This document shows, one piece after another, positions 1 through 64,000 of a stretch of 64,000 bases of DNA. Below the pieces are notes generated by a model. The model did not search any database and had not been told where the DNA came from. It saw only the letters and a list, made by a program, of their open reading frames with translations. A program made the translations under genes and the position numbers. Location of the stretch: positions 32,001 to 96,000 of the IMG/VR virus record IMGVR_UViG_3300027759_000003; one strand, written 5' to 3'. This stretch comes from a virus. How positions within the stretch are numbered: the first letter of the stretch is position 1; each line of letters begins with the position of its first letter.

Positions 1-159
1 GCATCTATACATATGGGGCAACCAAGAAAAGACGGGTTAATAACAAATAATATGACGCCTACGAACCAAGAGTTGACACGACGAATGGGAAAAGGTATAC
101 TTACATATACAAAGACAGATGACGGAAGGTATATTCCAATCTGGTCTGAAAACATTTAA
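1..159 (+). CDS. 3' end of a phage protein truncated by the window edge (...HMGQPRKDGLITNNMTP...DGRYIPIWSENI*)
   Basis: Frame 1 is open from base 1 to TAA at 157-159, directly upstream of the replication operon. Confidence 0.6.
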   Translation, partial: ASIHMGQPRKDGLITNNMTPTNQELTRRMGKGILTYTKTDDGRYIPIWSENI

Positions 160-178
160 AATAGAGAAAAGGTGGGGT

Positions 179-391
179 ATGGAAAACGATAATACAAAAG
201 TATCAGTAACTCTAGGATATACACTTAATCTGGGTAACTTCCAGTCTTTAAGAATTGATCTAGGGGTTGTTGACTCTAAGCGTGATGGTGAAAACTCAGA
301 TCAGGCTTTTGATAGAGTCTATAAGTTTGTTGAAGACAAACTAACTGAAAAAATTCAAGAGGCACAATTAGAGGCTGATAGCAAAGACTAA
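179..391 (+). CDS. Conserved phage hypothetical protein
   Basis: ATG at 179 after a G-rich RBS; VTLGYTLNLGNFQSLRID motif; coupled to the next gene. Confidence 0.7.
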   Translation: MENDNTKVSVTLGYTLNLGNFQSLRIDLGVVDSKRDGENSDQAFDRVYKFVEDKLTEKIQEAQLEADSKD

Positions 392-699
392 TGGCTGAAC
401 GCAAAGACCGCATGGCTTTGCTTAGTAGGTACAGCAAGTTACATACAGCAAAGTATGAGCAAAAGCCATCTTTAAATTTAAATGTAGAGCAATGGTCTGC
501 TGATGCCTTAGTAGAGTCCTATGGTATTTCTGGTTGTTATGATTTGCTAGAATATTATTTTAGTATTGCACAAGAACCAAGTTGGAATTACTTTGCATAT
601 AATGCAGAAAAGATTATTAACGGTAAACTAGATTTTGAAAAAGATACATTAGAACGAATAGAGCGAAGAAAGTTAGCAAGGAGGTGGCTCAGTGAATAA
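391..699 (+). CDS. Hypothetical protein, possibly helicase-loader-like by position
   Basis: 102-aa ORF overlapping both neighbours, immediately before DnaB. Confidence 0.6.
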   Translation: MAERKDRMALLSRYSKLHTAKYEQKPSLNLNVEQWSADALVESYGISGCYDLLEYYFSIAQEPSWNYFAYNAEKIINGKLDFEKDTLERIERRKLARRWLSE

Positions 700-1915
700 T
701 ACAGAAGCAAGAGTTATCTCAGCATTATTACAAGACAAACAAATGCACGTACTTCTACAGGCTAATGTTGAAAACCTTCTTAGGACTCATAATGATGTTT
801 GGAATTTTATAAGGTTGTATTTTGAAAATAATAGTGTAGTTCCTCCAACCTCTTTGGTTGTAGAAAAGTTTAGAGACTTCCAGCCAGTAGAGAATGTTGG
901 TGCAACTAAACACCATCTTGAAGAGTTACAGACTGAATACTTAAACGATAGCCTAAAGGATATTTTAAGATCTGCAGCAGGAGAAGTTCAAACTGGTAAT
1001 GGCACAGAAGCCCTTAATGGTCTTATTACAAAAACATCTGAACTAAAAAAGAATGCATCTGCCATACGTGATATTGATGCAACAGACCTAGAGTCTGCCG
1101 TTGCATATTTTGAAAAGATTAAAGAACAAAAAGAGACTGGTCAAATTGGAATTAAAACAGGTTTACCAGGATTTGATAACTACCTACCTTCTGGAATTAT
1201 GCCAGGACAACTAGGTGTCTTTTTGGCTTATCCTGGAATTGGTAAATCATGGCTAGCACTTTACTTTGCAGTCCAAGCATGGAAACAAGGTAAGTCTCCA
1301 TTAGTTATTTCTTTAGAAATGTCTGAGACAGAAGTTCGTAATCGTGTGTTTGCTATTATGGGTGAAGGTCTTTGGTCTCATCGCAAACTTAGCAATGGTG
1401 AAGTTGAAATTGATATGTTAAAGAATTGGCATAAAAATAAAATAGAAGGCAAACCAGAGTTTCATATTATATCTAATGATAGTGGTGGAGAAGTAAGCCC
1501 ATCTGTTATTCGTGGAAAGATTGATCAGTATAAACCAGACTTTATAATTGTAGACTATTTACAACTTATGGCTCCAAACCAAAAATCTGAGAATGAGACA
1601 GTTAGAATGAAAAACCTTTCTCGTGAATTAAAGTTAATGGCTATATCAGAAGAGGTTCCAATTATTGCTATTTCATCTGCTACGCCTGACGATGTAAAAG
1701 ATTTAAGCAGCGCACCAACACTTGGTCAGACTGCATGGTCTAGACAAATTGCTTACGATGCTGACTGGGTTATGGCATTAGGTCGTGCTACAAACAGTGA
1801 TATTATTGAATGTGTATTTAGAAAAAATCGTAACGGTTTTATGGGAGACTTTTTAGTACAAGTAGATTTTGACAAAGGTTATTACAGATATAAGGATTAC
1901 GAAGATGGTAAATAA
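692..1915 (+). CDS. dnaB: DnaB-like replicative helicase
   Basis: Walker A AYPGIGKS, SLEMSE, IIVDYLQLM, QIAYDADWV and KNRNG SF4 motifs. Confidence 0.95.
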   Translation: MNNTEARVISALLQDKQMHVLLQANVENLLRTHNDVWNFIRLYFENNSVVPPTSLVVEKFRDFQPVENVGATKHHLEELQTEYLNDSLKDILRSAAGEVQTGNGTEALNGLITKTSELKKNASAIRDIDATDLESAVAYFEKIKEQKETGQIGIKTGLPGFDNYLPSGIMPGQLGVFLAYPGIGKSWLALYFAVQAWKQGKSPLVISLEMSETEVRNRVFAIMGEGLWSHRKLSNGEVEIDMLKNWHKNKIEGKPEFHIISNDSGGEVSPSVIRGKIDQYKPDFIIVDYLQLMAPNQKSENETVRMKNLSRELKLMAISEEVPIIAISSATPDDVKDLSSAPTLGQTAWSRQIAYDADWVMALGRATNSDIIECVFRKNRNGFMGDFLVQVDFDKGYYRYKDYEDGK

Positions 1916-2828
1916 CATTTATAGTAAAGAACAAATACAAAGAGTGCTTAGTGGTGCAGGTATTGATGTTGAAGCAGAGTTTGGCAATGATTACATAATC
2001 TATTGTCCATATCATAATAACACTAGAACTCCTGCTGCCGAAGTTGCAAAAGATAGTGGATTGTTTTTTTGTTTTGGATGTCAAACAACTAAAAACCTTG
2101 AAGAATTTATCATGTTTGTAACTGGTAGAACTTATTTTGAAGCAGCACGGTATATAAAAAGCAAACAAACAGAAACTAATATTGAGAGTGTAATTAATAA
2201 AGCAATGTATGCTCCACCAGATTTTGTTCAGTATGACGAGGTGTTAATTAAAAGATTAAATAATCAGGCTCTAGAGTCTCCAAGAGCAATGAGATATTAT
2301 GCTGGAAGATACATAACAGAAGATTCAGTTAAAAAATTTGGACTTGGCTATTCAGAAAAACAAGATATGTTGACTATACCAGTTCACTCTCCAGATGGAT
2401 TAACACTTGGCTTTGTTGGTCGATCTGTAGAAGGTAAAGAGTTTAAAAATACTCCAGGACTTCCAAAAGGTAAAATATTGTTTAACTTACACAGGATTAA
2501 AGCATCCAGTATTGTGTATGTAGTTGAATCATCTTTTGATGCTATAAGGCTAGACCAAGTAGGATTCCCAGCAGTGGCAACTCTGGGGGCTAACGTATCT
2601 GCATCACAGATCAAACTGTTAGCAAAATACTTCAACAATGTTGTTCTTGTTGCAGACAATGACGAGGCTGGTTCAATAATGAAAGATAAGTTAATTGAAA
2701 AACTTGGCTCATTAGTGACCGTAATAAACATAGATAAAAAATATAAAGATATAGGCGATATGGATGATGAGGCAATTCGAAGCATAGAGTTTCAATTTGA
2801 CAAATCTATATCAACTATGTTAAACTAA
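1905..2828 (+). CDS. dnaG: DNA primase (CHC2 zinc finger + TOPRIM)
   Basis: CPYH...FFCFGC zinc finger; VVESSFDAI and ADNDEAG TOPRIM motifs; ATG at 1905 preferred. Confidence 0.93.
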   Translation: MVNNIYSKEQIQRVLSGAGIDVEAEFGNDYIIYCPYHNNTRTPAAEVAKDSGLFFCFGCQTTKNLEEFIMFVTGRTYFEAARYIKSKQTETNIESVINKAMYAPPDFVQYDEVLIKRLNNQALESPRAMRYYAGRYITEDSVKKFGLGYSEKQDMLTIPVHSPDGLTLGFVGRSVEGKEFKNTPGLPKGKILFNLHRIKASSIVYVVESSFDAIRLDQVGFPAVATLGANVSASQIKLLAKYFNNVVLVADNDEAGSIMKDKLIEKLGSLVTVINIDKKYKDIGDMDDEAIRSIEFQFDKSISTMLN

Positions 2829-2850
2829 TATAACAAACGAAGGAGAATAT

Positions 2851-3507
2851 ATGAGCGTAGTAAAGGGACTAAAAAATATAAATGCCCTGCTCGAAAAACC
2901 AAAATATGATGAAAACTCTCCAAAGGTAAGATGGTTAAAAATTGCCGATGGACAAGCAGTAAAAATCCGTTTCATTGAAGAACTAGATGAAGACTCTGCA
3001 AATTATAATGCAGACCGTGGTCTTGCTCTAGTCGTTAAGGAACATACAAATCCAAAAGACTACAAGCGCAAGGCTGTAGACACAATGGAATCAGAAGGTC
3101 GTGACTGGGCAGAAGAAATGCATCGCAAAGATGTAAAGGCTGGCTGGAGAGCACGTCTTCGTTTCTATTGCAATGTTTTAGTCGACGATGGCATTGAAGC
3201 ACCGTATGTGGCTATTTGGTCAATGGGTGTTAGCAAGCAATCAGCATTTAATACAATTCGTGAGTATGCACTTGAAACAGGTAGCATCTCAAACGTAGTC
3301 TGGAAAGTAAAGCGAAATGGTCAGGGTACTGAAACAAGTTACACAACCATTCCAGGTGCACCAGATACAGAACCATTTGACTGGTCAGCATTTAAGCCTT
3401 ATCCTCTTGAGTTAGCATTAAAGAAAATTCCTTATGCTGAACAAGAAGCATTCTACTTAGGCTTTGACGGTCCAACAACTTCATCTGCTACCAACGTAGA
3501 CTGGTAA
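2851..3507 (+). CDS. Single-stranded DNA-binding protein (phage type)
   Basis: Lies between primase and polymerase; KVKRNGQGTETSY motif; acidic/aromatic C-terminus (NVDW); strong AGGAG RBS. Confidence 0.75.
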   Translation: MSVVKGLKNINALLEKPKYDENSPKVRWLKIADGQAVKIRFIEELDEDSANYNADRGLALVVKEHTNPKDYKRKAVDTMESEGRDWAEEMHRKDVKAGWRARLRFYCNVLVDDGIEAPYVAIWSMGVSKQSAFNTIREYALETGSISNVVWKVKRNGQGTETSYTTIPGAPDTEPFDWSAFKPYPLELALKKIPYAEQEAFYLGFDGPTTSSATNVDW

Positions 3508-3510
3508 TAG

Positions 3511-6500
3511 ATGAACTATGTAGGCTTACATGTTCATACTCACTACTCCCTATTTGACGGCATAGCAACTCCACAAGAGTATGTAGACCGTGCTAGCAAG
3601 TTGGGTATGAACGCTCTTGCAATTACAGATCACGGTACACTTTCTGGTCACAGAGAGTTGTATCGTGCTGCAAAAGAAAAGGGTATTAAGCCAATCCTTG
3701 GTTTAGAAGGATACATGTGTGCAGATATATCTGATAAAAGAGATAAGTCTGAAAGAGAAGGTCAACAAGATCTTGTCTATAACCACATTGTCCTTCTAGC
3801 CAAGAACCAAAAAGGTTTGGAAAACCTTAACAAGATTAGTGAAATTGCATGGACAGATGGGTTTTTTAAAAAACCAAGGTTTGACTTTGAGATTCTTAAA
3901 AAGTATAAAGAAGGAATTATTGTAACCTCTGCTTGTCCTAGTAGCGTTATTGTTAAAGCACTGGAAGAGCAAGAGTTTGCAATTGCTAAAAAGAACATTA
4001 ACTGGTTTAAAGATAACTTTGGTAGCGATTACTATATTGAGGTTATGCCACACAACACACCAGAAATAAATAAATATCTTATTGAACTTGCTGATGAGTT
4101 TGATATAAAGGTTGTTGTTACACCAGACTGTCATCATTCAGATACATTGCAAAAAGAAATACAAGAATTTAAGTTAATTTTAAATACACATGGAAAAATA
4201 AACAAAGAAGCAACATACGAAAAGTCTAAAAAGAAAACAGATATGATGGAAAGACTTGACTATTTATACGGAGAAGACCGCCAAATAACATTTAATAAAT
4301 TTGATATCCATCTATTATCTTATGAAGAAATTAAGGCAGCAATGGAACTGCAGGGTATTGATCGACCAGACATATACTCAAACACAATACTTTTAGCAGA
4401 TACAGTAGAAGACTATGACATTAAAGATGGGCTAAATCTTTTACCAGTTCAATATAAAAACCCAGATCAAGAGTTAGCAAACTTAGCGTTTGCAGGACTT
4501 GAAAAATATCGGCTTACCGACAACTGGCTTGGAAATGATATTTATGAACAAAGACTTGACGAAGAGTTAGAAATTATTCGTAATAAAAAATTTGCACCAT
4601 ATTTTCTTGTAGTAAGCAATATGATTAATTGGGCTAAGAAAGAAGGTGTTTTAGTTGGTCCAGGTCGTGGATCATCTGCTGGTTCTTTAGTTTGTTATTT
4701 ACTTGGTATTACAACAATTGATCCAATAGAACATGGTCTTTTGTTTTTCCGTTTTATTAATCCAGAACGTAACGACTTTCCTGATATCGATACGGACATT
4801 CAAGATACTCGTCGTGATGAAGTAAAAGATTATTTAGTTAGACAGTATAGACACGTAGCATCTATTGCTACATTCCTTGAGTTTAAAGATAAAGGTGTTG
4901 TAAGAGATGTTGCACGAGTTTTAGATATACCATTAACAGATGTTAACAAAGTATTAAAGTTAGTCGATACTTGGGATGAATATTGTACCTCTAAAACTAC
5001 ACTGTGGTTTAGAGAAAAATATCCAGAGGTGGAGATTTATGGAGAACAATTACGTGGTCGTATTAGAGGTACTGGCATTCATGCTGCTGGTGTGGTTACT
5101 AGTAAGGATCCAATATTTAGGTATGCGCCATTGGAAACTCGCTCTTCTCCTGGATCCGATGATCGCATTCCTGTGGTTGGTGTTGATATGGAAGAGGCTG
5201 AAAAGATTGGTCTTATTAAAATTGACGCATTAGGTCTTAAAACTTTAAGCGTAGTAAAAGATGCTATTGATATGATTAAACAAAATCACTACAAAGACAT
5301 CGATCTTTTATCAATTGATATGGCAGATCCCAAAGTATATGAGATGCTTTCAGACGGGTATACAAAAGGTGTATTCCAGTGTGAAGCAACACCATATACA
5401 AACCTCTTAGTAAAAATGGGAGTAAAGAACTTTAATGAGTTGGCAGCATCAAATGCTTTAGTTCGTCCAGGTGCTATGAATACTATTGGTAAAGACTATA
5501 TTGCTCGTAAGCATGGTAAGCAGAATGTTTCCTATACCCACCAAATTATGAAAGAATTCACAGATGATACATATGGGTGTATCCTGTATCAAGAGCAAGT
5601 TATGCAGGCTTGTGTTCACCTAGGTGGAATGTCAATGTCTGATGCTGACAAGGTACGTAAAATTATTGGAAAGAAGAAAGATGCAAAAGAGTTCGATATT
5701 TATAAAGAACGTTTTATTACTGGCGCTTCTGCCTATATTGCTCCCAATCAGGCTCGTGATCTATGGCATGACTTTGAGGCGCATGCGGGATACTCGTTCA
5801 ACAAGTCTCATGCGGTTGCTTACTCTACGCTCTCGTATTGGACGGCGTGGTTAAAATACTACTATCCACTTGAGTTTATGTTTGCCCTTCTTAAAAATGA
5901 GAAGGATAAAGACGGTAGAACAGAATATCTAATTGAAGCAAAACGTATGGGCATATCAGTTAAACTACCTCATATAAATGATTCAGATCTTGATTTTAAA
6001 ATTGAAGGTAAGGGCATAAGGTTTGGGCTAACAGGAATTAAGTTTATTTCTAATAACATTGCTGAAAAATATATTGCTGCTCGTCCATTTAAAACATACA
6101 AAGAACTTGAAGAATTTACCTTTACAAAAGGTAATGGCGTAAACAGTAGAGCGCTTAACGCTCTTAGACTTATTGGTGCAGCAACCTTTGCCGATAATGA
6201 AAGAAACGATAGTGAGATTAAAGAAAATATTTATGAATACTTAAATTTACCAGAGTTTAACATAACAATTCCCTCACACTATTATGCATTTATTCAAGAC
6301 GTTGATTCATTTGAAGAAAAGGGATCATACATTTTAATGGGTATGGTTAAAACAATTAAACGAGGAAAGGGATGGTCACGAATTGAAATTCTTGACAAAA
6401 CTGGGAGTGTTGGTATATTTGATGAAGAAGCAACGACTATTGAGACGGGTCGTACTTATTTGGTTCTTGCTAATGATAATCGGATTGTCTCTGCAATTCC

Positions 6501-6798
6501 TGTTGATGAAATAAAAGAATCTTCAAATGCACTTGTTAAGTTTTTAGGTTACAAACAATTACCATATAGTGAAGAAGAAATGTTTGTAGTTTCTTTTAAA
6601 CCAAGAATTACAAAGGCTGGAAAGAAAATGGCTTCTTTAACTTTAGCAGATACGGCTAGAGACTTACACTCTGTTACAGTATTTCCTACTGCATTTCCTA
6701 AAGCATATATGCATATTGAAGAAGGTAAATCGTATAAATTTAGTTTTGGTAAAACCAAAGATGGAACCGTTATAATGGAGGATGTAAATGTCAGTTAG
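3511..6798 (+). CDS. dnaE: DNA polymerase III alpha subunit (DnaE-like)
   Basis: PHP domain HVHTHYSLFDG/AITDHG; GPGRGSSAGS, PDIDTD, HAAGVV, KIDALGL and YSFNKSH motifs. Confidence 0.97.
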   Translation: MNYVGLHVHTHYSLFDGIATPQEYVDRASKLGMNALAITDHGTLSGHRELYRAAKEKGIKPILGLEGYMCADISDKRDKSEREGQQDLVYNHIVLLAKNQKGLENLNKISEIAWTDGFFKKPRFDFEILKKYKEGIIVTSACPSSVIVKALEEQEFAIAKKNINWFKDNFGSDYYIEVMPHNTPEINKYLIELADEFDIKVVVTPDCHHSDTLQKEIQEFKLILNTHGKINKEATYEKSKKKTDMMERLDYLYGEDRQITFNKFDIHLLSYEEIKAAMELQGIDRPDIYSNTILLADTVEDYDIKDGLNLLPVQYKNPDQELANLAFAGLEKYRLTDNWLGNDIYEQRLDEELEIIRNKKFAPYFLVVSNMINWAKKEGVLVGPGRGSSAGSLVCYLLGITTIDPIEHGLLFFRFINPERNDFPDIDTDIQDTRRDEVKDYLVRQYRHVASIATFLEFKDKGVVRDVARVLDIPLTDVNKVLKLVDTWDEYCTSKTTLWFREKYPEVEIYGEQLRGRIRGTGIHAAGVVTSKDPIFRYAPLETRSSPGSDDRIPVVGVDMEEAEKIGLIKIDALGLKTLSVVKDAIDMIKQNHYKDIDLLSIDMADPKVYEMLSDGYTKGVFQCEATPYTNLLVKMGVKNFNELAASNALVRPGAMNTIGKDYIARKHGKQNVSYTHQIMKEFTDDTYGCILYQEQVMQACVHLGGMSMSDADKVRKIIGKKKDAKEFDIYKERFITGASAYIAPNQARDLWHDFEAHAGYSFNKSHAVAYSTLSYWTAWLKYYYPLEFMFALLKNEKDKDGRTEYLIEAKRMGISVKLPHINDSDLDFKIEGKGIRFGLTGIKFISNNIAEKYIAARPFKTYKELEEFTFTKGNGVNSRALNALRLIGAATFADNERNDSEIKENIYEYLNLPEFNITIPSHYYAFIQDVDSFEEKGSYILMGMVKTIKRGKGWSRIEILDKTGSVGIFDEEATTIETGRTYLVLANDNRIVSAIPVDEIKESSNALVKFLGYKQLPYSEEEMFVVSFKPRITKAGKKMASLTLADTARDLHSVTVFPTAFPKAYMHIEEGKSYKFSFGKTKDGTVIMEDVNVS

Positions 6799-7801
6799 TG
6801 TAGAAGATGTATTATCTCAATTAGATCCAAGACTTAGAAAACGACTTGGAACTGGCGAAGGTATTAGTTTTGATTATCAACCAACACCAAGTTTTGGATT
6901 AAACCGTGCCCTAGGCGGTGGACTACCATACGGTAGACAAGTCCTGGTATGGGGAAGTAAGTCATCGGCTAAGTCATCTATGTGTTTACAGATGATTGCT
7001 TTGGCGCAAGCAGAAGGCAAAGTTTGTGCATGGATTGATTCTGAAATGTCATACTCTGAGGATTGGGCAAAGAAATTAGGGGTTGATCCAACAAAATTAA
7101 TTTACTCTCAAGCAAGAACTATTAGCGATATGGTAGATGTTGGTGTTGGACTTATAAATGCTGGAGTGGATTTAATTGTCATTGACTCTATTACTTCTAT
7201 GCTTCCTGCTATATATTTTGAAAAAGATACAGATGAAATGAAGGCTTTAGAAAATACAAAACAGATTGGAGCGGAGTCTCGTGATTTTAGTAACGCTTGG
7301 AAAATGCTTAATTATGCAAATAATAAAGTTAAGCCAACTCTTTTGGTTCTTATTAGTCAAAGCCGTAACAATATTAGTGCTATGTATACTAGCCAGCAGC
7401 CTTCTGGTGGGCAGGCTACTAAATTCTATTCATCTTGTGTTATCAAGTTATTTTCCTCTGAGTCCGACAATCAGGCTATCAAAGGTAAGATTAAGGTTGG
7501 CGATAAACTCATTGAAGAAAAGATTGGTAGAAAGATTCGTTGGGAGTTACAATTTTCTAAAACGTCTCCTGGATTCCAATCTGGGGAATACGATTTCTAT
7601 TTCCGTGGAGATAATATTGGCATTGACGCTATTGGTGATCTTGTTGATACGGCTGAGTCAGTTGGTCTATTAAAAAGAACTGGAGCCTGGTATCAATTAG
7701 ATGACGGTACAAAGGTACAAGGAAGAGAAGGAATTATTAATAGAATAAAAGAAGATTTAGACTTACAACAACAATTAAGGACTAAACTAAGTAATGTCTA
7801 A
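6788..7801 (+). CDS. recA: RecA-like recombinase
   Basis: LGGGLPYGR, variant P-loop GSKSSAKS, WIDSE, VIDSIT, GGQATKFYSS and GAWY motifs. Confidence 0.9.
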   Translation: MSVSVEDVLSQLDPRLRKRLGTGEGISFDYQPTPSFGLNRALGGGLPYGRQVLVWGSKSSAKSSMCLQMIALAQAEGKVCAWIDSEMSYSEDWAKKLGVDPTKLIYSQARTISDMVDVGVGLINAGVDLIVIDSITSMLPAIYFEKDTDEMKALENTKQIGAESRDFSNAWKMLNYANNKVKPTLLVLISQSRNNISAMYTSQQPSGGQATKFYSSCVIKLFSSESDNQAIKGKIKVGDKLIEEKIGRKIRWELQFSKTSPGFQSGEYDFYFRGDNIGIDAIGDLVDTAESVGLLKRTGAWYQLDDGTKVQGREGIINRIKEDLDLQQQLRTKLSNV

Positions 7802-7976
7802 CAATTTTACAATATATCCAGGCAAGTTTCCATGCAAAACTTGTCAAGAAGAAGTTAATTCTTTAAGGTATTGGAGAGAAACTGGTGATGCAACCTGGAT
7901 GTGTTCTAAAAAACATATATCTAAAGTTGGGTTAATTCCACCAAAAAGAAAAAAGAAAGACTTTGCTAATGAGTGA
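7794..7976 (+). CDS. Small zinc-ribbon protein
   Basis: CKTC...CSKKH; coupled to recA. Confidence 0.6.
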   Translation: MSNNFTIYPGKFPCKTCQEEVNSLRYWRETGDATWMCSKKHISKVGLIPPKRKKKDFANE

Positions 7977-8259
7977 AAAAAGCGAGTCTAAAAGAATTGG
8001 GGCTAAACAACATAAAAACTCTGGTCGTAATAATAAAAAAGGCGATGCAACTTGGAGAAATTTTATAGTTGATTTTAAAGAAGTTGGAAAATCTTTTACA
8101 TTAAATAAAGATGTATGGGCTAAGGCTGTTACTGATTCAATAAAGTCGGGGATTGATAAGTCTCCAGCAATTGTTGTAATACTTGGAGAAGGTAATACAA
8201 AGGTAAGGCTTGCTATAATTGAAATGGATCTTTTAGAACAACTAACGGAGGGTAAGTAA
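7969..8259 (+). CDS. Putative Holliday junction resolvase (PD-(D/E)XK type)
   Basis: NSGR..KGD....FIVDFKE motif. Confidence 0.65.
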   Translation: MSEKSESKRIGAKQHKNSGRNNKKGDATWRNFIVDFKEVGKSFTLNKDVWAKAVTDSIKSGIDKSPAIVVILGEGNTKVRLAIIEMDLLEQLTEGK

Positions 8260-8260
8260 A

Positions 8261-8578
8261 ATGATAGAGCAAGTTAAACAAACAGGAACAACTATAGATA
8301 TGGTCAATGGTTTGACTGAGATTGCTGACTATATGAATGACGAAGAGTTAACAACCGCCTTAACAATGATTGCTAAATTAATCATTAAACCAGATGTTCC
8401 GTTTAATGTTGCTACTGTTGAAATTGTAAGACTTCAGGCAATTGCAGCAAAGATGTCATTCAAGGCAACCTGGATGGCTAATGTAGATAAAGGCGATAGG
8501 GCAAAGAAAAACATATATTTCACGGCAGCAGAATCAATTAACAACTTAGTGTCAGCACTTAAATACATAATACGCTAA
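8261..8578 (+). CDS. Conserved phage hypothetical protein
   Basis: GGAGG RBS; 105-aa helical ORF in the operon. Confidence 0.65.
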   Translation: MIEQVKQTGTTIDMVNGLTEIADYMNDEELTTALTMIAKLIIKPDVPFNVATVEIVRLQAIAAKMSFKATWMANVDKGDRAKKNIYFTAAESINNLVSALKYIIR

Positions 8579-8609
8579 CCTGGTATACTTATATAAACAA
8601 AGGATAAAA

Positions 8610-9455
8610 ATGAGTAAAAACTTACTAAAACAAATTATGATTAAAACAGATGAACCAAAACATAACGAAGATATTGGGTATACAGAAGGATTAGTAGACG
8701 CTATTCAACAAGGATATGTAGCAGATATTAAACCAAAGTTTACTAAGAAATATTCTTTTTCTCCATCAACACTTACTTATGGTGCTGGAGAGTGTGCAAG
8801 GTTTTGGTATCTTGCTTTTGATGGCGCAGTGTTTTATGATAATGCTGACCCATATGGTGTAGCAAATAGGACAAGTGGTTCTTTAAGCCATGATCGAATT
8901 CAAGATGCAATGATTAAAGCAGATATCTTAGATAAAAATATGGAGTTTGAAACAGAGCGTAAATATGGCAAACAAAAACATCCAGCATTAGAGTTTACAG
9001 TTAAGGTAGATGATCCTCCTATCTTTGGCTATGGAGATGTAATGCTTGACTATAAAGGTGAATCAATTCTTGGTGAAATTAAAACAATGCCAAACGATGG
9101 ATTTGAATATAAAAAAGCAAATAGAAAAGCAAAAGGCAAACACCTTATGCAATTACTAATGTATATGAAGGTATTAAAAAAAGATAAAGGTGTTTTAATT
9201 TATGAAAATAAAAATAATCATGAATTATTAACTTTGCCAGTATTAGTAAATGATGAATATCGTAACTGGGTTAATTACGCTTTTGACTGGATGAAACAAG
9301 TTCGCAAGGCTTGGACAGATAGAGATATTCCAGTAAAAACATATAGAGCAAACTCAAAAATTTGTAAAGTTTGTCCTATCCAAAAAGCCTGTGCAGAGGC
9401 AGAAGTAGGGGTTTTAAAAATTAAACCTCTTGAGGAATTAAGTGAAACTATGTGA
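8610..9455 (+). CDS. Cas4-like / PD-(D/E)XK exonuclease
   Basis: SPS...ECAR, GYGD...GEIKT, QLLMYM and a C-terminal CKVCP...C cluster. Confidence 0.85.
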   Translation: MSKNLLKQIMIKTDEPKHNEDIGYTEGLVDAIQQGYVADIKPKFTKKYSFSPSTLTYGAGECARFWYLAFDGAVFYDNADPYGVANRTSGSLSHDRIQDAMIKADILDKNMEFETERKYGKQKHPALEFTVKVDDPPIFGYGDVMLDYKGESILGEIKTMPNDGFEYKKANRKAKGKHLMQLLMYMKVLKKDKGVLIYENKNNHELLTLPVLVNDEYRNWVNYAFDWMKQVRKAWTDRDIPVKTYRANSKICKVCPIQKACAEAEVGVLKIKPLEELSETM

Positions 9456-9732
9456 TCGATGTGATAAGGCATTTAATCCCAAAGTAAGTTATCAAATTTA
9501 CTGCGGGATTGAGTGTAGAGACATTGCAACAAAAGATAAAATTGTGCAACGCTACCACATAACTCGTAGACAAAAAAGAATTGGCAAGGTAAGAAGATGC
9601 CTTGGTGGTTGTGGCGTAGACCTATCAATTTATAACGACTCTGGATTTTGTTCAAATTGTAATGTAAGTAAAAAAAATGTTGATAAAATGTTAAAACAAA
9701 TAAAGGGATTTTTTGATTATGAACAAGACTAA
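9442..9732 (+). CDS. Cys-rich zinc-binding protein
   Basis: CDRC, YCGIEC, CLGGC and CSNC motifs. Confidence 0.65.
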   Translation: MKLCDRCDKAFNPKVSYQIYCGIECRDIATKDKIVQRYHITRRQKRIGKVRRCLGGCGVDLSIYNDSGFCSNCNVSKKNVDKMLKQIKGFFDYEQD

Positions 9733-10309
9733 ATGGGGTGCAGCAGTGGAACCAAATAAAATATGTGCCATTGATGCTAGTACTAACAGTCTTGCTTTTG
9801 CGTTATTTGAAAATAAAAAACTTGGGACTATTGGAAAAATAAAATTTGAAGGTAATACTAATTATGAAAAAGTAATGGACGCTTGTGCTAAAACAAAAGC
9901 ATTTTTTGAATACTCTGGTGGATTTGAAGCAATAGTAATTGAACACACAGTCTTTATGAATAGTCCTAAGACTGCTGCAGATCTTGCATTGGTTCAAGGT
10001 GCACTGCTTGGTGCAGCAGGGCTAACTGGAACAAAACAAATAGGAACCGTAGCCCCAATTACCTGGCAAAACTATTTAGGAAATAAAAAATTAAGTAAAG
10101 AAGAACAACTAGAAATTAGATTAAAAAATCCTGGAAAATCAATCTCTTGGTATAAAACATTTGAACGGCAGATAAGAAAAGAAAGGACAATGAAATTAAT
10201 TGAAATCAACTATGATAAAATCATTAACGATAATGACGTTGCTGACGCTTGTGGTATCGGTCACTGGGCTATTAATAATTGGAATAAAGCAGTAGGAGGA
10301 ATAGAATAA
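9719..10309 (+). CDS. RuvC-like resolvase
   Basis: ICAIDASTNSLAFA, IVIEH and C-terminal DNDVADACGIG catalytic motifs. Confidence 0.8.
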   Translation: MNKTKWGAAVEPNKICAIDASTNSLAFALFENKKLGTIGKIKFEGNTNYEKVMDACAKTKAFFEYSGGFEAIVIEHTVFMNSPKTAADLALVQGALLGAAGLTGTKQIGTVAPITWQNYLGNKKLSKEEQLEIRLKNPGKSISWYKTFERQIRKERTMKLIEINYDKIINDNDVADACGIGHWAINNWNKAVGGIE

Positions 10310-10953
10310 TGCCAGAGTTAAATGCAAACATACCTCCCATAGAATGTTATGTGCGTGGAAACTATTTAAGGAATCAGTTAGATAGTCATGATAAGTATTT
10401 TCCATGTGTTATATTTGGTGTTGCTAGTATAAAAAGCAGAAGCCCTTTATTTCACATAATGATGGAAGATGGTGGGTTGTGGTGGAGATTACCAATTAGT
10501 GCATTTTGTACAAAACCTGGAGTTCCTGAAATAGACTTACACAATTTAGTTTTATGGAACGCTTTTAGTCATCACATATCTGTGACTAAATTTGAAAACC
10601 TTACAAACCTTAGAATGTCATACATCGATAGAACAAAAACAATGCATAAAGGTACTTACTTGTTTACTCTTGATTGGCATAACCCAGATAACAACGTAAT
10701 AGATGATGGATACTCTGAGAGTCCTTCTGAACATAAATGTGGACATGTAATACAAAGAGATGATGGAAACTTTGCTATTCAACCTAACAACAGAGTTCGC
10801 ATATACGAACCTTCTTTTACTTTAAAAAAGGACTATGTCATAGATAGAATAATTAATGATTATAAGTGGGACGTAGAAAATCAAGACAAGTGGACCTTAG
10901 AAGACAGTGATAGGTTTAATTATGATATTAATGAGACTGAGGTTGACAAATAA
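10309..10953 (+). CDS. Conserved phage hypothetical protein
   Basis: 214-aa ORF with RBS; YLFTLDW...EHKCGH...QPNNRV motifs. Confidence 0.65.
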   Translation: MPELNANIPPIECYVRGNYLRNQLDSHDKYFPCVIFGVASIKSRSPLFHIMMEDGGLWWRLPISAFCTKPGVPEIDLHNLVLWNAFSHHISVTKFENLTNLRMSYIDRTKTMHKGTYLFTLDWHNPDNNVIDDGYSESPSEHKCGHVIQRDDGNFAIQPNNRVRIYEPSFTLKKDYVIDRIINDYKWDVENQDKWTLEDSDRFNYDINETEVDK

Positions 10954-10957
10954 TCTT

Positions 10958-11113
10958 ATGACTGGTAAACTATATACAAGCGAGGTTTGGCTTCGTAAGA
11001 GATATCTTATAGATAAAAAATCTCCACAAGACATTGCCAAGGAGTGTGGGGCAAGCATAGAAACAATCTATGTATACCTTGCAAAATTTGGATTAAGGAA
11101 ATCAAAACGATGA
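10958..11113 (+). CDS. Small helix-turn-helix DNA-binding protein
   Basis: SPQDIAKECGASIETIYVYLAKFGL HTH pattern. Confidence 0.7.
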   Translation: MTGKLYTSEVWLRKRYLIDKKSPQDIAKECGASIETIYVYLAKFGLRKSKR

Positions 11114-11355
11114 GTAATAATTTAAACATTACGGTTGATCAAGTCAACCATCCTTTACACTACACGACTGATCCTAGTGGGGTTGAGTGTATACAAATTA
11201 CACGTCACCGCAATTTTAATATTGGAAATGCCTTTAAGTATTTGTGGAGAGCAGGACTTAAAGATGAACAAAAAACAATCCAAGATTTAGAAAAAGCAAT
11301 TTTTTATATTAAAGATGAGATTAATCGTTTAGAAGGAAAATATCATGTCAACTGA
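11110..11355 (+). CDS. DUF3310-family protein
   Basis: VNHPLHY...ECI...GNAFKYLWRAGLK...QDLEKAIFY signature. Confidence 0.85.
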   Translation: MSNNLNITVDQVNHPLHYTTDPSGVECIQITRHRNFNIGNAFKYLWRAGLKDEQKTIQDLEKAIFYIKDEINRLEGKYHVN

Positions 11356-11878
11356 AACAGAATTGGTTCAACATTTAGATGAAGTAAACAAAGTAGTTAC
11401 AGAATATTTAAAGGGTCAAGACCCAACAAAAATATCTAAAGAACTAGACATGCCTAGAACTCGTGTTGTTGCATTAATTAATGAGTGGAAAGTTATGGCA
11501 TCTGCTAATGATGCAATTCGTGCACGGGCTAAAGAAGCCCTTGCTGGAGCAGACACACACTATAGCAAACTTATTACAAAGGCTTATGAGGTTATTGATG
11601 AATCAAGTATGACAAATAACCTTAGTGCAAAGACTCAGGCTATCAAACTTGTTATGGATATTGAAAAATCTAGAATTGAAATGCTTCAAAAGGCTGGTTT
11701 GTTAGAAAATAAAGAACTTGCCGAAGAGATGGTTCAAATTGAAAGACGACAAGAAGTCCTTGTTGAAATACTTAGAGAGATTGCTTCTACGCATCCAGAA
11801 GTTCGTGATTTAATTATGCACAGACTTTCACAAATTGCAAAAGAAGGCGAAGTGATTACGATTGTCCAAGATGTTTAA
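11345..11878 (+). CDS. Putative terminase small subunit / HTH protein
   Basis: N-terminal HTH-like segment, helical, directly upstream of and overlapping TerL. Confidence 0.55.
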   Translation: MSTETELVQHLDEVNKVVTEYLKGQDPTKISKELDMPRTRVVALINEWKVMASANDAIRARAKEALAGADTHYSKLITKAYEVIDESSMTNNLSAKTQAIKLVMDIEKSRIEMLQKAGLLENKELAEEMVQIERRQEVLVEILREIASTHPEVRDLIMHRLSQIAKEGEVITIVQDV

Positions 11879-13646
11879 TGATTTTTTAGATGTACTAAAA
11901 GAAAATCAGTTTGATGAAAAACCAGTAGATGTTAAAACATTTGTTGAGTCATCTGACTATCTTGGTCAACCAACCTTGTCAGCAATCCAGTATGACATAG
12001 TTGAAGCAATGAGTCAGATATACAAGAAAGAAGATTTACAAGAACTTTATGGGTCTGTAGAAGGGGCTAGATACTATGACAAATATACAAAAAACGAAAT
12101 CATATTACAGTTGGGGAAGGGTAGCGGTAAAGATTTTACTTCCACTGTTGCTTGTGCTTACATTGTTTATAAGTTACTTTGTCTCAAAGACCCCGCAAGA
12201 TACTTCGGAAAACCAAGCGGGGATGCGATAGATTTAATTAACGTTGCCATTAACGCACAACAGGCTAAGAACGTTTTCTTTAAAGGTTTTAAAACAAAAA
12301 TTGAAAAATCTCCTTGGTTTGCAGGTAAGTATAATGCTAAGGCTGATAGTGTTGAGTTTGATAAATCAATCACTGTCTACTCTGGGCACTCAGAAAGAGA
12401 ATCTCATGAAGGTTTAAACTTGTTGCTTGCAGTACTTGATGAAATTTCTGGATTTGCTTCTGAGGTTGGAACTGGTAATGAACAAGGTAAGACTGCAGAA
12501 AATATTTATAAAGCATTTCGTGGATCGGTAGACTCTCGTTTTCCAGATCTTGGTAAGGTTGTTCTTCTTTCATTCCCTCGTTATCAAGGTGACTTTATTT
12601 CAAAACGGTATGAAGATGTAATTATGGAAAAAGAATCAATAGAAAAAAAACATACTTTTATTATGAATGAAGACTTACCACATAATGACCCAAACAATCA
12701 ATTTGAAATTACATGGGAAGAAGATCAAATTATTTCCTACAAAGTTCCAAGGGTATTAGCATTTAAAAGACCTACATGGGAAGTAAATCCAACAAGAAAG
12801 ATAGATGATTTTAAACTAGCATTTTATACAGACCTTGGTGATGCTATGATGCGTTTTGCATGTGTCCCAACGTATGCCTCAGATGCCTTCTTTAAACAAA
12901 AAGAAAAGTTAGAAAAATGTATGAATACAAGAAATCCAATAGATTCGTTTAAAAGGTTTGAAGAAACATTTAAACCAGATCCAGAAAAAATGTATTATAT
13001 CCATGCTGACCTTGCACAAAAACATGACAAGTGTGCTGTTGCTATTGCACATGTTGATAAATGGGTTAACATTCAAGTTATTAAAGATTATGAGCAGGTA
13101 GCCCCTATAGTTGTTGTTGACGCTGTTGTGTGGTGGGAACCAAGATCAGAAGGTCCAGTTAATTTATCTGAAGTAAAACAATGGATAATTAATTTACGCA
13201 GAGAAGGATTTAATATTGGCATGGTTTCTTTTGACCGCTGGCAATCATTTGATATTCAAAATGAACTACAGGCTGTTGGTATTAGAACAGAAACTGTTTC
13301 AGTTGCCAAAAAACATTATGAAGATTTAGCAATGATGATTTATGAAGAGCGAGTAGCAATTCCTATGATTCCATTATTGTTGGAAGAAATGTCAGAATTA
13401 AAAATTATGAAGGGCAACAAAGTAGATCACCCTCGTAAAAAATCCAAGGACTTAGCGGATGCGGTCTGCGGAGCGGTATTTGGGGCAATATCTCATACCC
13501 CAAAGAATAATAATACAGAAATTGAGGTCCATACCTGGAGTTCTGCAACTCGACTTGCAGAAAAACAGCAACGTATGGTAGAATTAGATAATCGGGAAAT
13601 GCCTAACGATGTTAAGGATTTTCTAGATAATTTAAACTTAATATAA
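11871..13646 (+). CDS. terL: Terminase large subunit
   Basis: Walker A LGKGSGKD, Walker B AVLDEISG, nuclease motifs HADLA..HD, SFDRWQS and DHPRKKSKDLADAV. Confidence 0.92.
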   Translation: MFNDFLDVLKENQFDEKPVDVKTFVESSDYLGQPTLSAIQYDIVEAMSQIYKKEDLQELYGSVEGARYYDKYTKNEIILQLGKGSGKDFTSTVACAYIVYKLLCLKDPARYFGKPSGDAIDLINVAINAQQAKNVFFKGFKTKIEKSPWFAGKYNAKADSVEFDKSITVYSGHSERESHEGLNLLLAVLDEISGFASEVGTGNEQGKTAENIYKAFRGSVDSRFPDLGKVVLLSFPRYQGDFISKRYEDVIMEKESIEKKHTFIMNEDLPHNDPNNQFEITWEEDQIISYKVPRVLAFKRPTWEVNPTRKIDDFKLAFYTDLGDAMMRFACVPTYASDAFFKQKEKLEKCMNTRNPIDSFKRFEETFKPDPEKMYYIHADLAQKHDKCAVAIAHVDKWVNIQVIKDYEQVAPIVVVDAVVWWEPRSEGPVNLSEVKQWIINLRREGFNIGMVSFDRWQSFDIQNELQAVGIRTETVSVAKKHYEDLAMMIYEERVAIPMIPLLLEEMSELKIMKGNKVDHPRKKSKDLADAVCGAVFGAISHTPKNNNTEIEVHTWSSATRLAEKQQRMVELDNREMPNDVKDFLDNLNLI

Positions 13647-13662
13647 ACTAACAAGGAGAATA

Positions 13663-15261
13663 ATGAATTCATTTAAGAAACTTGCCACAGTCTTGGCTGC
13701 AGCCTTGACACTTGGCGTGATGTCGGCACTTCCGACACAGGCTACAGTATATGCTGACGTTGTCACCATTGATGCCGTAGCAGATACAATTAATCCTGGT
13801 GAGACTGCAACAGCAGTAGTATCAGTATCATTTTTGGGAACAAGTATTGGAGATACCGTTTCGGTAATATCTGCAGTACTATCTGCCCCATCTACTGCTA
13901 GCGTTCCACAGTTTGCCGTTACAGAAACATCTAGCGCAACAGTGGCACTATCAGCAGACACAAAAACAGCAGCAGTATCTCCAGCAACTAATACTTCTGG
14001 TTATGTTACTGCAAAGTTGACATCATCATTTTATGTGCCTACCGTCGCTGGATCATATGTAGTTAGATTTATTCCTACATTGACTAGCGCATCTGGTTCA
14101 GTTACATCTGCTGCCATTACATGGACAGTTACTGTTACCGCTCCAGACCTTAAGGCATCAACTGCTTATACAACATCTTTTATTAATACTGGAGAAACAA
14201 TTTCAGCAACAACAGATGCTACTGTATATGCTTCAAAGACAGTCTCATCTGATGCAGCAGCAGTTATTGTTTTAACTCAAAAGAATGCTGTTAATGCTTC
14301 TGCTTCAGAATCTGTTACAGCAACAATTTCAGGAGCGGGTATGTTGGGGTATGGTACAAACCATACAACAATTAACGGTCTTGGTAGATCATTAGTTGTA
14401 CCTGCAGGAAACTACATTGGAGTATTCTCTGATGGAACATCTGGAGTAGGAACAATTACACTTACTTCACAGTCTGGAGCATTATTAGCAACAGAGAAAG
14501 TAACATTTTATGGTGACATTGCCAAAGTTGTTACAACTGTAAAGAAGCCAGCAATTGCTGTAGGTTCTAACGCAGACGCAATTTCTGCCGTAGCATATGA
14601 TGCTGCTGGCGTAGTTGTAGGAGCAGGAACACTAACAGTTACTTCAAATGATCTTACAGTAATCAGCAACTCAGCAACAACTGCTTCTATCTCTAATGGT
14701 GCAGCGTTGTTTTCTTTGGCTGGTGTTAAGACTGGTTCAGTAGGTGTAGTAGTAAAGAGTGGAACAATCTCTGCAGACACAGTTACTGTGCGTGTAGAGG
14801 CTGCCGTTGCTTCTATTAAGTTGGCTTTTGATAAAGCAAACTATGTAGCAGGAGAGCAAGCCACAATTACTCTTTCACCAGTTGATGCAACAGGTGCCGT
14901 ATTGTCTGGAAAGACATATGCTAGCCTACTTGCTTCTACAGGAATTACTACAAGTTATTCCTTTGGTGGATCAAGCGATACCATTACTGCAACATCTATT
15001 ACAACTGACGCAAATGGTGTAAAAACTTACAAAGTTTATATGCCATTATCTGCAGGAGCAGTTACTATCAGCGCAACTGGTGGAACTGATTTACCAGCAG
15101 CAGGTCAAGTAAAGGTGTCAGCATCTGCAACAGTAACTGATTCAGCATCACAAGCACTTGCTGCTGTGGCTGCATTAACTGTAACCGTTGCACAACTTAA
15201 GACATTAATCACAACCTTGACTAATCTTGTATTAAAGATTCAGAAAAAGGTTAAGGCTTAA
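13663..15261 (+). CDS. Exported Ala/Thr/Ser-rich Ig-like surface (S-layer-like) protein
   Basis: Sec signal peptide (MNSFKKLATVLAAALTLG...QA), beta-rich body, C-terminal amphipathic coil ending KIQKKVKA; own RBS and terminator. Confidence 0.7.
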   Translation: MNSFKKLATVLAAALTLGVMSALPTQATVYADVVTIDAVADTINPGETATAVVSVSFLGTSIGDTVSVISAVLSAPSTASVPQFAVTETSSATVALSADTKTAAVSPATNTSGYVTAKLTSSFYVPTVAGSYVVRFIPTLTSASGSVTSAAITWTVTVTAPDLKASTAYTTSFINTGETISATTDATVYASKTVSSDAAAVIVLTQKNAVNASASESVTATISGAGMLGYGTNHTTINGLGRSLVVPAGNYIGVFSDGTSGVGTITLTSQSGALLATEKVTFYGDIAKVVTTVKKPAIAVGSNADAISAVAYDAAGVVVGAGTLTVTSNDLTVISNSATTASISNGAALFSLAGVKTGSVGVVVKSGTISADTVTVRVEAAVASIKLAFDKANYVAGEQATITLSPVDATGAVLSGKTYASLLASTGITTSYSFGGSSDTITATSITTDANGVKTYKVYMPLSAGAVTISATGGTDLPAAGQVKVSASATVTDSASQALAAVAALTVTVAQLKTLITTLTNLVLKIQKKVKA

Positions 15262-15279
15262 CAACTCCTTATAAAAATT

Positions 15280-15309
15280 GAGGGTAGATTAATTTCTACC
15301 CTCTTTTTT
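15280..15309 (+). terminator. Rho-independent terminator
   Basis: GAGGGTAGA-ttaatt-TCTACCCTC followed by a T-tract. Confidence 0.85.
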
Positions 15310-15364
15310 ATTGCATAAAAATGGTATAATTACTAATATAATTACACATTGGAGAGCCTTATAA

Positions 15365-17971
15365 TTGACTAACCTTAAACGAAGACTAGTATTAGCCTTT
15401 GGGGTAGGGTTGTGTTTAACAATTTTTGGGATAATGGCTCCTGATCGTGCCCATGCTACAGAAAATCAAGAACAAGTTGTTGTAAGTCCCGCTCAACAAG
15501 CAGTTAATACAGCCCTTGCAACAGCCACTACAGAGGTTCAACAGGCTATTACAGCCACAGATACTGCCACTGCCACCATAGCCGTAGCAGTTTCTGAAAG
15601 AGTAGAGGCTCAGGCAGCGGTAGATACAGTAACAGCCACAATAGCAGTAGCACAATCAAATGTAGCCTTAGTAGACACAGCAACAGCCACAATTAGTTCT
15701 GTAGATTTATCTGTTACACCAATAGATCAAAGTTCTCAAATAGTTATAGATGCAAAAAATACAATTACAACAGCACAAACCTCCATAAATAATATTGACA
15801 CATTAACTGCACAGGTACAAATATCTGAAGCCGTTGCAGCAAAAACAACAGCAACAACAGCACAAGCCACCGCACAAACCGAACTAACTCAAGCCAACAT
15901 TGCAATTGATAATGCTCAAACAGCAGTAAATAATTTACAAGCCACCATTGGAACTAGCACTAATGTTCTTGCTGGCGTAGACGATGCTGGCGTTAAAATG
16001 AATCTTCCATTCGGAATGCAAATGGGTGGAACTTTATATAACAATGTATTTGTTGGGTCTAATGCAACCATAACATTTGGTGTTAACGAAGGTCCTAATT
16101 ATTATTCTACTCCAAGTGCACCATCCGTATCTATTGCTGGCTGGGACTGGACAACTTGGAGCACAGGAACTGGAATTACATATGCAACTACTGGAACAAG
16201 TTTAGATATTGCATGGGACCTTCGCCCTTATCCACAACAAGATGCTTCAACACAAATGGTTCAAGTAAGATTTAATGCTGATGTGAATCCCAATGATGGT
16301 GCTTGGATGGCAACTGTTAGTGCTAATGGACCAATACCTAATGGAGCAAGATTTAATTATAGAGAAACTACAAATGGAAATGTAAATAATATTGAGGATA
16401 TAAATTCTGGGTCAGGATTCAACGGACAAATAAGTCAAGGTGCAGCATTTACTCCATATGTAGACCCAAATACTTCAACAATTCAAGCAGCAGTAGATTC
16501 TGCAAATGCTACAATTGCACAGTTAAACTCAAGTCTTACTCCAGTAGTTGCTCAAAATACTACAAACACATCAGCAATAAATGCTATTAATACAACATCT
16601 TTAACTAATGCCGTAAACTCAGCGGTATCTAGTAAAACAAACTTACAAACACAATTAAATACAAATGCTCAAGAGTTAATTACAGCAATTAATACTCATA
16701 TTCCTACTCCAGCCCCAGTGTTATCAGAACCAGTAATTGAAGGAACGACAGTTGTTATTACGCCTGAATTGCCAGAAGGATACACAGCCAATACTTGGTT
16801 TTATCAAGTAATAACGAATGATCCAGATGCAGAAAACCCATATGAAGGTGGAACATATAATACAACTGGTGCTCCAGAATCTATTGAATTAACTGGTTTG
16901 ACAGAAGGCTCTACCTATACTGTTAGAGTTGCTAACTGGTCTGGACCTGTAAGTGAGTATACAGAGGTTGTTATTTCTATACCCGCACCAGAAGAAATTA
17001 TTATAGCCCCAGCCCCAGAGCCAGTTTTTATTTATGCGCCTGAACAAACCTTACCAGACGAGACCATTCCAACTGAAGAGGAGAATACAGAAACAGAAGA
17101 GATTCCTGTAGAGGAAATTCCTGTGGAAGAAATCCCTGTTGAAGAAGTGCCTTCTGAAGAAACTGAATCTCCCGAAACGGATACACCTGAATTTGATGAA
17201 TCTTCATCCAACGATGAACTAGAAAATATTCTTGAAGAAAATCAGGATTTTTTTGAAGAAATAGCACAAGATAATGATACCTTATCTGTAGAACAAATAC
17301 AAGACATAGTTAGTGATTTAGTTGCAGATAGTGGTTTAAATGCATCTGAAGTTGCAGAAGTATTAGAGGCAATTGCTCAGGGCGGAGAGGTATCTGAAGA
17401 AGTTGCTGCAGAAGTTTCATCTGTATTATCAGAGGGCGGACTAACAGAATCAGAAGCAGATTTTATTACAGAAATGCTTTCTGCAGATGGAGAAATAACA
17501 ACTGCAGAAGTTGTTAATTTGTCAGAGGCATTAAACGAAGACGGTAAGTTTACTTTAGTAGAAAAAGATTTAGTTGCAGACGTATTAGTATCATCAGCAG
17601 AGGGAGCACCAGTAACTGCTGCAAACATAGAATCGGCGGGACTTGAATATCGTGATCTTCCTCCTACAATTCCAGTAGAAGTAAGAGAAGATGCTAGCGG
17701 TAACCCTGTGGTTATTACTGCAGAGGTGGCTTCAGCATTGCTTGTATTAGAAAGTCCAGCAGCATTATTAGATGCGGTTGCTACTTGTTTTAATCCAGAT
17801 GAAGCAATTGAAGGTTTGACAGAAGAGCAAAAATGTGAGTTAGGTAAAGCCTTACTCAGCATGGGTGCTGACATGTCTATACCAGAACGTGAAAAAGCAG
17901 AAGATATTGTAGTTGTAACAATTATTGCTGGTCAATTAATTGTTGCTACTGCACCTAGAAGAAGGAGATAA
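15365..17971 (+). CDS. Large exported/membrane-anchored protein with coiled coils, an FN3-like domain and an acidic linker
   Basis: Signal peptide ending AHA; Ala/Thr coils; LTGLTEGSTYTVRVAN FN3 strand; EEIPV repeats; C-terminal hydrophobic segment + RRRR. Confidence 0.75.
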   Translation: MTNLKRRLVLAFGVGLCLTIFGIMAPDRAHATENQEQVVVSPAQQAVNTALATATTEVQQAITATDTATATIAVAVSERVEAQAAVDTVTATIAVAQSNVALVDTATATISSVDLSVTPIDQSSQIVIDAKNTITTAQTSINNIDTLTAQVQISEAVAAKTTATTAQATAQTELTQANIAIDNAQTAVNNLQATIGTSTNVLAGVDDAGVKMNLPFGMQMGGTLYNNVFVGSNATITFGVNEGPNYYSTPSAPSVSIAGWDWTTWSTGTGITYATTGTSLDIAWDLRPYPQQDASTQMVQVRFNADVNPNDGAWMATVSANGPIPNGARFNYRETTNGNVNNIEDINSGSGFNGQISQGAAFTPYVDPNTSTIQAAVDSANATIAQLNSSLTPVVAQNTTNTSAINAINTTSLTNAVNSAVSSKTNLQTQLNTNAQELITAINTHIPTPAPVLSEPVIEGTTVVITPELPEGYTANTWFYQVITNDPDAENPYEGGTYNTTGAPESIELTGLTEGSTYTVRVANWSGPVSEYTEVVISIPAPEEIIIAPAPEPVFIYAPEQTLPDETIPTEEENTETEEIPVEEIPVEEIPVEEVPSEETESPETDTPEFDESSSNDELENILEENQDFFEEIAQDNDTLSVEQIQDIVSDLVADSGLNASEVAEVLEAIAQGGEVSEEVAAEVSSVLSEGGLTESEADFITEMLSADGEITTAEVVNLSEALNEDGKFTLVEKDLVADVLVSSAEGAPVTAANIESAGLEYRDLPPTIPVEVREDASGNPVVITAEVASALLVLESPAALLDAVATCFNPDEAIEGLTEEQKCELGKALLSMGADMSIPEREKAEDIVVVTIIAGQLIVATAPRRRR

Positions 17972-17972
17972 A

Positions 17973-18149
17973 ATGAAAAAGTTAAAACAATGGGGTATGG
18001 CAGCCCTAAATGAGAACTTTACATTCCTGGGCTTCTTTGTAGCATGGGTGGTTTTAGAGGGCAGCGCAAAGACGGTAGTAGGGTATGTAACCCTAGCATC
18101 GGTAGCCATATGGTTTGCAACCATAGGAATTCGTAAAGAAGACGAATAA
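17973..18149 (+). CDS. Small two-TM membrane protein
   Basis: AGGAG RBS, ATG at 17973, two hydrophobic segments. Confidence 0.65.
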   Translation: MKKLKQWGMAALNENFTFLGFFVAWVVLEGSAKTVVGYVTLASVAIWFATIGIRKEDE

Positions 18150-18167
18150 GTTTGATATAATGGGAGT

Positions 18168-18374
18168 ATGTTAAAATTACGCATACTCCTACTATCAAGC
18201 ATCCTAGCATTAGGATTGTCTGGTTGTGGATATGATGGTCACTATAGATACCCATGCCAAAACCCAACAAACTGGGAATCAGCAGAATGCAAACCACCAA
18301 TTTGTACTGCTAACGGAGCATGTCCAGAAGACTTAACACAACTAGAAAAGGTGGAGGGAACACAGAATGGCTAA
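18168..18374 (+). CDS. Small Cys-rich lipoprotein in the lysis cassette
   Basis: Signal peptide with lipobox LSGC; RYPCQ...ECKPPICTANGACP. Confidence 0.7.
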   Translation: MLKLRILLLSSILALGLSGCGYDGHYRYPCQNPTNWESAECKPPICTANGACPEDLTQLEKVEGTQNG

Positions 18375-18774
18375 AGAAAGATTAACTCCTCAAGAGTTAG
18401 ATGCAAGATTAAAGTTTATCCTAGGAATTACTTTAGGATCAATTTTATTTATAACTGCAACAGGAATTATGTATGCTCTTATATTTGTTACACAACCGAT
18501 TACAGGACAATCAGAAAACGATAAAATGTTTTTTAACGTTCTTGGTAGCGTAGCAACATTTATTACAGGAACACTTGCTGGTCTTCTTATAGGATCATCT
18601 GGCGCTAAAGATGTTATGGCAGCACAGATTGCAAACAAAGAGGTTGATGCCAAAAATACAATGGCAGATAAAAAACTTGAATCAGAAATTGATGATGCTA
18701 AAGCACGTAGACTAAACAAGCCTGATGGAGCAATGCCAGAGGAACAACCTGTTGACGCAAATTGGGATAAATAA
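18367..18774 (+). CDS. Two-TM membrane protein (holin-like)
   Basis: Two long hydrophobic helices, charged C-terminus, directly upstream of the endolysin. Confidence 0.6.
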   Translation: MAKERLTPQELDARLKFILGITLGSILFITATGIMYALIFVTQPITGQSENDKMFFNVLGSVATFITGTLAGLLIGSSGAKDVMAAQIANKEVDAKNTMADKKLESEIDDAKARRLNKPDGAMPEEQPVDANWDK

Positions 18775-18776
18775 TA

Positions 18777-19352
18777 ATGGCGGAGCAAGGTACAGCAGCC
18801 CGTCTTATTGAAGTTGCTACTGCAGAAGTAGGAACTGTTGAAGGTCCTAAAGATAATGAAACCAAGTATGGTAAGTTTACTAAAGCAGACTTCCAACCAT
18901 GGTGCGGATCATTTGTTAATTGGTGTGGCAATGAGGCTGGAGTAAAAATTCCAAATACCGTCTATACTCCTGGTGGCGCACAAGCATTTAAAAAAGCAAA
19001 CTCATGGATTGACGGAGACTTAGCAGATCCAGAGCCAGGAGACATTGCATACTTTGATTTTCCATCTGACGGGGTAGATAGAATTAGTCACGTAGCAATA
19101 GTAGTAGCAGACAATGGGGATGGAACAGTTTGGTGTGTTGAAGGTAACACTTCTGGAGATCCTAAAGGTAGCCAACGTAATGGTGGAGAGGTTTGTAAAA
19201 AACTTCGTGCTTTTAAGAAAAATAAAAAAGGAATTATGGTTTCTATTGTAGGGTTTGGCAGACCTAAGTTTGGCTCTGCGCCTGCAGGTACTGCTAAAAA
19301 GGCTGCGGCTAAGCCTAAAACATGCTCAGCATGTGGTCAAATCATTAAATAA
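18777..19352 (+). CDS. CHAP-domain endolysin
   Basis: QPWCGSFVNW, PEPGDIAYF, SHVAIV and VEGNTS CHAP catalytic motifs. Confidence 0.9.
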   Translation: MAEQGTAARLIEVATAEVGTVEGPKDNETKYGKFTKADFQPWCGSFVNWCGNEAGVKIPNTVYTPGGAQAFKKANSWIDGDLADPEPGDIAYFDFPSDGVDRISHVAIVVADNGDGTVWCVEGNTSGDPKGSQRNGGEVCKKLRAFKKNKKGIMVSIVGFGRPKFGSAPAGTAKKAAAKPKTCSACGQIIK

Positions 19353-19417
19353 AGGTGTTTGACTAAGCAATAATCATTTGCTATACTTAAAGGGTATACT
19401 CTGAGGGGATTTTCTAT

Positions 19418-19942
19418 ATGACAGTCTTGGCTGTAGTTCGTCATGAAAATAAAATCTACATGGCTGGTGATCGTGGTGCCTCAGACGATAACACCATCCT
19501 TTCATTAACCTCTCCAAAAGTTTGGAAACTTGGTCCATATTTAATTGGATATGCTGGAGCGCTAGATGGTGAACGTATTCGTTATAATTTTAATCCATAT
19601 GTTCCAGATATAAAAGATTTAGATAAGTTTATGCAAACTAAGTTTATTAAACAACTTAGAGATTTTTATAATAACTGGTGGGTAGATACTACTAAAGAAG
19701 GTGATTTAGGTCTTATTATTTGTGTTAAAGGTCAAATATATGAACACAATGCTATTGATATGTCTTTATCTAAATATAATTTAGATTATTTAGCAATGGG
19801 TTCAGGTGCAGAATACGCTTACGGATATTTAAATGCTACAGAAAAATCTAAGGATCCTCGCAAAAGAGTTGTTGGAGCGGTAAATGCAGCAATAAAATTT
19901 AGTCCATCTTGCATGGGTCCAGTTGACGTGGTAAACATTTAA
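19418..19942 (+). CDS. Ntn-hydrolase peptidase (HslV / proteasome beta-like)
   Basis: Thr2 nucleophile (MTVLAV), MAGDRG, K in PKVWK, AMGSGAEYA. Confidence 0.8.
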   Translation: MTVLAVVRHENKIYMAGDRGASDDNTILSLTSPKVWKLGPYLIGYAGALDGERIRYNFNPYVPDIKDLDKFMQTKFIKQLRDFYNNWWVDTTKEGDLGLIICVKGQIYEHNAIDMSLSKYNLDYLAMGSGAEYAYGYLNATEKSKDPRKRVVGAVNAAIKFSPSCMGPVDVVNI

Positions 19943-19957
19943 GGGTATAATTTATAT

Positions 19958-20176
19958 ATGGCAAACTTTGACGATATATTAAAAGATTTACAAGATGAGT
20001 CATCAAGTCTTGATGAGTTTGAGATTTGGTTAACTAACGGAATTGAGCGGGGCTGGGTAACAGAACCGTTTTGCAACACTCATGAAGGAGATCCTTATAT
20101 GAGTGATGAAGAAGCACAAGAATGGGAAGAGGGCGGAGACCCTTGTCAAGTAGTAATTAAAATAAATAACAACTAA
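19958..20176 (+). CDS. Acidic hypothetical protein
   Basis: FCNTHEG...WEEGGDPC motif; upstream extended -10 promoter. Confidence 0.65.
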   Translation: MANFDDILKDLQDESSSLDEFEIWLTNGIERGWVTEPFCNTHEGDPYMSDEEAQEWEEGGDPCQVVIKINNN

Positions 20177-20189
20177 TAAAAGGGGTAAA

Positions 20190-21191
20190 ATGAAAAAAAT
20201 AGTGGTGGGAATTATAACTGTATTAGGTTTAACATTAATTCAATCACCTGCACATGCAGAGGTTTGTTCTACTGGAACTATTACCGTTTCTGGTATTAAT
20301 ACTTTTGGTCAACTTCCATGTACAGATCCTGGAACTGAGATTAATGTAACCGTTCGTGGTTTACATGATTATGGAGTTTCTGGTGGATTAACTGCCTATT
20401 GCTCATTTAATTACGTAAGGAGAAATTTAGGTACAGTTGAAAAACCTAATTGGTCAGCATCTACAAATACTGTTTGTGATCCAAAACCAACTCCTCCTGC
20501 ACCAACTCCTACGCCAGTGCCTACGCCAACTCCTACGCCAGTGCCTACGCCAACTCCTACGCCAGTGCCTACGCCAGTGCCAAGTGTTGAAACTAGGACG
20601 GTATCAACAGGTACATCGTCAACTTCATCAACAACTACAACTAATAACAATACAACAACCAATCAATTAAATGGTTATGCAGTAGTACATCCTACTGGAT
20701 ATGTATGTGGAGTTATTGTTGGTGGCTCATACTTTGCAGGAAATGATAAAACTATGACATCAGAGTATATGGGTTGTCCAGTAGGTAGTAAAATAATTTC
20801 ACAAACAAACGCATCTCCAGAAGGAAATGTTGCTGGATGGCATGGTCAAAATGTAACATATAATCAAAATCAATTTGCAATCAAAAATGATTCTGGAACT
20901 GTTACAACTACTATTCAAAATGGAGTAGCAACAGATTTGAACGGTAGAACTTGGGATACTGGTTCAGGTGCTTGTATTAGTCAATGTACTACAACAAGTA
21001 TTTCTGATACAACTACTGCAACTACTGATACTTCAACTGCTCAGTTAAGATCTTTTAATGCGGGTGAAGTTATTACTACAGAAAGTAAAGTTTTAGCACT
21101 TATTAAAAGTTATTTAGCAAATAATTCTTATAGTTCTGTATTAAATAGGCTTGGTAGAATTACAAGACAAATAGGTAATTTGTTCTTGTAA
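20190..21191 (+). CDS. Secreted protein with Pro/Thr linker
   Basis: Signal peptide ending AHA; (PTPTPV)n and Thr-rich linkers. Confidence 0.75.
   Translation: MKKIVVGIITVLGLTLIQSPAHAEVCSTGTITVSGINTFGQLPCTDPGTEINVTVRGLHDYGVSGGLTAYCSFNYVRRNLGTVEKPNWSASTNTVCDPKPTPPAPTPTPVPTPTPTPVPTPTPTPVPTPVPSVETRTVSTGTSSTSSTTTTNNNTTTNQLNGYAVVHPTGYVCGVIVGGSYFAGNDKTMTSEYMGCPVGSKIISQTNASPEGNVAGWHGQNVTYNQNQFAIKNDSGTVTTTIQNGVATDLNGRTWDTGSGACISQCTTTSISDTTTATTDTSTAQLRSFNAGEVITTESKVLALIKSYLANNSYSSVLNRLGRITRQIGNLFL
20502..20582 (+). repeat. Coding tandem repeat, 24-bp unit CCAACTCCTACGCCAGTGCCTACG x3+
   Basis: Exact repeats encoding PTPTPVPT. Confidence 0.9.
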
Positions 21192-21198
21192 TAGGCTT

Positions 21199-21274
21199 TG
21201 GGTTGTAACTCAGTTGGCAGAGTGAGGAACTGTTAATTCCTAAGTCGTAGGTTCGAATCCTACCAACCCAGCCA
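21199..21274 (+). tRNA. tRNA-Asn(GTT)
   Basis: Acceptor TGGGTTG/CAACCCA, anticodon arm AGGAA-ctGTTaa-TTCCT, GTTCGAATC T-loop, encoded CCA. Confidence 0.95.
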
Positions 21275-21275
21275 A

Positions 21276-21346
21276 GCGAATATTGCATAGTGGTAGTGCG
21301 TAACCTTGCCAAGGTTAATGTGCGAGTTCGATTCTCGCTATTCGCT
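21276..21346 (+). tRNA. tRNA-Gly(GCC)
   Basis: Acceptor GCGAATA/TATTCGC, anticodon arm TAACC-ttGCCaa-GGTTA, GTTCGATTC. Confidence 0.93.
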
Positions 21347-21350
21347 CTCT

Positions 21351-21422
21351 GTCCCTATCGTCTAGTGGTTAGGACAACACCCTTTCACGGTGTAAACGAG
21401 AGTTCAATTCTCTCTAGGGATA
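21351..21422 (+). tRNA. tRNA-Glu(TTC)
   Basis: Acceptor GTCCCTA/TAGGGAT, anticodon arm ACACC-ctTTCac-GGTGT, GTTCAATTC. Confidence 0.92.
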
Positions 21423-21423
21423 C

Positions 21424-21495
21424 GCCTCCTTAACTCAGGGGTAGAGTACCCGCCTTGTAAGCGGGTTGTCGTAGGTTCAAATCCTACAGGAGGCT
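21424..21495 (+). tRNA. tRNA-Thr(TGT)
   Basis: Acceptor GCCTCCT/AGGAGGC, anticodon arm CCCGC-ctTGTaa-GCGGG, GTTCAAATC. Confidence 0.93.
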
Positions 21496-21567
21496 CAATA
21501 AATGGTATAATAGGATTGTATCTGCCTACGGGGGATACATAAACTAACTCGCTGAAAAGGAGAAAAA

Positions 21568-21987
21568 ATGGTAAGTTCGTTTGCATTGGATCTTTTTAAG
21601 GATCCATTTTTTATTGGTTTCAATCGTGAATTGGACCGTTTAAGTACAGTACACAATCTAGCAACTCGTCAGGCATATCCGCCATACGATATCTTAAAAT
21701 TAGACGAAGATACATACAGATTATCTTTGGCTGTTGCTGGATTTTCAAAAACAGATATTAATGTTTCAGTAGATAATGGAACATTAATAATTAAAGGTGA
21801 AATAGTAGAAGTAACAGATGCTGAAGTTGTTCATAAGGGAATCGCTGCTCGTAAATTTACTCGCACATTTGCTCTTGGTGAATACATGGAAGTATCTAGT
21901 GCTGAACTTAAGGATGGCATGCTTACAGTTAATATTGTTCGTATTGTTCCTGAAGACAAGAAACCTAAAGTAATTAAAATAAAATAA
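21568..21987 (+). CDS. Small heat-shock protein (Hsp20/IbpA family)
   Basis: YPPYDI, LAVAGFSK, HKGIAARKFTRTFAL and AELKDGML motifs. Confidence 0.95.
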   Translation: MVSSFALDLFKDPFFIGFNRELDRLSTVHNLATRQAYPPYDILKLDEDTYRLSLAVAGFSKTDINVSVDNGTLIIKGEIVEVTDAEVVHKGIAARKFTRTFALGEYMEVSSAELKDGMLTVNIVRIVPEDKKPKVIKIK

Positions 21988-21991
21988 ATAA

Positions 21992-22020
21992 ACAACCTAG
22001 GCATGTTGTAAAACTGCCTA
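21992..22020 (+). ncRNA. Copy of a repeated H-type pseudoknot-like RNA motif (3' of hsp20)
   Basis: ACAAC-CTAGGCAT-GTTGT-AAAAC-TGCCTA: P1 ACAAC/GTTGT, P2 TAGGCA/TGCCTA. Confidence 0.55.
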
Positions 22021-22057
22021 TTATTTGATATACTTAGATATAACTATAGGAGAATTA

Positions 22058-22231
22058 ATGCCAAGATATGATTACAAATGCTCTGTTTGTTCTTCACAAA
22101 TTGAGTTTGAAAAAAAATTTGATGAAGAAAAATATCCAGTATGCTGTAATCAATCTATGCAAAGACTTTGGAGTGCTCCTACTGCAATTTTTAACGGTAG
22201 TGGATTTTATTCAACAGACAATAGAAAGTAG
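22058..22231 (+). CDS. FmdB-family zinc-ribbon protein
   Basis: MPRYDYKCSVC...FNGSGFYSTD signature. Confidence 0.88.
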   Translation: MPRYDYKCSVCSSQIEFEKKFDEEKYPVCCNQSMQRLWSAPTAIFNGSGFYSTDNRK

Positions 22232-22246
22232 CGATATAATAGTACT

Positions 22247-22504
22247 ATGACAAACATATTAAAAGATCATCCAAGCGTAAAGCCAAAACAATGGGTTTTA
22301 GATGCAAAAGATCGTTGTGATACATGCCAAGCACAAGCCTTAGTCAAAGTCAAAGGGGCTTCTGGAGAATTAATGTTTTGTAGTCATCACTACGATAAGA
22401 TAATGAATAACTCTGAGTCATATGCAAAGATGATGTCTTTCATGTTAGAGGTTCTTGATGAGCGTGAAAAGTTAGTTGAAAATAGAGCGATTGGGGCAGT
22501 GTAA
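22247..22504 (+). CDS. Hypothetical protein (DRCDxC...LMFCxHH family)
   Basis: Zn-binding motif seen in actinobacterial/phage small proteins. Confidence 0.7.
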   Translation: MTNILKDHPSVKPKQWVLDAKDRCDTCQAQALVKVKGASGELMFCSHHYDKIMNNSESYAKMMSFMLEVLDEREKLVENRAIGAV

Positions 22505-22911
22505 TGTATGAGTATTTTGTTAGAGAAGTAAAAAGTGTTGTTGATGGAGATACCATTGACGTAATTATTGATTTAGGGTTTGATATTTTATTTTCATCCC
22601 GTGTTCGTTTGGCTGGCATCGATACGCCAGAGTCACGTACAACAGACAAGGCTGAAAAGGCTCTTGGTCTTGAGGCTAAAGAATATTTAAAGAAACAGTT
22701 AAAGGATGCTAAGTCAGTTGTTATTCGTACAGAAAAAATGAATTCTTCTGAAAAATATGGACGTATTCTTGGTTGGATATATATTAATGGAGAATCAGAG
22801 TCTATTAATAATAAAATGATTAATGATGGATATGCTTGGGGATACCTTGGCGAAACCAAAATTAAAGATTTTGAAGTATTAAAAAAGGCTAGAGTAAAGT
22901 CTGGCAAATGA
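22504..22911 (+). CDS. Thermonuclease (SNase family)
   Basis: VVDGDTID, VRLAGIDTPE and EKYGRILG motifs. Confidence 0.92.
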   Translation: MYEYFVREVKSVVDGDTIDVIIDLGFDILFSSRVRLAGIDTPESRTTDKAEKALGLEAKEYLKKQLKDAKSVVIRTEKMNSSEKYGRILGWIYINGESESINNKMINDGYAWGYLGETKIKDFEVLKKARVKSGK

Positions 22912-23165
22912 AATCAATACTTTACTTTACGGCAGACTGGTGTCAGCCTTGTAAGAAAGTAAAGCCAATTGTTGAAGAATTAAATAGAGAATATTTTCCT
23001 GGTATTTTTCAAATAGTTGATGTAGATATAGAAAGTGAAATGGCTAAAACTTTTGAAATTCGTTCTGTGCCAACATTTATTTTATTTAAAGACGGTAAAG
23101 AAATTAATAAAATAATTGGATCACAGACCAAACAATCATTATTGGAGTTTATTGGAAATGAATAA
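22908..23165 (+). CDS. Thioredoxin
   Basis: FTADWCQPCK active site, RSVPTFILFKDG. Confidence 0.92.
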   Translation: MKSILYFTADWCQPCKKVKPIVEELNREYFPGIFQIVDVDIESEMAKTFEIRSVPTFILFKDGKEINKIIGSQTKQSLLEFIGNE

Positions 23166-23493
23166 CGAAGAAGAAAAAATAATTGAAAAACTTATTCTTG
23201 ATGGTGGATTAGAAACTGTAGGGGTTGACCAAGAAACTGGAGAACTTTTATACTCTTTTACTCCTAAGATTAAAAATCTTATGCCTAATTTATATAATGA
23301 GCACATAACAGATGTTAATTCTTGTGTTATGAAATTATGGGAAAAGGGGTTTTTAGAAATAGATTTCTTTGCTTCAGAACCCATTATTACCCTATCTGAA
23401 AAAGCCTTTGATCGTGATGCAGTAGAGGGTTTATCTAAAAAAGACAGGTGGAATCTTTTTGAAATCATACGGCTTTTGAATCCTAAAACCTGA
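23158..23493 (+). CDS. Hypothetical protein
   Basis: ATG at 23158 overlapping the thioredoxin stop. Confidence 0.6.
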   Translation: MNNEEEKIIEKLILDGGLETVGVDQETGELLYSFTPKIKNLMPNLYNEHITDVNSCVMKLWEKGFLEIDFFASEPIITLSEKAFDRDAVEGLSKKDRWNLFEIIRLLNPKT

Positions 23494-23522
23494 TATAATC
23501 TATATATAGCCTAGGAGGTTTT

Positions 23523-24326
23523 ATGTCAGTAAACGAAGATAAAAATGTGCCAATCTCAAAATCAATGGTAGCAGAGGGTGACTTTGTTATGTTTGTTCAT
23601 GAGGATGATGGCATTATGGCTGGTCGTATTGAATATGTTATGACTAATCCTGGTTTACTTGGTCTTCCTGGTTCTGAATACTCAATGGAATATGCTGAAG
23701 ATGACAAACCAGTTATTGTTCGTGCTTATAAAGAAGAAGATGGCGCATGGGAAGAACAGGCATATGTTTTTTATCATCGCATGTCAGAAGTTATAAAAAT
23801 TGAATCACTATCTGTTTCAGTTGACATGGTTGTAGAAATGGGATCAAATGGAACTGGTATTCCAACAATCCCATCGCAATCTGATATGGAAAACATGTAT
23901 GCTGTTCAGGTAAGCAAATCCTACAACTCAGATAATGAAGATGAAGACAAGTGGGACAATATGACAAAAGCATGTTGGGTTGGATATGAACAACGTGGCA
24001 TGAAAGAAAAAGGTGGACGCATGGTTCCTAATTGTGTTCCTGTTAACAAACTAAAAGAAATGGAAAATGAAATGGCAAAAGCAAAACCTAATTATGGAGA
24101 TTTTATTAAACCACGTAGGGGTGGATCAACACCATCAGATCCTAAACTATATGCAAGAGTTGTGCAAGCAGCAAAAGATAAGTTTGACGTTTATCCGTCT
24201 GCAGTAGCAAATTCTTGGGTAGTACAAGAATATAAGCGTCGTGGCGGTACATACAAATCAGAGTCACAATCTACAACAAAAAGTATTTGGGATGGATCTT
24301 TTAATCCTTTAAGGTTTGAAAAATAA
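23523..24326 (+). CDS. Multi-motif hypothetical protein (CWxGY...MVPNCVP motif; C-terminal DUF5872-like segment)
   Basis: AGGAGG RBS; KLYARV...KFDVYPSA.A..WVVQEYKRRGGTY. Confidence 0.65.
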   Translation: MSVNEDKNVPISKSMVAEGDFVMFVHEDDGIMAGRIEYVMTNPGLLGLPGSEYSMEYAEDDKPVIVRAYKEEDGAWEEQAYVFYHRMSEVIKIESLSVSVDMVVEMGSNGTGIPTIPSQSDMENMYAVQVSKSYNSDNEDEDKWDNMTKACWVGYEQRGMKEKGGRMVPNCVPVNKLKEMENEMAKAKPNYGDFIKPRRGGSTPSDPKLYARVVQAAKDKFDVYPSAVANSWVVQEYKRRGGTYKSESQSTTKSIWDGSFNPLRFEK

Positions 24327-24466
24327 TGACAAAGAAAAAAACAACAGCATTCAATCCTACACAAATAAAAAATGGTAGGATTGTTCGTTTAAGAAAAGAC
24401 GGTACCATAAAAACAGATCTTGGTCCGTATCCAAAAACAAAGGCAGGGGTAACTAATGGCAAATAA
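24326..24466 (+). CDS. Small basic protein (46 aa)
   Basis: Read by eye: MTKKKTTAFNPTQIKNGRIVRLRKDGTIKTDLGPY...; coupled start. Confidence 0.5.
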   Translation: MTKKKTTAFNPTQIKNGRIVRLRKDGTIKTDLGPYPKTKAGVTNGK

Positions 24467-24566
24467 AGAACAAAAAGGTAATGCTAATACAAAAAAAGAG
24501 CCTAAGATGACTCTTAAAGAAAAACGTGTTGCTAAACAACAAAAACGGGATAAGAAAAATGGCTGA
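24456..24566 (+). CDS. Small Lys-rich protein (36 aa)
   Basis: Read by eye: MANKEQKGNANTKKEPKMTLKEKRVAKQQKRDKKNG; G-rich RBS. Confidence 0.5.
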   Translation: MANKEQKGNANTKKEPKMTLKEKRVAKQQKRDKKNG

Positions 24567-24930
24567 TACATACACTCCTACTTCTGGTATGAAGGCTGCT
24601 GCTCGTCGTGCATTGAAGTGGAAAGAAGATGGTAAGGCAACTGGCGCAGGAACTCCAGTAGGCTGGGGTCGTGCAACTGATATTGTAAATGGATCAGCAA
24701 TGTCTCTTAGTACTGTTAAAAGAATGTTTTCTTTCTTTTCCCGTCACGAAGTAGATAAAAAAGGCAAAGGTTTTTATGATGGTCCAGAGTTCCCTTCTAA
24801 CGGCAGAATTATGTGGGATGCTTGGGGTGGTGATGCAGGATTTTCATGGAGCCGTGCAATTGTGGAAAGAGAAAAAAAACAAGTAGAAAAGGTTTGGGCA
24901 GATAGCCCATTTAATTTAAGGAAGGGGTAA
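24559..24930 (+). CDS. Conserved phage protein (domain often associated with head morphogenesis genes)
   Basis: GTPVGWGRA...TVKRMFSFFSRHE...IMWDAWGGDAGFSWS motif. Confidence 0.7.
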   Translation: MADTYTPTSGMKAAARRALKWKEDGKATGAGTPVGWGRATDIVNGSAMSLSTVKRMFSFFSRHEVDKKGKGFYDGPEFPSNGRIMWDAWGGDAGFSWSRAIVEREKKQVEKVWADSPFNLRKG

Positions 24931-24933
24931 AAA

Positions 24934-25092
24934 GTGGAGGACTTAACCATTGAAGAAGTAAAACAATTAGTTGTATTTTATAAACAAAAATCTTCAGATC
25001 TTGAGTTTAATTTATTGCAAATGCAAATAAAGTTAAATAGGACTATGTCTGTTGAAAATTCAGTAGAAGCAAAACCAGTAATTAAAAAGTAG
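24934..25092 (+). CDS. Small coiled-coil protein
   Basis: GTG start after AAGGGG; 52 aa read by eye. Confidence 0.5.
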   Translation: MEDLTIEEVKQLVVFYKQKSSDLEFNLLQMQIKLNRTMSVENSVEAKPVIKK

Positions 25093-25105
25093 ATTGGTCT
25101 GAATA

Positions 25106-25525
25106 ATGCAAGAGTTAATAGTCTTAGGCTTGACATTGGCTCTTGCTTGGTTTATACTTAGAGTAGGTAAAAGAAATAAAGAAAAACCTTTTTCTAGAAC
25201 TTTGCATAAACAAAGTGATACGCATAGGTTAATGAAATTATTTTTTTCCATGCCTATATCAAATAACCAGCAAAACCTTTCTCAATTGACAAAACATAAA
25301 GAAAAGGGTATGATTAAGGTTATTGTTTTAGGCAACGAAGCATATTGGATATCTAATCATATTTTTTATGTTGCAGAGGCTGTAGACGGTGAGGTACAAC
25401 GCCACACCGCTAAACCAATAGATACTAGTACTTTATCAAAAGGTGACTTAGATAAAATGCTTTTTATATTAGATAGTTTAAGGGATGGAAAAAGAGATGA
25501 TCGTGGCAGTTCAGGGCACAAGTGA
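25106..25525 (+). CDS. Hypothetical protein with N-terminal TM anchor
   Basis: 139-aa ORF in the operon. Confidence 0.6.
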   Translation: MQELIVLGLTLALAWFILRVGKRNKEKPFSRTLHKQSDTHRLMKLFFSMPISNNQQNLSQLTKHKEKGMIKVIVLGNEAYWISNHIFYVAEAVDGEVQRHTAKPIDTSTLSKGDLDKMLFILDSLRDGKRDDRGSSGHK

Positions 25526-25847
25526 GTTTAATGATTACAACGTATTCATTCGCTCTATGGGTGTTGCCATGTCAAACATGCATAAAGACGATACAGAGTT
25601 TGTAATTTACTCTGCTGGTCCTGCTAAAATAAATTCTTTTGTTTCTGAGTTTTCTAATTTATCTGAAAGAGGAATGAAAGCAAGAGGAAAAAAGATTAAA
25701 TTTTATAAAGTTGCTCCAGTTTGGATGCAAGAAAATTTAGATCAAATTAACTACTTTGCTTTCTTAAGTAAGCCTAATGAAAAAACTTCAAAATTAGTTT
25801 CAGAGGCACAGTTAAAAAATGTAGAAGTTGGTATATTTAAATACTAG
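25497..25847 (+). CDS. Hypothetical protein (possible SLOG/YspA-like fold)
   Basis: MIVAVQGT.EFNDY N-terminus resembles SLOG-type proteins. Confidence 0.5.
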   Translation: MIVAVQGTSEFNDYNVFIRSMGVAMSNMHKDDTEFVIYSAGPAKINSFVSEFSNLSERGMKARGKKIKFYKVAPVWMQENLDQINYFAFLSKPNEKTSKLVSEAQLKNVEVGIFKY

Positions 25848-25856
25848 GGGGTATTT

Positions 25857-26066
25857 ATGTTTATTAGAAGTTTGAATACTATGGAAAAAATTATTTCCAA
25901 AAATAATAATTTACTTTGGAATGGTTGGGATGTTATTGATTTAAAAGAATCTGACATTGCAAAAACATCTCCAATGGGTATTAGAGTTAAAGATAAGTGG
26001 TACATCCACAAAGTTTATTCTCCTGGTCGTAATGGGTGGGATATACCAAACAAGTATCGAGAGTAA
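25857..26066 (+). CDS. Hypothetical protein
   Basis: 69-aa ORF, LLWNGWDV motif, G-rich RBS. Confidence 0.6.
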   Translation: MFIRSLNTMEKIISKNNNLLWNGWDVIDLKESDIAKTSPMGIRVKDKWYIHKVYSPGRNGWDIPNKYRE

Positions 26067-26068
26067 TT

Positions 26069-26353
26069 ATGAAACAGCATTTATGGAAAGATGACGCAAT
26101 TTGTTTAGGTCTTGATACAAATATTTATTTTGATAAATATGAAGACAACGAATCTGGTAGGGCAATTGTTGATTCAATGTGCCAGCAATGTCCAGTAGCA
26201 AAAACATGCTTTGCAGTAGGCATCTCTGGTAAAGAGTGGGGTGTTTGGGGTGGAGTATATCTAGAAGGTGGAGAAGTATCTAGAGAGTTTAACAAGCATA
26301 AGACTAAAGAAGATTGGTCCAATACCTGGCAATCTTTAACAATGGAAAAATAA
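26069..26353 (+). CDS. whiB: WhiB-family Fe-S transcription factor
   Basis: W...AIC...FD...CQQCPV...C...EWGVWGG: four Cys plus the G(V)WGG turn. Confidence 0.92.
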   Translation: MKQHLWKDDAICLGLDTNIYFDKYEDNESGRAIVDSMCQQCPVAKTCFAVGISGKEWGVWGGVYLEGGEVSREFNKHKTKEDWSNTWQSLTMEK

Positions 26354-26586
26354 TGTATACAGATAAAATGAAAATGGCATTTCATTCTATTCCAGCCCCT
26401 AAAAATTTCAAGGTAGAAATTATTGATAACGAACATTTTATAACCATTAAGGCTAATGAGGATATGTTTATGCGTCTATTTGACACAGAGAAGCGACATG
26501 CTGTAGAATATATGGTAAGAGTAAAAAAGGCTTTAGAGGATAATGGGGCAATTGTAATGATTACTAGGGAGGCTATTAAAAAATGA
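26353..26586 (+). CDS. Hypothetical protein
   Basis: ATG at 26353 coupled to the whiB stop. Confidence 0.6.
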   Translation: MYTDKMKMAFHSIPAPKNFKVEIIDNEHFITIKANEDMFMRLFDTEKRHAVEYMVRVKKALEDNGAIVMITREAIKK

Positions 26587-27005
26587 AAGATGCTATTTTA
26601 ATATTTTCTATAGTGCTATCAGTGTCATTTGCTATATCCTATATGGCGGTTTTGCATCAATTAAGAAACCTTAAACTATCATTTGCTAAATTATTCTTAG
26701 AGAATATAACGCTAATTGATAATGCTGAAAAGTTACAATCTTCAAGAGAGTTATCTGAAAATGATATACATAGAGAAAATTTTATAAAGTTTTTATCTGA
26801 TTCTAGAGACTGGGCTTTTACTTATATAGAAGATGTTCAAAATGGTTTAACTAAGTTTGTTGAAGAAATTGATCCAAGCATTAACTATTTCTCAGATTTT
26901 AGTACAATGTCAGAAGGCAATCCATTACATAATGAGATGAAAATAATATCTAATGCCTATAAAGATTTAAAAAAGTTTTTACCAGAAAATGTAGAAGATA
27001 AATGA
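26583..27005 (+). CDS. Hypothetical protein with N-terminal TM
   Basis: 140-aa ORF, FIKFLSDSRDWAF motif. Confidence 0.6.
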   Translation: MKDAILIFSIVLSVSFAISYMAVLHQLRNLKLSFAKLFLENITLIDNAEKLQSSRELSENDIHRENFIKFLSDSRDWAFTYIEDVQNGLTKFVEEIDPSINYFSDFSTMSEGNPLHNEMKIISNAYKDLKKFLPENVEDK

Positions 27006-27160
27006 AAACTATACTTCTATCAACACTAACAGGTTTTGGGTGCGGTCTCGTGTTTGCTGCATTCAAATTGCCAGTACCAGCACCACCAGTTTTTGCGGGA
27101 GTCGCAGGAATTATTGGGATTTGGATTGGCTTTACAACAATGACACAAATTATATCCTAG
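27002..27160 (+). CDS. XapX/DUF1427-family small membrane protein (missing from the ORF track)
   Basis: MKTILLSTLTGFGCGLVFAAFKLPVPAPPVFAGVAGIIGIWIG matches the family signature. Confidence 0.8.
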   Translation: MKTILLSTLTGFGCGLVFAAFKLPVPAPPVFAGVAGIIGIWIGFTTMTQIIS

Positions 27161-27168
27161 GAGGAATA

Positions 27169-27435
27169 ATGAATAACTTAATTAATGATAAGACAAAGGC
27201 AATGCTAGCGTCATATGGTCGCTCAGTTCTTGCATCAGGTCTTGCACTATACATGGCAGGCGTAACAGATCCAAAGGATCTATGGGCTGCACTAGTTGCT
27301 GCTATAGCACCCGTTGCATTGAGAGCGCTCAATCCAAATGATAAAGCGTTTGGTATTTTACCTGATGCTGCTGAGGTTGCAAAGGCTTTAAAGGCTGCAA
27401 AAGCACCTTTAAAAAAGGCTGCTAAAAAGAAGTAA
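27169..27435 (+). CDS. Putative holin (actinophage type)
   Basis: AGGAGG RBS; two TM segments, LRALNPNDKAFG, Lys/Ala tail. Confidence 0.65.
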   Translation: MNNLINDKTKAMLASYGRSVLASGLALYMAGVTDPKDLWAALVAAIAPVALRALNPNDKAFGILPDAAEVAKALKAAKAPLKKAAKKK

Positions 27436-27452
27436 ACAATCTTCTATAAGAT

Positions 27453-27485
27453 AGCCAGTCTAGAAATAGGCTGGCTTTTCTTTTA
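27453..27485. terminator. Terminator between convergent operons
   Basis: AGCCAGTCTA-gaaa-TAGGCTGGCT followed by T-rich tract. Confidence 0.8.
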
Positions 27486-28520
27486 TTTGTTTATAATTTC
27501 TAAGTATTTTTGTTTTAATTTATCTATAGAAAAGTTTTCTAAACCAATTGATAATGCTTTTTCTTTAAATTCTTTTTTATTATTATTTTTAATATATCTA
27601 TCAACTATGTTTGCAAATTTATCTGGAACAATATTATAAATATCAACCATTGACTTTGTTCTAAATGATCCTATCTTTGTTGATTCTACTAACCAATCTT
27701 CAGGCAATATTGTATTATTTGGAGATACATTAGTCATAAAAACTGGCAGGGCACTCATAAGAGCCTCATTCATAGGTAAACAAAGACCAGCATACCTTCT
27801 AGGCAGAATCATTGCATCAAAGCCATCATACATGTCTTCCCTACTGGCTGGATTACCTATTTCAATCTTTACCCTAGAATCTTTACAGTTTGTATCAATT
27901 GGGGTTTGGGATTTAATTACTAATTCGTAATCTTCTTTAGAATGCTTGACCATCTCAAAAATACTTTCAGTTCCATTTCTATCTTTTGCAGCCTTTTTAC
28001 CAGCAATATGAAGTATACGGTTGTGATCTTTTGAAAGATTATTGTCTTTTGCTTTATTAAATAAAGACTCATTTGTTGGTGGTGGTAAATGAATTACATC
28101 ACATGCAGAGCCAAACCTTTCTTTTACTATGTCTATATTCCAAAGACTAGGAGATAGCAATACATCTGGTAATGACCAGTTAGGGTTTGTTAAGTTACCA
28201 AAAAGTTCGTAGTTGTATTGAAGAATAGTCTTTGTTCCTTGTTGCCTAGCAAGATCTACAAGGTCTAAATGATAAAAGGTTTCACAACTAATTACTACAT
28301 CAACATCTTTTAAAAACCAAATAATTTCTTTTGTTGTTGGCATACCTCCCCTAGTTGAGTAAAAATTATAACCTTCATACCATTCAGGATGCTGTTTATT
28401 TTTATTAAACGGGGCAGAGTCAATTAAAAGAATCTTATCAGGATTAAGCATATTAACTAACTCTCTAGTCTGATTGCCAAGACCAGTGTTGTCTGATCTT
28501 GCTATGATTCCTAGTCTCAT
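27483..28520 (-). CDS. Glycosyltransferase (GT-B, GT4-like)
   Basis: GLGNQT, ILPRRYAGLCLPMNEALMSALPV motifs. Confidence 0.8.
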   Translation of the reverse strand: MRLGIIARSDNTGLGNQTRELVNMLNPDKILLIDSAPFNKNKQHPEWYEGYNFYSTRGGMPTTKEIIWFLKDVDVVISCETFYHLDLVDLARQQGTKTILQYNYELFGNLTNPNWSLPDVLLSPSLWNIDIVKERFGSACDVIHLPPPTNESLFNKAKDNNLSKDHNRILHIAGKKAAKDRNGTESIFEMVKHSKEDYELVIKSQTPIDTNCKDSRVKIEIGNPASREDMYDGFDAMILPRRYAGLCLPMNEALMSALPVFMTNVSPNNTILPEDWLVESTKIGSFRTKSMVDIYNIVPDKFANIVDRYIKNNNKKEFKEKALSIGLENFSIDKLKQKYLEIINK

Positions 28521-29278
28521 TCTTTATACCCCCAAGTTTCATCGTCTACCGTAAATTTGCGGGTACCTTGACGACCATCTAAATGATAAGAACGTTTAAT
28601 GTTTTCTTCAGGATGATAAATCCAAAGTTTATGAGTCTCCCAACCTTCTTGATTAAACTCCCCATATGGAGATATATCATCTTGAATTGCTCCATGAAAT
28701 GTATCTTCTATAAAAAATTTATCTTTACATCTTGGAAGCACAATGTCTTTATAATATTGTTTTCTACTTAGATGTGGTCGTTGACTCCATTGTATAGTTT
28801 TCATAAACCCATCTTCTAAACCAAACATAAGGTGTTCGTGATCTTTTGGTATAAATGCTTCAAAATGAAAACGAATAGTATTTGCTTTATTGTATTCAAA
28901 CATGTCCAAACATTTATCCCAGTCTATAGGTGTGTCTGGAGTTAATGGAGCGTCTCCTTCAACATAAAGCAATAGTGGTGTTTTAATTTCATTAATTGTT
29001 TTACGCATCATGTTGGTTTGATGGCTATGCTCTTTAAATATAAAAGGTAATATGTTTTTATCTTCATGTAAACATTTCCACAAAATACGATTTTTGTATT
29101 CATCGTAATCTTTTTTACGATCTTGTTGTTCTTCCCTAAGACCATCTATTTGCATAATAATTTCGTTGTCTGGAAAATGAGCACGAACATCACTAATAGT
29201 TTGATCTATCATTTTTGTGCTTGGATGATCTGTAATTACAGAAGTAGCCATGACAATTGTTATATCTTTTTTATGCAT
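28517..29278 (-). CDS. Glycosyltransferase (GT-A-like)
   Basis: ITIVMATS..., TPLLLYVEGD, HLDGR motifs; within the GT operon. Confidence 0.65.
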   Translation of the reverse strand: MHKKDITIVMATSVITDHPSTKMIDQTISDVRAHFPDNEIIMQIDGLREEQQDRKKDYDEYKNRILWKCLHEDKNILPFIFKEHSHQTNMMRKTINEIKTPLLLYVEGDAPLTPDTPIDWDKCLDMFEYNKANTIRFHFEAFIPKDHEHLMFGLEDGFMKTIQWSQRPHLSRKQYYKDIVLPRCKDKFFIEDTFHGAIQDDISPYGEFNQEGWETHKLWIYHPEENIKRSYHLDGRQGTRKFTVDDETWGYKE

Positions 29279-30125
29279 TTACTTGCCTCATTAATTTAAT
29301 AAAAAGATCTCTTTTATATTTAATCCACCAACAAACAATCTGATGCATTTCAGATGTATAATTATTTAATAGTTCAGGTAACAAGTCAACCAAGTGATTC
29401 CAATTATCAACAGTTTTTACTGAATGATTATCTTCAAATACAAAATTAAAAAAATCTGTATTTTGCATTTTTGAGTCTAACTTATCTCCTATAGGCAAGC
29501 AAAGCATTTCAATTGCTTCATAAAATCTAAATGAATCAATAACCATCGCCCCGCTAGGGCAAGGAACAATCTTTGATAAAGACATTTTGTCATAGTATTG
29601 TTTTGGTTTTAGTCCTTCTGCAAAACCAGTAGTTGGATTATAAAAAGAATTAGGTATGTTAGGCATAACAGTTGCAAGTTCTTGTCTTCGTTGATGAGTT
29701 ATTTGTCCTGAAAAAAATACATCATATGATTTATCTTGATATTTTGGTAAATGTTTATGCAAATCTCTTGGCACACCCAACGCTAATTTATTATATTGCG
29801 AATGTTTTCTGTGCGGGTATTGAACCCAAATCTCAATATTTTTATGTTTTATTTTATCAACTTTAAATGTAGCACTTTCATCTCCAGTAATAAACAAAAT
29901 AACTCTATCTATCTTGTTTAACTCTTCAGATATTTGATCTTCATAGTCTACATTTTGTGGTCCAGGAATAACAACAAAGGCTCTATCTGTGTTAGGTAAG
30001 GTTGTTACCTTATCTGGTTTAATATTATTTTTATTAAAAAATTGTTTTAATAAACCGTAATCCCATTTATCAGCAGCACAGTCTTCTTGTTTAACTGAAT
30101 AAAGATATGCTTTAAGATCGCTCAT
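29271..30125 (-). CDS. Exostosin/GT47-like glycosyltransferase
   Basis: YDVFFSGQ, YYDKMSLSKIVPCPSG....SFRFYEAI motif. Confidence 0.7.
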   Translation of the reverse strand: MSDLKAYLYSVKQEDCAADKWDYGLLKQFFNKNNIKPDKVTTLPNTDRAFVVIPGPQNVDYEDQISEELNKIDRVILFITGDESATFKVDKIKHKNIEIWVQYPHRKHSQYNKLALGVPRDLHKHLPKYQDKSYDVFFSGQITHQRRQELATVMPNIPNSFYNPTTGFAEGLKPKQYYDKMSLSKIVPCPSGAMVIDSFRFYEAIEMLCLPIGDKLDSKMQNTDFFNFVFEDNHSVKTVDNWNHLVDLLPELLNNYTSEMHQIVCWWIKYKRDLFIKLMRQVNA

Positions 30126-30825
30126 AATATAAGTGTACTTCATGTTGATAGTCAAGCAATGTTTCTTTGTAGCCAATACCCTTAATAAACTGTCTTAAAT
30201 CATGCAAATATTCTTTCCAATACATCATCATAAATTCTGGGTGTCCAGATAGCCAAATCTTAGGTTTGTGCTCTCTAAGGACCCTTTCAGCCCCTCCTAG
30301 GACCCTCCATTCACTACCCTCAACATCAAGAGAAATTGCAGTAGGCGGCTTCATTCCTTTTTCATATACAAGCGTATCAATTTTTGTTTGACCATATTTA
30401 TCTGCTTCATACTGCAGTTCTTTAAATCCATGAGCAGCCTCAATAGGAGCATCTGCTTCTGGTGGAAACTCGCCATAATAAATACGTGCAAGTTTATTAT
30501 CTTTATCTGATGCAAACCCAGGAATACATGCAATTGGTTTTTCTAAATTATTAGCACTCCAAAGCAAAGGAAAGTGTGACCAAACCTTTGGATTAGGTTC
30601 AAATAAAACAACTTCTGCTCCCCACATTTGACATAGGGCAGGCATTTCTCCTTCTTCTGCTCCAACATAGTAAACAACATCGCCTTTACCAATATTTTCA
30701 TGCATTGATTTTAATCTAATTTTTTCCCAACCATGTGGTTGATACCATTCTGGTCTATCTGCACGATGCTTTGGTAACATTATTTCAAATTCCCCGTTAA
30801 CAGTAGCCTTAATCATTTCAGTCAT
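30112..30825 (-). CDS. FkbM-family methyltransferase
   Basis: VYYVGAEEG, VVLFEPNP and ISLDVEGSEWRVLGGA motifs. Confidence 0.85.
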   Translation of the reverse strand: MTEMIKATVNGEFEIMLPKHRADRPEWYQPHGWEKIRLKSMHENIGKGDVVYYVGAEEGEMPALCQMWGAEVVLFEPNPKVWSHFPLLWSANNLEKPIACIPGFASDKDNKLARIYYGEFPPEADAPIEAAHGFKELQYEADKYGQTKIDTLVYEKGMKPPTAISLDVEGSEWRVLGGAERVLREHKPKIWLSGHPEFMMMYWKEYLHDLRQFIKGIGYKETLLDYQHEVHLYYERS

Positions 30826-31705
30826 TTTGTATCCACTCTACTAATGATACCTTTGGTATCCATCCAGTTAGATCTTTAAACTTGGCGTTAGAGGCAAGAG
30901 TTTCTTGCACTTCACCAATTCTTGGCGGTATAAATTTAATATCATTTGAAATCATATTAGCAATATCAAGTATAGCGTAGTTACTTCCATACCCAATGTT
31001 ATATACTTCACCAAACCCACTTTTAACTTCAGATGCAAGTATGTTTGCTTGTACTACGTCTGATATATGGGTAAAATCTCTACGCTGAGAACCATCTCCA
31101 ACTACTGTTAGTGGCTTTGACTCATGATGTTGTTTAAAAAATAGTCCTATTACTGGTGCATACTGCCCCTTTAATGGTTGTCTATCTCCGTAAACATTAA
31201 AATATCTAAGCGATATAGTCTTTAATCCGTAAAGGTTGTGATAAACTCTTGCAAGGTTTTCACCAAAGACTTTAGCAGCAGAATATGGGGTTAATGGATC
31301 AGGTGATTGTGTTTCTTGGTTTGGAAGCAAAGCCTTTTTGCCATAAGAAGAGGATGTGCTTGAATAGATTAGTCTATCTACCTTGTTAACCCTGCAAAGT
31401 TCAAGAACATTGGCTGTTCCTACTGCGTTTGATTGAATAGATTTTTTTGGATTTAATATTGCTGGCTGTATTCTTGCATCAGATGCTACGTGAAATACGC
31501 AGTCAACATCTTTAAAGAGTGGTGCAATTAGGTCATAATCACAAATGTCATGCTTATAATTTTGTGCTTTATCATTCCAATAGAACTGCTCATGACATTC
31601 TGCAGACTCATCATCAATGCAAATAACATCGTGACCAAGACTAATTAACTTATCAACAAGGTTTGATCCAATAAAACCAGCACCACCAGTAACTAAATAT
31701 TTCAT
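30818..31705 (-). CDS. NAD-dependent nucleotide-sugar epimerase/dehydratase
   Basis: LVTGGAGFIGS, YSAAK, LRYFNVYG and RDFTHISDV motifs. Confidence 0.93.
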   Translation of the reverse strand: MKYLVTGGAGFIGSNLVDKLISLGHDVICIDDESAECHEQFYWNDKAQNYKHDICDYDLIAPLFKDVDCVFHVASDARIQPAILNPKKSIQSNAVGTANVLELCRVNKVDRLIYSSTSSSYGKKALLPNQETQSPDPLTPYSAAKVFGENLARVYHNLYGLKTISLRYFNVYGDRQPLKGQYAPVIGLFFKQHHESKPLTVVGDGSQRRDFTHISDVVQANILASEVKSGFGEVYNIGYGSNYAILDIANMISNDIKFIPPRIGEVQETLASNAKFKDLTGWIPKVSLVEWIQND

Positions 31706-32661
31706 TTTATGTTTAGAGTTTCTAATATGCTTGCCCATCTATGAACATATGTATGTTCTTTTTTAGTCCGCTCATGACCAGCAATCCTTATTTCTTCTCT
31801 GGTTAATCCATCTAAGATGTAGTAATCTATTTTTTGTTTAAGGTCTTCAAGATTACCATGCTCATAAAATATAATTTCTTTACCATCTTCAAAATATTTA
31901 TCAAGTCCTTTGATGCGGGGATAGATAGTAAAACCACCACGACCAGTGCTTTCAAATAGTCTATCGCTTGTATAGTATGGATAGTTAAAGTTTATGTTTA
32001 AACTATCACCTATGGCTACTTTGCTTCTTGCATAGATGCGATTAAGCGCTTCTCCACGCACAGTTCCAGTATCTCCATCGCCACCAACATGTAGGAATCT
32101 TTTACCGTATGTTTTTCGTAAGAAATCTATTAGTTGTGGACGGTATTTATGCTCATGGTGATACCCTTTGCTACCAACAAAAATTATGTCATGCTCAAAG
32201 TTGTGTGGATCGTAATCTTGATGAACGTAGCATTCTTTATCATATACACCAGCAGGTAAGAAATGTCCTTTAACTTCTGTATTTTCATTAAACCAATCAC
32301 ACATTAACTTATCTGTAGCAAAAAAGTGACCTATATTTGTGTAGAAATCATCATTCTTTAAATCTTTTTCACGCTCAATTCCAAACCACAAATCCAAGTG
32401 ATAAGTCATAGTTGGTATGCCAGCAGCCTTTAATTCTTTTAGTACATCAGTCATAGATCTAGATCCTGGAGTCTGCCATCTATGTGTGTGTACCCAGATA
32501 AATAGATTAGAGTTTAATGCTGCGTTTAATATTTCTGTGCTACCTGCTTTTTTTTCTTGCAGTTTTTTCACGGTATGCCCAAGAGATTCCAAAGACTTAG
32601 CATGATGATTCTCACTACTATAAGGCACTTCAAAGTTGCCTAGAAATACTATATTAGCCAA
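31702..32661 (-). CDS. Glycosyltransferase (CgeB / Glyco_trans_1_2-like)
   Basis: DIIFVGS, SDRLFESTGRGGF and HTYVHRW motifs. Confidence 0.8.
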   Translation of the reverse strand: MANIVFLGNFEVPYSSENHHAKSLESLGHTVKKLQEKKAGSTEILNAALNSNLFIWVHTHRWQTPGSRSMTDVLKELKAAGIPTMTYHLDLWFGIEREKDLKNDDFYTNIGHFFATDKLMCDWFNENTEVKGHFLPAGVYDKECYVHQDYDPHNFEHDIIFVGSKGYHHEHKYRPQLIDFLRKTYGKRFLHVGGDGDTGTVRGEALNRIYARSKVAIGDSLNINFNYPYYTSDRLFESTGRGGFTIYPRIKGLDKYFEDGKEIIFYEHGNLEDLKQKIDYYILDGLTREEIRIAGHERTKKEHTYVHRWASILETLNIK

Positions 32662-32732
32662 GGATCCCGCCCATTCTGTGTTTATAACAGTATACCAGAT
32701 TCTGATATACTTATAAGAAAGCGGGGTATTTG

Positions 32733-33422
32733 ATGGATTTTGTTTATATTTGTCGTGATGGAGAAAATGAAGAGTTAAGATACTCCATTAGGTCTGTCTT
32801 GCTTAGTTTTCCAGAGGCAAAGGTTTGGGTCGTAGGTGGAAAGCCAAAATGGTATTCTGGCAATCATGTTTTTTTAGAACAAAATGATAACAAATATGCT
32901 AATGCTGTAAATAATTTAAAGGCTGTTTGCGATACTTCAGATATATCTGATAATTTTATATTAATGAATGATGATTTTTTTATTATTAAAAAAATAGAAA
33001 CAATAGAACAATTTTACAATGGGCTGTTGTCTGAAAAAATAGATAAATTTACAAAGATTACTGGATCATCAATGTATATTAGAAAACTTATAACAACAAA
33101 CAATAAATTAAACAAGTTGGGGTTTACAAAGCCATTAGACTATGAGTTACACGTACCAATGCCAATGCATAAAGCGGGATTACTTTATATATTAAATGAA
33201 TATCCAGAATGTTTATGGAGATCAATGTATGGTAATTTATTTAATGTTGGGGGTAGTCAAATGGAAGATGTTAAAGTATATAAAAACAAAAGGCATGCTG
33301 CAAGATCAGCACAAATAACTAAAAATTCTATTTATTTATCAACAGAAGATACAGGTTTAACCATAATGGTTGATAATATATTTAAAGAATTACTAACAAA
33401 CCCTAGTCCTTACGAGCAGTAA
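32733..33422 (+). CDS. Stealth-like sugar-phosphotransferase/glycosyltransferase
   Basis: MDFVY...EELRYSIRS...KPKW...FILMNDDFF...HVPMP resemble Stealth conserved regions. Confidence 0.6.
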   Translation: MDFVYICRDGENEELRYSIRSVLLSFPEAKVWVVGGKPKWYSGNHVFLEQNDNKYANAVNNLKAVCDTSDISDNFILMNDDFFIIKKIETIEQFYNGLLSEKIDKFTKITGSSMYIRKLITTNNKLNKLGFTKPLDYELHVPMPMHKAGLLYILNEYPECLWRSMYGNLFNVGGSQMEDVKVYKNKRHAARSAQITKNSIYLSTEDTGLTIMVDNIFKELLTNPSPYEQ

Positions 33423-33424
33423 TC

Positions 33425-34207
33425 CTACTCCCAATCGGCTATTTGATTATAGGTAACAGAGTATTCTCCAGAGTATATTTCTGCATAGGAGATCATATCT
33501 TTGTTATATCGTGTTACAGTATTCTTATCTACTAAACCTGTTTTATATTTTTTACCATGCATAATTGGCAAATGTTTTATATTTTCTGATGCCAATGAAT
33601 TATTTAGTGCTTGTATATATCTAGTCTTGCCAAATTGTTTTGAAAGAAATGATTGTTTTGGATATTCTTTTTCTATCCACAGCCTTTCATTATGATCAGA
33701 AGGCTTTGGGTTTAACACTCTTTCTACTTCATTGTGATATATTCTTGTAGACCAACTCTTCATATTTCTTTCATAATTTATTAAATTTTTGTATGTAGAA
33801 TCTGCGTAAGCCATAAAATTCTTATCAAGATCAGACGTAGGTACACCAGTTGCAAATGTTATTAAAAAACAAGTAGCGTAAGGAAATTTATCCGTATATT
33901 TTATTACCTCAAAATGTAGGTTTGGATTAAAAGAATTAACAGAAATGTTGTCAGAAGTCAACCGCATATGGTTACCAATAGAGACAAACTCTGGCGTATT
34001 CATATCACAATCTACAAAAAGACAATCCTCTGGATTAATTCCATCAGCAATAGTTAAAATGTTTTTATCGTATGCCCCAACAACAACTGATCCATTGTAT
34101 CGATTAATTAACTTAGCAGTCATAAATCCATCAATATCGGGAGAAACAATTAATTTTTTAGAGTATTCTAATGTATCTAATATGCTGGTTTTTAAATTAA
34201 ATTCCAT
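33425..34207 (-). CDS. DHH-like phosphoesterase-fold protein
   Basis: SPDIDG, LFVD and GNH motifs in DHH order (degenerate). Confidence 0.45.
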   Translation of the reverse strand: MEFNLKTSILDTLEYSKKLIVSPDIDGFMTAKLINRYNGSVVVGAYDKNILTIADGINPEDCLFVDCDMNTPEFVSIGNHMRLTSDNISVNSFNPNLHFEVIKYTDKFPYATCFLITFATGVPTSDLDKNFMAYADSTYKNLINYERNMKSWSTRIYHNEVERVLNPKPSDHNERLWIEKEYPKQSFLSKQFGKTRYIQALNNSLASENIKHLPIMHGKKYKTGLVDKNTVTRYNKDMISYAEIYSGEYSVTYNQIADWE

Positions 34208-34469
34208 TATCTTCCATATACTTCAGCCGTTCCATTAGGGCCTGGTGCTCTGGATCATTTAGCATCTCTTCAATAGACTCTTTTATGTTTGGTCTTAACT
34301 TACTTAATGGTTCCACATACCTTGGATCTTTTGTGACGGTATAAAGAAGTGATCGTAATGCCTCACATTCATCATGCTTCCACCATGTATAGCAAACATC
34401 ATCTTCTATGTTGGGGCAAAGGTAGTACTGGTCTTTAATGGTTTGAATTATTTCTTCTGCATTCATCAT
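34197..34469 (-). CDS. Hypothetical protein
   Basis: 90-aa ORF coupled to the downstream gene. Confidence 0.55.
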   Translation of the reverse strand: MMNAEEIIQTIKDQYYLCPNIEDDVCYTWWKHDECEALRSLLYTVTKDPRYVEPLSKLRPNIKESIEEMLNDPEHQALMERLKYMEDNGI

Positions 34470-34544
34470 TAGTCCTTAGTCATAAAGAATATTGCTGCAA
34501 TAAAAATTATAAGAGCAGAAATTAAAGTGTTCTTAATAAAACTA

Positions 34545-34757
34545 TTAAATTTCATTTTGTCCCCTTGCTATGGCTGCAGATATTTCAAATGCTTTTGTTG
34601 TACGACGAGACTTATTAAGACCCTTAGCCTTCCAAAGATCGCTGGTGCCTTGAATATCTTGAGCAATCTGTTCACGAATTTCTTTAACAGTTTCCACAAT
34701 AAAATGCCAAATTTGTTCTTTGTGTTCATCTGATAGTTCTTCGGTCCAGTTACTCAT
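34545..34757 (-). CDS. Hypothetical protein
   Basis: VKEIREQIAQDI...AAIARG motif, GGGAG RBS. Confidence 0.6.
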   Translation of the reverse strand: MSNWTEELSDEHKEQIWHFIVETVKEIREQIAQDIQGTSDLWKAKGLNKSRRTTKAFEISAAIARGQNEI

Positions 34758-35494
34758 TTTCTTCTTCAAACTCCCTTAATGCGTTAGAATTGTTTAAACA
34801 AAATCCACAATCACCATTAACTAATCTATTATTACAACTGTTACAATAATCATTCATAAAAAGAATCAACTACCTTTGTCCATAGTTTCCAAAGACCAAG
34901 AGAAATTAAAAATGCAATAAATATACCAAGTAGTTTCCCCATATATCTAGTATATCAAACTATCTTAGATATAGTAAGTAGCCCATTTATTTTGTCCTTT
35001 TTCAAAAAGACTAGATATCTTAGCAAACATTCTTGCTCGTAATGCATGTTTTTTATCGTCAGCCCTAATCTCTTTAAGAAGAAAAAAGGTAAATACTGAT
35101 CCACAGATATTTCCTATGAACCTTAAGAATATATTGTTAGTCTTTTCTTTTCTAATAAATTTTTTCATATTTTTATTATACACCTAATTCCTTTTCTACC
35201 TTGCCCAAAATTCTATTTACCATAGCCTGTCTTTCGGCGGGATCTAAAGAAACCCCATTATCCATCTCAGTCATAGTAACAGCCATCTGGACTATATCTT
35301 CATACTTCATTTATGCTCCTTCATATGATTAGTTAAGGTTTGCGAAGCCATGCTAGACCTAGACTCTATCTCTTTTTTACACACTGAACAAATTATTATA
35401 CGAGCCATATATTCAGTATATCAAAGTTTGAGAGGTTTGTAAAGTCAAAATAATGGTATAATTTAGACATATACCACGGAGGTAATACCTTTTA

Positions 35495-36655
35495 ATGACT
35501 ACCAAGAGTTTTAAAACAGGCTTATCCTTAGCGGTTGGTAACGCAAGTGCTGCTATTCCCAATTCTCCTACTATTGGCACTGCTACTACAACAGGAGCAA
35601 CAACAGCAACTGTTACATATACCGCCGCAACTTTAGGTGCTCTTGGTTCTACATTTACCGCTACATCAAGTCCAGGATCTGTTACTGGAACTGGTTCTTC
35701 ACCTATTACGGTTAGTGGTTTGACTGGTGAAACAAATTATACTTTTACAGTCACCGCTACAAATTCTAATGGAACATCAGCAGCCTCTGCTGCAAGTAAT
35801 CAAATTACTACTGATGCAAATACAGTAGTTGCCGATATGCTAATAATTGCAGGTGGAGGAAGTGGTGGAGCATATATCTATGGTGGAGGTGGAGGTGCTG
35901 GTGGATATGTAGAATCAAATTCTTATACATTAAGTTTATCTACAAATTACTCAATAACTATTGGGGCAGGTGGTGCTGGTAATAAAAATAATAATGGCTC
36001 AAATGGAAGTAATACAACATTTGGTTCTATTTATACTGCTACTGGTGGTGGCGCTGGCGGAAGTTGGAACGCTGACAGAAACGGTCAAAATGGTGGTTCA
36101 GGTGGTGGCGGTGGTGAAAATAGTGGTTCTGGCAATGCAGGTTCTGCAACACAAGCAAGTTATGGTGGATTAGGTTTTGGTAATAATGGTGGAGTTTGGT
36201 CAGGCGGTTCTGCTGGTGGCGGTGGAGGTGCAGGTGGAATAGGCGGTGTTGGTGGAACAGGTTATGCAAACTCTGCAGGTGGTGTTGGTAAATCATCTTC
36301 TATAACTGGAACTGCTACATATCGTGCTGCTGGTGGTGGTGGTTCTTCTAATGGGGGTACACCCTATGCTCTTGGCGGCAATGGCGGAGGTGGAAACGGT
36401 AGTAAATGGTTTAATGCCTCGCCTTTTCTTAATGCAACTAGTGGAGATGCTAACACTGGTAGTGGTGGTGGCGGTGATAATACACAAACTGTTGGTGCAG
36501 GTGGTGGCAATGGAGGCTCAGGTATTGTTATTTTAAGATATTTAAATTCAAAAACAATTACAATAGGTGCAGGTCTAACAGGTAGCACAGCAATAGATGG
36601 TTCACATAAAGTAACCACAATAACTGCGGGTACTGGAAATGTGAGTTGGTCATAA
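35495..36655 (+). CDS. FN3 + glycine-rich domain protein (putative adhesin/virion appendage) 1
   Basis: SPITVSGLTGETNYTFTVTATN FN3; IIAGGGSGG...GGSGIVILRY Gly-rich domain. Confidence 0.8.
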   Translation: MTTKSFKTGLSLAVGNASAAIPNSPTIGTATTTGATTATVTYTAATLGALGSTFTATSSPGSVTGTGSSPITVSGLTGETNYTFTVTATNSNGTSAASAASNQITTDANTVVADMLIIAGGGSGGAYIYGGGGGAGGYVESNSYTLSLSTNYSITIGAGGAGNKNNNGSNGSNTTFGSIYTATGGGAGGSWNADRNGQNGGSGGGGGENSGSGNAGSATQASYGGLGFGNNGGVWSGGSAGGGGGAGGIGGVGGTGYANSAGGVGKSSSITGTATYRAAGGGGSSNGGTPYALGGNGGGGNGSKWFNASPFLNATSGDANTGSGGGGDNTQTVGAGGGNGGSGIVILRYLNSKTITIGAGLTGSTAIDGSHKVTTITAGTGNVSWS

Positions 36656-38640
36656 TGGCAATTAAAAGATTAGTTAATGACTCAAGTTTAGTAAATAGTT
36701 TTAGAGCCAGTAGAGGTCAATCTAGTGCAGCAATTCCTAATGCGCCTACTATTGGTACAGCAACTGCTGTTACTGGTACTACAGCAACTGTTACTTATAC
36801 CGCCGCAGTTTTAGGTGCTACAGCATCATCCTTTACAGCAACTTCTAATCCAGGATCATTAACAGGTACTGGTTCTTCACCTATAACGGTTAGTGGTTTA
36901 GATGGTGAAACAAATTATACTTTTACAGTTTATGCAACTAATGCAAATGGTAACTCAACGCAATCTGGTGCAAGTAATCAAATTACTACACCTGTTGCTA
37001 CTTTATCTGTTGATTACTTAGTTGTCGCTGGCGGCGGCGGTGGTGGTGTTGGTGGCGGTGGCGCTGGTGGATATAGAACTTCTGTTGGCTCTGGTCAAGG
37101 TTCTCCTTTAACTATATCATTAAATGCTGATTACACTGTTATAGTAGGTGCTGGTGGCGCTACTTCAACATCAGGTATTAATTCAGTATTTTCTACAATT
37201 ACATCTACTGGTGGTGGTAGAGGTGCAAGTGGAGTCTCTGTATTTGACGGTGGTTCAGGTGGTGGTGGTAGTAATGATGCTACTAATTATGGTTTAGGAA
37301 ACACTCCAGCAACTTCACCTTCACAAGGTAATAATGGTGGCTCAAGATTTAATGGACAAACTTCAGGCGGCGGCGGCGGTGCAGGTGCAGTAGGTGGTAA
37401 TGCAAGCAATTCTACTACTGGTGGCCATGGTGGTGATGGTGCTGCTAACTCTATTACTGGTTCTTCTGTAACTTATGCAGCAGGTGGTGGAGGTGGTGGT
37501 TGGGGTGGTGGTAGTTTTAACGTTTCTGGTGGTGGTAATGGTGGTAGTAGCGGTCTCGGCGGAAATGCTGAAAGAAACGGAGTCGTTGGGCAACCAGGAA
37601 CAGTAAATACTGGTAGTGGCGGTGGCGGCGGATATTGGGTAAATGGTTTAGGTACAGGCGGCTCAGGAATTGTTGTAGCCCGATACTCAGGCACTGTACA
37701 AAAAGCAAGTGGTGGAGTGGTTACTACATCAGGTGGAAATACAATTCACACATTTACCACATCTGGAAACTTTTTAACTTTATCATCTCCACTAGCAAAA
37801 GCAAGCGGTGGAGTTATATCTACTGATGGTACTTATTGGTATCACGCATTTTTATCTTCAGCAACATTTACTCCTACTCAATCATTAACTGCTGATGTAT
37901 TAGTAGTTGCTGGTGGTGGCGGAGGAGGTACTTCTGATTCTGATACTGGCGGCTCTGGCGGTGGTGGTGCAGGTGCGCTTCGTTATTTTGCTTCACAATC
38001 ATTAACCGCAACTGGATATTCTGTAACAGTTGGTGCTGGTGGTACTGCGGGTACAACAAGTAATGTTGGTACTAATGGTATAAATTCACAGTTTGGTTCT
38101 TTATCTGCTTCATCAGGTGGCGGTTGCGGTGGTGGTGGTAATTCCCCTGGATATGGTGGAAGTAATGGTGGTTCAGGTGGTGGTGGTAAATCTAATACAG
38201 GTAATAATGGGGCTGGAACTGGAACTACAGGTGGCAATAATGGCGGTGGTGGCAATAATGGCGGACAACGTGGTGGAGGTGGAGGTGGAGGAGCAGGTGC
38301 TGCTGGTACTGCTGGTGGATTTAGTGCGTCAGGTGCAGGTGGAATTGGGTTAAATACATATTCATCTTGGGCAAGTGCAACTGGAACTGGAGTAAGTGGT
38401 TATTATGCAGGCGGAGGCGGTGGCGGAGAAGGTGGTGCATCAGGTAATGGCGCTGGACTTGGTGGAACGGGTGGAGGAGGTCGAGGCAATTCACATACTT
38501 CTGGAATTGCTGGTGCAGCGGGAACTGCAAATACTGGCGGCGGTGGAGGTGGCGGCGGAGGCAGTGCAAGCGTTGGTGGTTTATACCCAACAGGAAATGC
38601 TGGCGGTAGCGGTATAGTAATTATAAGATATGCAGTCTAA
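36655..38640 (+). CDS. FN3 + two glycine-rich domains protein 2
   Basis: FN3 then two VVAGGGGGG...GGSGIV.RY domains; ATG at 36655 coupled to the previous stop. Confidence 0.8.
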   Translation: MAIKRLVNDSSLVNSFRASRGQSSAAIPNAPTIGTATAVTGTTATVTYTAAVLGATASSFTATSNPGSLTGTGSSPITVSGLDGETNYTFTVYATNANGNSTQSGASNQITTPVATLSVDYLVVAGGGGGGVGGGGAGGYRTSVGSGQGSPLTISLNADYTVIVGAGGATSTSGINSVFSTITSTGGGRGASGVSVFDGGSGGGGSNDATNYGLGNTPATSPSQGNNGGSRFNGQTSGGGGGAGAVGGNASNSTTGGHGGDGAANSITGSSVTYAAGGGGGGWGGGSFNVSGGGNGGSSGLGGNAERNGVVGQPGTVNTGSGGGGGYWVNGLGTGGSGIVVARYSGTVQKASGGVVTTSGGNTIHTFTTSGNFLTLSSPLAKASGGVISTDGTYWYHAFLSSATFTPTQSLTADVLVVAGGGGGGTSDSDTGGSGGGGAGALRYFASQSLTATGYSVTVGAGGTAGTTSNVGTNGINSQFGSLSASSGGGCGGGGNSPGYGGSNGGSGGGGKSNTGNNGAGTGTTGGNNGGGGNNGGQRGGGGGGGAGAAGTAGGFSASGAGGIGLNTYSSWASATGTGVSGYYAGGGGGGEGGASGNGAGLGGTGGGGRGNSHTSGIAGAAGTANTGGGGGGGGGSASVGGLYPTGNAGGSGIVIIRYAV

Positions 38641-38652
38641 CAAAGGAGAAAT

Positions 38653-38853
38653 ATGAAAAAAGATAACGCAACTAAAATAAAAGAAACAAAGACAACACAA
38701 TGTTTTAGTTATGAAATAACAATGTTAGTACACGTTATTTCTGATACCGAAACAAACGCTAAAGCACAATTAGACGAAAAAGGCGGTATTGTTACAAAAC
38801 GTAATGTACAATTAGTTAATAAATCAACTCTCTACGGAGAAGAAACGGAATAA
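38653..38853 (+). CDS. Small hypothetical protein (paralog of 43310-43471)
   Basis: AGGAG RBS; CFSYEITMLVH...LDEKGG motif. Confidence 0.65.
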   Translation: MKKDNATKIKETKTTQCFSYEITMLVHVISDTETNAKAQLDEKGGIVTKRNVQLVNKSTLYGEETE

Positions 38854-38855
38854 TC

Positions 38856-39197
38856 ATGGGTCACTATGCAAAAATAGAAGACGGAATTGTTACACAGGTA
38901 ATCGTTGCCGATGGACCAGACTGGTGTGAAAAAAACTTAGGTGGTGAATGGGTTCAAACCTCATACAACACACACGGTGGAGTTCATTCAGGCGGTAAAT
39001 TTGCTATCCACAAAAATTATGCAGGTATTGGATACACATTTGACGGTATTGGCTTTGCCGCACCTCAACCTTATCCATCTTGGACAAAAAATTTAAACAC
39101 ATACTTGTGGGAAGCACCAACCCCAATGCCAGTTGATGACAAAATCTATCGTTGGGATGAAGACACAACCTCTTGGGTTGAAGTAACACAAGAATAA
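38856..39197 (+). CDS. Conserved partner of glycine-rich proteins (putative fibre assembly/chaperone)
   Basis: MGHYAKIEDGIVTQVIVA...WVQTSYN...KNYAGIGYT...PQPYPSW...WEAPTPMP...WDE motif family. Confidence 0.75.
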   Translation: MGHYAKIEDGIVTQVIVADGPDWCEKNLGGEWVQTSYNTHGGVHSGGKFAIHKNYAGIGYTFDGIGFAAPQPYPSWTKNLNTYLWEAPTPMPVDDKIYRWDEDTTSWVEVTQE

Positions 39198-39212
39198 AAA
39201 AAAGGTATCTAA

Positions 39213-41174
39213 ATGGCAGCCAAAAGAGTAGTTACCAGTAGTAGTATAGCCAACAGTTTTAAGATGAGTGTTGGACAATCTTCTGCTGCCATTCCAAATT
39301 CCCCGACAATCGGCACTGCTACTGCTGTAACAGGAACTACTGCTACTGTTGCTTATACTGCTGCCGTATTAGGGGCTACAGCATCATCCTTTACTGCTAC
39401 ATCTAATCCAGGATCACTTACTGGTACTGGTTCTTCACCTATAACGGTTAGTGGTTTGACTGGTGAAACAAATTATACTTTTACAGTTTATGCAACTAAT
39501 GCAAATGGTAACTCAGCGCAATCTGGTGCAAGTAATCAAATTACTACTCCTACTGCAAACTTAATTATTGATGCTCTTGTTATTGCTGGCGGTGGTGGAG
39601 GTGGAAGTTATGGAACTAGTGGTGGCGGCGGCGCAGGCGGATTATTATATTTTAGTTCACAAACTCTATCTCCTGCATCTTATGTAATAACTGTTGGAGC
39701 AGGAGGTGCAGCAGCCACTAATGGATATGATTCACAATTTGGTGCGTTAACTTCGGCTATAGGTGGTGGAACAACTGGAACTAATGGTGGTTCTGGTGGT
39801 GGTGCTGGTGACACTGGTAACGCTGGCTCTGGTGTAGTTGGACAAGGAAACAACGGAGGATCTAGGGGTGGAAGCATTGGTTTAGGAGGAGGAGGTGGTG
39901 CAGGAGGTGCTGGCGGAAATGGTTCAGGTAATGGTGGTGTAGGTGGTGCTGGTGTAAACACATATTCATCTTGGGCATCTGCAACTTCTACAGGTGTATC
40001 TGGATATTACGCTGGCGGCGGCGGTGGCGCTGGCCATTATAGTCAACAGGTTGGAGGTGCAGGTGGTTCAGGTGGAGGTGGAAATGGTGGTTCTGCTGAC
40101 ACAGTTGCTGCTACTTCTGGAGTTGCAAATACAGGTTCAGGTGGTGGTGGTGGTGCATTTGCTGGTTATAGTCCTAGTCCACTTGGTGGTTCAGGTGGTT
40201 CAGGAATTGTTATAGTTCGTTATCAATCTGGTACACAAAAAGCATTAGGTGGAACAATTACAACATCTGGAGGATATTATTATCATACATTTACTGCATC
40301 AGGTATTTTTCAAACAGAGTATTCAGTAGCAAAAGCAACTGGCGGATCAATAAATACTGATGGTACTTATTGGTATCACACATTTACTGGTTCAGGTACA
40401 TTTACTCCTACTCAATCATTAACTGCTGATTATTTGGTAGTAGCAGGCGGCGGCGGTGGAGGAAACATGGGCGGTGGCGGCGGAGCAGGTGGACTTCGTT
40501 CTACTGTTACTGCAACAGGCGGTGGCGGTTCATTAGAATCATCAGTATCTTTAATTAACAATACAGCATACGCAATTTCTATTGGTGCAGGAGGAACTAG
40601 TTCAGTTCAACATAATATTTCTGGCGGTCAAGGTGTAAATTCATCAATTATTGGTGGAGCAATCTCTATTACATCTACAGGTGGCGGTGGTGGAGCAAGT
40701 TATGCTTCAAGCCCAAGTAGTGGTGGTTCAGGTGGCGGCGGCCAGCGTTCTAATGGTGCAGGAGCATCTGGAACACAATATCAGGGTTATGCAGGTGGTT
40801 CAGGTGGTGGATATAGCGGTGGTGATGATAGTCTTTCATCTGGCGGTGGCGGAGGCGGAGCAGGTACTATTGGTGGTTCATATAATTCTGGAATTACTAA
40901 AGCAGGTAATGGTGGTAACGGTGTTCAAATTACTGCATTATCAACACCAACTGGAACTGGTAAAGACAGTGGCTATTACGCAGGTGGTGGTGGAGGTGGT
41001 GGATATAACTCAACCGCTGGGTCTGCAGGTCTTGGTGGAGTAGCAGGTGTAACTGGTGGCAATAATGGTATATCTGGAACTCCAAATACTGGTAGTGGCG
41101 GTGGAGGTGGCGGTACTGGAAGAAATGGCGGACCAGGCGGTAGCGGTATAGTAATAATTAGGTATGCAGTCTAA
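39213..41174 (+). CDS. FN3 + two glycine-rich domains protein 3
   Basis: Same architecture as 36655-38640; nearly identical FN3 DNA. Confidence 0.8.
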   Translation: MAAKRVVTSSSIANSFKMSVGQSSAAIPNSPTIGTATAVTGTTATVAYTAAVLGATASSFTATSNPGSLTGTGSSPITVSGLTGETNYTFTVYATNANGNSAQSGASNQITTPTANLIIDALVIAGGGGGGSYGTSGGGGAGGLLYFSSQTLSPASYVITVGAGGAAATNGYDSQFGALTSAIGGGTTGTNGGSGGGAGDTGNAGSGVVGQGNNGGSRGGSIGLGGGGGAGGAGGNGSGNGGVGGAGVNTYSSWASATSTGVSGYYAGGGGGAGHYSQQVGGAGGSGGGGNGGSADTVAATSGVANTGSGGGGGAFAGYSPSPLGGSGGSGIVIVRYQSGTQKALGGTITTSGGYYYHTFTASGIFQTEYSVAKATGGSINTDGTYWYHTFTGSGTFTPTQSLTADYLVVAGGGGGGNMGGGGGAGGLRSTVTATGGGGSLESSVSLINNTAYAISIGAGGTSSVQHNISGGQGVNSSIIGGAISITSTGGGGGASYASSPSSGGSGGGGQRSNGAGASGTQYQGYAGGSGGGYSGGDDSLSSGGGGGGAGTIGGSYNSGITKAGNGGNGVQITALSTPTGTGKDSGYYAGGGGGGGYNSTAGSAGLGGVAGVTGGNNGISGTPNTGSGGGGGGTGRNGGPGGSGIVIIRYAV

Positions 41175-41233
41175 TAAATAATAAAATAATGATACAATGT
41201 TTTTATAACTTTGATTTTTTTGAAGGGATTTAA

Positions 41234-42760
41234 ATGGCAGTCAACAACCTAAATAAGGTAAAAATTCCAGGTACTGGAACTACTGCTGCCCGTCCATCTA
41301 ATCCTGCTGTAGGAGATACTTTTTATAACGGTACCCTCGGAAGATTAGAAATTTATACATCACAAGGATGGATGGCTTTAAATGCCCCAGCAGCAACCCC
41401 TACAGGTGTAACAGCAACAGACGCAGGTTCTGGCAGGGCATACAATAATGGCTCTGCATCAATAGCATTTACTCCAGCAACAGCAGGTGGTCTACCAACA
41501 TCATATGTAGTTACATCATCTCCTGGCTCCTATACTGCGACGGGATCAGTAAGTCCAATCATAGTATCAGGTCAACAATCTTCAACTCAATATACATATA
41601 CAGTAGTAGCAAGCAATGACTTTGGAACAGCAACATCTTCTGCATCTAGTGCAGTTACTGCAACTACCGTGCCACAGGCTCCTACAATTGGTGCTGTAAC
41701 TGGTGGAAATGCTTTAGCAACAGTTGCCTATACAGCAGGTGCAACTGGTGGTTTATCTAATACTTATACTGCTACATCATCTCCAGGTGGACTTACTGGT
41801 ACTGGTTCAAGTCCTATTACAGTTTCAGGATTAACTAATGGAACTTCATATACATTTACAGTAACAGCAACAAATGCTAACGGAACATCAGCAGCAAGTG
41901 CTGCAAGTAGTTCAGTAACTCCTGTTGCAGAAATTTTAGTTGATTACCTTGTACTTGCAGGAGGCGGTGGCGGAGGCGGAGGCGGTGGTGGTGCAGGTGG
42001 ATTGCGTTCTACTGTAACTGCAAGTGGTCGTGGTACCGCACCCGAATCCAATTTAACTTTATTACCTTCAACTAATTATGCGGTTACAGTTGGTGCTGGC
42101 GGTGCTGGTGTTCTGGGTTACGAAGGAACTGGTGCTGGTGGTGGCATCGGAGCAAACTCTGTATTTAGCACTATAACTTCTCTTGGTGGAGGCGGTGGCG
42201 GAAGCAACGCTAATTTTGGTACTAACGGTGGTTGTGGTGGTGGAGCGTGTTATTCATCAGGTCAGTCAGGTCCAGGAGCAGGAACTGCTGGTCAAGGATT
42301 TGATGGTGGTCAAGATACAGTTGATATTGCCCCATATCCTGGTGCTGGTGGTGGAGGAACTGGTCAAGCAGGACAAGTGCCCCTTACTGCATCTGTCCCT
42401 GGTCCTGGAGGTAATGGTACGGCTGTATCAATTACTGGTACATCAGTTACGTATGGCGGCGGAGGCGGAGGTGGAATATATCCTTACTCTTCTACTGGTG
42501 CTCCTGGTGGTACTGGCGGAGGCGGAAGTTCAAGTGGTGGAGTAGGTGGCGACGGTACTGTCAATCTTGGTGGTGGCGGTGGTGGAAATTCAAGAACTCA
42601 AACAGGTGGCAATGGCGGAGCAGGTGTAGTTATTCTTAGATACCCAGACACTTTTACAATTTCAATTGGAGCAGGTTTAACAGGAACTACAAGTTCACCA
42701 AGTGGCGGATACAAAAGAACAACATTAACTGCAGGTACTGGAAATGTGAGTTGGGCATAA
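41234..42760 (+). CDS. Two FN3 + glycine-rich domain protein 4
   Basis: N-terminal GTTAARPSNP..GDTFYN...LEIY fibre motif; two FN3; Gly-rich domain ending TAGTGNVSWA. Confidence 0.8.
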   Translation: MAVNNLNKVKIPGTGTTAARPSNPAVGDTFYNGTLGRLEIYTSQGWMALNAPAATPTGVTATDAGSGRAYNNGSASIAFTPATAGGLPTSYVVTSSPGSYTATGSVSPIIVSGQQSSTQYTYTVVASNDFGTATSSASSAVTATTVPQAPTIGAVTGGNALATVAYTAGATGGLSNTYTATSSPGGLTGTGSSPITVSGLTNGTSYTFTVTATNANGTSAASAASSSVTPVAEILVDYLVLAGGGGGGGGGGGAGGLRSTVTASGRGTAPESNLTLLPSTNYAVTVGAGGAGVLGYEGTGAGGGIGANSVFSTITSLGGGGGGSNANFGTNGGCGGGACYSSGQSGPGAGTAGQGFDGGQDTVDIAPYPGAGGGGTGQAGQVPLTASVPGPGGNGTAVSITGTSVTYGGGGGGGIYPYSSTGAPGGTGGGGSSSGGVGGDGTVNLGGGGGGNSRTQTGGNGGAGVVILRYPDTFTISIGAGLTGTTSSPSGGYKRTTLTAGTGNVSWA

Positions 42761-42809
42761 AGATTAATTAAATTGCCTTGTACCCTAAGATAGGGTATAA
42801 TATAGTAAT

Positions 42810-43148
42810 ATGAGTTTTAAACTTAAAAGCATAATCTGGGTACAATCTGCATTAATCGTAATACTTTCTGTGTTCATGCTTTTTATGGGAGGGGATTTAA
42901 AACAATCTCGTAAAATGACCTTAGATCAATCCAACTACTGTATAAGATATACCAGTGATATTATTGCAAGTAGCCGTCTTGATTTAATAAGAGAACAAGA
43001 TGCCCATAGTCGGACGGTAGATAAAGCAAACTCTGTAATAGATGACATTGTTAATAGATATAACTCACTTGTGGCACGGTATAACAAAAGCACTGGCGGA
43101 ACTAATTACGATCCCCTTAACACATACTCATATAGGATAAGACCTTGA
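42810..43148 (+). CDS. Membrane-anchored coiled-coil protein
   Basis: N-terminal TM; upstream GGGTATAAT promoter. Confidence 0.6.
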   Translation: MSFKLKSIIWVQSALIVILSVFMLFMGGDLKQSRKMTLDQSNYCIRYTSDIIASSRLDLIREQDAHSRTVDKANSVIDDIVNRYNSLVARYNKSTGGTNYDPLNTYSYRIRP

Positions 43149-43149
43149 T

Positions 43150-43320
43150 ATGTGCCCTAACTGTAATTCTACACTAATCCCAATAATCTATGGCTATGTT
43201 AATCCCAAGTATGTGGATATGCATAAGCAAGGTTTGATATTGTTAGTATCTAAAACTTATCATACCAAACAAGATCCCAACTGGCACTGTGGGGTTTGTA
43301 TGGAGTCTTTTAACCTTTAA
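43150..43320 (+). CDS. Small zinc-ribbon protein
   Basis: Read by eye: MCPNC...PIIYGY...WHCGVC. Confidence 0.6.
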   Translation: MCPNCNSTLIPIIYGYVNPKYVDMHKQGLILLVSKTYHTKQDPNWHCGVCMESFNL

Positions 43321-43471
43321 TCAGCGGTACTGAGTCAATAAGAGTTACCTTACGACTACTTACATACCCACCATTCTTTTCTAATGTTTCTGCTGCTTTT
43401 GGCTCGGAATCTGAAAGTAAATGAATAATCATCTCTACTTTATAGGTATAACAAACTGTATCTTCTTCCAT
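43310..43471 (-). CDS. Small protein, paralog of 38653-38853
   Basis: Read by eye: MEEDTVCYTYKVEMIIHLLSDSEPKAAETLEKNGGYVSSRKVTL. Confidence 0.6.
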   Translation of the reverse strand: MEEDTVCYTYKVEMIIHLLSDSEPKAAETLEKNGGYVSSRKVTLIDSVPLIKG

Positions 43472-44091
43472 ATTATCTCCCTCCTGCATTTGCCAAGGCT
43501 TGGGCTATGATACGCTGCCTAACATCTTCTTGGCTTCTTTCAAATTTAGACATACTGTGATATGGTTTGTTAGCCATACGCTTTTTGTTCTTGGCATACC
43601 GTCTTAGTTTTCGCTGGGAAATAATCGCATTGTTTTTTTTCATATTATAAGTGTATCACGCTTTGAGTTCGGCGGCAAATAGGAGGTAACAAACCTTCCC
43701 CTGCCCGACACGGGCAATAGCGGTTAATATTACAGGTATGCCTGATTTAAGAAATCATCTGCCCAAAAGGAAGCAAGGGATTCATCCCCAATATCATTAA
43801 AGTAATAACGATTTTTTTCAATGCTGTATGTCCACCCTTTCCAAAGATTAACATCTTCTTCTGCCCAAGTAAGGTTTGTATCCATTAATTCATGCATTTC
43901 GATACCTCCAGTTTAGCAGAGTATAAACAAACTCTCCGTACCACTTATTAGAACAACGTCTAATACCCTTTTCCCCATAATGATCGTACATGAATAAGGT
44001 TAATCTAACCTTATCCTTTGTCCTAATAAACCTTCCGCAATTAATACAGGATTGAAAGATATACTGGTTAATTGGTTTGTCATAATCTACA

Positions 44092-44460
44092 TTACCCATT
44101 GTGCCACTTCCAATTTGATATAAAACCTTTATCTTGTTCATTTAATTCAACCCAAAGATTAACATTTTTATTGACCACTGGTAAACCACCACTTTCATCT
44201 GATTTTCTAGCCTTTGCCTTTTGTTTGGGTACAAAGGTTTTATTATATTTTTTACGTTGTTTTTTATTTAATTTATGAGTTTTGACATGAGTGTCAGGAG
44301 CGCTAGGATCTGGAGCAATTAAAGGTTTGTTATAAACAGGTCTAGACCAGTTAGCAGGTGTCCCAAAGGCAGTAGCCTCAATAGCGGATTTACTTCTATT
44401 AAGGCTAGCCCTTGCTCGTTCTTCTGCTTCAGACCAATCTATTTCTTTTTTAGATTTCAT
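44092..44460 (-). CDS. Basic hypothetical protein
   Basis: 122-aa ORF in a leftward cluster. Confidence 0.5.
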   Translation of the reverse strand: MKSKKEIDWSEAEERARASLNRSKSAIEATAFGTPANWSRPVYNKPLIAPDPSAPDTHVKTHKLNKKQRKKYNKTFVPKQKAKARKSDESGGLPVVNKNVNLWVELNEQDKGFISNWKWHNG

Positions 44461-44695
44461 TATTAATAAGCAGGTTCAAATGATTCAAAAGCCTTTGGAA
44501 AGTAACTTTGAATTATTTTATGAACTTTGTCGTTTTCAATATAGAAAAGTCCACCTGATTTTTCATTGCTAAACATTTCTTGCATTATTTCATGTATCAT
44601 TTCTGTTGTCATAGTTTTCCCCTTTGTTTACATTAAGCATACCACAAATCGGCGGGAATAGCAAGAAGGATCGTAATATCACAGGTAGTAAACAG

Positions 44696-45316
44696 TTATA
44701 TCTTTTTAATCCAATATTGATGGTTCATAGCCATTGTTTCTATTTGATTTTTGTATTTTTCAACAAATGACAAAATAGCAGTTCTAGGTCTTAGATGAGC
44801 AGGTTTTTCATCACCCCAAGAGTAGTCATCAAATGACATGATTCCACCAGCCTTTAGTAATGGCCAAGACAGTTCGGCATCACTTAATACGCTGCTGGCA
44901 ACATGATCTGCATCAATATAAATAAAATCATAGGTGTTATTTTTGGTGTTTTCAGCATTTAAAAAATCAAAGGTCGTGGATCTTTTACTATGAACACGAG
45001 GAGAAAATTGTTCCATCCTACTTAAATATAATTGATAGACATCTTCAAAGTCATAATTATCATGAACATCGCTTTCAGCAGATGATCCTAGCCAAGTATC
45101 AACATCTGTTAAATGTGAGGTTTCATGGGTTAATACATTTTTCATTAACCATTTGCTTGTGTCTCCAGTAAAAACACCTAATTGAAGATAATTTAAGTTA
45201 GGCTTATCTTTATACTCAGACAAGAATTCTTCAAAGTTATATTTGCCTGTATATGAAAACCAATTAGGATAGTGACCTTTACCAAACCTTGATCCCAGCC
45301 AACCAGTATTAGACAT
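44696..45316 (-). CDS. Class I SAM-dependent methyltransferase (Methyltransf_24-like)
   Basis: YLQLGVFTG, DVDTW, YDFIYIDADH and LKAGGIMSFDDY motifs. Confidence 0.88.
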   Translation of the reverse strand: MSNTGWLGSRFGKGHYPNWFSYTGKYNFEEFLSEYKDKPNLNYLQLGVFTGDTSKWLMKNVLTHETSHLTDVDTWLGSSAESDVHDNYDFEDVYQLYLSRMEQFSPRVHSKRSTTFDFLNAENTKNNTYDFIYIDADHVASSVLSDAELSWPLLKAGGIMSFDDYSWGDEKPAHLRPRTAILSFVEKYKNQIETMAMNHQYWIKKI

Positions 45317-45339
45317 AAACTTATTGTATCCTATTTTTG

Positions 45340-46070
45340 GCGGGTACAGAAGGAGTATCGTAATCCCCAGTGTAATAACAAACCTTATATCCCCATAGCC
45401 CCATATCCCAGATAGCCAGATATGTCTGGTTTGGGAACCAACGAGATGGTTAAATACCGTCGCAAATAGGGCTTGGAAGGCTTTTAAATAGGTGGTTTGG
45501 AGGTTTGGTATGAAAGATAATCCTTACTGACATTTTTTAGATTGGGTTAGAATGGAGGAAAGTGGAGCATAGTGGGGGATTGGGCGATTTTATAGATGGC
45601 GTCGTAATCCTCTGGCGGCCAAACCTCCCTATCCCAAACCTTCCTATCTCCATATGCGGCATGCATTATATACCCAAAAGCAAGGTTTGTCAAGTAAAAA
45701 ACCCCTATAAAAACATAACAAAAAAGTTATAAAAGTATTAAAAAACCAGGGAAAAAGTATAGAAAGGTTTGGTAATTATGGGAATAGTTTGTATAAATCT
45801 GGGATTTTTTTTGCCCCTTCGTAATGTGTTATTATACTATCAATCAGCGCCGCCACGGGCGGCAGAAATGGGCGGGGATAAAAAGATATACCCATACCCC
45901 TAGTATAAGAGAGATGAATCTGGAAAATATTTCAAACCTTCGTAATGTCTTTTTAGAAAATAAGGTTTGGAAGGTTTGGCTATCAATGGGGAAAATATTT
46001 TGATGGATCGTAATGTCTTTTTCGTAAATAAGGTTTGGAGGTTTGGTAATTGATACCGGGTTTTTCCTAT
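45340..46070. repeat. Non-coding region dense in AGGTTTG/CAAACCT and TCGTAAT motifs
   Basis: About 730 bp with no ORF of 60 aa or more; roughly a dozen (A)GGTTTG-type and about six TCGTAA(T) copies. Confidence 0.6.
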
Positions 46071-46187
46071 GCTGGTAGGCGATCTTTAATTAAGTTAGCA
46101 ATGATGTTGTGTGCCTGGTCCACTTCATGTAGAGAGCCAGACCATAGCAACTGTTGGGCTTTAAGTAACTGTTCATCTAAATAGTTA

Positions 46188-46472
46188 TTACTCAGTTCCA
46201 TTGTTCTTCTCCTCTGCACTCTCAAAGACCTCATCTAAATCAGAGAAGCCAGTATCCTCTAGGTTTAACCCTGCTAAGAATAGTGCCCATGTTTCTGTTA
46301 TATACCGTGCCCCGTCATCTGCTACCTCACAAAGGTTCTCAGAAACAAAGTAAGCAAGCGGTAGCCCTAAGTCATTAAACTCTATGAAGTCTTTAAACTC
46401 TTCATCATCTTTATATACGGAATAAAGTTTTCCTAAAATCTCACATACATTACGGAAGTCGGTCACTATCAT
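46188..46472 (-). CDS. Hypothetical protein
   Basis: FIEFNDLGLPLAY motif; true start may be slightly downstream. Confidence 0.65.
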   Translation of the reverse strand: MIVTDFRNVCEILGKLYSVYKDDEEFKDFIEFNDLGLPLAYFVSENLCEVADDGARYITETWALFLAGLNLEDTGFSDLDEVFESAEEKNNGTE

Positions 46473-46683
46473 ACCCCAATCTGTTTTGCTCTATCTTGTC
46501 CTCTTGGAACTTAGCACTTTCTAATACTTCTAATGACCTGCGATAAATTAAATAAGGAGTTGCCCTAGCCAAATAATAGCCAACCTTTTCTAAGTCAAGG
46601 TAAAAGTCAGATAGCAATTTGCCAATTCCAACCGCAACCTTTTCCTCATTGGTCTGTCGCTTTACTCTGTTAATACGATACAT
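46450..46683 (-). CDS. Hypothetical protein
   Basis: G-rich RBS; 77 aa. Confidence 0.6.
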   Translation of the reverse strand: MYRINRVKRQTNEEKVAVGIGKLLSDFYLDLEKVGYYLARATPYLIYRRSLEVLESAKFQEDKIEQNRLGYDSDRLP

Positions 46684-46757
46684 GAAACCCCTATCTAAAT
46701 TATACCAAAGGAAAAGGGAGAGCGCAACCCACCACAGTTAACGCCCTCCCCATATTG

Positions 46758-47156
46758 CTAGCGAGAGGTGACCCCAACCTCCGCTGATGAAGCCCCCACA
46801 GTGGAGAGAGCACTGCTGGGCAAATTATAAGTAATAAAACTATCAATGTCTTTGTGGTCTACACCATCATGACTAATAGTATTATCTGTGAGATCGATTA
46901 ATATTGGATGGTCCGCAAACCCTAAGTCATTAGGATTGCAGGCATAGATACCAAACCCTGTTTCCTCCAAGATGGAGTCTTGCATCAAATAACTAATAGC
47001 CATGCGGGTATAGTATTCTGTATCACCTTTACGTACCGCTGCATGCTGCAGGGCCTGAGCAAGATCTTGATACATGCTGTCTTCACCCCAATGGCTATAC
47101 AGCGCTACTGCTAGATCCTCTGATTGTTTAAATATGAATGTACAACGTGCTCCCAT
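46758..47156 (-). CDS. Conserved phage early protein (MGAR...LYSHWG family)
   Basis: MGARC..., ALYSHWG and YYTRMAISYL motifs. Confidence 0.7.
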   Translation of the reverse strand: MGARCTFIFKQSEDLAVALYSHWGEDSMYQDLAQALQHAAVRKGDTEYYTRMAISYLMQDSILEETGFGIYACNPNDLGFADHPILIDLTDNTISHDGVDHKDIDSFITYNLPSSALSTVGASSAEVGVTSR

Positions 47157-47301
47157 TATGCATCCGTCCTTTCAGGTATGATTGATATTTGGTTTGTTAT
47201 CTCATTAAAGATATCGTTCTCGTCTTCGGTGTCAGTCTCATATTCAAAATTCATATAAGTACCTGTTGGCTCAAAGATTATTTCAACATCCCATGTAGCC
47301 A

Positions 47302-47619
47302 TTATAGGTCCCCTTCAAAATCGATTACAACTTTAGAAACTCTGCCGTCATCGTTCATCTGAACATATACTGGATATAGCCCATCGCCATAACCTGTATT
47401 AAATACTACTGCCGTGCCATTACCTAACTCGCCATATGAATTAGCAAGGGTAGTAGCACTAGCACCATGATAAGAGTATTGACCTTCTTTGCCGTCAATA
47501 TTCCAATCATCATTTTTGTTGGTATCCCAATTATCAATATAGCATGGGTCGCCTACCATGGCCTGACCGCTATCAACTGCAAAATGTCCTGCTAAGATTA
47601 AATCTTTTGTTTTTATCAT
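47302..47619 (-). CDS. DUF4241-like protein
   Basis: VDSGQAMVGDPCY and TGYGDGLYPVY motifs. Confidence 0.7.
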   Translation of the reverse strand: MIKTKDLILAGHFAVDSGQAMVGDPCYIDNWDTNKNDDWNIDGKEGQYSYHGASATTLANSYGELGNGTAVVFNTGYGDGLYPVYVQMNDDGRVSKVVIDFEGDL

Positions 47620-47628
47620 TAGGTCTCC

Positions 47629-48192
47629 TTAGAAGTGGAAGTCAACTGGTACTAGATATTGTCTCACGGCTCGATCAGGTTTGTCAAGTCGCTCATCTAA
47701 ATACTCGAATTCAGAGACATGTTCTTGAAGGTCGTAAAACCCACTGTCGGATGTCCAAGAGCCCATGAGCATTTCTGCTGCTTGTTTAATAGAATAAACA
47801 TTCATTAGGGTATCTCCGTTCCAGGGACCCCTGCCACCCTCTGAAGCATAGTCGACCATTTGACTAATAAACTTATCAGTCTTAATCTCTACTATGTTCC
47901 TGTTCATGGTTTGAGAGCGGAACCTTAAGATATCCTTAACTACTTCTTGGAACTTTTCTTTATTTTCAGCATAGCCAATAACATCAGTAGGGTCATCGTT
48001 ATAACCCCCCATAAGGTTGTTTTCGCTTTTTTTGTTGGCATTAGTACTCCACCTTCCTCCACCTACGACGTGCCAATCTGACCAGTCTGCTAGGCGATAT
48101 CCGTCTTCGTTTGATTGCAGGCTTACAACAACTTTGTCAAAAGCCTCTTGCTTGCTATCTGCTTCAACTGCTATATAGTGTAGGGTATGCAC
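47629..48192 (-). CDS. Hypothetical protein
   Basis: WSDWHVVGGGRW...YLVPVDFHF motif family. Confidence 0.7.
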   Translation of the reverse strand: MHTLHYIAVEADSKQEAFDKVVVSLQSNEDGYRLADWSDWHVVGGGRWSTNANKKSENNLMGGYNDDPTDVIGYAENKEKFQEVVKDILRFRSQTMNRNIVEIKTDKFISQMVDYASEGGRGPWNGDTLMNVYSIKQAAEMLMGSWTSDSGFYDLQEHVSEFEYLDERLDKPDRAVRQYLVPVDFHF

Positions 48193-48515
48193 TATTCGTC
48201 CCTTCCCTCAATTAGTTGTATCTGATAGTACTGTTTGTCATCGTAGGGCACGGTAGTTACAAAGTAACCAATCCTATTAACCATATGCATACCGTCACAG
48301 ATATAAGTTCCACCGTCATCTCCGTCACAGTAAGTCCAAACAGTATTAGGATGTAGAAACACATGGTCTCTAACAAACTCTACCTCGTCACCATATGTCT
48401 CAAACATATAGCCGTGCTCACCGTCATTGAATGAGGCATTCTCGTCTAAATGGTTTGGTATAGGCTTGAACTGTTTAAACCATTCATCCTCTGTAAGTTT
48501 TACTAACTTGGGCAT
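48192..48515 (-). CDS. Hypothetical protein
   Basis: MFETYGDE...VWT...VNRIGYFVT motif family. Confidence 0.7.
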   Translation of the reverse strand: MPKLVKLTEDEWFKQFKPIPNHLDENASFNDGEHGYMFETYGDEVEFVRDHVFLHPNTVWTYCDGDDGGTYICDGMHMVNRIGYFVTTVPYDDKQYYQIQLIEGRDE

Positions 48516-48584
48516 TGGGCTTCTTTCTCTAGGGTTCTTAATACAATTTTACTACGAACTGGGAAAAATTACAAGGTATCGTAA

Positions 48585-48600
48585 GGTGATCTACATCACA
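48585..48600. promoter_or_regulatory. CRP/GlxR-type box upstream of a leftward sigma70 promoter (48546-48574)
   Basis: GGTGA-TCTACA-TCACA; promoter TTGTAA-17-TAAAAT on the minus strand. Confidence 0.6.
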
Positions 48601-49316
48601 CTGCTTTGGCTTGCTCCCCAATAGGTTTGAGGGTTCTCTTCAAGAAGTCCCCTAATACTATTAATAACCTCTTCGTCAGACATGATCTCTCCGTCTGTGT
48701 TTATAAGTTCCATAATCTTATCTATGATCTCACCGTGGTCCATTAGTCTTCATCCTCATCTTCATCAATTACATATGCAACATTAGACTGACCCTCGTGA
48801 AATGAAGGTGGGTCTTGCCATATACCCCAAGATAAAGAACTATCAGATAGGCCCTCTGACACTAAGTCTCCACCAAATTGCGATGAATATGTTTTAGTCA
48901 CATTACCCATAGTATGTGTTCTCATCTATGTAACCTTCTGCTAACAAACCTTCAAAGAAGTCCCATATGGTTAATAGGCCTTGCTTTACTTTTGGGTCGG
49001 TAGCGGAATCAATAGCAACAGTTAAACTATTACCAAATTCTTGTATATCCTTGTATGTATAACCTAACATTATCTATCATACTCCTTAATCAAATTCATC
49101 GCAAAGTGAAGACAACAATCGCAGTCTCCATTATTCATGCTATATATAAAGTCAAAATGTTCAGAGTTGTCCTCATATATATTCATTATTAGGCCGTCTA
49201 TGGTTAGTGGTTTGTTAATTGTGGTCATGTTAATATTTTACAGGAAACTGGGGAAAAAGTCAATCTTTCTTAATGAAACAATCATGTGTTATTATTTAAA
49301 GAAAGAAAACCCGGAG

Positions 49317-49390
49317 CGGCTCTGATGGGACTTGAACCCACGATCTCTACCGTGACAGGGTAGCGCATTAACCAACTATGCTACAGAACC
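49317..49390 (-). tRNA. tRNA-Asp(GTC)
   Basis: Minus strand GGTTCTG...CTACC-ctGTCac-GGTAG...GGTTCAAGTCC...CAGAGCC. Confidence 0.93.
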
Positions 49391-49395
49391 AATGG

Positions 49396-49425
49396 TGAGC
49401 AGTTTTAAATCATGCTCAGGATTTT
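49396..49425 (-). ncRNA. Repeated pseudoknot-like RNA motif copy (between DUF932 and tRNA-Asp)
   Basis: AAATC-CTGAGCAT-GATTT-AAAAC-TGCTCA. Confidence 0.55.
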
Positions 49426-49428
49426 TTA

Positions 49429-50445
49429 CTAAACTAGTTGCAAAGTTTTTTGCACAACAGTTAGCAAACGATTTTTTTCTGCATTAGTTGCAGGGTCAAA
49501 TCCAGAAGCAGCAGCAAACATGCTTTCGCCATTTGCACTACGAGATGAACGATACCAGTCTAAACGCTCAGTAAGTGCATTAAATGCGCCCCAAGCATTA
49601 CCAGCAATCATGCCATTAAAATCACCAGTATAAATATCGTTAATCATATTTACCTTGTTTTCCCATTTCTTGATTGCACCCTTAGTATCTAATTCAGGTT
49701 TTGGATAAGCAGCAAGAATAATATCATTGAAATCTTTCGCTGATATTTCTTTTTGTATCATAGCATGAGCCATCTTGTCGAATTCGTCCATGTATGAGTT
49801 AGCCATACCTAGTGCTTGACGAGCAACAGCAACCTTGCCATTGGCAGTTTGTGTATGACGGATTTTGAAAGATTGCTTGACGCCATCTTTTTTCTTAGTA
49901 CGATTGAGTGCAACATTAAGAGTGTTAGCGCACACAACACGAACGGGAGTGATAGAAGCCTGAATTGCAATAGAGCCATCATGGCTAGTGTTAATAAGCA
50001 AATAAGTTTTAACCTTATCCGCAACACCATTTGGGTCTAATACAGTTTCACGCTCTAAAGCAAGAGAGCCAAATACTACACGACCACCCTTAAGAGAGCC
50101 AGCAGTTTCCCAACGACCTCCACCATCAAGAATGTTATCGCCAAATGCAAATAACTCTTCATTTTGTAGTGGTGTGTATCGCTCACCAACAATTCCCAAA
50201 ACATCAGTTTGAGATTTATCAGTTGGGTTTGTACGAACAACATATTGATATTGTTTGTCAGATACTAAACTAGATGGGATTTCTAAATCCTCTAGTCTAA
50301 CATTCCAATTATTTAAGTTAGCAGCAACAAGCATTTCACTTGTATTTTTTTCAGTATCAAATACTGTGCCAAGATTGTGCCATGCAGGCTCTCTAAATGA
50401 AGCAAAACTTGCTACGCCATTTTGAGTTTCTAAATCATGAGCCAT
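49429..50445 (-). CDS. DUF932/DUF945-family phage protein
   Basis: PAWHNLG, YTPLQNEE, WETAGSL.GG, NTSHDGS and TPVRVVCANTL motifs. Confidence 0.88.
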   Translation of the reverse strand: MAHDLETQNGVASFASFREPAWHNLGTVFDTEKNTSEMLVAANLNNWNVRLEDLEIPSSLVSDKQYQYVVRTNPTDKSQTDVLGIVGERYTPLQNEELFAFGDNILDGGGRWETAGSLKGGRVVFGSLALERETVLDPNGVADKVKTYLLINTSHDGSIAIQASITPVRVVCANTLNVALNRTKKKDGVKQSFKIRHTQTANGKVAVARQALGMANSYMDEFDKMAHAMIQKEISAKDFNDIILAAYPKPELDTKGAIKKWENKVNMINDIYTGDFNGMIAGNAWGAFNALTERLDWYRSSRSANGESMFAAASGFDPATNAEKNRLLTVVQKTLQLV

Positions 50446-50471
50446 TTTTATCCTTTCGGTTGTTTTAACTA

Positions 50472-50500
50472 AGTTTAGCAGTCATGACAGCCAATGTCAA
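50472..50500 (-). promoter_or_regulatory. Consensus sigma70/SigA promoter for DUF932
   Basis: TTGACA-17 bp-TAAACT with extended TG. Confidence 0.8.
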
Positions 50501-50576
50501 ATAGGATTGGGGAAAATGGTTTAATCTTCTTAATTGGTATAAATCGGACATTTCGGGCGGGGCCGGGTTTTTGTTA

Positions 50577-50606
50577 GGGCCAGTTTTACGTCTTGGCCCA
50601 CGACGT
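50577..50606 (-). ncRNA. Repeated pseudoknot-like RNA motif copy (covariant variant)
   Basis: ACGTC-GTGGGCCAA-GACGT-AAAAC-TGGCCC. Confidence 0.5.
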
Positions 50607-50662
50607 TGATAGCCCCCTATCAAATTTAAGCGGTCCCTGCAGCGGATGCTACAGATCTCTTA

Positions 50663-51127
50663 TTAGTTCTCCTCAAGTGACACATCGTCTACAGTTAAGT
50701 CAGCGTCATAGTCATATGAACTTAATTCTGCATCAATGGTTACACTGCTTAGATCAAAGTCTTCAATCTCATCCAATGGGATGTTAATAGTTCCACTGAA
50801 TGTAACGGTGCCGTATACACTCATTTGCTTTACAGGATTAAGATTAAAGTGTTGTGTTAGCGCTTTTAAAACTTCTTCTTTAGAATAGTTTGGGTCATAC
50901 CATTCAGGAATTTGATCTTCAAGCCATGAGATGTCTAAACGACGCTCTGCTGCTAGATTGGCATTAGTTCTGCCTTGATGTAGTTCCCATTCAAGATCAG
51001 TAACTTTATCAGTCATGAATGTAGGGCTTTCAGGTGCTGCATAGGTGTCAGGTATAGCCTTGTAGGTTACAAGTAGGTTAGGATTGTATGGAACAGATAA
51101 CTGCTCCTGTGTCATTACTTCGCTCAT
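50663..51127 (-). CDS. Acidic hypothetical early protein
   Basis: ATG at 51127 after AAGGA; promoter TTGCAT-17-TATTAT at 51153-51181. Confidence 0.65.
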   Translation of the reverse strand: MSEVMTQEQLSVPYNPNLLVTYKAIPDTYAAPESPTFMTDKVTDLEWELHQGRTNANLAAERRLDISWLEDQIPEWYDPNYSKEEVLKALTQHFNLNPVKQMSVYGTVTFSGTINIPLDEIEDFDLSSVTIDAELSSYDYDADLTVDDVSLEEN

Positions 51128-51262
51128 TAGGGGTTCCTTTTCTGTTAATACAATAATATCATCAAGATTGTGGGAATGCAAGTTCAGTTCTTAATTAGTC
51201 TCACATAATGAGATGTGATTTAGATCACGCTGCCCCGGATTTTTGCGGGGGGCAATTAAAGA

Positions 51263-51292
51263 TGAGCAGTTTAGAACTCATGCTCAGGAGTC
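51263..51292 (-). ncRNA. Repeated pseudoknot-like RNA motif copy
   Basis: GACTC-CTGAGCAT-GAGTT-CTAAAC-TGCTCA. Confidence 0.55.
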
Positions 51293-51342
51293 TTATCTCA
51301 GGAATAACTTAGCAATTAAGCCAAGTGCTTATCAGAGATAAA

Positions 51343-51513
51343 TTATTTAGTTGTGCTTACCATAGCAAGGCGTCTTGCGCCATTTGCTAATTGTAAGGAT
51401 ACTCTAGTGGTCTTAGAGTTGATAGGTGAGAACTTTACAATTCTACCTGTGATACCTGTTTTGCTTGTGGTGAATAAATCACCTAGTTGGTATGTGTATC
51501 CGCCTAGTGTCAT
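51343..51513 (-). CDS. Small SH3/KOW-like beta protein (paralog of 52112-52282)
   Basis: Read by eye: MTLGGYTYQLGDLFTTSKTGITGRIVKFSPINSKTTRVSLQL; promoter TTGACT-17-TATACT at 51550-51578. Confidence 0.65.
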   Translation of the reverse strand: MTLGGYTYQLGDLFTTSKTGITGRIVKFSPINSKTTRVSLQLANGARRLAMVSTTK

Positions 51514-51595
51514 GATTTTCCTTTTCTGTTGTGGTGGTTTGTTATATTAAGTATAACATTTTTGGGGGGGCAAGTCAAGAACCCCCCCAATACTA

Positions 51596-52018
51596 TTAGA
51601 GATAACGAGCAATAGCGTTATATGTGCTAGTGCTAACTGTTTCCTCGTCCGTCATTTTAAGGATACGGATAGCGTTCTCAAGTTCCTCTTTCATTTCACG
51701 ATAAGTATGAGCATGGATTTGCTCAAAATTACGCTCAGGCTCTTTGGGAAAGTCTGCCTCATCTGTGATTAAATCAAAATCAACATTAAGGGTTTTGTTC
51801 CAAGAACGATAGTTAGTGCGTAGGTTTTCAGCCTTTGAGATGTTAGCAGTAGCAAACTTAGCAACTTCTTTGCGCCATTTATCTACTTGCTTTTGGAACT
51901 TTGCTTCCAGTTCATCTTGATTTGTGTAGTCAGCATTTACTTGTGCTAACTTTGTTTCTAAGGCTTTGATAACCTTAGCAGTAGCGATTTTTACGCTGAT
52001 GGGTTTGCTTCTTGCCAT
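51596..52018 (-). CDS. Hypothetical early protein
   Basis: 140-aa ORF ending NAIRILKMTDEETVSTSTYNAIARYL. Confidence 0.7.
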   Translation of the reverse strand: MARSKPISVKIATAKVIKALETKLAQVNADYTNQDELEAKFQKQVDKWRKEVAKFATANISKAENLRTNYRSWNKTLNVDFDLITDEADFPKEPERNFEQIHAHTYREMKEELENAIRILKMTDEETVSTSTYNAIARYL

Positions 52019-52065
52019 TTGGTTTGTTTCCGTTTCTGTTGGTGAGTTTGATGGGGGTATTAAGT

Positions 52066-52092
52066 TGAGCAGTTTCTCGTCATGCTCAGGAC
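52066..52092 (-). ncRNA. Repeated pseudoknot-like RNA motif copy
   Basis: GTC-CTGAGCAT-GAC-GAGAAAC-TGCTCA preceded by hairpin TTAGCC-tagt-GGCTAA. Confidence 0.55.
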
Positions 52093-52111
52093 TTTAGCCA
52101 CTAGGCTAAGA

Positions 52112-52282
52112 TTAAGCGTTCTTTGCTGTCCAAGTTGTCCAGCGAGTTGAGCCATTAACATCTAACTTAACTCTAACTGTGTTCTTGTTAGTTGGCACAA
52201 TTTCGGTAATAGTTCCTACTACCTTTGATTTTTGTGATGTGTAGGTGTCGCCTACCTTGTATGTTGCGTTTGCTACGGACAT
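52112..52282 (-). CDS. Small SH3/KOW-like beta protein
   Basis: AGGAG RBS; YKVGDTYTSQKSKVVGTITEI...VRVKLDV. Confidence 0.65.
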   Translation of the reverse strand: MSVANATYKVGDTYTSQKSKVVGTITEIVPTNKNTVRVKLDVNGSTRWTTWTAKNA

Positions 52283-52377
52283 GGTTCTCCTTCTTGTTGG
52301 TTTTTGCTTACTGTATAAGTCTAACATTTTTTGGTCAAAAATACAAATTATCTCATGGATAATCTCATATATTGAGA

Positions 52378-52393
52378 TGTGAGATATATCACA
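52378..52393. promoter_or_regulatory. CRP/GlxR-type box (perfect)
   Basis: TGTGA-GATATA-TCACA. Confidence 0.7.
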
Positions 52394-52467
52394 CTTAATG
52401 CCCCATGCCTGAGAATAGGATATATAAGAATATAAGTGATAATACTATTAGTATCTCCATATGCCCC

Positions 52468-53196
52468 TTATTTCTTAGATGATGAAAAGACTATGTCGCT
52501 CTTAGAGTATACACACAAACCGCAAGATACGCAAGCCGAGCCAGCGCTTGAGATAAGTGGAATGGCTTTTAGGTTTTCAGGGCACTTAGCACCAGGTCGA
52601 TTAAATAACTCCTTCATATCTGCCTGACCTATTGCAAAATTCTGTGCAAGGTATGCAAGGCGTATCCCATGATCTTTCTTTAAATTAACGCCTATCTGCT
52701 TATTCTCGCTGTCTGTTGAATAGTATAAGGATAGATTAGGAATATCCTTTAGCATTACCGCTGCAGGCTGTACCCTTGTATATACCCAGAATTTTATATC
52801 TGTATTGTTAAGGATGATTTGTTTCCATGCTTTGGTGTACGTGTCATTAAAGAAATCACCGTCCCAATGAATACGAAATAACAATGACGCATTTTTCTTT
52901 TCACAATCTTTTTTAAAATCATTAATCATATTCTGCAATAGATCAATCATAGTCGATTCGTCAGCGTCTTTTAATAATTCCCAATTATGTATTAGGTTTG
53001 CCTTTACGGCTTTGTAAAGTTTTTCAAGTTTTCCTGCGTAGCAAACACTTTCACAAACACTAGTGGCACCAGGGCATGAATAATTCTTTCCAGCGGGAAG
53101 ACCGAACGTGTTTGCAATTGCGGCTTGCTTTCCATTTTTTGTAACAAGATTAGCAACCTTTCTGTCAAATGATCTTTTTAATTGTGGTGTTGTCAT
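52468..53196 (-). CDS. Gp88-family phage protein
   Basis: FGLPAGKNYSCPGATSVCESVCYA, FRIHWDGDF, WVYTR and C-terminal CVSCGLC. Confidence 0.8.
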   Translation of the reverse strand: MTTPQLKRSFDRKVANLVTKNGKQAAIANTFGLPAGKNYSCPGATSVCESVCYAGKLEKLYKAVKANLIHNWELLKDADESTMIDLLQNMINDFKKDCEKKNASLLFRIHWDGDFFNDTYTKAWKQIILNNTDIKFWVYTRVQPAAVMLKDIPNLSLYYSTDSENKQIGVNLKKDHGIRLAYLAQNFAIGQADMKELFNRPGAKCPENLKAIPLISSAGSACVSCGLCVYSKSDIVFSSSKK

Positions 53197-53299
53197 ATAA
53201 ATATTTTAGCAGAATGTGGAGAAAATATCAAGTGTACGTAAGGTACAAAACGGACAAATCGGGCAGGGCCGGGTTTTTCTGCGGGGAAGTGCAGAAAAA

Positions 53300-53533
53300 T
53301 TATTCTAAGTGAACATACCAATCATAGTATTCATTATCAACTAACTGAGCGGTATCTTTTTCACCAAACTCATTTTGATACTCTGCATACCAAAAGTATT
53401 GGTCAGGATCAGATTCAATAGAAAGTATTTCAACTACCTCATCATTGTATCCAATAAAATCTCCAACCATCATCATAGAAGGTTTGAGAATATCTATTTT
53501 CTTTAATTCCATGTTCATCATTGTAGCAGCCAT
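53300..53533 (-). CDS. Hypothetical early protein
   Basis: GAGG RBS; 77 aa. Confidence 0.55.
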   Translation of the reverse strand: MAATMMNMELKKIDILKPSMMMVGDFIGYNDEVVEILSIESDPDQYFWYAEYQNEFGEKDTAQLVDNEYYDWYVHLE

Positions 53534-53618
53534 TTATTCAGCCTCAATTTCTGCTAGGGTTTCCCATAGAATAGGTTCTAGAATTTTTGCAACCTGATCT
53601 AATTTATCTTGCAAGTCT

Positions 53619-53915
53619 TTACTCATATAAGTCCTCATCTGCTGGCTCAATGAACCACTCTAGGTGTGCGTGTGATACCAATGCGCTGGCGGTAGTCCAA
53701 GTGTTGCCCTTCCAACTAATTTGAAAGCCATCAACAACTGGTAATTCTATTCTACGAGAATAATCCTCCTCATAGTATGCGTCAATAGCCTCAATACATG
53801 GCTGAACCATTACTGTTGGTATTGGTGGATAATGATTACCTTGTAAGTGATACTTTAATTGTGTTTCTAGGTCTAGCGTTGTATCTGCTAAACCTATTGC
53901 TGTTATGCTTCCCAT
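53619..53915 (-). CDS. Hypothetical early protein
   Basis: HLQGNHYPP...PCIEAI...HAHLEWF motif family. Confidence 0.7.
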   Translation of the reverse strand: MGSITAIGLADTTLDLETQLKYHLQGNHYPPIPTVMVQPCIEAIDAYYEEDYSRRIELPVVDGFQISWKGNTWTTASALVSHAHLEWFIEPADEDLYE

Positions 53916-54139
53916 TATTTAATTACGACCTCTCCGTTAGTGTAGAAGGTTTTAGTATACATCTTACCTGTTGGGTCAGACAAATTATAGGTTGCGTATT
54001 CTTTAGCAAAGCCATAGTCCACGCATTTATCCCAAGCCCTAACTGCTTCTAGCATATCGCTAACTCGCAGGGTATGAATTAACTCTCCATCATATGAAGT
54101 AGTAAGTGAATAAGTATATTCCATTAGTTTAGTTTCCAA
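53915..54139 (-). CDS. Hypothetical early protein
   Basis: AWDKCVDYG.AKEYATYNL motif; coupled to the downstream gene. Confidence 0.6.
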   Translation of the reverse strand: METKLMEYTYSLTTSYDGELIHTLRVSDMLEAVRAWDKCVDYGFAKEYATYNLSDPTGKMYTKTFYTNGEVVIK

Positions 54140-54313
54140 TCCATTAGTTCGTCAGCAGATATAGCGTAAGGATTACACTCGCAAGGCTCACTATCAAAGT
54201 CTACATTATTTCCTTGATATATCCAACCATAGCCGTAGCAGTATTCGTGCTCTAGTATATCCATTAGTGCTTCTTTTACTTTACCCATTTGTTCCTTCTT
54301 TCTTTATATCTTT

Positions 54314-54335
54314 ATCCTATCAGATACAACTGACA
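54314..54335 (-). promoter_or_regulatory. PafBC-type (RecA-NDp) promoter
   Basis: TGTCAG-N10-TAGGAT. Confidence 0.6.
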
Positions 54336-54435
54336 AAATCCAATTAGACGCCTTAATCTGGGGAATTTAGGGTGTGATCTTAACCACACGTAAAGGTCAT
54401 GTATAGATTGCGACACGCCGCCTGCGCCGGGTTTT

Positions 54436-54451
54436 TCGAACAAATGTTTGA
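54436..54451. promoter_or_regulatory. Actinobacterial LexA (SOS) box-like site
   Basis: TCGAAC-AAAT-GTTTGA, one mismatch to TCGAAC-N4-GTTCGA. Confidence 0.45.
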
Positions 54452-54476
54452 GCAGTTTTTATTCTTGCTCAGGAAT
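54449..54476 (-). ncRNA. Repeated pseudoknot-like RNA motif copy
   Basis: ATTC-CTGAGCAA-GAAT-AAAAAC-TGCTCA. Confidence 0.55.
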
Positions 54477-54482
54477 TTTTAT

Positions 54483-54629
54483 TTATACTTTAAATGCTTT
54501 ACGCAATTCATTTCGCAATCTGCGAATTTCTTTTTGTTGTGCAATATTTTGTTTCCAAAATAAACCCATAACAGTTAAGCAACCAAGTAGCGCAATTATT
54601 ATTGCAATCACATCTAAATTAGTTATCAT
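54483..54629 (-). CDS. Small single-TM protein
   Basis: Read by eye: MITNLDVIAIIIALLGCLTVMGLFWKQN... Confidence 0.55.
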   Translation of the reverse strand: MITNLDVIAIIIALLGCLTVMGLFWKQNIAQQKEIRRLRNELRKAFKV

Positions 54630-54634
54630 TTGTT

Positions 54635-54844
54635 TTACCCCTTCCACATTTCAGAGCCAACAGGAATTAAACCAATTTCATCAATTCCGCAAGCCTTTTC
54701 AAATCTTGCAAAATCAAAGTTTTCATTATCTGATTGAAACCAATCCGCAAATTCTTGAATTAAATCTTCATAAGTATTTTGTGGAATTTCATCTACAAAA
54801 CTTTTTAGAATGTTTGCGGTTTTGATGTAGTCTTTTCTAGTCAT
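54635..54844 (-). CDS. Hypothetical early protein (MTRKDY...NFD..RF..AC family)
   Basis: Recognisable small phage protein motif. Confidence 0.7.
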   Translation of the reverse strand: MTRKDYIKTANILKSFVDEIPQNTYEDLIQEFADWFQSDNENFDFARFEKACGIDEIGLIPVGSEMWKG

Positions 54845-54992
54845 TAGTCAGCCTCTTTCGTAGTAAATAAAGTGCCTAGTGCAAAGTTTTTACATTCGCA
54901 CTTTTCTACATCATAGGCAAGATTATCTCCCCAAAAAATATAACCTGCGCCATTACATTCATCACACTTAAAAGTCATTACGCTACTAATCA

Positions 54993-55178
54993 TTATGCTA
55001 ACGCCTTTCCTCTAAGTGTGCCACGAACACCCAACACATCACAAGCAATTTTTACAGATACGCCAACAGGTAATTGGTTTGGGTAAGTGTTTATGAATTG
55101 AGCAACCGCACCCTGAGAAGGTAGGTTGATATTTTTTACAGCACCATTAAAGGTTTCTAGTTTTACAGTATAAGTCAT
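54993..55178 (-). CDS. Small early protein (paralog of 57173-57367)
   Basis: VKLETFNG...FINTYPNQLPVGVSV. Confidence 0.65.
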   Translation of the reverse strand: MTYTVKLETFNGAVKNINLPSQGAVAQFINTYPNQLPVGVSVKIACDVLGVRGTLRGKALA

Positions 55179-55211
55179 TTCTGACCACCTTTCGTTTTTG
55201 TTTGAGTTATT

Positions 55212-55233
55212 ATTCTATCAATTATCGCTGACA
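55212..55233 (-). promoter_or_regulatory. PafBC-type (RecA-NDp) promoter
   Basis: TGTCAG-N10-TAGAAT; perfect CRP box at 55262-55277. Confidence 0.62.
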
Positions 55234-55382
55234 TTTTCCAATTATAGGGGGTGTGTTGGAGTGTGAGTTGCCTCACATCTCCTTTATATTAGCCTGATGA
55301 TAAGCAAGGGTTATCTCCTCGCCATACTCGGCTACTAGGTCGGCATAGACCTCATCTAGATAGTTAAGGTAATCAGACATTA

Positions 55383-55583
55383 TTAACCTACCTGAACCGC
55401 TACGGTGCGGAAAGTATTGTTAATGCGACCTTCATCTATTTCTACAAAATAGGCTTCAGTATTATCACCATACCAAAGAGCACCCTTAGATTTTTCTGCG
55501 GAAATAATTGTTCCGTCAGTTAAGGATTTAGATGAATAAGATTTACCAATTAGCAAATCTTCTATTGTGTATAAGTTAGCCAT
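55383..55583 (-). CDS. Small early protein
   Basis: MANLYTIEDLLIGKSY...; RBS and promoter upstream. Confidence 0.65.
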   Translation of the reverse strand: MANLYTIEDLLIGKSYSSKSLTDGTIISAEKSKGALWYGDNTEAYFVEIDEGRINNTFRTVAVQVG

Positions 55584-55620
55584 TGTTAGCCACTTCCTTT
55601 CGTTATTTTCTTACTCCGTA

Positions 55621-55642
55621 AGTCTATCAGAATTAACAGACA
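55621..55642 (-). promoter_or_regulatory. PafBC-type promoter (variant TGTCTG)
   Basis: TGTCTG-N10-TAGACT; perfect CRP box 55691-55706; DnaA box 55718-55726. Confidence 0.55.
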
Positions 55643-56229
55643 TTTACAACCTACTAGCCAGTAATCTCAAATAATAAGACGCTCAAACTGTGTGAGAAAA
55701 ATCACATCGTACGTAAGTTATCCACAGGCTGTGGACGACACGCCATGCGTGCCGGGTTTTTTGCAGAGTTTTTATTTCTGCAAAAATTTTTTATTAGTTA
55801 AATTTATCTAATAAAATTTGTTTAACAATTTCTAATTGCGCTTCGGTTAAATTAGTTAATTCAACTGCGTTTTCAAATTGCTTAGTTATGCTTTCTGTAT
55901 TATTTTGCATTTTTATGTTTTACCTTTCTACTATATTTTTTTTTATTTGGAATTGGTGTTGCCGCATTACTACGGCGCAATTCTTGAATACGAATAATTT
56001 TGTTTTTTATTTCTTTTAACATTTTATTATTCCCAACAATTAGAGCAAGTAATTATATCTTGCTCATCAAAAAATTCGCTAGAAACTTTTTCATTACATA
56101 GACGACAATTAAGAGTTATCATTTATATTCTCCTTTTAAGATAAGTTCATCTAGCATTTTTGCTAGAGGGTCTATCTGCTCGTCAGCAAGATAGTTAGTT
56201 AATTCTAAATCTTTTACAAAGTTTATCAT

Positions 56230-56403
56230 TTACTTACCTACCTTCCATGAAGACCAATAAGATAGCAATTCGCTATCCTCAATATAGTGAGAATAAATAT
56301 TCTGCTCACAATTTTCGCAGAAACTATATTTCATATCATTTACGATAGATGTCGCTAATAGATTAGCGGTGTGCTTACACACTTTGTTTAGTAGTGAATT
56401 CAT
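56230..56403 (-). CDS. First leftward early gene, small Cys-containing protein
   Basis: Read by eye: MNSLLNKVCKH...SFCENCEQNI...WSSWKVGK; AAGGA RBS. Confidence 0.55.
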   Translation of the reverse strand: MNSLLNKVCKHTANLLATSIVNDMKYSFCENCEQNIYSHYIEDSELLSYWSSWKVGK

Positions 56404-56455
56404 TTTGAATTCCTTTCTTTAAGAGATTTACTTATTGTTCAATCTTTATACTAGA

Positions 56456-56477
56456 AGTATAACAGCGACCACTGACA
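56456..56477 (-). promoter_or_regulatory. PafBC-type (RecA-NDp) promoter
   Basis: aTGTCAGTGgtcgctgtTATACT matches tTGTCRgtg-N8-TAnnnT / TGTCRG-N10-TAnnnT. Confidence 0.65.
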
Positions 56478-56489
56478 TTTACTGACCAG

Positions 56490-56850
56490 TAGGTAGGACA
56501 AAACGGACATTGTGTCTTGTGATGTAGGTCATGTGGATAACTTGAGCGTGAAATGGGTATGTGATCTACGTCATGTGGATAACCCTCTCAGACACACCCG
56601 ACCGAGCCGGGTTGCATGTCCGATATGTCCGATATGTCGTGTGGTATATATCACTAATTACATGCGTGTTATTTACGGCGTGTCGTGTTGACTTTTGGGG
56701 TTATCCCTGCTATAATTCCATTATAGAAAATTAAATATAGAATTATTTAGGGGCGTGAGCCTAGCAAGTAAATGTGAGACAAATCACAGTGAGCCTAGCA
56801 AATAACCCCCCCTAAATTGTCAGCCCCCCCTGCTAGAATTGCAGGTATAG
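56490..56850. promoter_or_regulatory. Divergent regulatory hub (CRP boxes, DnaA boxes, sigma70 and PafBC promoters)
   Basis: CRP-like boxes 56518, 56560, 56640, 56773; TGTGGATAA 56532 and 56574; TTGACT-17-TATAAT 56688-56716; TGTCAG-N10-TAGAAT 56818-56839. Confidence 0.7.
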
Positions 56851-56880
56851 AAAGAAAGTCTCTTGAAAGGAGAACTACAA

Positions 56881-57036
56881 ATGATAAACAATAACCCTAA
56901 CAATCCCCTTATTTCGGATATTAGAAAAGCCCAACAGGCTCGCTATGACCGAGAGGATCAGAGTATCCTTGAAGCGTTAAATCAGGCTAACGCCTATCTA
57001 TCTGCTCAATACAATTTAGATGAGGAGGTTAAGTAG
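56881..57036 (+). CDS. First rightward early gene, small protein
   Basis: AGGAG RBS; 51 aa read by eye. Confidence 0.55.
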   Translation: MINNNPNNPLISDIRKAQQARYDREDQSILEALNQANAYLSAQYNLDEEVK

Positions 57037-57038
57037 TT

Positions 57039-57176
57039 ATGGAACTATTTTTAGACTTAGATGGTTTTGGTTTATATGCCGAGAGCATTGCCTTAGCAGT
57101 AGAGATACCAACATGGTTGTTGGTTGGCACTATTGCGTTCATTTATTCAATTAAATTGATTAGGAGAGACAAGTGA
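57039..57176 (+). CDS. Small membrane protein
   Basis: GAGGAGG RBS; 45 aa with a C-terminal TM segment. Confidence 0.55.
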   Translation: MELFLDLDGFGLYAESIALAVEIPTWLLVGTIAFIYSIKLIRRDK

Positions 57177-57367
57177 TACCAGTAAAACTAACAACAGTTA
57201 ACGGCTCGGTGGCAGACATGCCATTTACAAGCAAAGAAAAAATACTAGAGTTTATTGATCAATACTCTAACGCATTACCAATTGGCACAGCAGTAAACAT
57301 TGACGCACCGCTAGTTGGTATTCACTCAGGTTGGATACAAGGACGCAAGGCTACTGCTAACGCATAG
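57173..57367 (+). CDS. Small early protein (paralog of 54993-55178)
   Basis: VKLTTVNG...FIDQYSNALPIGTAV. Confidence 0.65.
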   Translation: MIPVKLTTVNGSVADMPFTSKEKILEFIDQYSNALPIGTAVNIDAPLVGIHSGWIQGRKATANA

Positions 57368-57373
57368 ACTATA

Positions 57374-57410
57374 TGGTGAGCATGCCTGCAGTGTGCTCAC
57401 TATTTTTTTT
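57374..57410 (+). terminator. Rho-independent terminator
   Basis: TGGTGAGCATGC-ctgca-GTGTGCTCACTA followed by a long T-tract. Confidence 0.85.
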
Positions 57411-58363
57411 TATTATATTATTTTTAAACATGTATCGTACATCTAAGAAAAATATTCAGATTTTGTCAAAATGAAAATTTTTTCAGATTTCCAGGGTATA
57501 GGGTATAATCAATATATGTGCCAACACGTATATAGATACACAGGTTCTGGGCTATGCGGATATTGTGGTTTGGAAACTCATGATCCTGATTGGGTCAAGA
57601 TAAATAAAATATACGCAGAGTACAAAGAAAAAGTCGGGTACTTCTACAATTCGACAACCTGGTGGTCTATATGATAGAATATATGGATGCATTTACTAGG
57701 ACTAGAAATTCGACGGGATCGTAGAGAAAAACAATACTCTATGAAGACCTGTTTTGGCTGTGGCAAAATACTCTGGGTAGCCAAAGCAAACATCAGAGCA
57801 TATAACTATTGCGGTAGTTGTAAGTAATGCCATTCTTAGAAAACCTCGAAACCTCCATAGCCGATGATGATGGTATGCCCAATAACGAAAAAGTTATAAA
57901 CAATGGTTTGGCATTAAAAGTTTTTGAAGAAGAGGTTTGTGATCATTGTTCTTGCAAAACCACGGTAACTAATGAAATGATTGAATCCCAAACCTCATTT
58001 GAGGAATAATGAATTACTTAGTTCACACAGATCCATACAATCACTTAGATAGAGGTTTGTTAATTCTTGCAATTTTGGCAGGTATAACAATTATCGCCTG
58101 GTATTTTAAAAGATAACCACCTGGTTATTTATTATATTTATTAAACAACCTTATTACACCATACCCCATACACACACATATACCAAACCACAGTATTCCC
58201 ATATATCAATTATATCACTATAGCCGCATAGAAGGTTTGACAGTTACTACACCATAGTGACTATGTATTAGTCATATTAGGTGGGAGAAGGTTTGTTATC
58301 TCTATTTTTCGGCTTCGTTAATTCCCGCCGAAATTTAAAATAAATAATGTTATAATTGGATTC

Positions 58364-58588
58364 ATGACAACTCAAGACTGGGCAGGAATGATTTTAACTT
58401 TATTGTCCATAATTGCAATTGTTGGAGTGGGCGTAAGATGGATTGTTAAAAAATACGTAGAAGATATTGTTTACGAAATGAAGCCCAATAATGGATCCTC
58501 GATGAAGGACCAAATTACAAGATTAGAAGAGAAGACTGAAAAAATTTTTGACTTAATGATCGAACATTTAAAAAATCATTCTAAATAA
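58364..58588 (+). CDS. Small membrane protein (TM + coiled coil)
   Basis: N-terminal TM; KPNNGSSMKDQITRLE motif; leaderless-type start after TGTTATAAT. Confidence 0.7.
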   Translation: MTTQDWAGMILTLLSIIAIVGVGVRWIVKKYVEDIVYEMKPNNGSSMKDQITRLEEKTEKIFDLMIEHLKNHSK

Positions 58589-58786
58589 CTATATATAAAG
58601 ATATCTTAAAAACCTATTTACAGTATATTCTTTTCTTTATATATTTTAAGTATACACCATAACTTCTGGATTTTTCGAACTTTATGCCAAACCTTTATAA
58701 CGGTTCAATAACAATTTTTATATATCTGGATTATAACGATTTGTTATAAATATAATGTGTGTTAATATATAATGTTATAATTTGAG

Positions 58787-58834
58787 TGCTGCCCCTAGGT
58801 TGCCCCCACCCCCCACTGCGCCTAGGGGTTAGCA
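58787..58834 (+). ncRNA. Candidate small hairpin RNA with a C-rich loop
   Basis: TGCTGCCCCTAGGT...GCCTAGGGGTTAGCA stem starting at the predicted TSS of TGTTATAAT (58773-58781). Confidence 0.4.
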
Positions 58835-58858
58835 TATTTTATGGTATAATCAAATATT

Positions 58859-59260
58859 ATGTGCGTATCTACAATTGAAAAATATGGCGCAACACCAGCC
58901 AACATACAGTGGACAGTAGTCCGTGGAGATAGTGCAACCCTAAAGGTAGAGTTTTTTGAAGATGACGAAACCACACCATACGACACCTCAGACTGGACAT
59001 ATAGCGCTACATCCTATGATTCCAATGGAGATGTTTTAGATGAACTTATTACTACCCCCGAAGATGGGTATGTTGAAATTTTTGCTCCAGCAAGTATTAC
59101 TGAAAATTGGGGTGGTACTAAATACCGCTCAATTGTTGCCGAACTACAGTTTGATTTACAAATAGTAATTGAGGGCGGTAGTGGTCAAAATGCAGACACC
59201 GTATGGACTCCAGTAATTGGAACCATATGTGTACTAGGTGATATAACTCCAGGTCTATAA
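58859..59260 (+). CDS. Virion accessory protein (BppU/LtfC-like beta-sandwich)
   Basis: VVRGDSATLKV...FDLQI...GTICVLGDIT pattern. Confidence 0.6.
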   Translation: MCVSTIEKYGATPANIQWTVVRGDSATLKVEFFEDDETTPYDTSDWTYSATSYDSNGDVLDELITTPEDGYVEIFAPASITENWGGTKYRSIVAELQFDLQIVIEGGSGQNADTVWTPVIGTICVLGDITPGL

Positions 59261-59353
59261 TGCCAATAGTAAAAATATCAGCAAAAAAAGATAACCTTCC
59301 ACCAATTGTTAAAATTGGTAAAAAAGTATTTAAAGTAAAGAAATAACTCTGCC

Positions 59354-60085
59354 ATGGCTAAAAGCATGGACTTCCCAGACGTTTCAAAAAAGAAAAAATA
59401 CTCCGAAGCAGTACAAGGCACCCAAGAATTAAATACACAGTATATTGCTGTTCCTGGAATCCAAGGTGAAAAAGGTGAAACTGGACCAAAGGGTGAAAAA
59501 GGTGATCAAGGTATACAAGGTTTAAAAGGAGAAAAAGGGGATAGAGGTCCCGAAGGTCCACAAGGACAGCGAGGAGAGCCAGGTAAGGGTGCAGAAGGCT
59601 ATGACAGCGTATCTGGTCAATATCCAGGATGGGCATATTATAGGAATAAAAATTTAAGTGAAGTTAGGCTTGGTCCAGAAAGAGGGGATGACGGATGGGT
59701 ATCTATAAATTTTATGAAAGACGAAGAAACATCTAATGAGATCTATATGCCAATCGGTGCAAATACTTTATGGAATAATGAATCAAAAAATTTTAACTTT
59801 AAAGCCTTAAAAATTGGAGCAAAGGTAGATGTAAGATATGACTTTACTATAACTACTTATATGAATAATACAGAGGTTTGGGCTAGGTTATTTGTTCCAG
59901 ATTATAGCAACTCTCCAATAGGATATGTTTCAACTCTAAAATATCAATACTCATACGATATGTCATATAACCAAACCATATATCTAGATGCTCAAAGAAT
60001 TAGAACACTAGGTGGAGCAATTCAATTCAGGGCAGATAATGAAAGTAATATAGTTCTAAATGGTATCTATATTGCTGTTTGTTAA
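59354..60085 (+). CDS. Collagen-like (Gly-X-Y) virion protein
   Basis: About 15 Gly-X-Y triplets followed by a globular domain. Confidence 0.8.
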   Translation: MAKSMDFPDVSKKKKYSEAVQGTQELNTQYIAVPGIQGEKGETGPKGEKGDQGIQGLKGEKGDRGPEGPQGQRGEPGKGAEGYDSVSGQYPGWAYYRNKNLSEVRLGPERGDDGWVSINFMKDEETSNEIYMPIGANTLWNNESKNFNFKALKIGAKVDVRYDFTITTYMNNTEVWARLFVPDYSNSPIGYVSTLKYQYSYDMSYNQTIYLDAQRIRTLGGAIQFRADNESNIVLNGIYIAVC

Positions 60086-60109
60086 TGGTATAATGGATCA
60101 GGAGGACTA

Positions 60110-60451
60110 ATGGCATTTCCAGGCAGTTATAGTTTTAGTTATTACCGTGGCGACACATCTCAATTTGTGGTTCGACCTAAAACAACGGATGGTTCAGCCT
60201 TTGATTTAACAGGTTATACTGCCGCTTTTACAATTGCAAATCAATCAGGACCAAGCGGTACTCAAACTGCTGCTGTTACAGTTGTTAATACAACAACAGA
60301 CATTGTAACATGCACAATTACTCCAGCAATTGGAAGAACACTTTCAGCAGGAACTTATGTCTATGACGTTCAAATTACAAACGGAACACAAATTTATACA
60401 CTACTTGCTGGATCAATTACAGTAACCAATGATATTACTGGTGCAGTATAA
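60110..60451 (+). CDS. Virion accessory protein (BppU/LtfC-like)
   Basis: YRGDT...FDLTGYT...YVYDVQI...LLAGSITVTNDIT pattern. Confidence 0.7.
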   Translation: MAFPGSYSFSYYRGDTSQFVVRPKTTDGSAFDLTGYTAAFTIANQSGPSGTQTAAVTVVNTTTDIVTCTITPAIGRTLSAGTYVYDVQITNGTQIYTLLAGSITVTNDITGAV

Positions 60452-61038
60452 TGCCTGATGTTTTATTAAACAATGACGACATTACAGTTCTTGGTCCCCC
60501 AGAAGTTGTAGAACTTCTTGTAGATATTGGACCAACAGGAACTCGTGGAAGTCAAACATTTGTTGGAATAGGAGATCCCAACACTATTGAAATTGGACAA
60601 ACCCCACTACTAAATGATTTATACATTAATACCTCTCCAGGTGCAGATTATGGATATTTATATCAATACGTATCTCAACCTGGAGGAAATACCTGGATTG
60701 AAGTTTTAGAATTAAATCCAACAATCTATTCAGTTAATCACACAACAACTTATGTCAATGGAGTTGCACAGATTGTGATTCCTATTTCAAATATTACCTC
60801 TGAAACATCACTAACTGCTAGTAACTTCAGTGTTCAATTTAGTATTGTTAATGATAATCCAGTTGCAGCCTCTATGAGCATACCCGCACTTGCTGGAAAC
60901 AATCAAAATTTAGTTATAAACTTTAAAGCAGTTGAGCATAGAACAGATGTAGATTCTGGCCCATATGGAGATTGGGCGGTTTTAGAGGGAGAAGTAACAA
61001 CACATTTATTTATAACAATTTTAGATGAGGAGTCTTAG
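60451..61038 (+). CDS. Putative virion structural protein
   Basis: VDIGPTGTRGS...GDP motif; in a structural operon. Confidence 0.6.
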   Translation: MPDVLLNNDDITVLGPPEVVELLVDIGPTGTRGSQTFVGIGDPNTIEIGQTPLLNDLYINTSPGADYGYLYQYVSQPGGNTWIEVLELNPTIYSVNHTTTYVNGVAQIVIPISNITSETSLTASNFSVQFSIVNDNPVAASMSIPALAGNNQNLVINFKAVEHRTDVDSGPYGDWAVLEGEVTTHLFITILDEES

Positions 61039-61075
61039 TCTATATCTTTATGATATAATTCTAATGAGGTGATAT

Positions 61076-61804
61076 ATGGCAGCAGAATCAATAGGTACGT
61101 TAGTACCAACTAAAATTCCAGGATTATCAGATCCTGCCGACATACAAGCAGCACTGCGTTTATATCACTATGGAGATTATACATATACTACATCAAACTC
61201 TAATACAGCAAACCTTGTAAATCCATCTATTGCTTATACAATTAATAGTTTACAAAGTCAGATAACTGCAATTGATCTTTCAACTGCACTACTAAAAACA
61301 GACTTTGCTGCTAAAGGTGATCTACTTTCTGCTTCAGCAAATGACACATTATCTATTTTATCTGTTGGAAGTAATGGAACAGTTTTAACAGCCAACTCAG
61401 CAACAGCATCAGGTTTAGCCTGGACAACACCAGATGTTACACTTACTAATAGTGCAACACTAACTAATAAAACTTTAACTGCTCCAGTTATAAATCTTTC
61501 AATTAATCCACAAACAGTTGCCTATGAACTTGTTCTTGCCGATAATGGAAAAATGGTTGAGGTGTCAAGTGCTTCTGCAGTTACCTTGTCAATTCCAACA
61601 AACGCCAACCAAGCATTTGCAACAGGTGCACAAATTACAATTTTACAAACAAGCACGGGACAGGTAACTATTGCAGCAACTACTCCAGGAACTACAACTG
61701 TAAACGGAACTCCAGGATTAAAATTAAGAGCACAATGGTCATCTGCCGTATGTATTAAACGTGCTACTGACTCTTGGGTTGTTCTTGGAGACTTAGTTGC
61801 ATAA
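61076..61804 (+). CDS. Putative tail-fibre-like structural protein
   Basis: AKGDLL...LSVGSNGTVLTANSATASGLAW repeat and C-terminal YELVLADNGK...LRAQWSSA...WVVLGDL domain. Confidence 0.7.
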   Translation: MAAESIGTLVPTKIPGLSDPADIQAALRLYHYGDYTYTTSNSNTANLVNPSIAYTINSLQSQITAIDLSTALLKTDFAAKGDLLSASANDTLSILSVGSNGTVLTANSATASGLAWTTPDVTLTNSATLTNKTLTAPVINLSINPQTVAYELVLADNGKMVEVSSASAVTLSIPTNANQAFATGAQITILQTSTGQVTIAATTPGTTTVNGTPGLKLRAQWSSAVCIKRATDSWVVLGDLVA

Positions 61805-62379
61805 TGTCAAGACTAGGACCCGTATCATCTTCTGCTGGTCGTAAACCAGGAACACCAACAATTGGGTCTGCAACTGCTGGCGATGGTCAAGCAAGTGTAA
61901 CATTTACAGCACCAACATATTTAGGTAAACCAAATTCTTCTTTAACTTATACAGTAGTTTCATCTCCTAGTTCAATTTCTAATACTGGATCTGGATCACC
62001 AATTACAGTTACTGGATTATCAAATGGAACATCTTATAGTTTTACAGTAAAGTTAAGTAATACTGTTTTAGATTCTGAGTTTTCATCAGCAAGCAATAAC
62101 GTTTCTCCAGCAGGAGCAGCACCACCACCCCCACCTCCTCCTCCCCCACCACCCGTAACGCCACCACCTGTAACGCCGCCACCTGCGACGCCACCACCTG
62201 CGACGCCACCACCTGCGACGCCACCACCTGCGACGCCACCACCTGCGACGCCACCACCTGTTCAAAACAAATCTTGTACTACACAAGATGTTATTAATGG
62301 TCTATGCTATCCAAGCGGATGTTGTGGTGGTGTTCGTGGAGGACAGTGTGGATATACAACAACTTGTAATTATGGATAA
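61804..62379 (+). CDS. FN3 + proline-rich (extensin-like) protein with Cys-rich tip
   Basis: FN3 (SPITVTGLSNGTSYSFTV), poly-Pro run, (PPP[V/A]T)n repeats, Cys-rich C-terminus. Confidence 0.8.
   Translation: MSRLGPVSSSAGRKPGTPTIGSATAGDGQASVTFTAPTYLGKPNSSLTYTVVSSPSSISNTGSGSPITVTGLSNGTSYSFTVKLSNTVLDSEFSSASNNVSPAGAAPPPPPPPPPPPVTPPPVTPPPATPPPATPPPATPPPATPPPATPPPVQNKSCTTQDVINGLCYPSGCCGGVRGGQCGYTTTCNYG
62146..62260 (+). repeat. Coding tandem repeat, 15-bp unit CCACCACCTGCGACG
   Basis: About 7 near-exact units encoding PPP(A/V)T. Confidence 0.9.
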
Positions 62380-62412
62380 GATAAGATATACTTTTAATAA
62401 GGAGAAAAATAT

Positions 62413-62778
62413 ATGGTAACAGATGCTTCAATTGATTATATTTATAGCCCAGAAATTCCAGGCATAGGGGTTGCCTTTGTTATTGATAGAGAGGTTTTGT
62501 ATACTGCTCCAGTCTGGGCTACATTTGGACAAAAATTATTAGACGCTACAGAATTTAGAGATGTCTCATCTGAATATATAGAACATAATGGTATGACAAT
62601 AGAAATATTAATAGATGATCAAGTAGTAGAAACATGGCAAACCACAGAGTATGTAGGTTCAATTTTACTTTCAAATCCATTAATATTAGATTTATCAAAA
62701 TATGAAAATGGCGGATATGTAGAAGATTTAAAGGCTAGTTTTGACGGTGTAAAATTTATTATTAAAACAGGGGAATAA
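62413..62778 (+). CDS. Hypothetical protein
   Basis: AGGAG RBS; AFVID.EV...SILLSNP motif. Confidence 0.65.
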   Translation: MVTDASIDYIYSPEIPGIGVAFVIDREVLYTAPVWATFGQKLLDATEFRDVSSEYIEHNGMTIEILIDDQVVETWQTTEYVGSILLSNPLILDLSKYENGGYVEDLKASFDGVKFIIKTGE

Positions 62779-62779
62779 T

Positions 62780-63004
62780 ATGAGTAAGTGGTCAGAGTAT
62801 AAAGAAAAAAATGGATCAACTCCACTGGATTTTTTAAATCCAAGAACTAACCGTGTTAGTGATGAAGTTGCAAAATCAAGACTTGATATATGCATATCTT
62901 GCCCAGAATTAATACAAATTACAAAACAATGTAAAAAATGTAGATGTTTTATGACAGCAAAAACAAAAATTGAAGCATCCAGATGCCCAATAGGAAAATG
63001 GTAA
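62780..63004 (+). CDS. Small Cys-rich protein
   Basis: RLDICISCPEL...QCKKCRCFM..KTK....CPIGKW. Confidence 0.75.
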   Translation: MSKWSEYKEKNGSTPLDFLNPRTNRVSDEVAKSRLDICISCPELIQITKQCKKCRCFMTAKTKIEASRCPIGKW

Positions 63005-63960
63005 TGAATAAGATTTATGTTTCAATAGCATCTTATCGAGATCCATATTTACAAAGTACAATAGATTCACTTTTTCTTGAAGCAGATAATCCAGAAAATA
63101 TAACAGTTGGATGTTTTATACATGCTTTAAAAAATGAAATTAAAGATTTAAGCCTAAAAAAAACATATAACAATAAAGTTAAATATGAAATTGAGCAGGC
63201 TGGTACAGTTTTTAGCGTTACCGCTTGTAGAAATCGTTGTTTAAAATGGCTTGACAGTACTTATAAATACACCTTACAAGTAGACTCTCATTCAAGATTT
63301 GATAAAGGATGGGATACAAAATTAATTAATATTATAGAGTCTACAGGTGATAATAAAGCAATACTTAGCGGTGCGTTACCAGTTTTTGATATTTTAGAAG
63401 ATGGCACAGAAGAAAAAAAACAACAAGATTATCCAGTTTCATTTACTGTGCATACTGACACAACCAAAGAGAATATTTTGCATTCCTACGACCTATCTCC
63501 AAGGGGAATAGTTTTACAAACACTTGAAAACAAGGAATACGCTATTGATTGGTATTTAACTGGACATTTTATTTTTTCTTTAAGTGATTATTTTAAAAAA
63601 ATTCCACAACCAGACTGGGTTTTATTTTGGGGAGAAGAAGTTTTAAACGGTGTTAGAGCCTTTACTGCTGGATATAACGTTTATATTCCAAAAAATGTAC
63701 CAATTTATCATTTGTATTCTGATAGAATAAAAAGACCAAGATTAGTTCAAGATTTTCCAGAAAAATATTTTTTATTAAGAGACTATACAACAGACAGAAT
63801 TATTGATATACTAATAGGTAAAGATATTAAAGAAAATGATATTTTTTATGAAAGAAGTATAGAAAGTTTTTATAACTACGTTGGTTATAATTTAGGAGAA
63901 TTATTTGATTCTTGGAGAAATTGGAGAAAAGAGTTAATTGATAAGGGGAGAAATGAATAA
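63004..63960 (+). CDS. GT60-like GlcNAc transferase (Skp1 hydroxyproline GlcNAc-T family)
   Basis: IYVSIASYRDP...TI.SLF..ADNPENITVG, LQVDSHSRF.KGWD, FWGEE...VRAFTAGY and YHLY motifs. Confidence 0.8.
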   Translation: MNKIYVSIASYRDPYLQSTIDSLFLEADNPENITVGCFIHALKNEIKDLSLKKTYNNKVKYEIEQAGTVFSVTACRNRCLKWLDSTYKYTLQVDSHSRFDKGWDTKLINIIESTGDNKAILSGALPVFDILEDGTEEKKQQDYPVSFTVHTDTTKENILHSYDLSPRGIVLQTLENKEYAIDWYLTGHFIFSLSDYFKKIPQPDWVLFWGEEVLNGVRAFTAGYNVYIPKNVPIYHLYSDRIKRPRLVQDFPEKYFLLRDYTTDRIIDILIGKDIKENDIFYERSIESFYNYVGYNLGELFDSWRNWRKELIDKGRNE

Positions 63961-64000
63961 AGCAAAAACGTTTAAAAATTTTATTTTAAAAAAAGATTGT
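63953..64000 (+). CDS. 5' end of a gene truncated by the window edge (MNKAKTFKNFILKKDC...)
   Basis: AGGGGAG RBS; ATG overlaps the GT60 stop region; open to the window end. Confidence 0.5.
   Translation, partial: MNKAKTFKNFILKKDC

What the first reader, a model, noticed from the sequence alone, without database searches (positions are those of the whole stretch)
48585..56788. Ten CRP/GlxR boxes, nine helically phased relative to their promoters
Seen: TGTGA-N6-TCACA is perfect at 52378, 55262, 55691 and 56773, and has 1-2 mismatches at 48585, 51214, 54373, 56518, 56560 and 56640. Distances from box centre to the 3' end of the cognate -10 hexamer, counted by hand, are 46.5, 57.5, 58.5, 66.5, 67.5, 68.5, 68.5, 69.5 and 77.5 bp, i.e. 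steps of about one helical turn. The tenth box (56560) is a second, more distal site. Known: class I CRP activation needs same-face phasing, and actinobacterial Crp/GlxR uses this consensus. Inference: these are functional cAMP-dependent activator sites linking the start of infection to host carbon/energy status.
Basis: partly seen in the sequence, partly recalled or inferred. Interest (0 to 1): 0.8.

Follow-up and report, generated by a model that had tools for sequence, protein, structure and literature searches.

The report
Phased CRP-type boxes at phage promoters
An uncultured 110-kb lake phage of actinobacteria places a 16-base palindrome of the CRP/GlxR type whole DNA turns upstream of its early promoters; the likely host group (acI) keeps a matching Crp protein but no recognisable cAMP-making enzyme, so a host regulator probably tunes early infection, though not necessarily through cAMP.

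Summary
Observation confirmed. The four perfect TGTGA-N6-TCACA boxes are the only ones in the 109,757-bp phage genome. Seven of its nine sites with at most one mismatch lie in 8.2 kb. The three two-mismatch boxes are not significant on their own. In 80 related IMG/VR loci the box is about 100-fold enriched, mostly non-coding, as conserved as the -35/-10 bases, and laddered at 47.5/57.5/67.5/77.5/88/99 bp (p about 3e-6).

The phage has no Crp-like or HTH regulator. Unrelated WhiB phages carry the same clustered boxes, including the cultured Planktophila phages E7 and F5. All 30 small rhodopsin-bearing genomes searched, some carrying Crp sequences named 'Ca. Planktophila', hold one Crp whose recognition helix equals M. 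tuberculosis CRP.

Caveats:
- None of these genomes shows a class III cyclase, and none of 26 shows a class IV cyclase.
- Near-consensus boxes are not enriched in them.
- The register is about 3 bp off E. coli class I.
- Binding and activation are untested.

Host Crp is the best candidate reader; 'cAMP-dependent carbon sensing' is unsupported. This scan reported the same element earlier on related phages.

The parts
48585..48600 (.). CRP-type box, 1 mismatch (GGTGATCTACATCACA). Centre is 46.5 bp from the 3' end of the -10.
48546..48574 (-). Promoter TTGTAA-17-TAAAAT served by box 48585
51214..51229 (.). CRP-type box, 1 mismatch; 68.5 bp from the -10
51153..51181 (-). Promoter TTGCAT-17-TATTAT
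52378..52393 (.). Perfect CRP-type box; 67.5 bp from the -10. The orthologous site is conserved downstream of the GP88 gene in relatives.
52318..52346 (-). Promoter TTGTAT-17-TAGACT
54373..54388 (.). CRP-type box, 1 mismatch; 66.5 bp from the -10
54314..54342 (-). Promoter of the TGTCAG-N10-TAGGAT (PafBC/RecA-NDp-like) type
55262..55277 (.). Perfect CRP-type box; 57.5 bp from the -10
55212..55240 (-). Promoter of the TGTCAG-N10-TAGAAT type
55691..55706 (.). Perfect CRP-type box; 77.5 bp from the -10
55621..55649 (-). Promoter TTGTAA-17-TAGACT (contains TGTCTG-N10-TAGACT)
56518..56533 (.). Weak box, 2 mismatches; 69.5 bp from the -10. Lies inside the 24-bp direct repeat 56518-56541, which carries a DnaA-box-like TGTGGATAA.
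56560..56575 (.). Weak box, 2 mismatches; distal at 111.5 bp. Second copy of the 24-bp direct repeat (56560-56583).
56456..56484 (-). Promoter of the TGTCAGTG-N8-TATACT type for the innermost leftward gene (56230-56403)
56640..56655 (.). Weak box, 2 mismatches; 68.5 bp upstream of the strongest rightward promoter. A comparably weak site sits at the same distance in relatives.
56688..56716 (+). Near-consensus promoter TTGACT-17-TATAAT
56773..56788 (.). Perfect CRP-type box; 58.5 bp from the -10. Flanked by 17-bp direct repeats at 56755-56771 and 56789-56805.
56811..56839 (+). Rightward promoter of the TGTCAG-N10-TAGAAT type

Best explanation
The boxes are operator sites for a dimeric CRP-family regulator. 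The most likely reader is the single Crp orthologue of the host, probably a freshwater acI actinobacterium (Nanopelagicales). Each box sits upstream of the -35 region of a host-RNA-polymerase promoter in the small-gene, presumably early, block. The boxes keep to one face of the helix at steps of one turn. Bound Crp would therefore contact or bend DNA toward RNA polymerase and modulate, most likely boost, transcription at the onset of infection. Shown: the sites, their enrichment, conservation, non-coding placement and phasing; a matching Crp in the candidate host group; the same boxes in unrelated phages of that group. Inferred: that Crp binds them, that the effect is activation, and the host assignment. 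A link to cAMP is doubtful.
For: The boxes are confined to one region and enriched in this genome. Related loci hold 309 perfect boxes in 1.30 Mb, against roughly 3 expected when the shuffle rate is scaled up. The logo of 448 unique sites shows symmetric T6, T8-A9 and A11 preferences that the search did not impose; this is the GlxR/CRP extended consensus. About 80-86% of sites with 0 or 1 mismatch fall in the roughly 37% of sequence that is non-coding. In an alignment of the GP88-downstream spacer that was not selected for the box, the half-sites are at least 90% conserved, like the key -35/-10 bases, while the spacer and flanks vary. Phasing holds in the window (p = 0.0016) and in 25 de-replicated promoter contexts (R = 0.715 at 10.25-10.5 bp, p about 3e-6). 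There is no excess of compensatory arm changes, so the element is DNA-read and not an RNA stem. The phage has no Crp or cNMP-binding domain and no HTH regulator among 103 small ORFs. The unrelated 39-kb WhiB phage G404 has 4 clustered boxes, three of them 10-11 bp upstream of a perfect TTGACA. The cultured Planktophila phages E7 and F5 have 2 perfect boxes each against 0.04 expected. This phage shares a 66%-identical CHAP endolysin with G404, and several proteins at 36-65% identity (26-79% over all segments) with E7/F5. All 30 acI-type genomes searched have one Crp. Three of the eight looked up carry sequences named 'Ca. Planktophila' lacus, vernalis or sp.. It aligns end to end with M. tuberculosis CRP (E = 6e-77) and GlxR (E = 7e-73), with an identical SRETVNKALADF helix. 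CRP of M. tuberculosis recognises an E. coli-like palindrome and can activate from upstream sites (PMC4117774).
Against: No binding or expression data exist. The host is inferred, not shown. In 26 acI-type genomes perfect boxes are nearly absent: 1, against 7 for the reversed control. Sites with at most one mismatch are not enriched: 66 against 83 in 5 genomes. No box lies near crp. A host Crp regulon using this motif is therefore not visible. The ladder translates to centres near -53.5, -64.5, -74.5 and -84.5 if the -10 spans -12 to -7. That is about 3 bp off the E. coli class I register, and it includes a position where E. coli CRP is not known to activate (my recollection). All box-bearing phages examined also share WhiB and a small FmdB-type zinc-ribbon protein, so a shared phage factor is not excluded. 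Streptomyces relatives with the same cassette layout have no such boxes, although Streptomyces has Crp.
Confidence: 0.6

Rival explanations
1. The boxes are read by a phage-encoded or virion-delivered dimeric protein of unrecognised fold, which merely shares the TGTGA/TCACA half-site with CRP. This protein would act as a phage-specific early/middle switch.
For: Most small early ORFs have no detectable family. Every box-bearing phage examined shares WhiB and an FmdB-type zinc-ribbon protein (window 22025-22231). Host genomes show no enrichment of the motif. A Streptomyces relative lacks the boxes despite a Crp-bearing host.
Against: The site matches the CRP/GlxR consensus down to internal positions. 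No HTH or CRP-like protein was found in the phage. WhiB-type and zinc-ribbon proteins are not known to read 16-bp palindromes (established knowledge). Two phage lineages with different genome types use the identical box. Early promoters must fire before any phage protein is made.
Confidence: 0.2
2. The boxes act mainly as a Crp sink. Near-consensus sites on replicating phage DNA would titrate the host's only Crp away from its weaker chromosomal sites and so reprogramme host transcription. Promoter effects would be secondary.
For: The 8.2-kb stretch holds 4 perfect and 3 one-mismatch sites. Whole acI-type genomes hold about 0.04 perfect sites each and roughly 13 one-mismatch sites per 1.4 Mb, no more than the control.
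Against: A decoy needs no fixed helical register with promoters, yet the register is strict. Sites are nearly one per promoter rather than arrayed.
Confidence: 0.08
3. The boxes are chiefly recombination or cassette-boundary marks that promote shuffling of early gene cassettes, like PeSL elements of T4-type phages.
For: The boxes sit at gene ends between small autonomous cassettes. Box 56773 is flanked by 17-bp direct repeats.
Against: This does not explain the CRP-consensus sequence, the dyad symmetry or the promoter phasing. Cassette exchange was not tested here.
Confidence: 0.05

Closest known systems
Actinobacterial Crp/GlxR operators (M. tuberculosis CRP Rv3676, C. glutamicum GlxR)
   Same: The same 16-bp dyad TGTGA-N6-TCACA with a central TA preference. 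The candidate host's Crp has the identical recognition helix. Upstream sites are associated with activation in M. tuberculosis (PMC4117774).
   Different: These sites lie on a lytic phage, are far closer to consensus than anything in the candidate host genomes, and are arrayed one per early promoter in strict helical phase. Binding is untested.
Class I CRP-dependent promoters of E. coli (lac type)
   Same: A site upstream of the -35, with permitted positions stepping by one helical turn.
   Different: The register is offset by about 3 bp, assuming the -10 spans -12 to -7. A class at about -53.5, abutting the -35, is common. Many target promoters are of the TGTCRG-N10-TAnnnT (PafBC-like) type rather than -35/-10 promoters. 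cAMP dependence is doubtful.
Host global-regulator sites in phage genomes: CtrA boxes in alphaproteobacterial phages (PMC9437464), Spo0A boxes in phi29/Nf (PMC2731898), LexA boxes in GIL01 (PMC4551915)
   Same: The phage carries conserved binding sites for a host master regulator in its control regions, coupling its programme to host state.
   Different: A different regulator family and host phylum. Here there are many sites, one per early promoter and helically phased, which suggests co-activation rather than deferral or repression of the lytic cycle.
Host-takeover early cassettes of SPO1/T5-type phages and of Streptomyces Stanwilliamsviridae (e.g. NootNoot left end)
   Same: A block of many small genes, each with its own strong promoter and terminator. 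DnaE (53-55% identical) and DUF932 (about 53% identical) show kinship with Streptomyces phages; NootNoot itself was hit by the DUF932 search.
   Different: The Streptomyces relative has no CRP-type boxes in these cassettes.

Membership tests
CRP/GlxR-type operator | 16-bp dyad TGTGA-N6-TCACA | tested here: met
   4 perfect and 3 one-mismatch sites; 309 perfect sites in relatives.
CRP/GlxR-type operator | Extended symmetric preferences inside the spacer (T6/A11, central TA) | tested here: met
   Logo of 448 unique sites: T6 62%, T8 59%, A9 69%, A11 65%. The GlxR consensus TGTGANNTANNTCACA is quoted from my own knowledge.
CRP/GlxR-type operator | A cognate CRP protein with the conserved recognition helix is available in the infected cell | tested here: inconclusive
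   Met for the candidate host group: 30 of 30 acI-type genomes have one Crp with the SRETVNKALADF helix. The host of this phage is only inferred.
CRP/GlxR-type operator | The same motif marks the host's own regulon | tested here: not met
   Perfect sites 1 against 7 for the control in 26 genomes. Sites with at most one mismatch 66 against 83. None near crp. This is a crude count; weak sites were not modelled.
CRP/GlxR-type operator | Physical binding by Crp | not testable with these tools
   Needs EMSA, footprinting or ChIP.
Class I CRP-dependent promoter | Site upstream of the -35, on one helix face, with steps of about 10.5 bp | tested here: met
   Window p = 0.0016; family ladder p about 3e-6.
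Class I CRP-dependent promoter | Centres at -61.5, -71.5, -82.5, -92.5 | tested here: inconclusive
   Distances of 46.5-47.5, 57.5, 67.5 and 77.5 to the -10 3' end imply about -53.5, -64.5, -74.5 and -84.5. That is about 3 bp off, but start sites are not mapped.
Class I CRP-dependent promoter | cAMP-dependent activation | tested here: inconclusive
   No PF00211 in 30 acI-type genomes and no PF01928 in 26. No PF00211 in the phage. The Crp keeps the FGELS...PRTS pocket motif. Other cyclase classes were not searched.
Phage use of host global-regulator sites (CtrA/Spo0A/LexA precedents) | Sites conserved across relatives and shared by unrelated phages of the same host group | tested here: met
   80 related loci; G404, G408, E7 and F5.

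The most novel reading that the evidence does not exclude
At least two unrelated phage lineages of the very abundant acI lake actinobacteria carry the best Crp sites in the infected cell. Their hosts keep Crp but have no recognisable adenylate cyclase and no near-consensus chromosomal sites. On this reading the phages use an effectively ligand-independent, always-available Crp as a generic upstream co-activator of early promoters, including PafBC-type ones, and may titrate it from the host at the same time. This would be host-regulator capture rather than nutrient sensing.
Probability: 0.25. Interest if true: 0.75.

Novelty: new variant of a known kind. Interest (0 to 1): 0.6.

Why it matters
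acI actinobacteria are among the most abundant freshwater bacteria, and almost nothing is known about how their phages start infection. A conserved, phased array of CRP-type sites on early promoters is a concrete and testable regulatory link between a lytic phage and a host global regulator. I found no paper describing this. The same boxes occur in the two cultured Planktophila phages, so a laboratory system (strain LanE-43 with E7/F5) exists for a direct test. The lack of a recognisable cyclase in genomes that all keep Crp also raises the question of what this Crp senses in streamlined actinobacteria.

Tried and rejected
**Host identification**
- A WhiB scan of genome contigs returned only low-GC phage-like contigs binned into unrelated MAGs.
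- A phylum-wide sample showed no taxonomy.
- Its small genomes turned out, by names on the nearest proteins, to be kin of Humimicrobiia, Aquicultor and Thermoleophilia, not acI.
- The phage's exported 532-aa protein hit none of 71 small genomes.
'Relatives' cannot be drawn for a virus record.
- A literature look-up for an acI 16S probe sequence gave no sequence.

**Rejected readings**
- Chance: rejected.
- RNA hairpin: no excess of compensatory changes, 4 of 177 against about 3.7% expected.
- Phage-borne Crp: none found.
- Conservation of the boxes in Streptomyces relatives: absent in NootNoot.

**Other dead ends**
- PHROGs and Pfam gave no function for the early ORFs.
- My first k-mer clustering for de-replication over-merged promoters. 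I replaced it with stricter clustering.

**Unpublished genomes**
- The tally of 63 against 27 boxes in 71 small genomes includes G327.
- The tally includes 15 unpublished genomes.
- The rhodopsin tally includes G432.
- No conclusion rests on them.
Full report
**What the window is.** The window is bases 32001-96000 of a 109,757-bp IMG/VR virus record with 36.7% G+C and a 72-bp terminal repeat. It encodes WhiB, a DnaE-type polymerase 53-55% identical to those of Streptomyces phages, DnaB, a DUF932 protein and a GP88-family protein. It is therefore an actinophage-like virus with unusually low G+C. Coordinates 44-56.4 kb hold a run of small leftward genes. These are separated by short spacers that contain sigma-70-like promoters and hairpins. 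A 460-bp divergent control region follows at 56.4-56.86 kb. The left end of Streptomyces phage NootNoot has the same layout: about 21 small leftward genes, each behind a terminator and a TTG...TAGACT promoter. This resembles the host-takeover early modules of large virulent phages. That these genes are 'early' is inferred, not shown.

**The observation.**
- The four perfect boxes are the only ones in the window (expected 0.14) and in the whole genome.
- With the three one-mismatch sites, 7 of the 9 genome-wide sites with at most one mismatch fall in 7.5% of the genome.
- The two-mismatch class is at background (28 found, 37 expected), so 56518, 56560 and 56640 are weak calls.
- 56518 and 56560 belong to two copies of a 24-bp direct repeat that also contains TGTGGATAA, a DnaA-box-like word.
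- 56640 lies 68.5 bp from the -10 of the best promoter in the region (TTGACT-17-TATAAT). Relatives keep a similarly weak site at 67.5/68.5 bp upstream of such promoters (13 of 61).
- A Rayleigh test gives R = 0.86 at 10.5 bp. A permutation test that allows for scanning periods from 9.5 to 11.5 bp gives p = 0.0016.

**Family-wide evidence.** The GP88 protein retrieved 80 related loci, out of 378 stretches that encode a relative.
- The loci hold 309 perfect boxes in 1.30 Mb, against about 3 expected by chance when the shuffle rate is scaled up.
- A logo of 448 unique sites shows preferences the search did not impose: A just upstream, T at position 6, T-A at 8-9 and A at 11. This gives TGTGAT-n-TA-n-ATCACA, the extended CRP/GlxR consensus.
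- Sites with 0 or 1 mismatch are 78-86% non-coding, although only about 37% of the sequence is non-coding by a crude ORF mask. Two-mismatch sites are near background.
- I aligned the spacer downstream of GP88 without selecting for the box (46 unique sequences). TGTG and CACA are at least 90% conserved, like the TTG of the -35 and the T, A and final T of the -10. The six spacer bases and the flanks vary.
- Double changes at mirrored positions are no more often complementary than chance (4 of 177). The element is therefore read as DNA by a symmetric protein, not as an RNA stem.

**Phasing.** Across all unique sites, the distance from box centre to the 3' end of the best downstream -10 peaks at 46.5/47.5, 56.5/57.5, 67.5/68.5 and 77.5 bp. 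I then restricted the test to promoters with the long, unambiguous TGTC[AGT]G-N10-TAnnnT signature and de-replicated them into 25 distinct contexts. The ladder is 47.5, 57.5, 66.5-68.5, 76.5-78.5, about 88 and about 99 bp. The Rayleigh maximum lies at 10.25-10.5 bp (R = 0.715, p about 3e-6). Helical phasing is therefore a property of the phage family, not a hand-counting artefact. If the -10 spans -12 to -7, the centres lie near -53.5, -64.5, -74.5 and -84.5. That is about 3 bp from the E. coli class I series (positions from my own knowledge), and the commonest class abuts the -35. Without mapped start sites I leave the register open.

**Who reads the box? The phage.** The phage has no HTH_Crp_2 or cNMP-binding domain. 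Among 103 ORFs of at most 260 aa, Pfam finds only WhiB, a weak Sleeping-Beauty-type HTH hit (E = 0.003) and a zinc ribbon. PHROGs gives no function for the early ORFs.

**Who reads the box? Unrelated phages.**
- Besides relatives, this returned G404, a complete 39.3-kb WhiB phage with 46% G+C. It has four boxes within 1.2 kb of its divergent control region. Three of them lie 10-11 bp upstream of a perfect TTGACA, the 46.5/47.5 class.
- It also returned G408, a WhiB-bearing fragment with three perfect boxes.
- G404's terminase is 84% identical to those of OX376640.1 and OX376641.1. Their record titles read LanE43-AprE7 and LanE43-AprF5. These are the two cultured phages of 'Ca. Planktophila' strain LanE-43 (PMC10202952).
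- E7 and F5 each contain two perfect boxes, against 0.04 expected (p at most 0.002). F5 has a further one-mismatch box 11 bp upstream of TTTACA.
- The present phage shares a CHAP endolysin (66% identical), a methyltransferase and several probable tail or receptor proteins with G404. It shares several proteins, mostly 36-65% identical, with E7/F5.
- I take this as moderate evidence that its host is also a member of the Nanopelagicales.

**The candidate host's Crp.** I took a class-level sample of 400 genomes centred on a large actinomycete. About 30 of them are 1.3-1.7 Mb genomes with a rhodopsin gene, mostly single contigs.
- All 30 have exactly one Crp orthologue (E 1e-35 to 1e-41).
- Exact look-ups of eight of these proteins show that three lie in clusters carrying 'Ca. 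Planktophila' names: G515 (P. lacus), G735 (P. vernalis) and G622 (Planktophila sp.).
- The protein aligns over its full length with M. tuberculosis CRP (PDB 3D0S, 3MZH; E = 6e-77) and C. glutamicum GlxR (4CYD; E = 7e-73).
- The helix-turn-helix is the same except for one conservative change, and the recognition helix SRETVNKALADF is identical.
- CRP of M. tuberculosis binds an E. coli-like palindrome, and upstream sites are associated with activation (PMC4117774).
- A matching reader is thus present in the probable host from the first minute of infection.

- None of the 30 genomes has a class III nucleotide cyclase domain, and none of 26 has a CYTH (class IV) domain. Both searches hit the C. 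glutamicum control. The phage has no class III cyclase either. Cyclase classes other than III and IV were not searched in the hosts.
- cAMP has little effect on DNA binding by the M. tuberculosis protein (PMC4117774). 'cAMP-dependent' and 'carbon/energy status' are therefore unsupported.
- The 26 acI-type genomes together contain one perfect box, against seven for the reversed control pattern. Sites with at most one mismatch are not enriched (66 against 83 in five genomes). None lies near crp. The host regulon, if it uses this motif, uses much weaker sites. The phage sites would be by far the best in the cell. This fits assured occupancy, or titration, as well as sensing.
- All box-bearing phages examined share WhiB and a 68-aa FmdB-type zinc-ribbon protein (window 22025-22231). 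A phage-encoded reader therefore cannot be excluded.
- NootNoot, whose host has Crp, lacks the boxes.

**Promoter strength in the window (suggestive only).** The three box-less promoters of the block have near-consensus -35 hexamers: TTGACT, TTGACA and TTGATA. Promoters behind good boxes have poorer ones: TTGTAA, TTGCAT, TTGTAT, TGGATT, TGGAAA and CCTAAA. This is what an activator-dependent design predicts. The sample is small, however, and G404 pairs its boxes with perfect -35 hexamers.

**Verdict.** The finding is real and biologically meaningful. It is a conserved, non-coding, helically phased array of CRP/GlxR-type operators on the early promoters of a lake actinophage family, and unrelated phages of 'Ca. 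Planktophila' share it. The host's single Crp is the best-supported reader (about 0.6), and activation is the most likely effect. I found no paper describing this. The nearest precedents are CtrA, Spo0A and LexA sites in other phages. This scan has reported the same element on related phages before.

Noticed in passing
window 54314-54335, 55212-55233, 55621-55642, 56456-56477 (-) and 56818-56839 (+): Five promoters have the form TGTC[AT]G-N10-TAnnnT with invariant spacing (PafBC/RecA-NDp-like). All lie within 2.5 kb of the divergence point, and each has a CRP-type box upstream. A sixth regex match at 53961-53982 lies inside a gene. Only two other matches exist in the genome.
   Followed up: partly
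window 55718-55726 (+), 56532-56540 and 56574-56582 (-); also G404 20.50-20.56 kb: DnaA-box words TTATCCACA/TGTGGATAA cluster in the early control region (3 of 4 in the genome). They recur twice in the control region of the unrelated Planktophila-type phage G404. This may be a replication origin or a DnaA-sensing element.
   Followed up: partly
window 50562-50569, 53268-53275, 54426-54433, 55751-55758, 56606-56613 (+): GCCGGGTT occurs five times in the whole genome, all on the + strand of this block, about 45-90 bp distal to the boxes or promoters. Four copies are followed by a T-run. Function unknown (antisense terminator?).
   Followed up: no
window 56617-56639 (+); 50545-50550, 53251-53256, 56504-56509 (-): TGTCCG words, tandem at 9-bp spacing at 56617, recur between boxes and promoters here and in relatives. 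NootNoot cassettes carry the complementary CGGACA/GGACA repeats in the same place. This may be a second, older shared operator.
   Followed up: partly
window 49396-49420, 51263-51288, 52066-52090, 54449-54473 (+): A conserved hairpin TGAGCAGTTT-N6-7-TGCTCAGG sits just past gene ends. Earlier follow-ups of this scan on other genomes call it a coremin-like RNA pseudoknot.
   Followed up: no
window 56755-56771 and 56789-56805: 17-bp direct repeats GTGAGCCTAGCAA(G/A)TAA flank the perfect box 56773 on both sides.
   Followed up: no
acI-type genomes G436-G762: All 30 small rhodopsin-bearing freshwater actinomycete genomes keep one Crp with an intact FGELS...PRTS pocket motif. None shows a class III cyclase domain, and none of 26 shows a class IV cyclase domain. 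This Crp appears to be an orphan with no obvious cAMP source.
   Followed up: partly
window 49316-49390 (-): A lone tRNA-Asp gene sits inside the small-gene block, apart from the four-tRNA cluster at 21199-21496.
   Followed up: no
window 22025-22231 (+): A 68-aa FmdB-type zinc-ribbon protein is shared at 37-49% identity with G404, G408, E7 and F5, that is with all box-bearing phages examined.
   Followed up: partly

Follow-up and report, generated by a model that had tools for sequence, protein, structure and literature searches.

The early region of an uncultured phage (109,757-bp genome, ~110 kb; 36.7% GC) raises the question of which factor reads five elements of the form TGTCWG-N10-TAnnnT that cluster at the point where its small genes diverge. 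A sequence-only reading had taken these elements for PafBC-type DNA-damage promoters of the mycobacterial kind, each lying just upstream of a ribosome-binding site and a start codon. All five occur, in position and strand as it had described them, in the window (the whole stretch of DNA analyzed, 64,000 nt). The predicted promoters and their predicted targets are as follows.

54314-54335, minus strand: PafBC-type promoter 1, TGTCAG-N7-TGa-TAGGAT; ATG 25 nt after the -10; 54-aa ORF at 54124-54288, and probably ORFs further downstream
55212-55233, minus strand: PafBC-type promoter 2, TGTCAG-N7-TGa-TAGAAT; 33 nt from the -10 to the start codon; four small ORFs at 54993-55178, 54844-54993, 54635-54844 and 54483-54647
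55621-55642, minus strand: PafBC-type promoter 3, TGTCTG-N7-TGa-TAGACT; 37 nt; 66-aa ORF at 55383-55583
56456-56477, minus strand: PafBC-type promoter 4, TGTCAGTG-N8-TATACT, the exact RecA-NDp form; 52 nt; ORFs at 56230-56403 and 56119-56229, and probably those at 55900-56022 and 55794-55910
56818-56839, plus strand: PafBC-type promoter 5, TGTCAG-N7-TGc-TAGAAT; 41 nt; rightward small ORFs at 56881-57036, 57039-57176 and 57173-57367

Four of the element hexamers read TGTCAG and one reads TGTCTG, the 10-nt spacing is exact at all five, and every -10 is preceded by the TGn dinucleotide (5/5). Between each -10 and its start codon, 25-52 nt away, lies a purine-rich Shine-Dalgarno sequence, as the earlier claim about ribosome-binding sites implies. 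The window contains seven matches to TGTCWG-N10-TANNNT versus 1.47 expected, and seven or more were reached in 0 of 100 shuffles. The remaining two matches, at 33028-33049 (plus strand) and 53961-53982 (minus strand), lack the TGn and lie within coding sequence, and thus fit the chance expectation. With the stricter pattern TGTCWG-N7-TGNTANNNT, the entire 109,757-bp genome yields five matches, all at these five sites, and the reversed control yields none. It could be argued that the repeats are not promoters but chance matches, or replication or packaging elements near a divergence point with DnaA-box-like repeats, and DnaA-box matches do lie amid the cluster (55718, 56532 and 56574). However, the shuffles never reproduce the count, every site is correctly oriented toward its Shine-Dalgarno sequence and start codon, and related phages carry hundreds of co-oriented copies, which makes such an origin extremely improbable.

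The nature of the phage narrows the search for the reader. Its gene for a WhiB protein, a marker of actinophages (PMC10202952), is located at:

26036-26353, plus strand: phage whiB (PF02467, E 2.8e-12)

The head protease is 52-55% identical to those of Streptomyces phages of the Stanwilliamsviridae and of Rhodococcus phages. Judged by WhiB and this Stanwilliamsviridae-like protease, the virus is an actinophage, and the whiB gene points to an actinobacterial host. No DNA similarity to deposited phages was found; the search for WhiB homologues returned phage proteins only, and a surface-type protein search in the Atlas returned viral clusters only. The label mycobacterial is off target for a phage of this GC content whose relatives are uncultured low-GC phage contigs. 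The phage carries its own replication genes, a search for integrases of the tyrosine type found none in it, and the window contains no perfect LexA box.

PafBC-dependent promoters (RecA-NDp, recA P1-type) have been described in Mycobacterium and other Actinobacteria as a case of 'sigma adaptation' (PMC8635444, PMC11804915, PMC5656591). Their published consensus is tGTCgg(N10)tA(N3)T, in which GTC is invariant and the -26 element occupies positions -23 to -28 (PMC8635444). The phage motif agrees with this consensus in its GTC core, N10 spacing and TAnnnT -10. It has the same 22-nt build, TGTC[A/G]G followed by exactly 10 nt and TAnnnT, with the element at about -26 as inferred from the -10. The fuller TGTCRGTG form is present at site 4 and at many sites in relatives, and the element is also found at recA and carD of small genomes that carry PafBC. 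We consider the best reading to be that the five sites are PafBC-type (RecA-NDp, 'sigma adaptation') promoters dependent on the host PafBC, with a probability of roughly 70%. The architecture, the actinophage affiliation and the failure to recognize any WYL, HTH_11 or sigma gene (including sigma region 4) in the studied phage favor this interpretation, whereas canonical promoters in the same arm and a weak -35 at three of the five sites count against it. There are also differences from known PafBC promoters: (i) the downstream genes, in a lytic-type phage, are tiny and of unknown function rather than DNA-repair genes; (ii) the phage core is stricter, with T1 and G6 hardly varying, a preference for A at position 5, and TGn almost always present; and (iii) the phage sites have an A-rich 5' flank, with a weak -35 in a minority.

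Ordinary promoters of the TTGxxx type had been reported further left, at 48.5-53.2 kb. Four were located there, all on the minus strand, and a near-consensus promoter lies on the other side of the cluster:

53203-53231, minus strand: ordinary promoter TTGATA-17-TAAAAT, serving the GP88-family gene at 52468-53196
51550-51578, minus strand: ordinary promoter TTGACT-17-TATACT
49235-49263, minus strand: ordinary promoter TTGACT..TAAAAT
48546-48574, minus strand: ordinary promoter TTGTAA-17-TAAAAT
56688-56716, plus strand: near-consensus sigma-70-type promoter TTGACT-17-TATAAT with TGn (11/12 matches), ~100 nt upstream of site 5, in tandem with it and facing the same gene

By published accounts, a PafBC promoter has no -35 element. 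Hexamers resembling a -35 are found 17-18 nt before the -10 at site 1 (TTGGAT), site 2 (TTGGAA) and site 3 (TTGTAA), a departure from the textbook PafBC promoter, and none is present at sites 4 and 5. Promoters that combine a TGn extended -10 with such a -35 might fire without an activator. The five sites could then be strong, activator-independent SigA extended -10 promoters in which the TGTCAG of the spacer has another role, for example as a phage or host protein site for early shut-off or as a spacer element tuning strength. The TGn at all five sites and at 203 of 255 sites in the phage family is consistent with this idea, as is the fact that a sigma-70 scan also picks up site 2, via TTGGAA at 18 nt. 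Across 651 family sites, a match to TTGACA of at least 4/6 occurs in 34%, versus 14% at random, and in another phage, G405, TTGC[AG]AA stands in the -35 position at 12 of 12 sites. However, the other 66% of family sites match at 3/6 or fewer and are random-like, and the TT of TTG is not conserved. Moreover, a non-palindromic 6-bp box at a fixed distance from the -10 is characteristic of an element that contacts RNA polymerase, not of an operator, and this box is identical to the PafBC element and recurs with the same spacing at recA of PafBC-bearing genomes. We therefore regard activator-independent transcription as unlikely.

The conservation of the motif among related phages bears on who encodes the reader. 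One gene alone retrieved 378 related IMG/VR stretches, and 80 related IMG/VR loci (1.3 Mb) contain 353 strict sites, nearly all co-oriented with early genes. In an unbiased tally, across the phage family, of the hexamer found at the element position wherever TAnnnT, a Shine-Dalgarno sequence and a start codon follow, TGTCAG was counted 217 times, TGTCGG 23 times, TGTCTG 15 times and TGTCCG not at all, and any other hexamer occurred at most 14 times. GTC is present in 208 of 546 TGn contexts of the family, and 203 of the 208 read TGTC[AGT]G. The spacing is strict: 189 unique sites have a spacer of 7 to the TGn (that is, N10), versus 0-2 at spacers of 4-6 and 8-11. The sites of relatives G406 and G407 mostly read TGTC[AG]GTGG, which is the fuller form of RecA-NDp. 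In the Streptomyces relatives Jay2Jay and Wakanda no enrichment of the motif was seen, so it does not characterize the Stanwilliamsviridae-like group as a whole. It does recur in G405, a second phage lineage (111 kb, 43.7% GC, two whiB genes, 12 strict sites) that has nine ORFs in common with the studied phage, comprising RNR, a CHAP domain, thioredoxin and small unknowns; portal, capsid, terminase and polymerase are absent from the nine. That G405 has the motif despite so few common ORFs speaks for a reader encoded by the host.

The reader might nonetheless be an adaptor, encoded by the phage or delivered with the virion, that recognizes TGTCAG and bridges to sigma, as MotA and AsiA do at T4 middle promoters. 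In that case the five units would be delayed-early or middle and would depend for their activation on a product expressed from the ordinary promoters. Those in the early arm and upstream of site 5 could express such a factor first, and dozens of small early ORFs without a known family leave room for a novel one. Yet a scan of 21 early ORFs (66-243 aa) detected no regulator domain of Pfam, and Pfam and PHROGs searches of the scanned early ORFs gave neither a regulator nor a known function; no WYL gene was found in G405-G407, nor any HTH_11, WYL or sigma domain in the phages checked. G405 has the motif with no detectable early gene or regulator in common with the studied phage, and a new factor would have to have arrived, through chance or mimicry, at the core of the host PafBC element as well as at its spacing. 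An adaptor of phage origin is accordingly quite improbable. The resemblance to T4 middle promoters (MotA box at -30 plus AsiA, 'sigma appropriation'), where the adaptor contacts sigma region 4, lies in the replacement of the -35 by a box nearer the -10, and the parallel between PafBC and T4 middle promoters has been drawn previously (PMC8635444). In T4, however, adaptor and co-factor are both phage proteins, whereas in the studied phage no candidate was found for them and the box matches the site of a host factor.

If the host PafBC reads the sites, candidate hosts should be expected to carry it. In six complete actinobacterial genomes of 1.38-1.50 Mb (Nanopelagicales-like), TGTC[AG]G-N10-TAnnnT lies 150-210 nt upstream of recA. 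Three of the six recA sites have the form TGTCAGTGG..CTGnTACCTT, which combines TGTCAG with TGn and is phage-like, and in three of the six genomes the motif is also found ahead of carD. The phage sites have an A-rich GAAAW stretch ahead of TGTCAG, and the host sites have no GAAAW. Tandem WYL genes are present in eight of ten small actinobacterial genomes (these six and two more). The single pair checked, that of G700, is pafB-pafC: it matches M. smegmatis PafB at E 4e-39 and PafC at E 9e-22, its PafC has the Pfam domain HTH_PafC, the pair lies near tatC, and the GTC-reading arginines R46 and R50 of PafB are conserved. In the same genome, PafBC-type sites precede genes in a region resembling a defence island. 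The PafBC that the sequence-only reading presupposes in the host is present among these stand-in genomes, which are of the kind expected as hosts; against this, in the loci read they have 43-52% GC versus 36.7% in the phage.

Other routes to the host gave less. Searching genome contigs with the phage WhiB recovered only phage-like contigs of 34% GC, mis-binned in MAGs. G001 is chimeric, with its WYL pair on DNA of 72% GC. In 20 recA upstream regions from small genomes of a phylum-wide sample we found LexA boxes and no PafBC motif, and 16 of 18 of those genomes checked had no WhiB match by family search or phage WhiB query; they probably represent WhiB-less deep actinobacterial classes and are uninformative on the host. 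Among 46 small genomes, enrichment of the strict motif was seen in G222 alone (7 vs 0), which has no WhiB and whose motif sites precede unrelated genes. An acI 16S probe matched 0 of 401 and is uninformative. Genomes of ~1 Mb and 26-34% GC in the class of G381 have 0-1 strict matches each, and the ten matches read in them lie in or beside coding sequence, with no clear intergenic promoter. Genomes marked as unpublished (G003, G020, G050, G084, G090, G150, G176, G228, G241, G338) support none of the conclusions drawn here.

Read in this way, the phage probably plugs into PafBC, the host's alarm switch for single-stranded DNA, at the divergence point of its early region. The host's housekeeping RNA polymerase would read the five sites with the help of its PafB-PafC heterodimer, which is active only when bound to single-stranded DNA. 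PafBC would be placed between the DNA and domain 4 of sigma-A and would read the GTC of the TGTCAG box (about -28 to -23); exactly 10 nt downstream of this box, the extended -10, TGnTAnnnT, would be recognized by sigma domain 2. Transcription would start ~7 nt past the -10, giving leaders of 20-45 nt with strong ribosome-binding sites, and the products would be small proteins of unknown function, probably for host takeover or anti-defence. The host identity, the PafBC dependence, the source of the single-stranded DNA signal and the timing are the parts of this scheme that we infer. That the five units are the 'first' genes, and that incoming phage DNA is the trigger, is speculation.

On this best reading, phage transcription would be tied to the DNA-damage or single-stranded DNA signal of the host, as in phage genes wired to LexA and SOS. 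LexA, however, represses until RecA-ssDNA removes it and is found typically in temperate phages, whereas the link here would be an activator, in a phage with no detected tyrosine integrase and with its own replication genes. A second comparison is with BrxR and CapW, the WYL-domain regulators of defence islands (PMC9122601, PMC11662680). As with these, a WYL protein that senses single-stranded DNA would be linked to phage infection, and the G700 sites precede genes resembling a defence island; unlike these, whose targets are host genes, the target promoters here are on the phage itself. Both observations could be joined, tentatively and with the odds against it, in a reading in which PafBC switches on recA, carD and the defence-island-like block (DNA methylase, OGG-like glycosylase and TPR/protease genes) in streamlined freshwater-type actinobacteria, while lake actinophages, as a large and abundant group, place small early, plausibly counter-defence, genes behind the same promoters. 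If so, single-stranded DNA born of infection would be sensed and the phage counter-measures transcribed at the same moment, and PafBC would serve the defence as its trigger and the phage as a host factor at once. A study by Rafique et al. 2025, cited in PMC12848934, reportedly concerns PafBC and mycobacteriophage resistance.

To our knowledge, sigma adaptation by PafBC has been seen only in the response of host cells to DNA damage, with mycobacteria as the system in which it was worked out, and our literature search found no paper on PafBC-type promoters on a phage. If PafBC reads these sites, widespread uncultured actinophages use the host's sensor of single-stranded DNA as a transcription factor for their early program, which would give a lytic phage a new means of timing its gene expression, and the sites, spread over at least two phage lineages that differ in gene content, would offer hundreds of naturally occurring variants with which to probe the specificity of PafBC. 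The analysis also extends PafBC and RecA-NDp promoters to genome-streamlined actinobacteria and links them there to genes resembling a defence island.

The window contains seven matches to TGTCWG-N10-TANNNT where 1.47 would be expected, and none of 100 shuffles gave as many as seven. Among these matches are all five sites that the sequence-only reading had taken for PafBC-type (RecA-NDp) DNA-damage promoters switching on the phage's first genes, exactly where it had placed them. TGn stands immediately 5′ of the −10 at 5/5 sites. With TGn added (the strict motif: box, N7, TGn, TAnnnT), the pattern has only five matches in the entire genome, all within 54314-56839, and the reversed control has none; the other two loose matches lack TGn and lie inside coding sequence. 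From a divergence point at ~56.5-56.8 kb four sites face leftward and one rightward, and each is followed, as described earlier, by a purine-rich RBS and a start codon 25-52 nt past the −10. The genes served encode products of 36-74 aa, for which no known family was found. The four promoters at 48.5-53.2 kb are indeed ordinary ones, and a further ordinary promoter, absent from the sequence-only reading, precedes site 5 by ~100 nt and faces the same gene.

Promoters near the divergence point
54314-54335, minus strand, PafBC-type site 1
55212-55233, minus strand, PafBC-type site 2
55621-55642, minus strand, PafBC-type site 3
56456-56477, minus strand, PafBC-type site 4
56688-56716, plus strand, near-consensus ordinary promoter, TTGACT-17-TATAAT with TGn
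56818-56839, plus strand, PafBC-type site 5

The genome-wide PafBC consensus of M. smegmatis is tGTCgg(N10)tA(N3)T, with its 5′ part at −23 to −28 (PMC8635444). The phage motif is identical to it in core, spacing and −10, which bears out the PafBC-type architecture. Across actinobacteria the GTC triplet of these promoters is strictly conserved; its two guanines are read by R46 and R50 of PafB, and PafC contacts domain 4 of sigma-A (PMC8635444). The fuller RecA-NDp form TGTC[AG]GTGG is present at site 4 and at most sites of two more distantly related phages, G406 (115 kb; 55 ORFs in common with this phage at 46% identity) and G407. The published promoters differ in having no −35 (PMC8635444), whereas sites 1-3 carry −35-like hexamers 17-18 nt before the −10 (TTGGAT, TTGGAA and TTGTAA), which the sequence-only reading did not mention.

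Using the neighbouring GP88-family protein (gene at 52468-53196) as the query, we gathered 378 related stretches in IMG/VR. The best 80 of these 378 loci (1.3 Mb) contain the strict motif 353 times, nearly always in the early-gene direction. In a box-blind tally, in which every TAnnnT followed by an RBS and an ORF was taken and the hexamer 10 nt upstream counted, TGTCAG was found 217 times, TGTCGG 23, TGTCTG 15 and TGTCCG 0, with every other hexamer at 14 or fewer. The spacing is rigid: 189 unique TGTCAG sites have a spacer of 7 to TGn, and spacers of 4-6 and 8-11 have 0-2. A logo of 239 unique sites adds an A-rich GAAAW ahead of the box, C at positions 8 and 13, and A at about +7 and +10 past the −10, where the transcript would start; the RBS comes next. 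A short, non-palindromic box at a single exact distance from the −10 fits recognition by RNA polymerase, directly or through a partner, and does not fit a repressor operator.

The chief reservation about PafBC concerns the −35: because the −35-like hexamers and TGn make PafBC-independent activity conceivable, two rivals are retained. The sites could be ordinary extended −10 promoters, active through −35 and TGn together, whose box has some other function. Agreement with TTGACA at 4/6 or more positions is seen in one third of family sites, against 14% at random. In G405, a 111-kb contig (43.7% GC, two whiB genes, 12 strict sites) found by a pattern scan of IMG/VR, TTGC[AG]AA stands exactly 17 nt before the −10 at 12/12 TGTCAGG sites (44828-72864), so a full −35 coexists there with the PafBC-type box. 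We nevertheless consider this reading unlikely. The box could also be read by a phage-encoded adaptor, which appears quite improbable given that G405 shares box and spacing but almost no genes with this phage. Only nine ORFs are common to the two (ribonucleotide reductase, a CHAP-domain protein, thioredoxin and a few small unknowns), and genes for portal, capsid, terminase and polymerase are not among them. No WYL domain was found in G405, G406 or G407, and no WYL domain, sigma region 4 or HTH_11 in this phage. The simplest explanation for the same box and spacing in two such lineages is a reader that comes from related hosts.

The source genome, an IMG/VR virus record (109,757 bp, 36.7% GC) of which the window covers bases 32001-96000, has a 72-bp terminal repeat, which may be a mere product of circular assembly. 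Its head protease is 52-55% identical to those of Streptomyces phages of Stanwilliamsviridae (Jay2Jay, Wakanda) and of Rhodococcus phages, and it encodes WhiB, taken as restricted to Actinobacteriota and as an actinophage marker (PMC10202952). It also encodes a DnaB-type helicase, primase, large DNA polymerase, UvsX-like recombinase, Cas4-type nuclease, RuvC, terminase, ribonucleotide reductase, portal, protease and capsid protein, and a search for a tyrosine integrase gave none. We take the virus for a phage of lytic type whose host is a low-GC actinobacterium.

As stand-ins for the host we took genomes from a class-level sample centred on a large genome rich in WhiB, among them six complete ones of 1.38-1.50 Mb (G700, G662, G718, G681, G640, G614); being this small, and with 43-52% GC in the loci read, they would fit 'Ca. 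Nanopelagicales'. TGTC[AG]G-N10-TAnnnT lies 150-210 nt upstream of recA in 6/6. In three it is TGTCAGTGGCnCCTGnTACCTT, with TGTCAG and a TGn extended −10 like the phage sites (recA identity confirmed), and is directly followed by a LexA-type box, TCGAACagatGTTCGG; the motif also precedes carD in 3/6. WYL genes stand in tandem in 8/10 small genomes of this kind. Comparison with M. smegmatis gives the G700 pair matches to the PafB chain at E 4e-39 and to PafC at E 9e-22 (Pfam HTH_PafC); the pair lies near tatC, as in mycobacteria, and keeps both GTC-reading arginines in the motif ERMFERDK. Thus, PafBC and its promoter type exist in streamlined actinobacteria, in a form matching the phage sites.

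Nine of the 15 loose matches in G700 (1.44 Mb) are TGTCRGTG, and ten of the 15 fall inside 439-471 kb. Within G700:C1:438001-472000 (34 kb), 8/9 PafBC-type sites are <250 nt upstream of ORFs, which include a C5 DNA methylase, an OGG-like glycosylase, two TPR proteins, a trypsin-like peptidase and unknowns; an SNF2 helicase and a subtilase are nearby. Similar clusters occur at corresponding positions, ~450-510 kb, in G662, G718, G681 and G640. The block resembles a defence island controlled from PafBC-type promoters.

The best reading, with a probability of about 0.7, is that the five sites are PafBC-type promoters read with host PafBC. Nothing beyond position supports the ideas that their genes come on first and that incoming DNA sets them off; the ordinary promoter at 56688 and those in the same arm could be active earlier. 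PafBC is activated by binding ssDNA (PMC11804915), and this ssDNA could equally be made by the recombinase and nuclease of the phage itself or during replication. A literature search for PafBC-type promoters on a phage found no describing paper; the nearest published work, as cited in PMC12848934, concerns PafBC and host resistance to mycobacteriophages. Added here are the rigid-spacing count, G405 as a gene-content-independent lineage, the −35 caveat, the tandem ordinary promoter, and the direct demonstration of PafB/PafC in small actinobacterial genomes with the motif at recA, carD and the defence-island-like block.

Two other genomes were examined. G222 (complete, 1.84 Mb, 69% GC; no WhiB found) has seven strict TGTC[AT]G-N7-TGnTAnnnT sites against 0 in controls, intergenic and ahead of secreted proteins, a sugar transferase and rpsT; here a different lineage uses the same box at non-repair genes. 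G001, a MAG labelled Acidimicrobiaceae, is chimeric: it combines phage-like contigs of 34% GC, with whiB 64-70% identical to this phage's, and chromosomal DNA of 70-72% GC with a tandem WYL pair.

Several other elements accompany the early region.

Other elements of the early region
52378-52393, 55262-55277, 55691-55706 and 56773-56788, perfect TGTGA-N6-TCACA palindromes (CRP/GlxR-like), the sole four in the window
55718-55726, plus strand, perfect DnaA-box 9-mer
56532-56540 and 56574-56582, perfect DnaA-box 9-mers, as TGTGGATAA
54412-54419, 55737-55744 and 56591-56598, plus strand, intergenic GACAC[AG]CC elements between units

Three palindromes sit 40-90 nt upstream of promoters 2, 3 and 5, and direct repeats GTGAGCCTAGCAA flank the one at 56773. 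Promoter 1 has an imperfect copy (GTGTGGTTAAGATCACAC) ahead of it. The three DnaA boxes at the divergence point, two of them inside direct repeats 42 bp apart (TGTGAT-N5-GTCATGTGGATAAC), may point to an origin of replication or to control by DnaA. GACAC[AG]CC is followed by ..GCCGGGTTTTT in 2/3 copies. In G405, GCGACAC is found ahead of several TGTCAG boxes, at a distance of 25-35 nt, and in G700, G662 and G718 it precedes the recA-promoter box by 10 nt; the GACAC element may be a second shared site. Elsewhere in the window, four paralogous proteins with fn3 plus glycine-rich domains (386-664 aa) are encoded at 35495-42760, where GC is 43-45%, clearly above the remaining genome (33-39%). A minus-strand sugar-modification block (27483-34207) holds two glycosyltransferases, a nucleotide-sugar epimerase and a methyltransferase, and a GlcNAc-transferase gene lies at 62983-63960. 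Of five tRNA genes, Asn, Gly, Glu and Thr are consecutive (21199-21496) and Asp stands singly within the early arm (49316-49390).

Follow-up and report, generated by a model that had tools for sequence, protein, structure and literature searches.

What do a GT60 glycosyltransferase and a prolyl 4-hydroxylase (P4H)-type oxygenase do in the late structural operon of a phage, downstream of a gene for a proline-rich repeat protein? The question is raised by a 64,000-nucleotide stretch (the window; positions 32,001 to 96,000 of IMG/VR record IMGVR_UViG_3300027759_000003) of the complete 110-kb genome of an uncultured lake phage, probably a freshwater actinophage. Few "auxiliary metabolic genes" (AMGs) in aquatic viromes are as common as viral P4Hs, whose role there is called cryptic (PMC9301287). 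We are moderately confident that the locus is a fibre-tip tailoring cassette. The pairing of such a fibre protein with enzymes of these types recurs in hundreds of phage contigs, and the phage therefore probably modifies its own fibre protein chemically, judging by gene context.

The genes form one tight late operon in the order tail-fibre gene, stalk gene, ORF121, DUF6171, GT60, P4H-type oxygenase and DUF6065, with stop/start overlaps at fibre/stalk, DUF6171/GT60, GT60/P4H (8 nt) and P4H/DUF6065 (11 nt). Coordinates are those of the window unless stated otherwise:

59354-60085, + strand: collagen-like (Gly-X-Y) tail-fibre-type protein of the same late fibre module (Pfam Collagen, E 1.1e-8; many tail-fibre PHROGs, e.g. 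phrog_5073, E 1.3e-16)
61076-61804, + strand: 242-aa tail-fibre-like protein (phrog_8780 minor tail protein, E 3.6e-14), its translation coupled to that of the stalk gene
61804-62379, + strand: stalk protein of 191 aa, the candidate substrate, with FN3 head, P11, (PPP[V/A]T)8 and a 39-aa six-Cys knob
62120-62260, + strand: stalk-encoding repeat DNA, a CCN run and then a 15-bp repeat in 7.7 copies (Tandem Repeats Finder)
62413-62778, + strand: ORF121, an accessory protein without a family match (AAGGAG Shine-Dalgarno; homologs at the same position)
62780-63004, + strand: DUF6171-type small Cys-rich protein of 74 aa (PF19668, E 1.3e-4; phrog_13558, E 3.4e-16)
62983-63960, + strand: GT60 polypeptide-type glycosyltransferase (PF11397, E 9.9e-38)
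63953-64000, continuing to 64507 in window-equivalent numbering, + strand: 5' end of the P4H-type 2OG-Fe(II) oxygenase of 184 aa (PF13640); the full gene is G000:95953-96507, equivalent to L003:5954-6508
L003:6498-7250, beyond the window: DUF6065 gene (PF19541, E 2.5e-35)

GT60, P4H, DUF6171 and DUF6065 are each present in one copy in the genome, all adjacent; a second, unrelated sugar island lies at 27483-34207 of the same phage. A preliminary description of the window had picked out an FN3 protein with a poly-Pro run and (PPP[A/V]T)n repeats, two small genes between it and the glycosyltransferase, and a collagen-like protein upstream at 59354, and all of these were recovered.

The same description had assigned the glycosyltransferase to GT60 from its motifs, and the profile match agrees (130.9 bits against a 21-bit cut-off), with PF11397 present in 110/110 of the enzyme's database homologs. 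The motif columns are invariant in 22 homologs (A16/Y18/R19/D20, Q99/D101/H103/F106 and W216/G217/E218/E219) and include a predicted metal-binding DxH motif, D101-x-H103, consistent with a GT-A fold related to GT27. The best solved folds for the AlphaFold model (pLDDT 92.7) are the GT27 enzymes ppGalNAc-T2, T1, T4 and T10 (Foldseek E down to 4.5e-11). The enzyme is soluble, without a signal anchor, and its translation may really begin at an ATG at 62998 or 63004 instead of at 62983. IMG/VR holds 391 relatives, whereas in GenBank the phages with a GT60-like gene are limited to two Xanthomonas jumbo phages. PHROG files the glycosyltransferase under "moron, auxiliary metabolic gene and host takeover".

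The truncated gene at the window's end had been suspected of encoding a 2OG-Fe(II) prolyl hydroxylase, and its continuation past the window is of that type. Starting at 63953, 8 nt upstream of the GT60 stop, it matches PF13640 (E 2.8e-7; 31.8 bits against a 27-bit cut-off) and carries an invariant iron triad (H98-x-D100...H157), a basic residue ten positions after the distal His (R167; K in one sequence) and a YLNxDYxGG motif. In profile searches of the PDB it matched the P4H of B. anthracis (3itq, 3.6e-12), that of chlorovirus PBCV-1 (5c5t, 9.7e-11), P3H1 (2.4e-10) and CrP4H (3.2e-6). Collagen-type and viral P4Hs thus scored 1e-12 to 1e-10, EGLN/HIF-PHD chains only E ~1e-3 to 5e-3, and no AlkB or TET entries were among the 50 PDB matches. 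The closest solved relatives are prolyl hydroxylases, and by sequence the oxygenase resembles collagen-type, algal and chlorovirus P4Hs and not the PhyA/HIF type. It has at least 513 relatives in IMG/VR.

The head of the stalk protein is FN3-like. Its match to Pfam fn3 (E 7.8e-4, 20.1 bits) is under the 25-bit cut-off; one downstream paralog has an FN3 head that does pass it, and the two heads share 55% identity (E 1e-11). The head is common to four downstream paralogs. C-terminal to it the protein continues with 11 consecutive Pro and eight PPP[V/A]T units and ends in 39 aa that include 6 Cys, the stalk being encoded by a 15-bp tandem repeat (62146-62260; 95% matches, score 188). The stalk gene really begins with the ATG at 61804, which overlaps the fibre-gene stop as TAATG (61802-61806) and is preceded by GGAG; a longer, TTG-started ORF from 61774 was rejected as an artefact. 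The only other strongly Pro-rich genuine protein in the 110-kb genome is a signal-peptide protein with a PT linker (20190-21191); the stalk-knob protein has neither a signal peptide nor an obvious leader-cleavage motif. In locus L119 a 702-aa protein carries a (TPPV)n stalk within the same polypeptide as its tail-fibre N-terminus, and the first 258 aa of that protein are homologous to the whole of the 242-aa fibre protein encoded upstream of the window's stalk gene (E 1e-22). Such fusion of the Pro-rich module to tail-fibre N-termini in relatives fits a virion protein, and from the neighbours and domain fusions we infer that the stalk protein is located in the virion.

Three further proteins were considered conserved accessory factors. 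ORF121 had no family in Pfam, PHROG, NCBIfam or PADLOC; its Shine-Dalgarno sequence is strong, it has homologs at the equivalent position in 19 loci, and in four loci (L029, L030, L033 and L035) it is fused to DUF6171 as a 134-aa protein. DUF6171 itself is the cassette's most constant marker (99/100 cassettes), and the C-terminal pattern C-x2-C...C-x-K-C-G-C...C-P-x-G-K-W is kept in 74 distinct homologs; it is probably a zinc-binding protein of the zinc-ribbon type. The DUF6065 protein scores 122.5 bits against a cut-off of 26.6. Its modelled core fold, of moderate quality (pLDDT 66.6), looks like that of dUTPases and dCTP deaminases, to which all 22 top VIA matches belong (Z up to 9.3), and the dUTPase catalytic motifs are not invariant.

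The preliminary description expected GT60, P4H and Pro-rich genes to co-occur across phages, and they do so on many contigs. About 160 IMG/VR loci combine a Pro- or Thr-rich stalk and Cys-knob gene, lying just upstream of DUF6171, with a variable set of P4H, GT60, GT61, radical-SAM or cupin genes. At 52/57 distinct DUF6171 anchors having upstream DNA, a Pro-rich ORF lay at most 1.5 kb upstream on the same strand, against 16/2174 other ORFs (0.7%); the loci were gathered with GT60 and P4H as baits, and synteny among related phages makes them non-independent. Three of the five remaining anchors have poly-Thr stalks instead. The stalk-plus-knob architecture does not change, although the repeat units differ widely and the knob may have 4, 6, 8 or 10 Cys. 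The module is borne by at least four unrelated N-terminal adaptors, tail-fibre N-termini included. In locus L128, from a close relative, the FN3 head is 90% identical to the window's, and the stalk, knob and enzyme set are all different. Stalk, knob and enzymes are swapped together between related phages, as expected of a host-recognition or surface-decoration module. Alternative cassettes bear GT61, rSAM-SPASM, JmjC/cupin, UDP-Glc dehydrogenase, epimerase or O-FucT-like genes, together a protein-tailoring repertoire. GT60 is not always tied to stalk-type proteins, since both DUF6171 and a stalk gene are missing from the neighbourhood in a 22-member phage GT60 clade. No cultured phage was found with the cassette, and we found no published description of it in the literature.

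We propose that the FN3 head probably docks the stalk protein on the virion, and that a polyproline-II-type stalk, P11 followed by (PPPxT)8, would project a small six-Cys knob that is likely disulfide-bonded. Both enzymes would work in the host cytoplasm, either ahead of assembly or in the course of it. The P4H-type 2OG/Fe(II) oxygenase would hydroxylate stalk prolines, and the soluble, GT27-like GT60 would add a sugar to the stalk, probably HexNAc from a UDP-sugar. The acceptor would be the Thr of each TPPP unit, as in mucin-type glycosylation; hydroxyproline (Hyp) is less likely, and hydroxylation would be independent.

The choice of Thr comes from the distribution of the two enzymes. In the window's well-supported GT60 clade, adjacent P4H genes are absent from 17/26 distinct members: 8/9 genes of the window's own subclade have one, and the 17 members outside it do not. 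A complete 98-kb relative (G005) has the stalk, DUF6171, GT60 and DUF6065 genes and no P4H-type gene anywhere in its genome. Poly-Thr/(APTTA)n stalks were found only with GT60, beside DUF6171-GT60 alone. Thr/Ser-free stalks occur only where P4H is present, and P4H accompanies stalks offering Pro as the sole possible acceptor, polyPro and (VVPP)n. Across these relatives GT60 does not depend strictly on P4H; the window phage itself has both genes. Because of the P4H-less clade members, P4H-less G005 and the poly-Thr stalks with GT60 alone, stalk Thr seems a likelier sugar acceptor than Hyp, with proline hydroxylation a separate step.

These observations bear directly on a Skp1-like sequence, in which P4H makes 4-hydroxyproline in the stalk and GT60 places alpha-GlcNAc on it, giving an extensin-like glycoprotein. 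We consider this doubtful. Gnt1, the founding GT60 member, is Hyp-specific (PMC6939170), the GT60 and P4H genes overlap in the window phage, the window's subclade nearly always pairs them, and three pure-polyPro cassettes with both enzymes (L139, L140 and L158) fit a Hyp acceptor in another GT60 clade. Against these stand the 17 clade members and G005 that lack P4H, the poly-Thr stalks, the Thr-specific GT60 enzyme from T. cruzi, a P4H of collagen/algal/chlorovirus type (E ~1e-12) rather than PhyA/HIF type (~1e-3), and the window repeat, every unit of which supplies Thr and then PPP. The earlier proposal that the phage glycosylates its own Pro/Thr-rich stalk therefore survives in part: enzyme families, co-occurrence and tail-fibre fusions favour the stalk as substrate, it withstands both of the tests it had set for its own refutation, with an oxygenase gene close by and GT60 co-occurring with Pro-rich genes, and the same P4H-less members, G005 and poly-Thr stalks tell against Hyp as the GT60 acceptor and a Skp1-like order.

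That the enzymes are directed at the host, as AMG or host-takeover functions acting on host proteins or envelope polymers, with the Pro-rich neighbour there by a shared variable late region, strikes us as unlikely. The PHROG category, the listing of viral P4H as a cryptic AMG in virome papers (PMC9301287), the 22 phage GT60s without a stalk gene nearby and the second sugar island would agree with it. It is opposed by the linkage of stalk gene and cassette at 52/57 anchors over a 0.7% background, by the exchange of stalk, knob and enzymes as a unit among close relatives, by translational coupling inside the fibre operon and by the glycosyltransferase's best structural matches, to polypeptide, not polysaccharide, transferases.

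It is very unlikely that P4H targets the collagen-like fibre protein, leaving the stalk modified by GT60 alone or not at all. In close relatives the gene of that protein is conserved ~2.4 kb ahead of the stalk gene, and the oxygenase's best solved relatives, B. anthracis 3itq and P3H1, are collagen-type. The stalk, however, has more than 35 prolines and the collagen-like region a single X-Pro-Gly site, which makes that region the poorer P4H substrate; at most P4H loci a Pro-rich stalk gene is present and a collagen-like gene is absent from the locus, P4H accompanies the polyPro and (VVPP)n stalks, and the second-best solved relative is from PBCV-1. Least probable is that the stalk-knob proteins are precursors of modified Cys-rich peptides and not virion parts, since the RiPP-like order of precursor, small Cys-rich protein and enzymes, the short versions (76-170 aa with a 20-aa N-terminus) and the rSAM-SPASM enzyme in five cassettes are set against the absence of both a signal peptide and an obvious leader-cleavage motif, heads that are FN3, GxWK-repeat or tail-fibre N-termini, and a gene coupled by stop/start overlap inside a fibre operon.

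Because the tailoring cassette joins P4H, a stalk-knob fibre protein and protein-type glycosyltransferases, viral P4Hs would be virion-tailoring rather than metabolic genes, and the locus and its ~160 relatives give a concrete, testable answer to the question of their role. If this is true, hydroxyproline and mucin- or extensin-like glycoprotein chemistry enters phage structural biology, DUF6171 and DUF6065 gain a first functional context, and a swap-in stalk/knob/enzyme module may set host range or particle surface in abundant lake actinophages. Only tentatively do we extend this to a widespread modular system in uncultured freshwater and marine phages, with Hyp-rich, O-glycosylated, extensin/mucin-like stalks made in the bacterial cytoplasm and, in some lineages, sugar on Hyp; such a system would explain the abundance of P4H among "auxiliary" genes in aquatic viromes and give the DUF6171 and DUF6065 families a part in protein tailoring, and the sugar on Hyp would have no precedent outside eukaryotes.

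Among known systems, the Skp1 pathway of Dictyostelium and Toxoplasma (PhyA P4H and Gnt1 GT60; PMC6939170) likewise uses a soluble cytoplasmic P4H-type oxygenase and a soluble GT60 on a protein. The phage differs in lacking follow-on PgtA/AgtA-type enzymes, in the type of its P4H, in having GT60 and P4H separable among relatives, in a candidate substrate that offers dozens of sites along a long repeat stalk instead of one proline, and in two extra conserved proteins, DUF6171 and DUF6065. Skp1 itself (PF01466) had no match in the complete phage genome, in a search run without a positive control. The T. cruzi GT60 UDP-GlcNAc:polypeptide alpha-GlcNAc-transferase and the GT27 mucin-type GalNAc-transferases glycosylate Thr in Thr/Pro-rich repeats, which recalls the poly-Thr stalks paired with phage GT60; the modelled fold and DxH motif also point to GT27. 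Those enzymes are eukaryotic Golgi membrane proteins, whereas the phage GT60 is soluble and without a lectin domain.

Two viral systems are also comparable. Chlorovirus PBCV-1 has its own P4H, and its own Pro-rich repeat proteins are likely substrates (Eriksson et al, 1999, as cited in PMC9301287); structural proteins of mycobacteriophage virions are glycosylated by phage-encoded glycosyltransferases (Freeman et al, 2023, Cell Host Microbe 31:1216, as cited in PMC12582341). PBCV-1 thus shares with the phage a virus-encoded P4H and a virus-encoded Pro-rich repeat protein, but it infects a eukaryotic alga, and no linked substrate gene, GT60, DUF6171 or DUF6065 cassette has been reported from it. 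In the mycobacteriophages, the glycosylated proteins are reportedly capsid and tail-tube subunits, and neither a hydroxylase nor a dedicated Pro-rich stalk protein is said to be described. Plant and algal extensins, the hydroxyproline-rich glycoproteins, differ in that modification is secretory, not cytoplasmic as proposed for the phage, and in their Ser-(Hyp)4 repeat, in place of which the phage has T-P-P-P-[A/V]; neither Hyp arabinosyltransferase nor Ser galactosyltransferase families turned up in the phage. Extensins resemble the phage system in a P4H of the same broad type (the CrP4H match) and in a polyproline-II stalk whose short Pro-rich repeat units each include a hydroxy amino acid.

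Bases 32001-96000 of an IMG/VR virus record make up the window; the record carries direct terminal repeats and is rated 100% complete (109,757 bp), and all of the features listed in the preliminary description were found in the window. The cassette sits within a run of fibre-type genes, and the window contains the following:

59354 onward, + strand: collagen-like protein, as first described (Pfam Collagen, E = 1.1e-8)
61804-62379, + strand: stalk protein, starting at the ATG at 61804, which overlaps, as TAATG, the stop codon that ends the fibre gene before it
62413-62778, + strand: ORF121, with a strong Shine-Dalgarno sequence and no family match
62780-63004, + strand: 74-aa member of DUF6171/phrog_13558
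62983-63960, + strand: 325-aa GT60 glycosyltransferase (PF11397, E = 9.9e-38)

The FN3-like head of the stalk protein scores 20.1 bits against Pfam fn3, under the 25-bit cut-off, and is 55% identical to the head of a downstream paralog that passes it. The head is followed by eleven prolines, then by eight PPP[V/A]T units, and the protein ends in a tail of 39 residues, six of them cysteines. The units derive from a 15-bp tandem repeat in the DNA (7.7 copies, 95% matches), and each has on offer both a threonine before PPP and three prolines. The possibility that a -1 frameshift joins the fibre and stalk genes was rejected, as no slippery heptamer was seen, only the plain TAATG overlap. DUF6171 has a conserved six-Cys pattern with C-P-x-G-K-W at its end. 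Beyond the window and after DUF6065, at L003:7649-12619 in the continuation of this genome (G000:97648-102618 in whole-genome numbering), lie three tandem FN3 + Gly_rich_2 (PF21722) paralogs of 404, 412 and 398 aa and a fourth FN3 gene encoding a 287-aa protein. The N-terminal head of the stalk protein is common to all four, as if one docking domain bore interchangeable distal parts. Promoter and terminator scans gave no sites above shuffled sequence, NCBIfam and PADLOC searches returned a generic 2OG domain and nothing else, the ESM Atlas gave no usable match to ORF121, and blastn with the locus found no match among GenBank phages.

The glycosyltransferase is a member of GT60, as had been proposed: it matches PF11397, the Pfam model of CAZy GT60, and the motifs initially quoted for it are invariant columns across 22 homologs. 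Searches of the PDB by sequence and by profile gave no match, and a fold search was needed; with a predicted model (pLDDT 92.7), the top solved matches in Foldseek were the GT27 polypeptide GalNAc-transferases (E = 4.5e-11), enzymes that glycosylate Thr/Ser of mucin repeats. The protein has no signal anchor and therefore should act in the cytoplasm. A protein search of GenBank phages found a distant GT60-like gene in two Xanthomonas jumbo phages only. The GT60 stop lies 8 nt past the start of the truncated last gene of the window, which, read to its end in the rest of the genome, encodes a 184-aa PF13640 2OG-Fe(II) oxygenase. Ten homologs conserve H98-x-D100, H157, a basic residue ten positions on and a YLNxDYxGG motif, and their profile best matches Bacillus anthracis P4H (3.6e-12), followed by chlorovirus PBCV-1 P4H (9.7e-11) and prolyl 3-hydroxylase 1 (2.4e-10), with Chlamydomonas P4H at 3.2e-6 and HIF-type hydroxylases at only ~1e-3. 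The PF13640 match, the conserved iron motif and these profile matches bear out the guess, made on the strength of 16 residues, of a gene of the prolyl hydroxylase type. The protein is a member of the P4H-type oxygenases and, to judge from its profile, is of the collagen/algal/viral type rather than the Skp1-PhyA type. Its PHROG names ('DNA endonuclease', 'endonuclease V') look like mis-annotation because the profile matches solved prolyl hydroxylases.

The gene after the oxygenase, overlapping it by 11 nt, is a DUF6065 member (E = 2.5e-35). Its predicted model is moderate (pLDDT 66.6), with a dUTPase/dCTP-deaminase-like barrel at the core; the top 22 VIA matches are of that kind, with Z up to 9.3. 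DUF6065 as a hidden oxygenase or general hydroxylase was rejected, since the predicted barrel is dUTPase-like and lacks the double-stranded beta-helix of an oxygenase. Because the residues of the dUTPase motifs are not strictly conserved, we make no claim of nucleotide chemistry. An ESM Atlas search with DUF6065 returned viral DUF6065 clusters only. GT60, DUF6171, the oxygenase and DUF6065 occur in one copy each in the genome, all adjacent.

Among IMG/VR viruses, GT60 has 391 relatives and the oxygenase no fewer than 513. Gene contexts were drawn from IMG/VR loci only, keeping 80 loci from the GT60 search and 80 from the oxygenase search, with families called by HMMs of the window's proteins. 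The usual layout is a Pro-rich protein, sometimes ORF121, then DUF6171, a variable enzyme set and usually DUF6065.

Families in 100 cassettes; GT60 and P4H served as baits in gathering the loci, which biases the proportions, and many loci are related
DUF6171: 99
DUF6065: 77
P4H-type oxygenase, often as 2-3 paralogs: 73
GT60: 52
Cupin/JmjC-like protein: 22
GT61: 10
Radical-SAM/SPASM (rSAM-SPASM) enzyme: 5
O-FucT-like protein: 5
UDP-glucose dehydrogenase: 3
Epimerase: 2

The cassette co-occurs with Pro-rich genes: where 700 nt or more of DNA was available upstream of DUF6171, 52 of the 57 distinct DUF6171 genes have a Pro-rich ORF on the same strand ending within 1.5 kb, versus 16 of 2174 other ORFs of at least 100 aa in these loci, many of which are antisense artefacts of Gly-rich genes. 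In three of the five remaining anchors the stalk is instead poly-Thr or built of (APTTA)n/(PTTTAA)n. Several related loci show further variants. Downstream of their stalk-knob genes, some carry a radical-SAM/SPASM gene (L106:2495-3349, L097:1651-2520, L116:2091-2945 and L149:3465-4328) that adjoins GT61 genes; the L106 protein has Pfam matches at E = 4.3e-11 and 1.5e-10. Since the usual action of SPASM enzymes is to cross-link peptides that contain Cys, they may act on the Cys knob itself. ORF121-like and DUF6171 sequences form one 134-aa protein at L029:9173-9577, L030:4057-4461, L033:9585-9989 and L035:9585-9989, a fusion that suggests that the two small proteins work together. A 231-aa gene after a second DUF6171 in locus L004 matched no Pfam family.

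The proteins upstream of DUF6171 share an architecture, not a sequence: a variable N-terminal adaptor, a stalk of low-complexity repeats (PPPAT, PPPTT, TPPV, TPPPIIA, VVPP, up to 53 consecutive prolines, or poly-Thr) and a short C-terminal knob containing 4, 6, 8 or 10 cysteines. There are at least four unrelated adaptors, namely the FN3 head, a 20-residue peptide, GxWK repeats and a tail-fibre N-terminus. The last has full-length homology with the window's separate fibre gene at 61076-61804 (E = 1e-22), a domain fusion which indicates that stalk and knob belong to a fibre. The close relative L128, whose gene order is the same, has an FN3 head that shares 90% identity with that of the window, and the alignment ends exactly at the stalk. 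Its stalk unit, knob (8 Cys) and enzyme set all differ, so these three are exchanged together. Long stalk proteins with several Cys-rich modules and pure P8-P13 linkers are found at L029:6003-7973, L030:788-2857 and L028:7206-8783. Some end in a domain of ~170 aa that is Hint-like by eye; as it has no Pfam match, Hint/intein-like C-termini (L029, L036) are not claimed. Several GT60-bearing contigs also encode, a few kb upstream, proteins of 800-1000 aa (L028:1835-4258, L029:50-2896, L082:3206-5755 and L083:2518-5535). These combine a signal peptide and very long stretches rich in PT/PE with a hydrophobic segment at the C-terminus that has a basic tail, and they look envelope-anchored.

Elsewhere in the genome, a WhiB-family gene (window 26084-26257, G000:58084-58257, E = 2.8e-12) points to an actinobacterial host. 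The sole other genuinely Pro/Thr-rich protein, 42 kb from the stalk gene, is a 333-aa protein at 20190-21191 in which a clear Sec signal peptide is combined with Thr-rich segments and a (PTPTPV)n linker; it has no Pfam family and is a possible second glycosylation target. Its gene directly precedes a tight cluster of Asn, Gly, Glu and Thr tRNA genes, which together with an Asp tRNA gene on the other strand make five (21199-21496 and 49316-49390). A second sugar island, unrelated to the cassette and mostly on the - strand (27483-34207), encodes GT1-like, GT47/RXYLT1-like, FkbM methyltransferase, Glyco_trans_1_2 and Stealth CR2-like proteins and an NAD-dependent epimerase/dehydratase (E = 2.2e-58), and could make or modify a glycan of the virion or the host surface. 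Four large paralogs at 35495-42760 (386, 664, 653 and 508 aa), all phrog_2295 matches, lie in a stretch of raised G+C (0.447 versus ~0.35 elsewhere), and their Gly-rich coding is the source of many antisense Pro-rich ORFs that are spurious.

What we demonstrate is confined to context, motifs and folds, and from them we infer every chemical step. The reading that we favour, with some confidence, has two independent steps: the P4H would hydroxylate prolines of the stalk, and GT60 would put a sugar on the stalk, with Thr a likelier acceptor than Hyp. The cytoplasm of the host would be the site of both steps and their substrate a protein of the fibre tip or a decoration protein, with DUF6171, ORF121 and DUF6065 as putative accessory factors. 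A sequential Hyp-GlcNAc pathway in the Skp1-like order is unlikely, and the comparative data lean away from it. First, G005, a complete 98-kb phage with direct terminal repeats, carries stalk, DUF6171, GT60 and DUF6065, and nothing in its genome matches PF13640, PF13759 or the P4H profile (the window's genome being the positive control for PF13640). Second, in a tree of 69 distinct phage GT60s (quick IQ-TREE search, midpoint root, no characterised eukaryotic GT60 included), the window falls within a clade of 26 with support 100, of which 17 have no adjacent P4H; an adjacent P4H occurs only in the window's subclade (8/9). Third, poly-Thr stalks occur only with GT60 and without P4H, and stalks free of Thr/Ser (polyPro, VVPP) occur only where P4H is present. 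In favour of the sequential pathway, L139, L140 and L158, from another GT60 clade, join a pure polyPro stalk with both enzymes; a Hyp acceptor is possible in these cassettes and, though less likely than Thr, in the window. That the enzymes are directed at the host instead is improbable, action of the P4H on the collagen-like fibre decidedly so, and a RiPP-like peptide cluster is the least probable.

Compared with known systems, the cassette would be a case of phages tailoring their own virion proteins. Our literature search found no paper on the cassette itself, nor any on DUF6065, on a GT60 from phages or on a Pro-rich fibre paired with a phage P4H. What viruses use their P4H for 'remains cryptic' according to one virome study (PMC9301287). 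The closest functional analogies include phage-encoded virion glycosylation in mycobacteriophages (Freeman 2023, cited in PMC12582341), the Skp1 pathway and, from T. cruzi, a GT60 enzyme (PMC6939170). The locus is a member neither of the Skp1 pathway nor of extensin biosynthesis. The likeness to GT27 mucin glycosylation lies in the Foldseek-matched fold of the phage GT60 model, and that to chlorovirus PBCV-1 P4H (Eriksson 1999, as cited in PMC9301287) in the profile match of the phage oxygenase.
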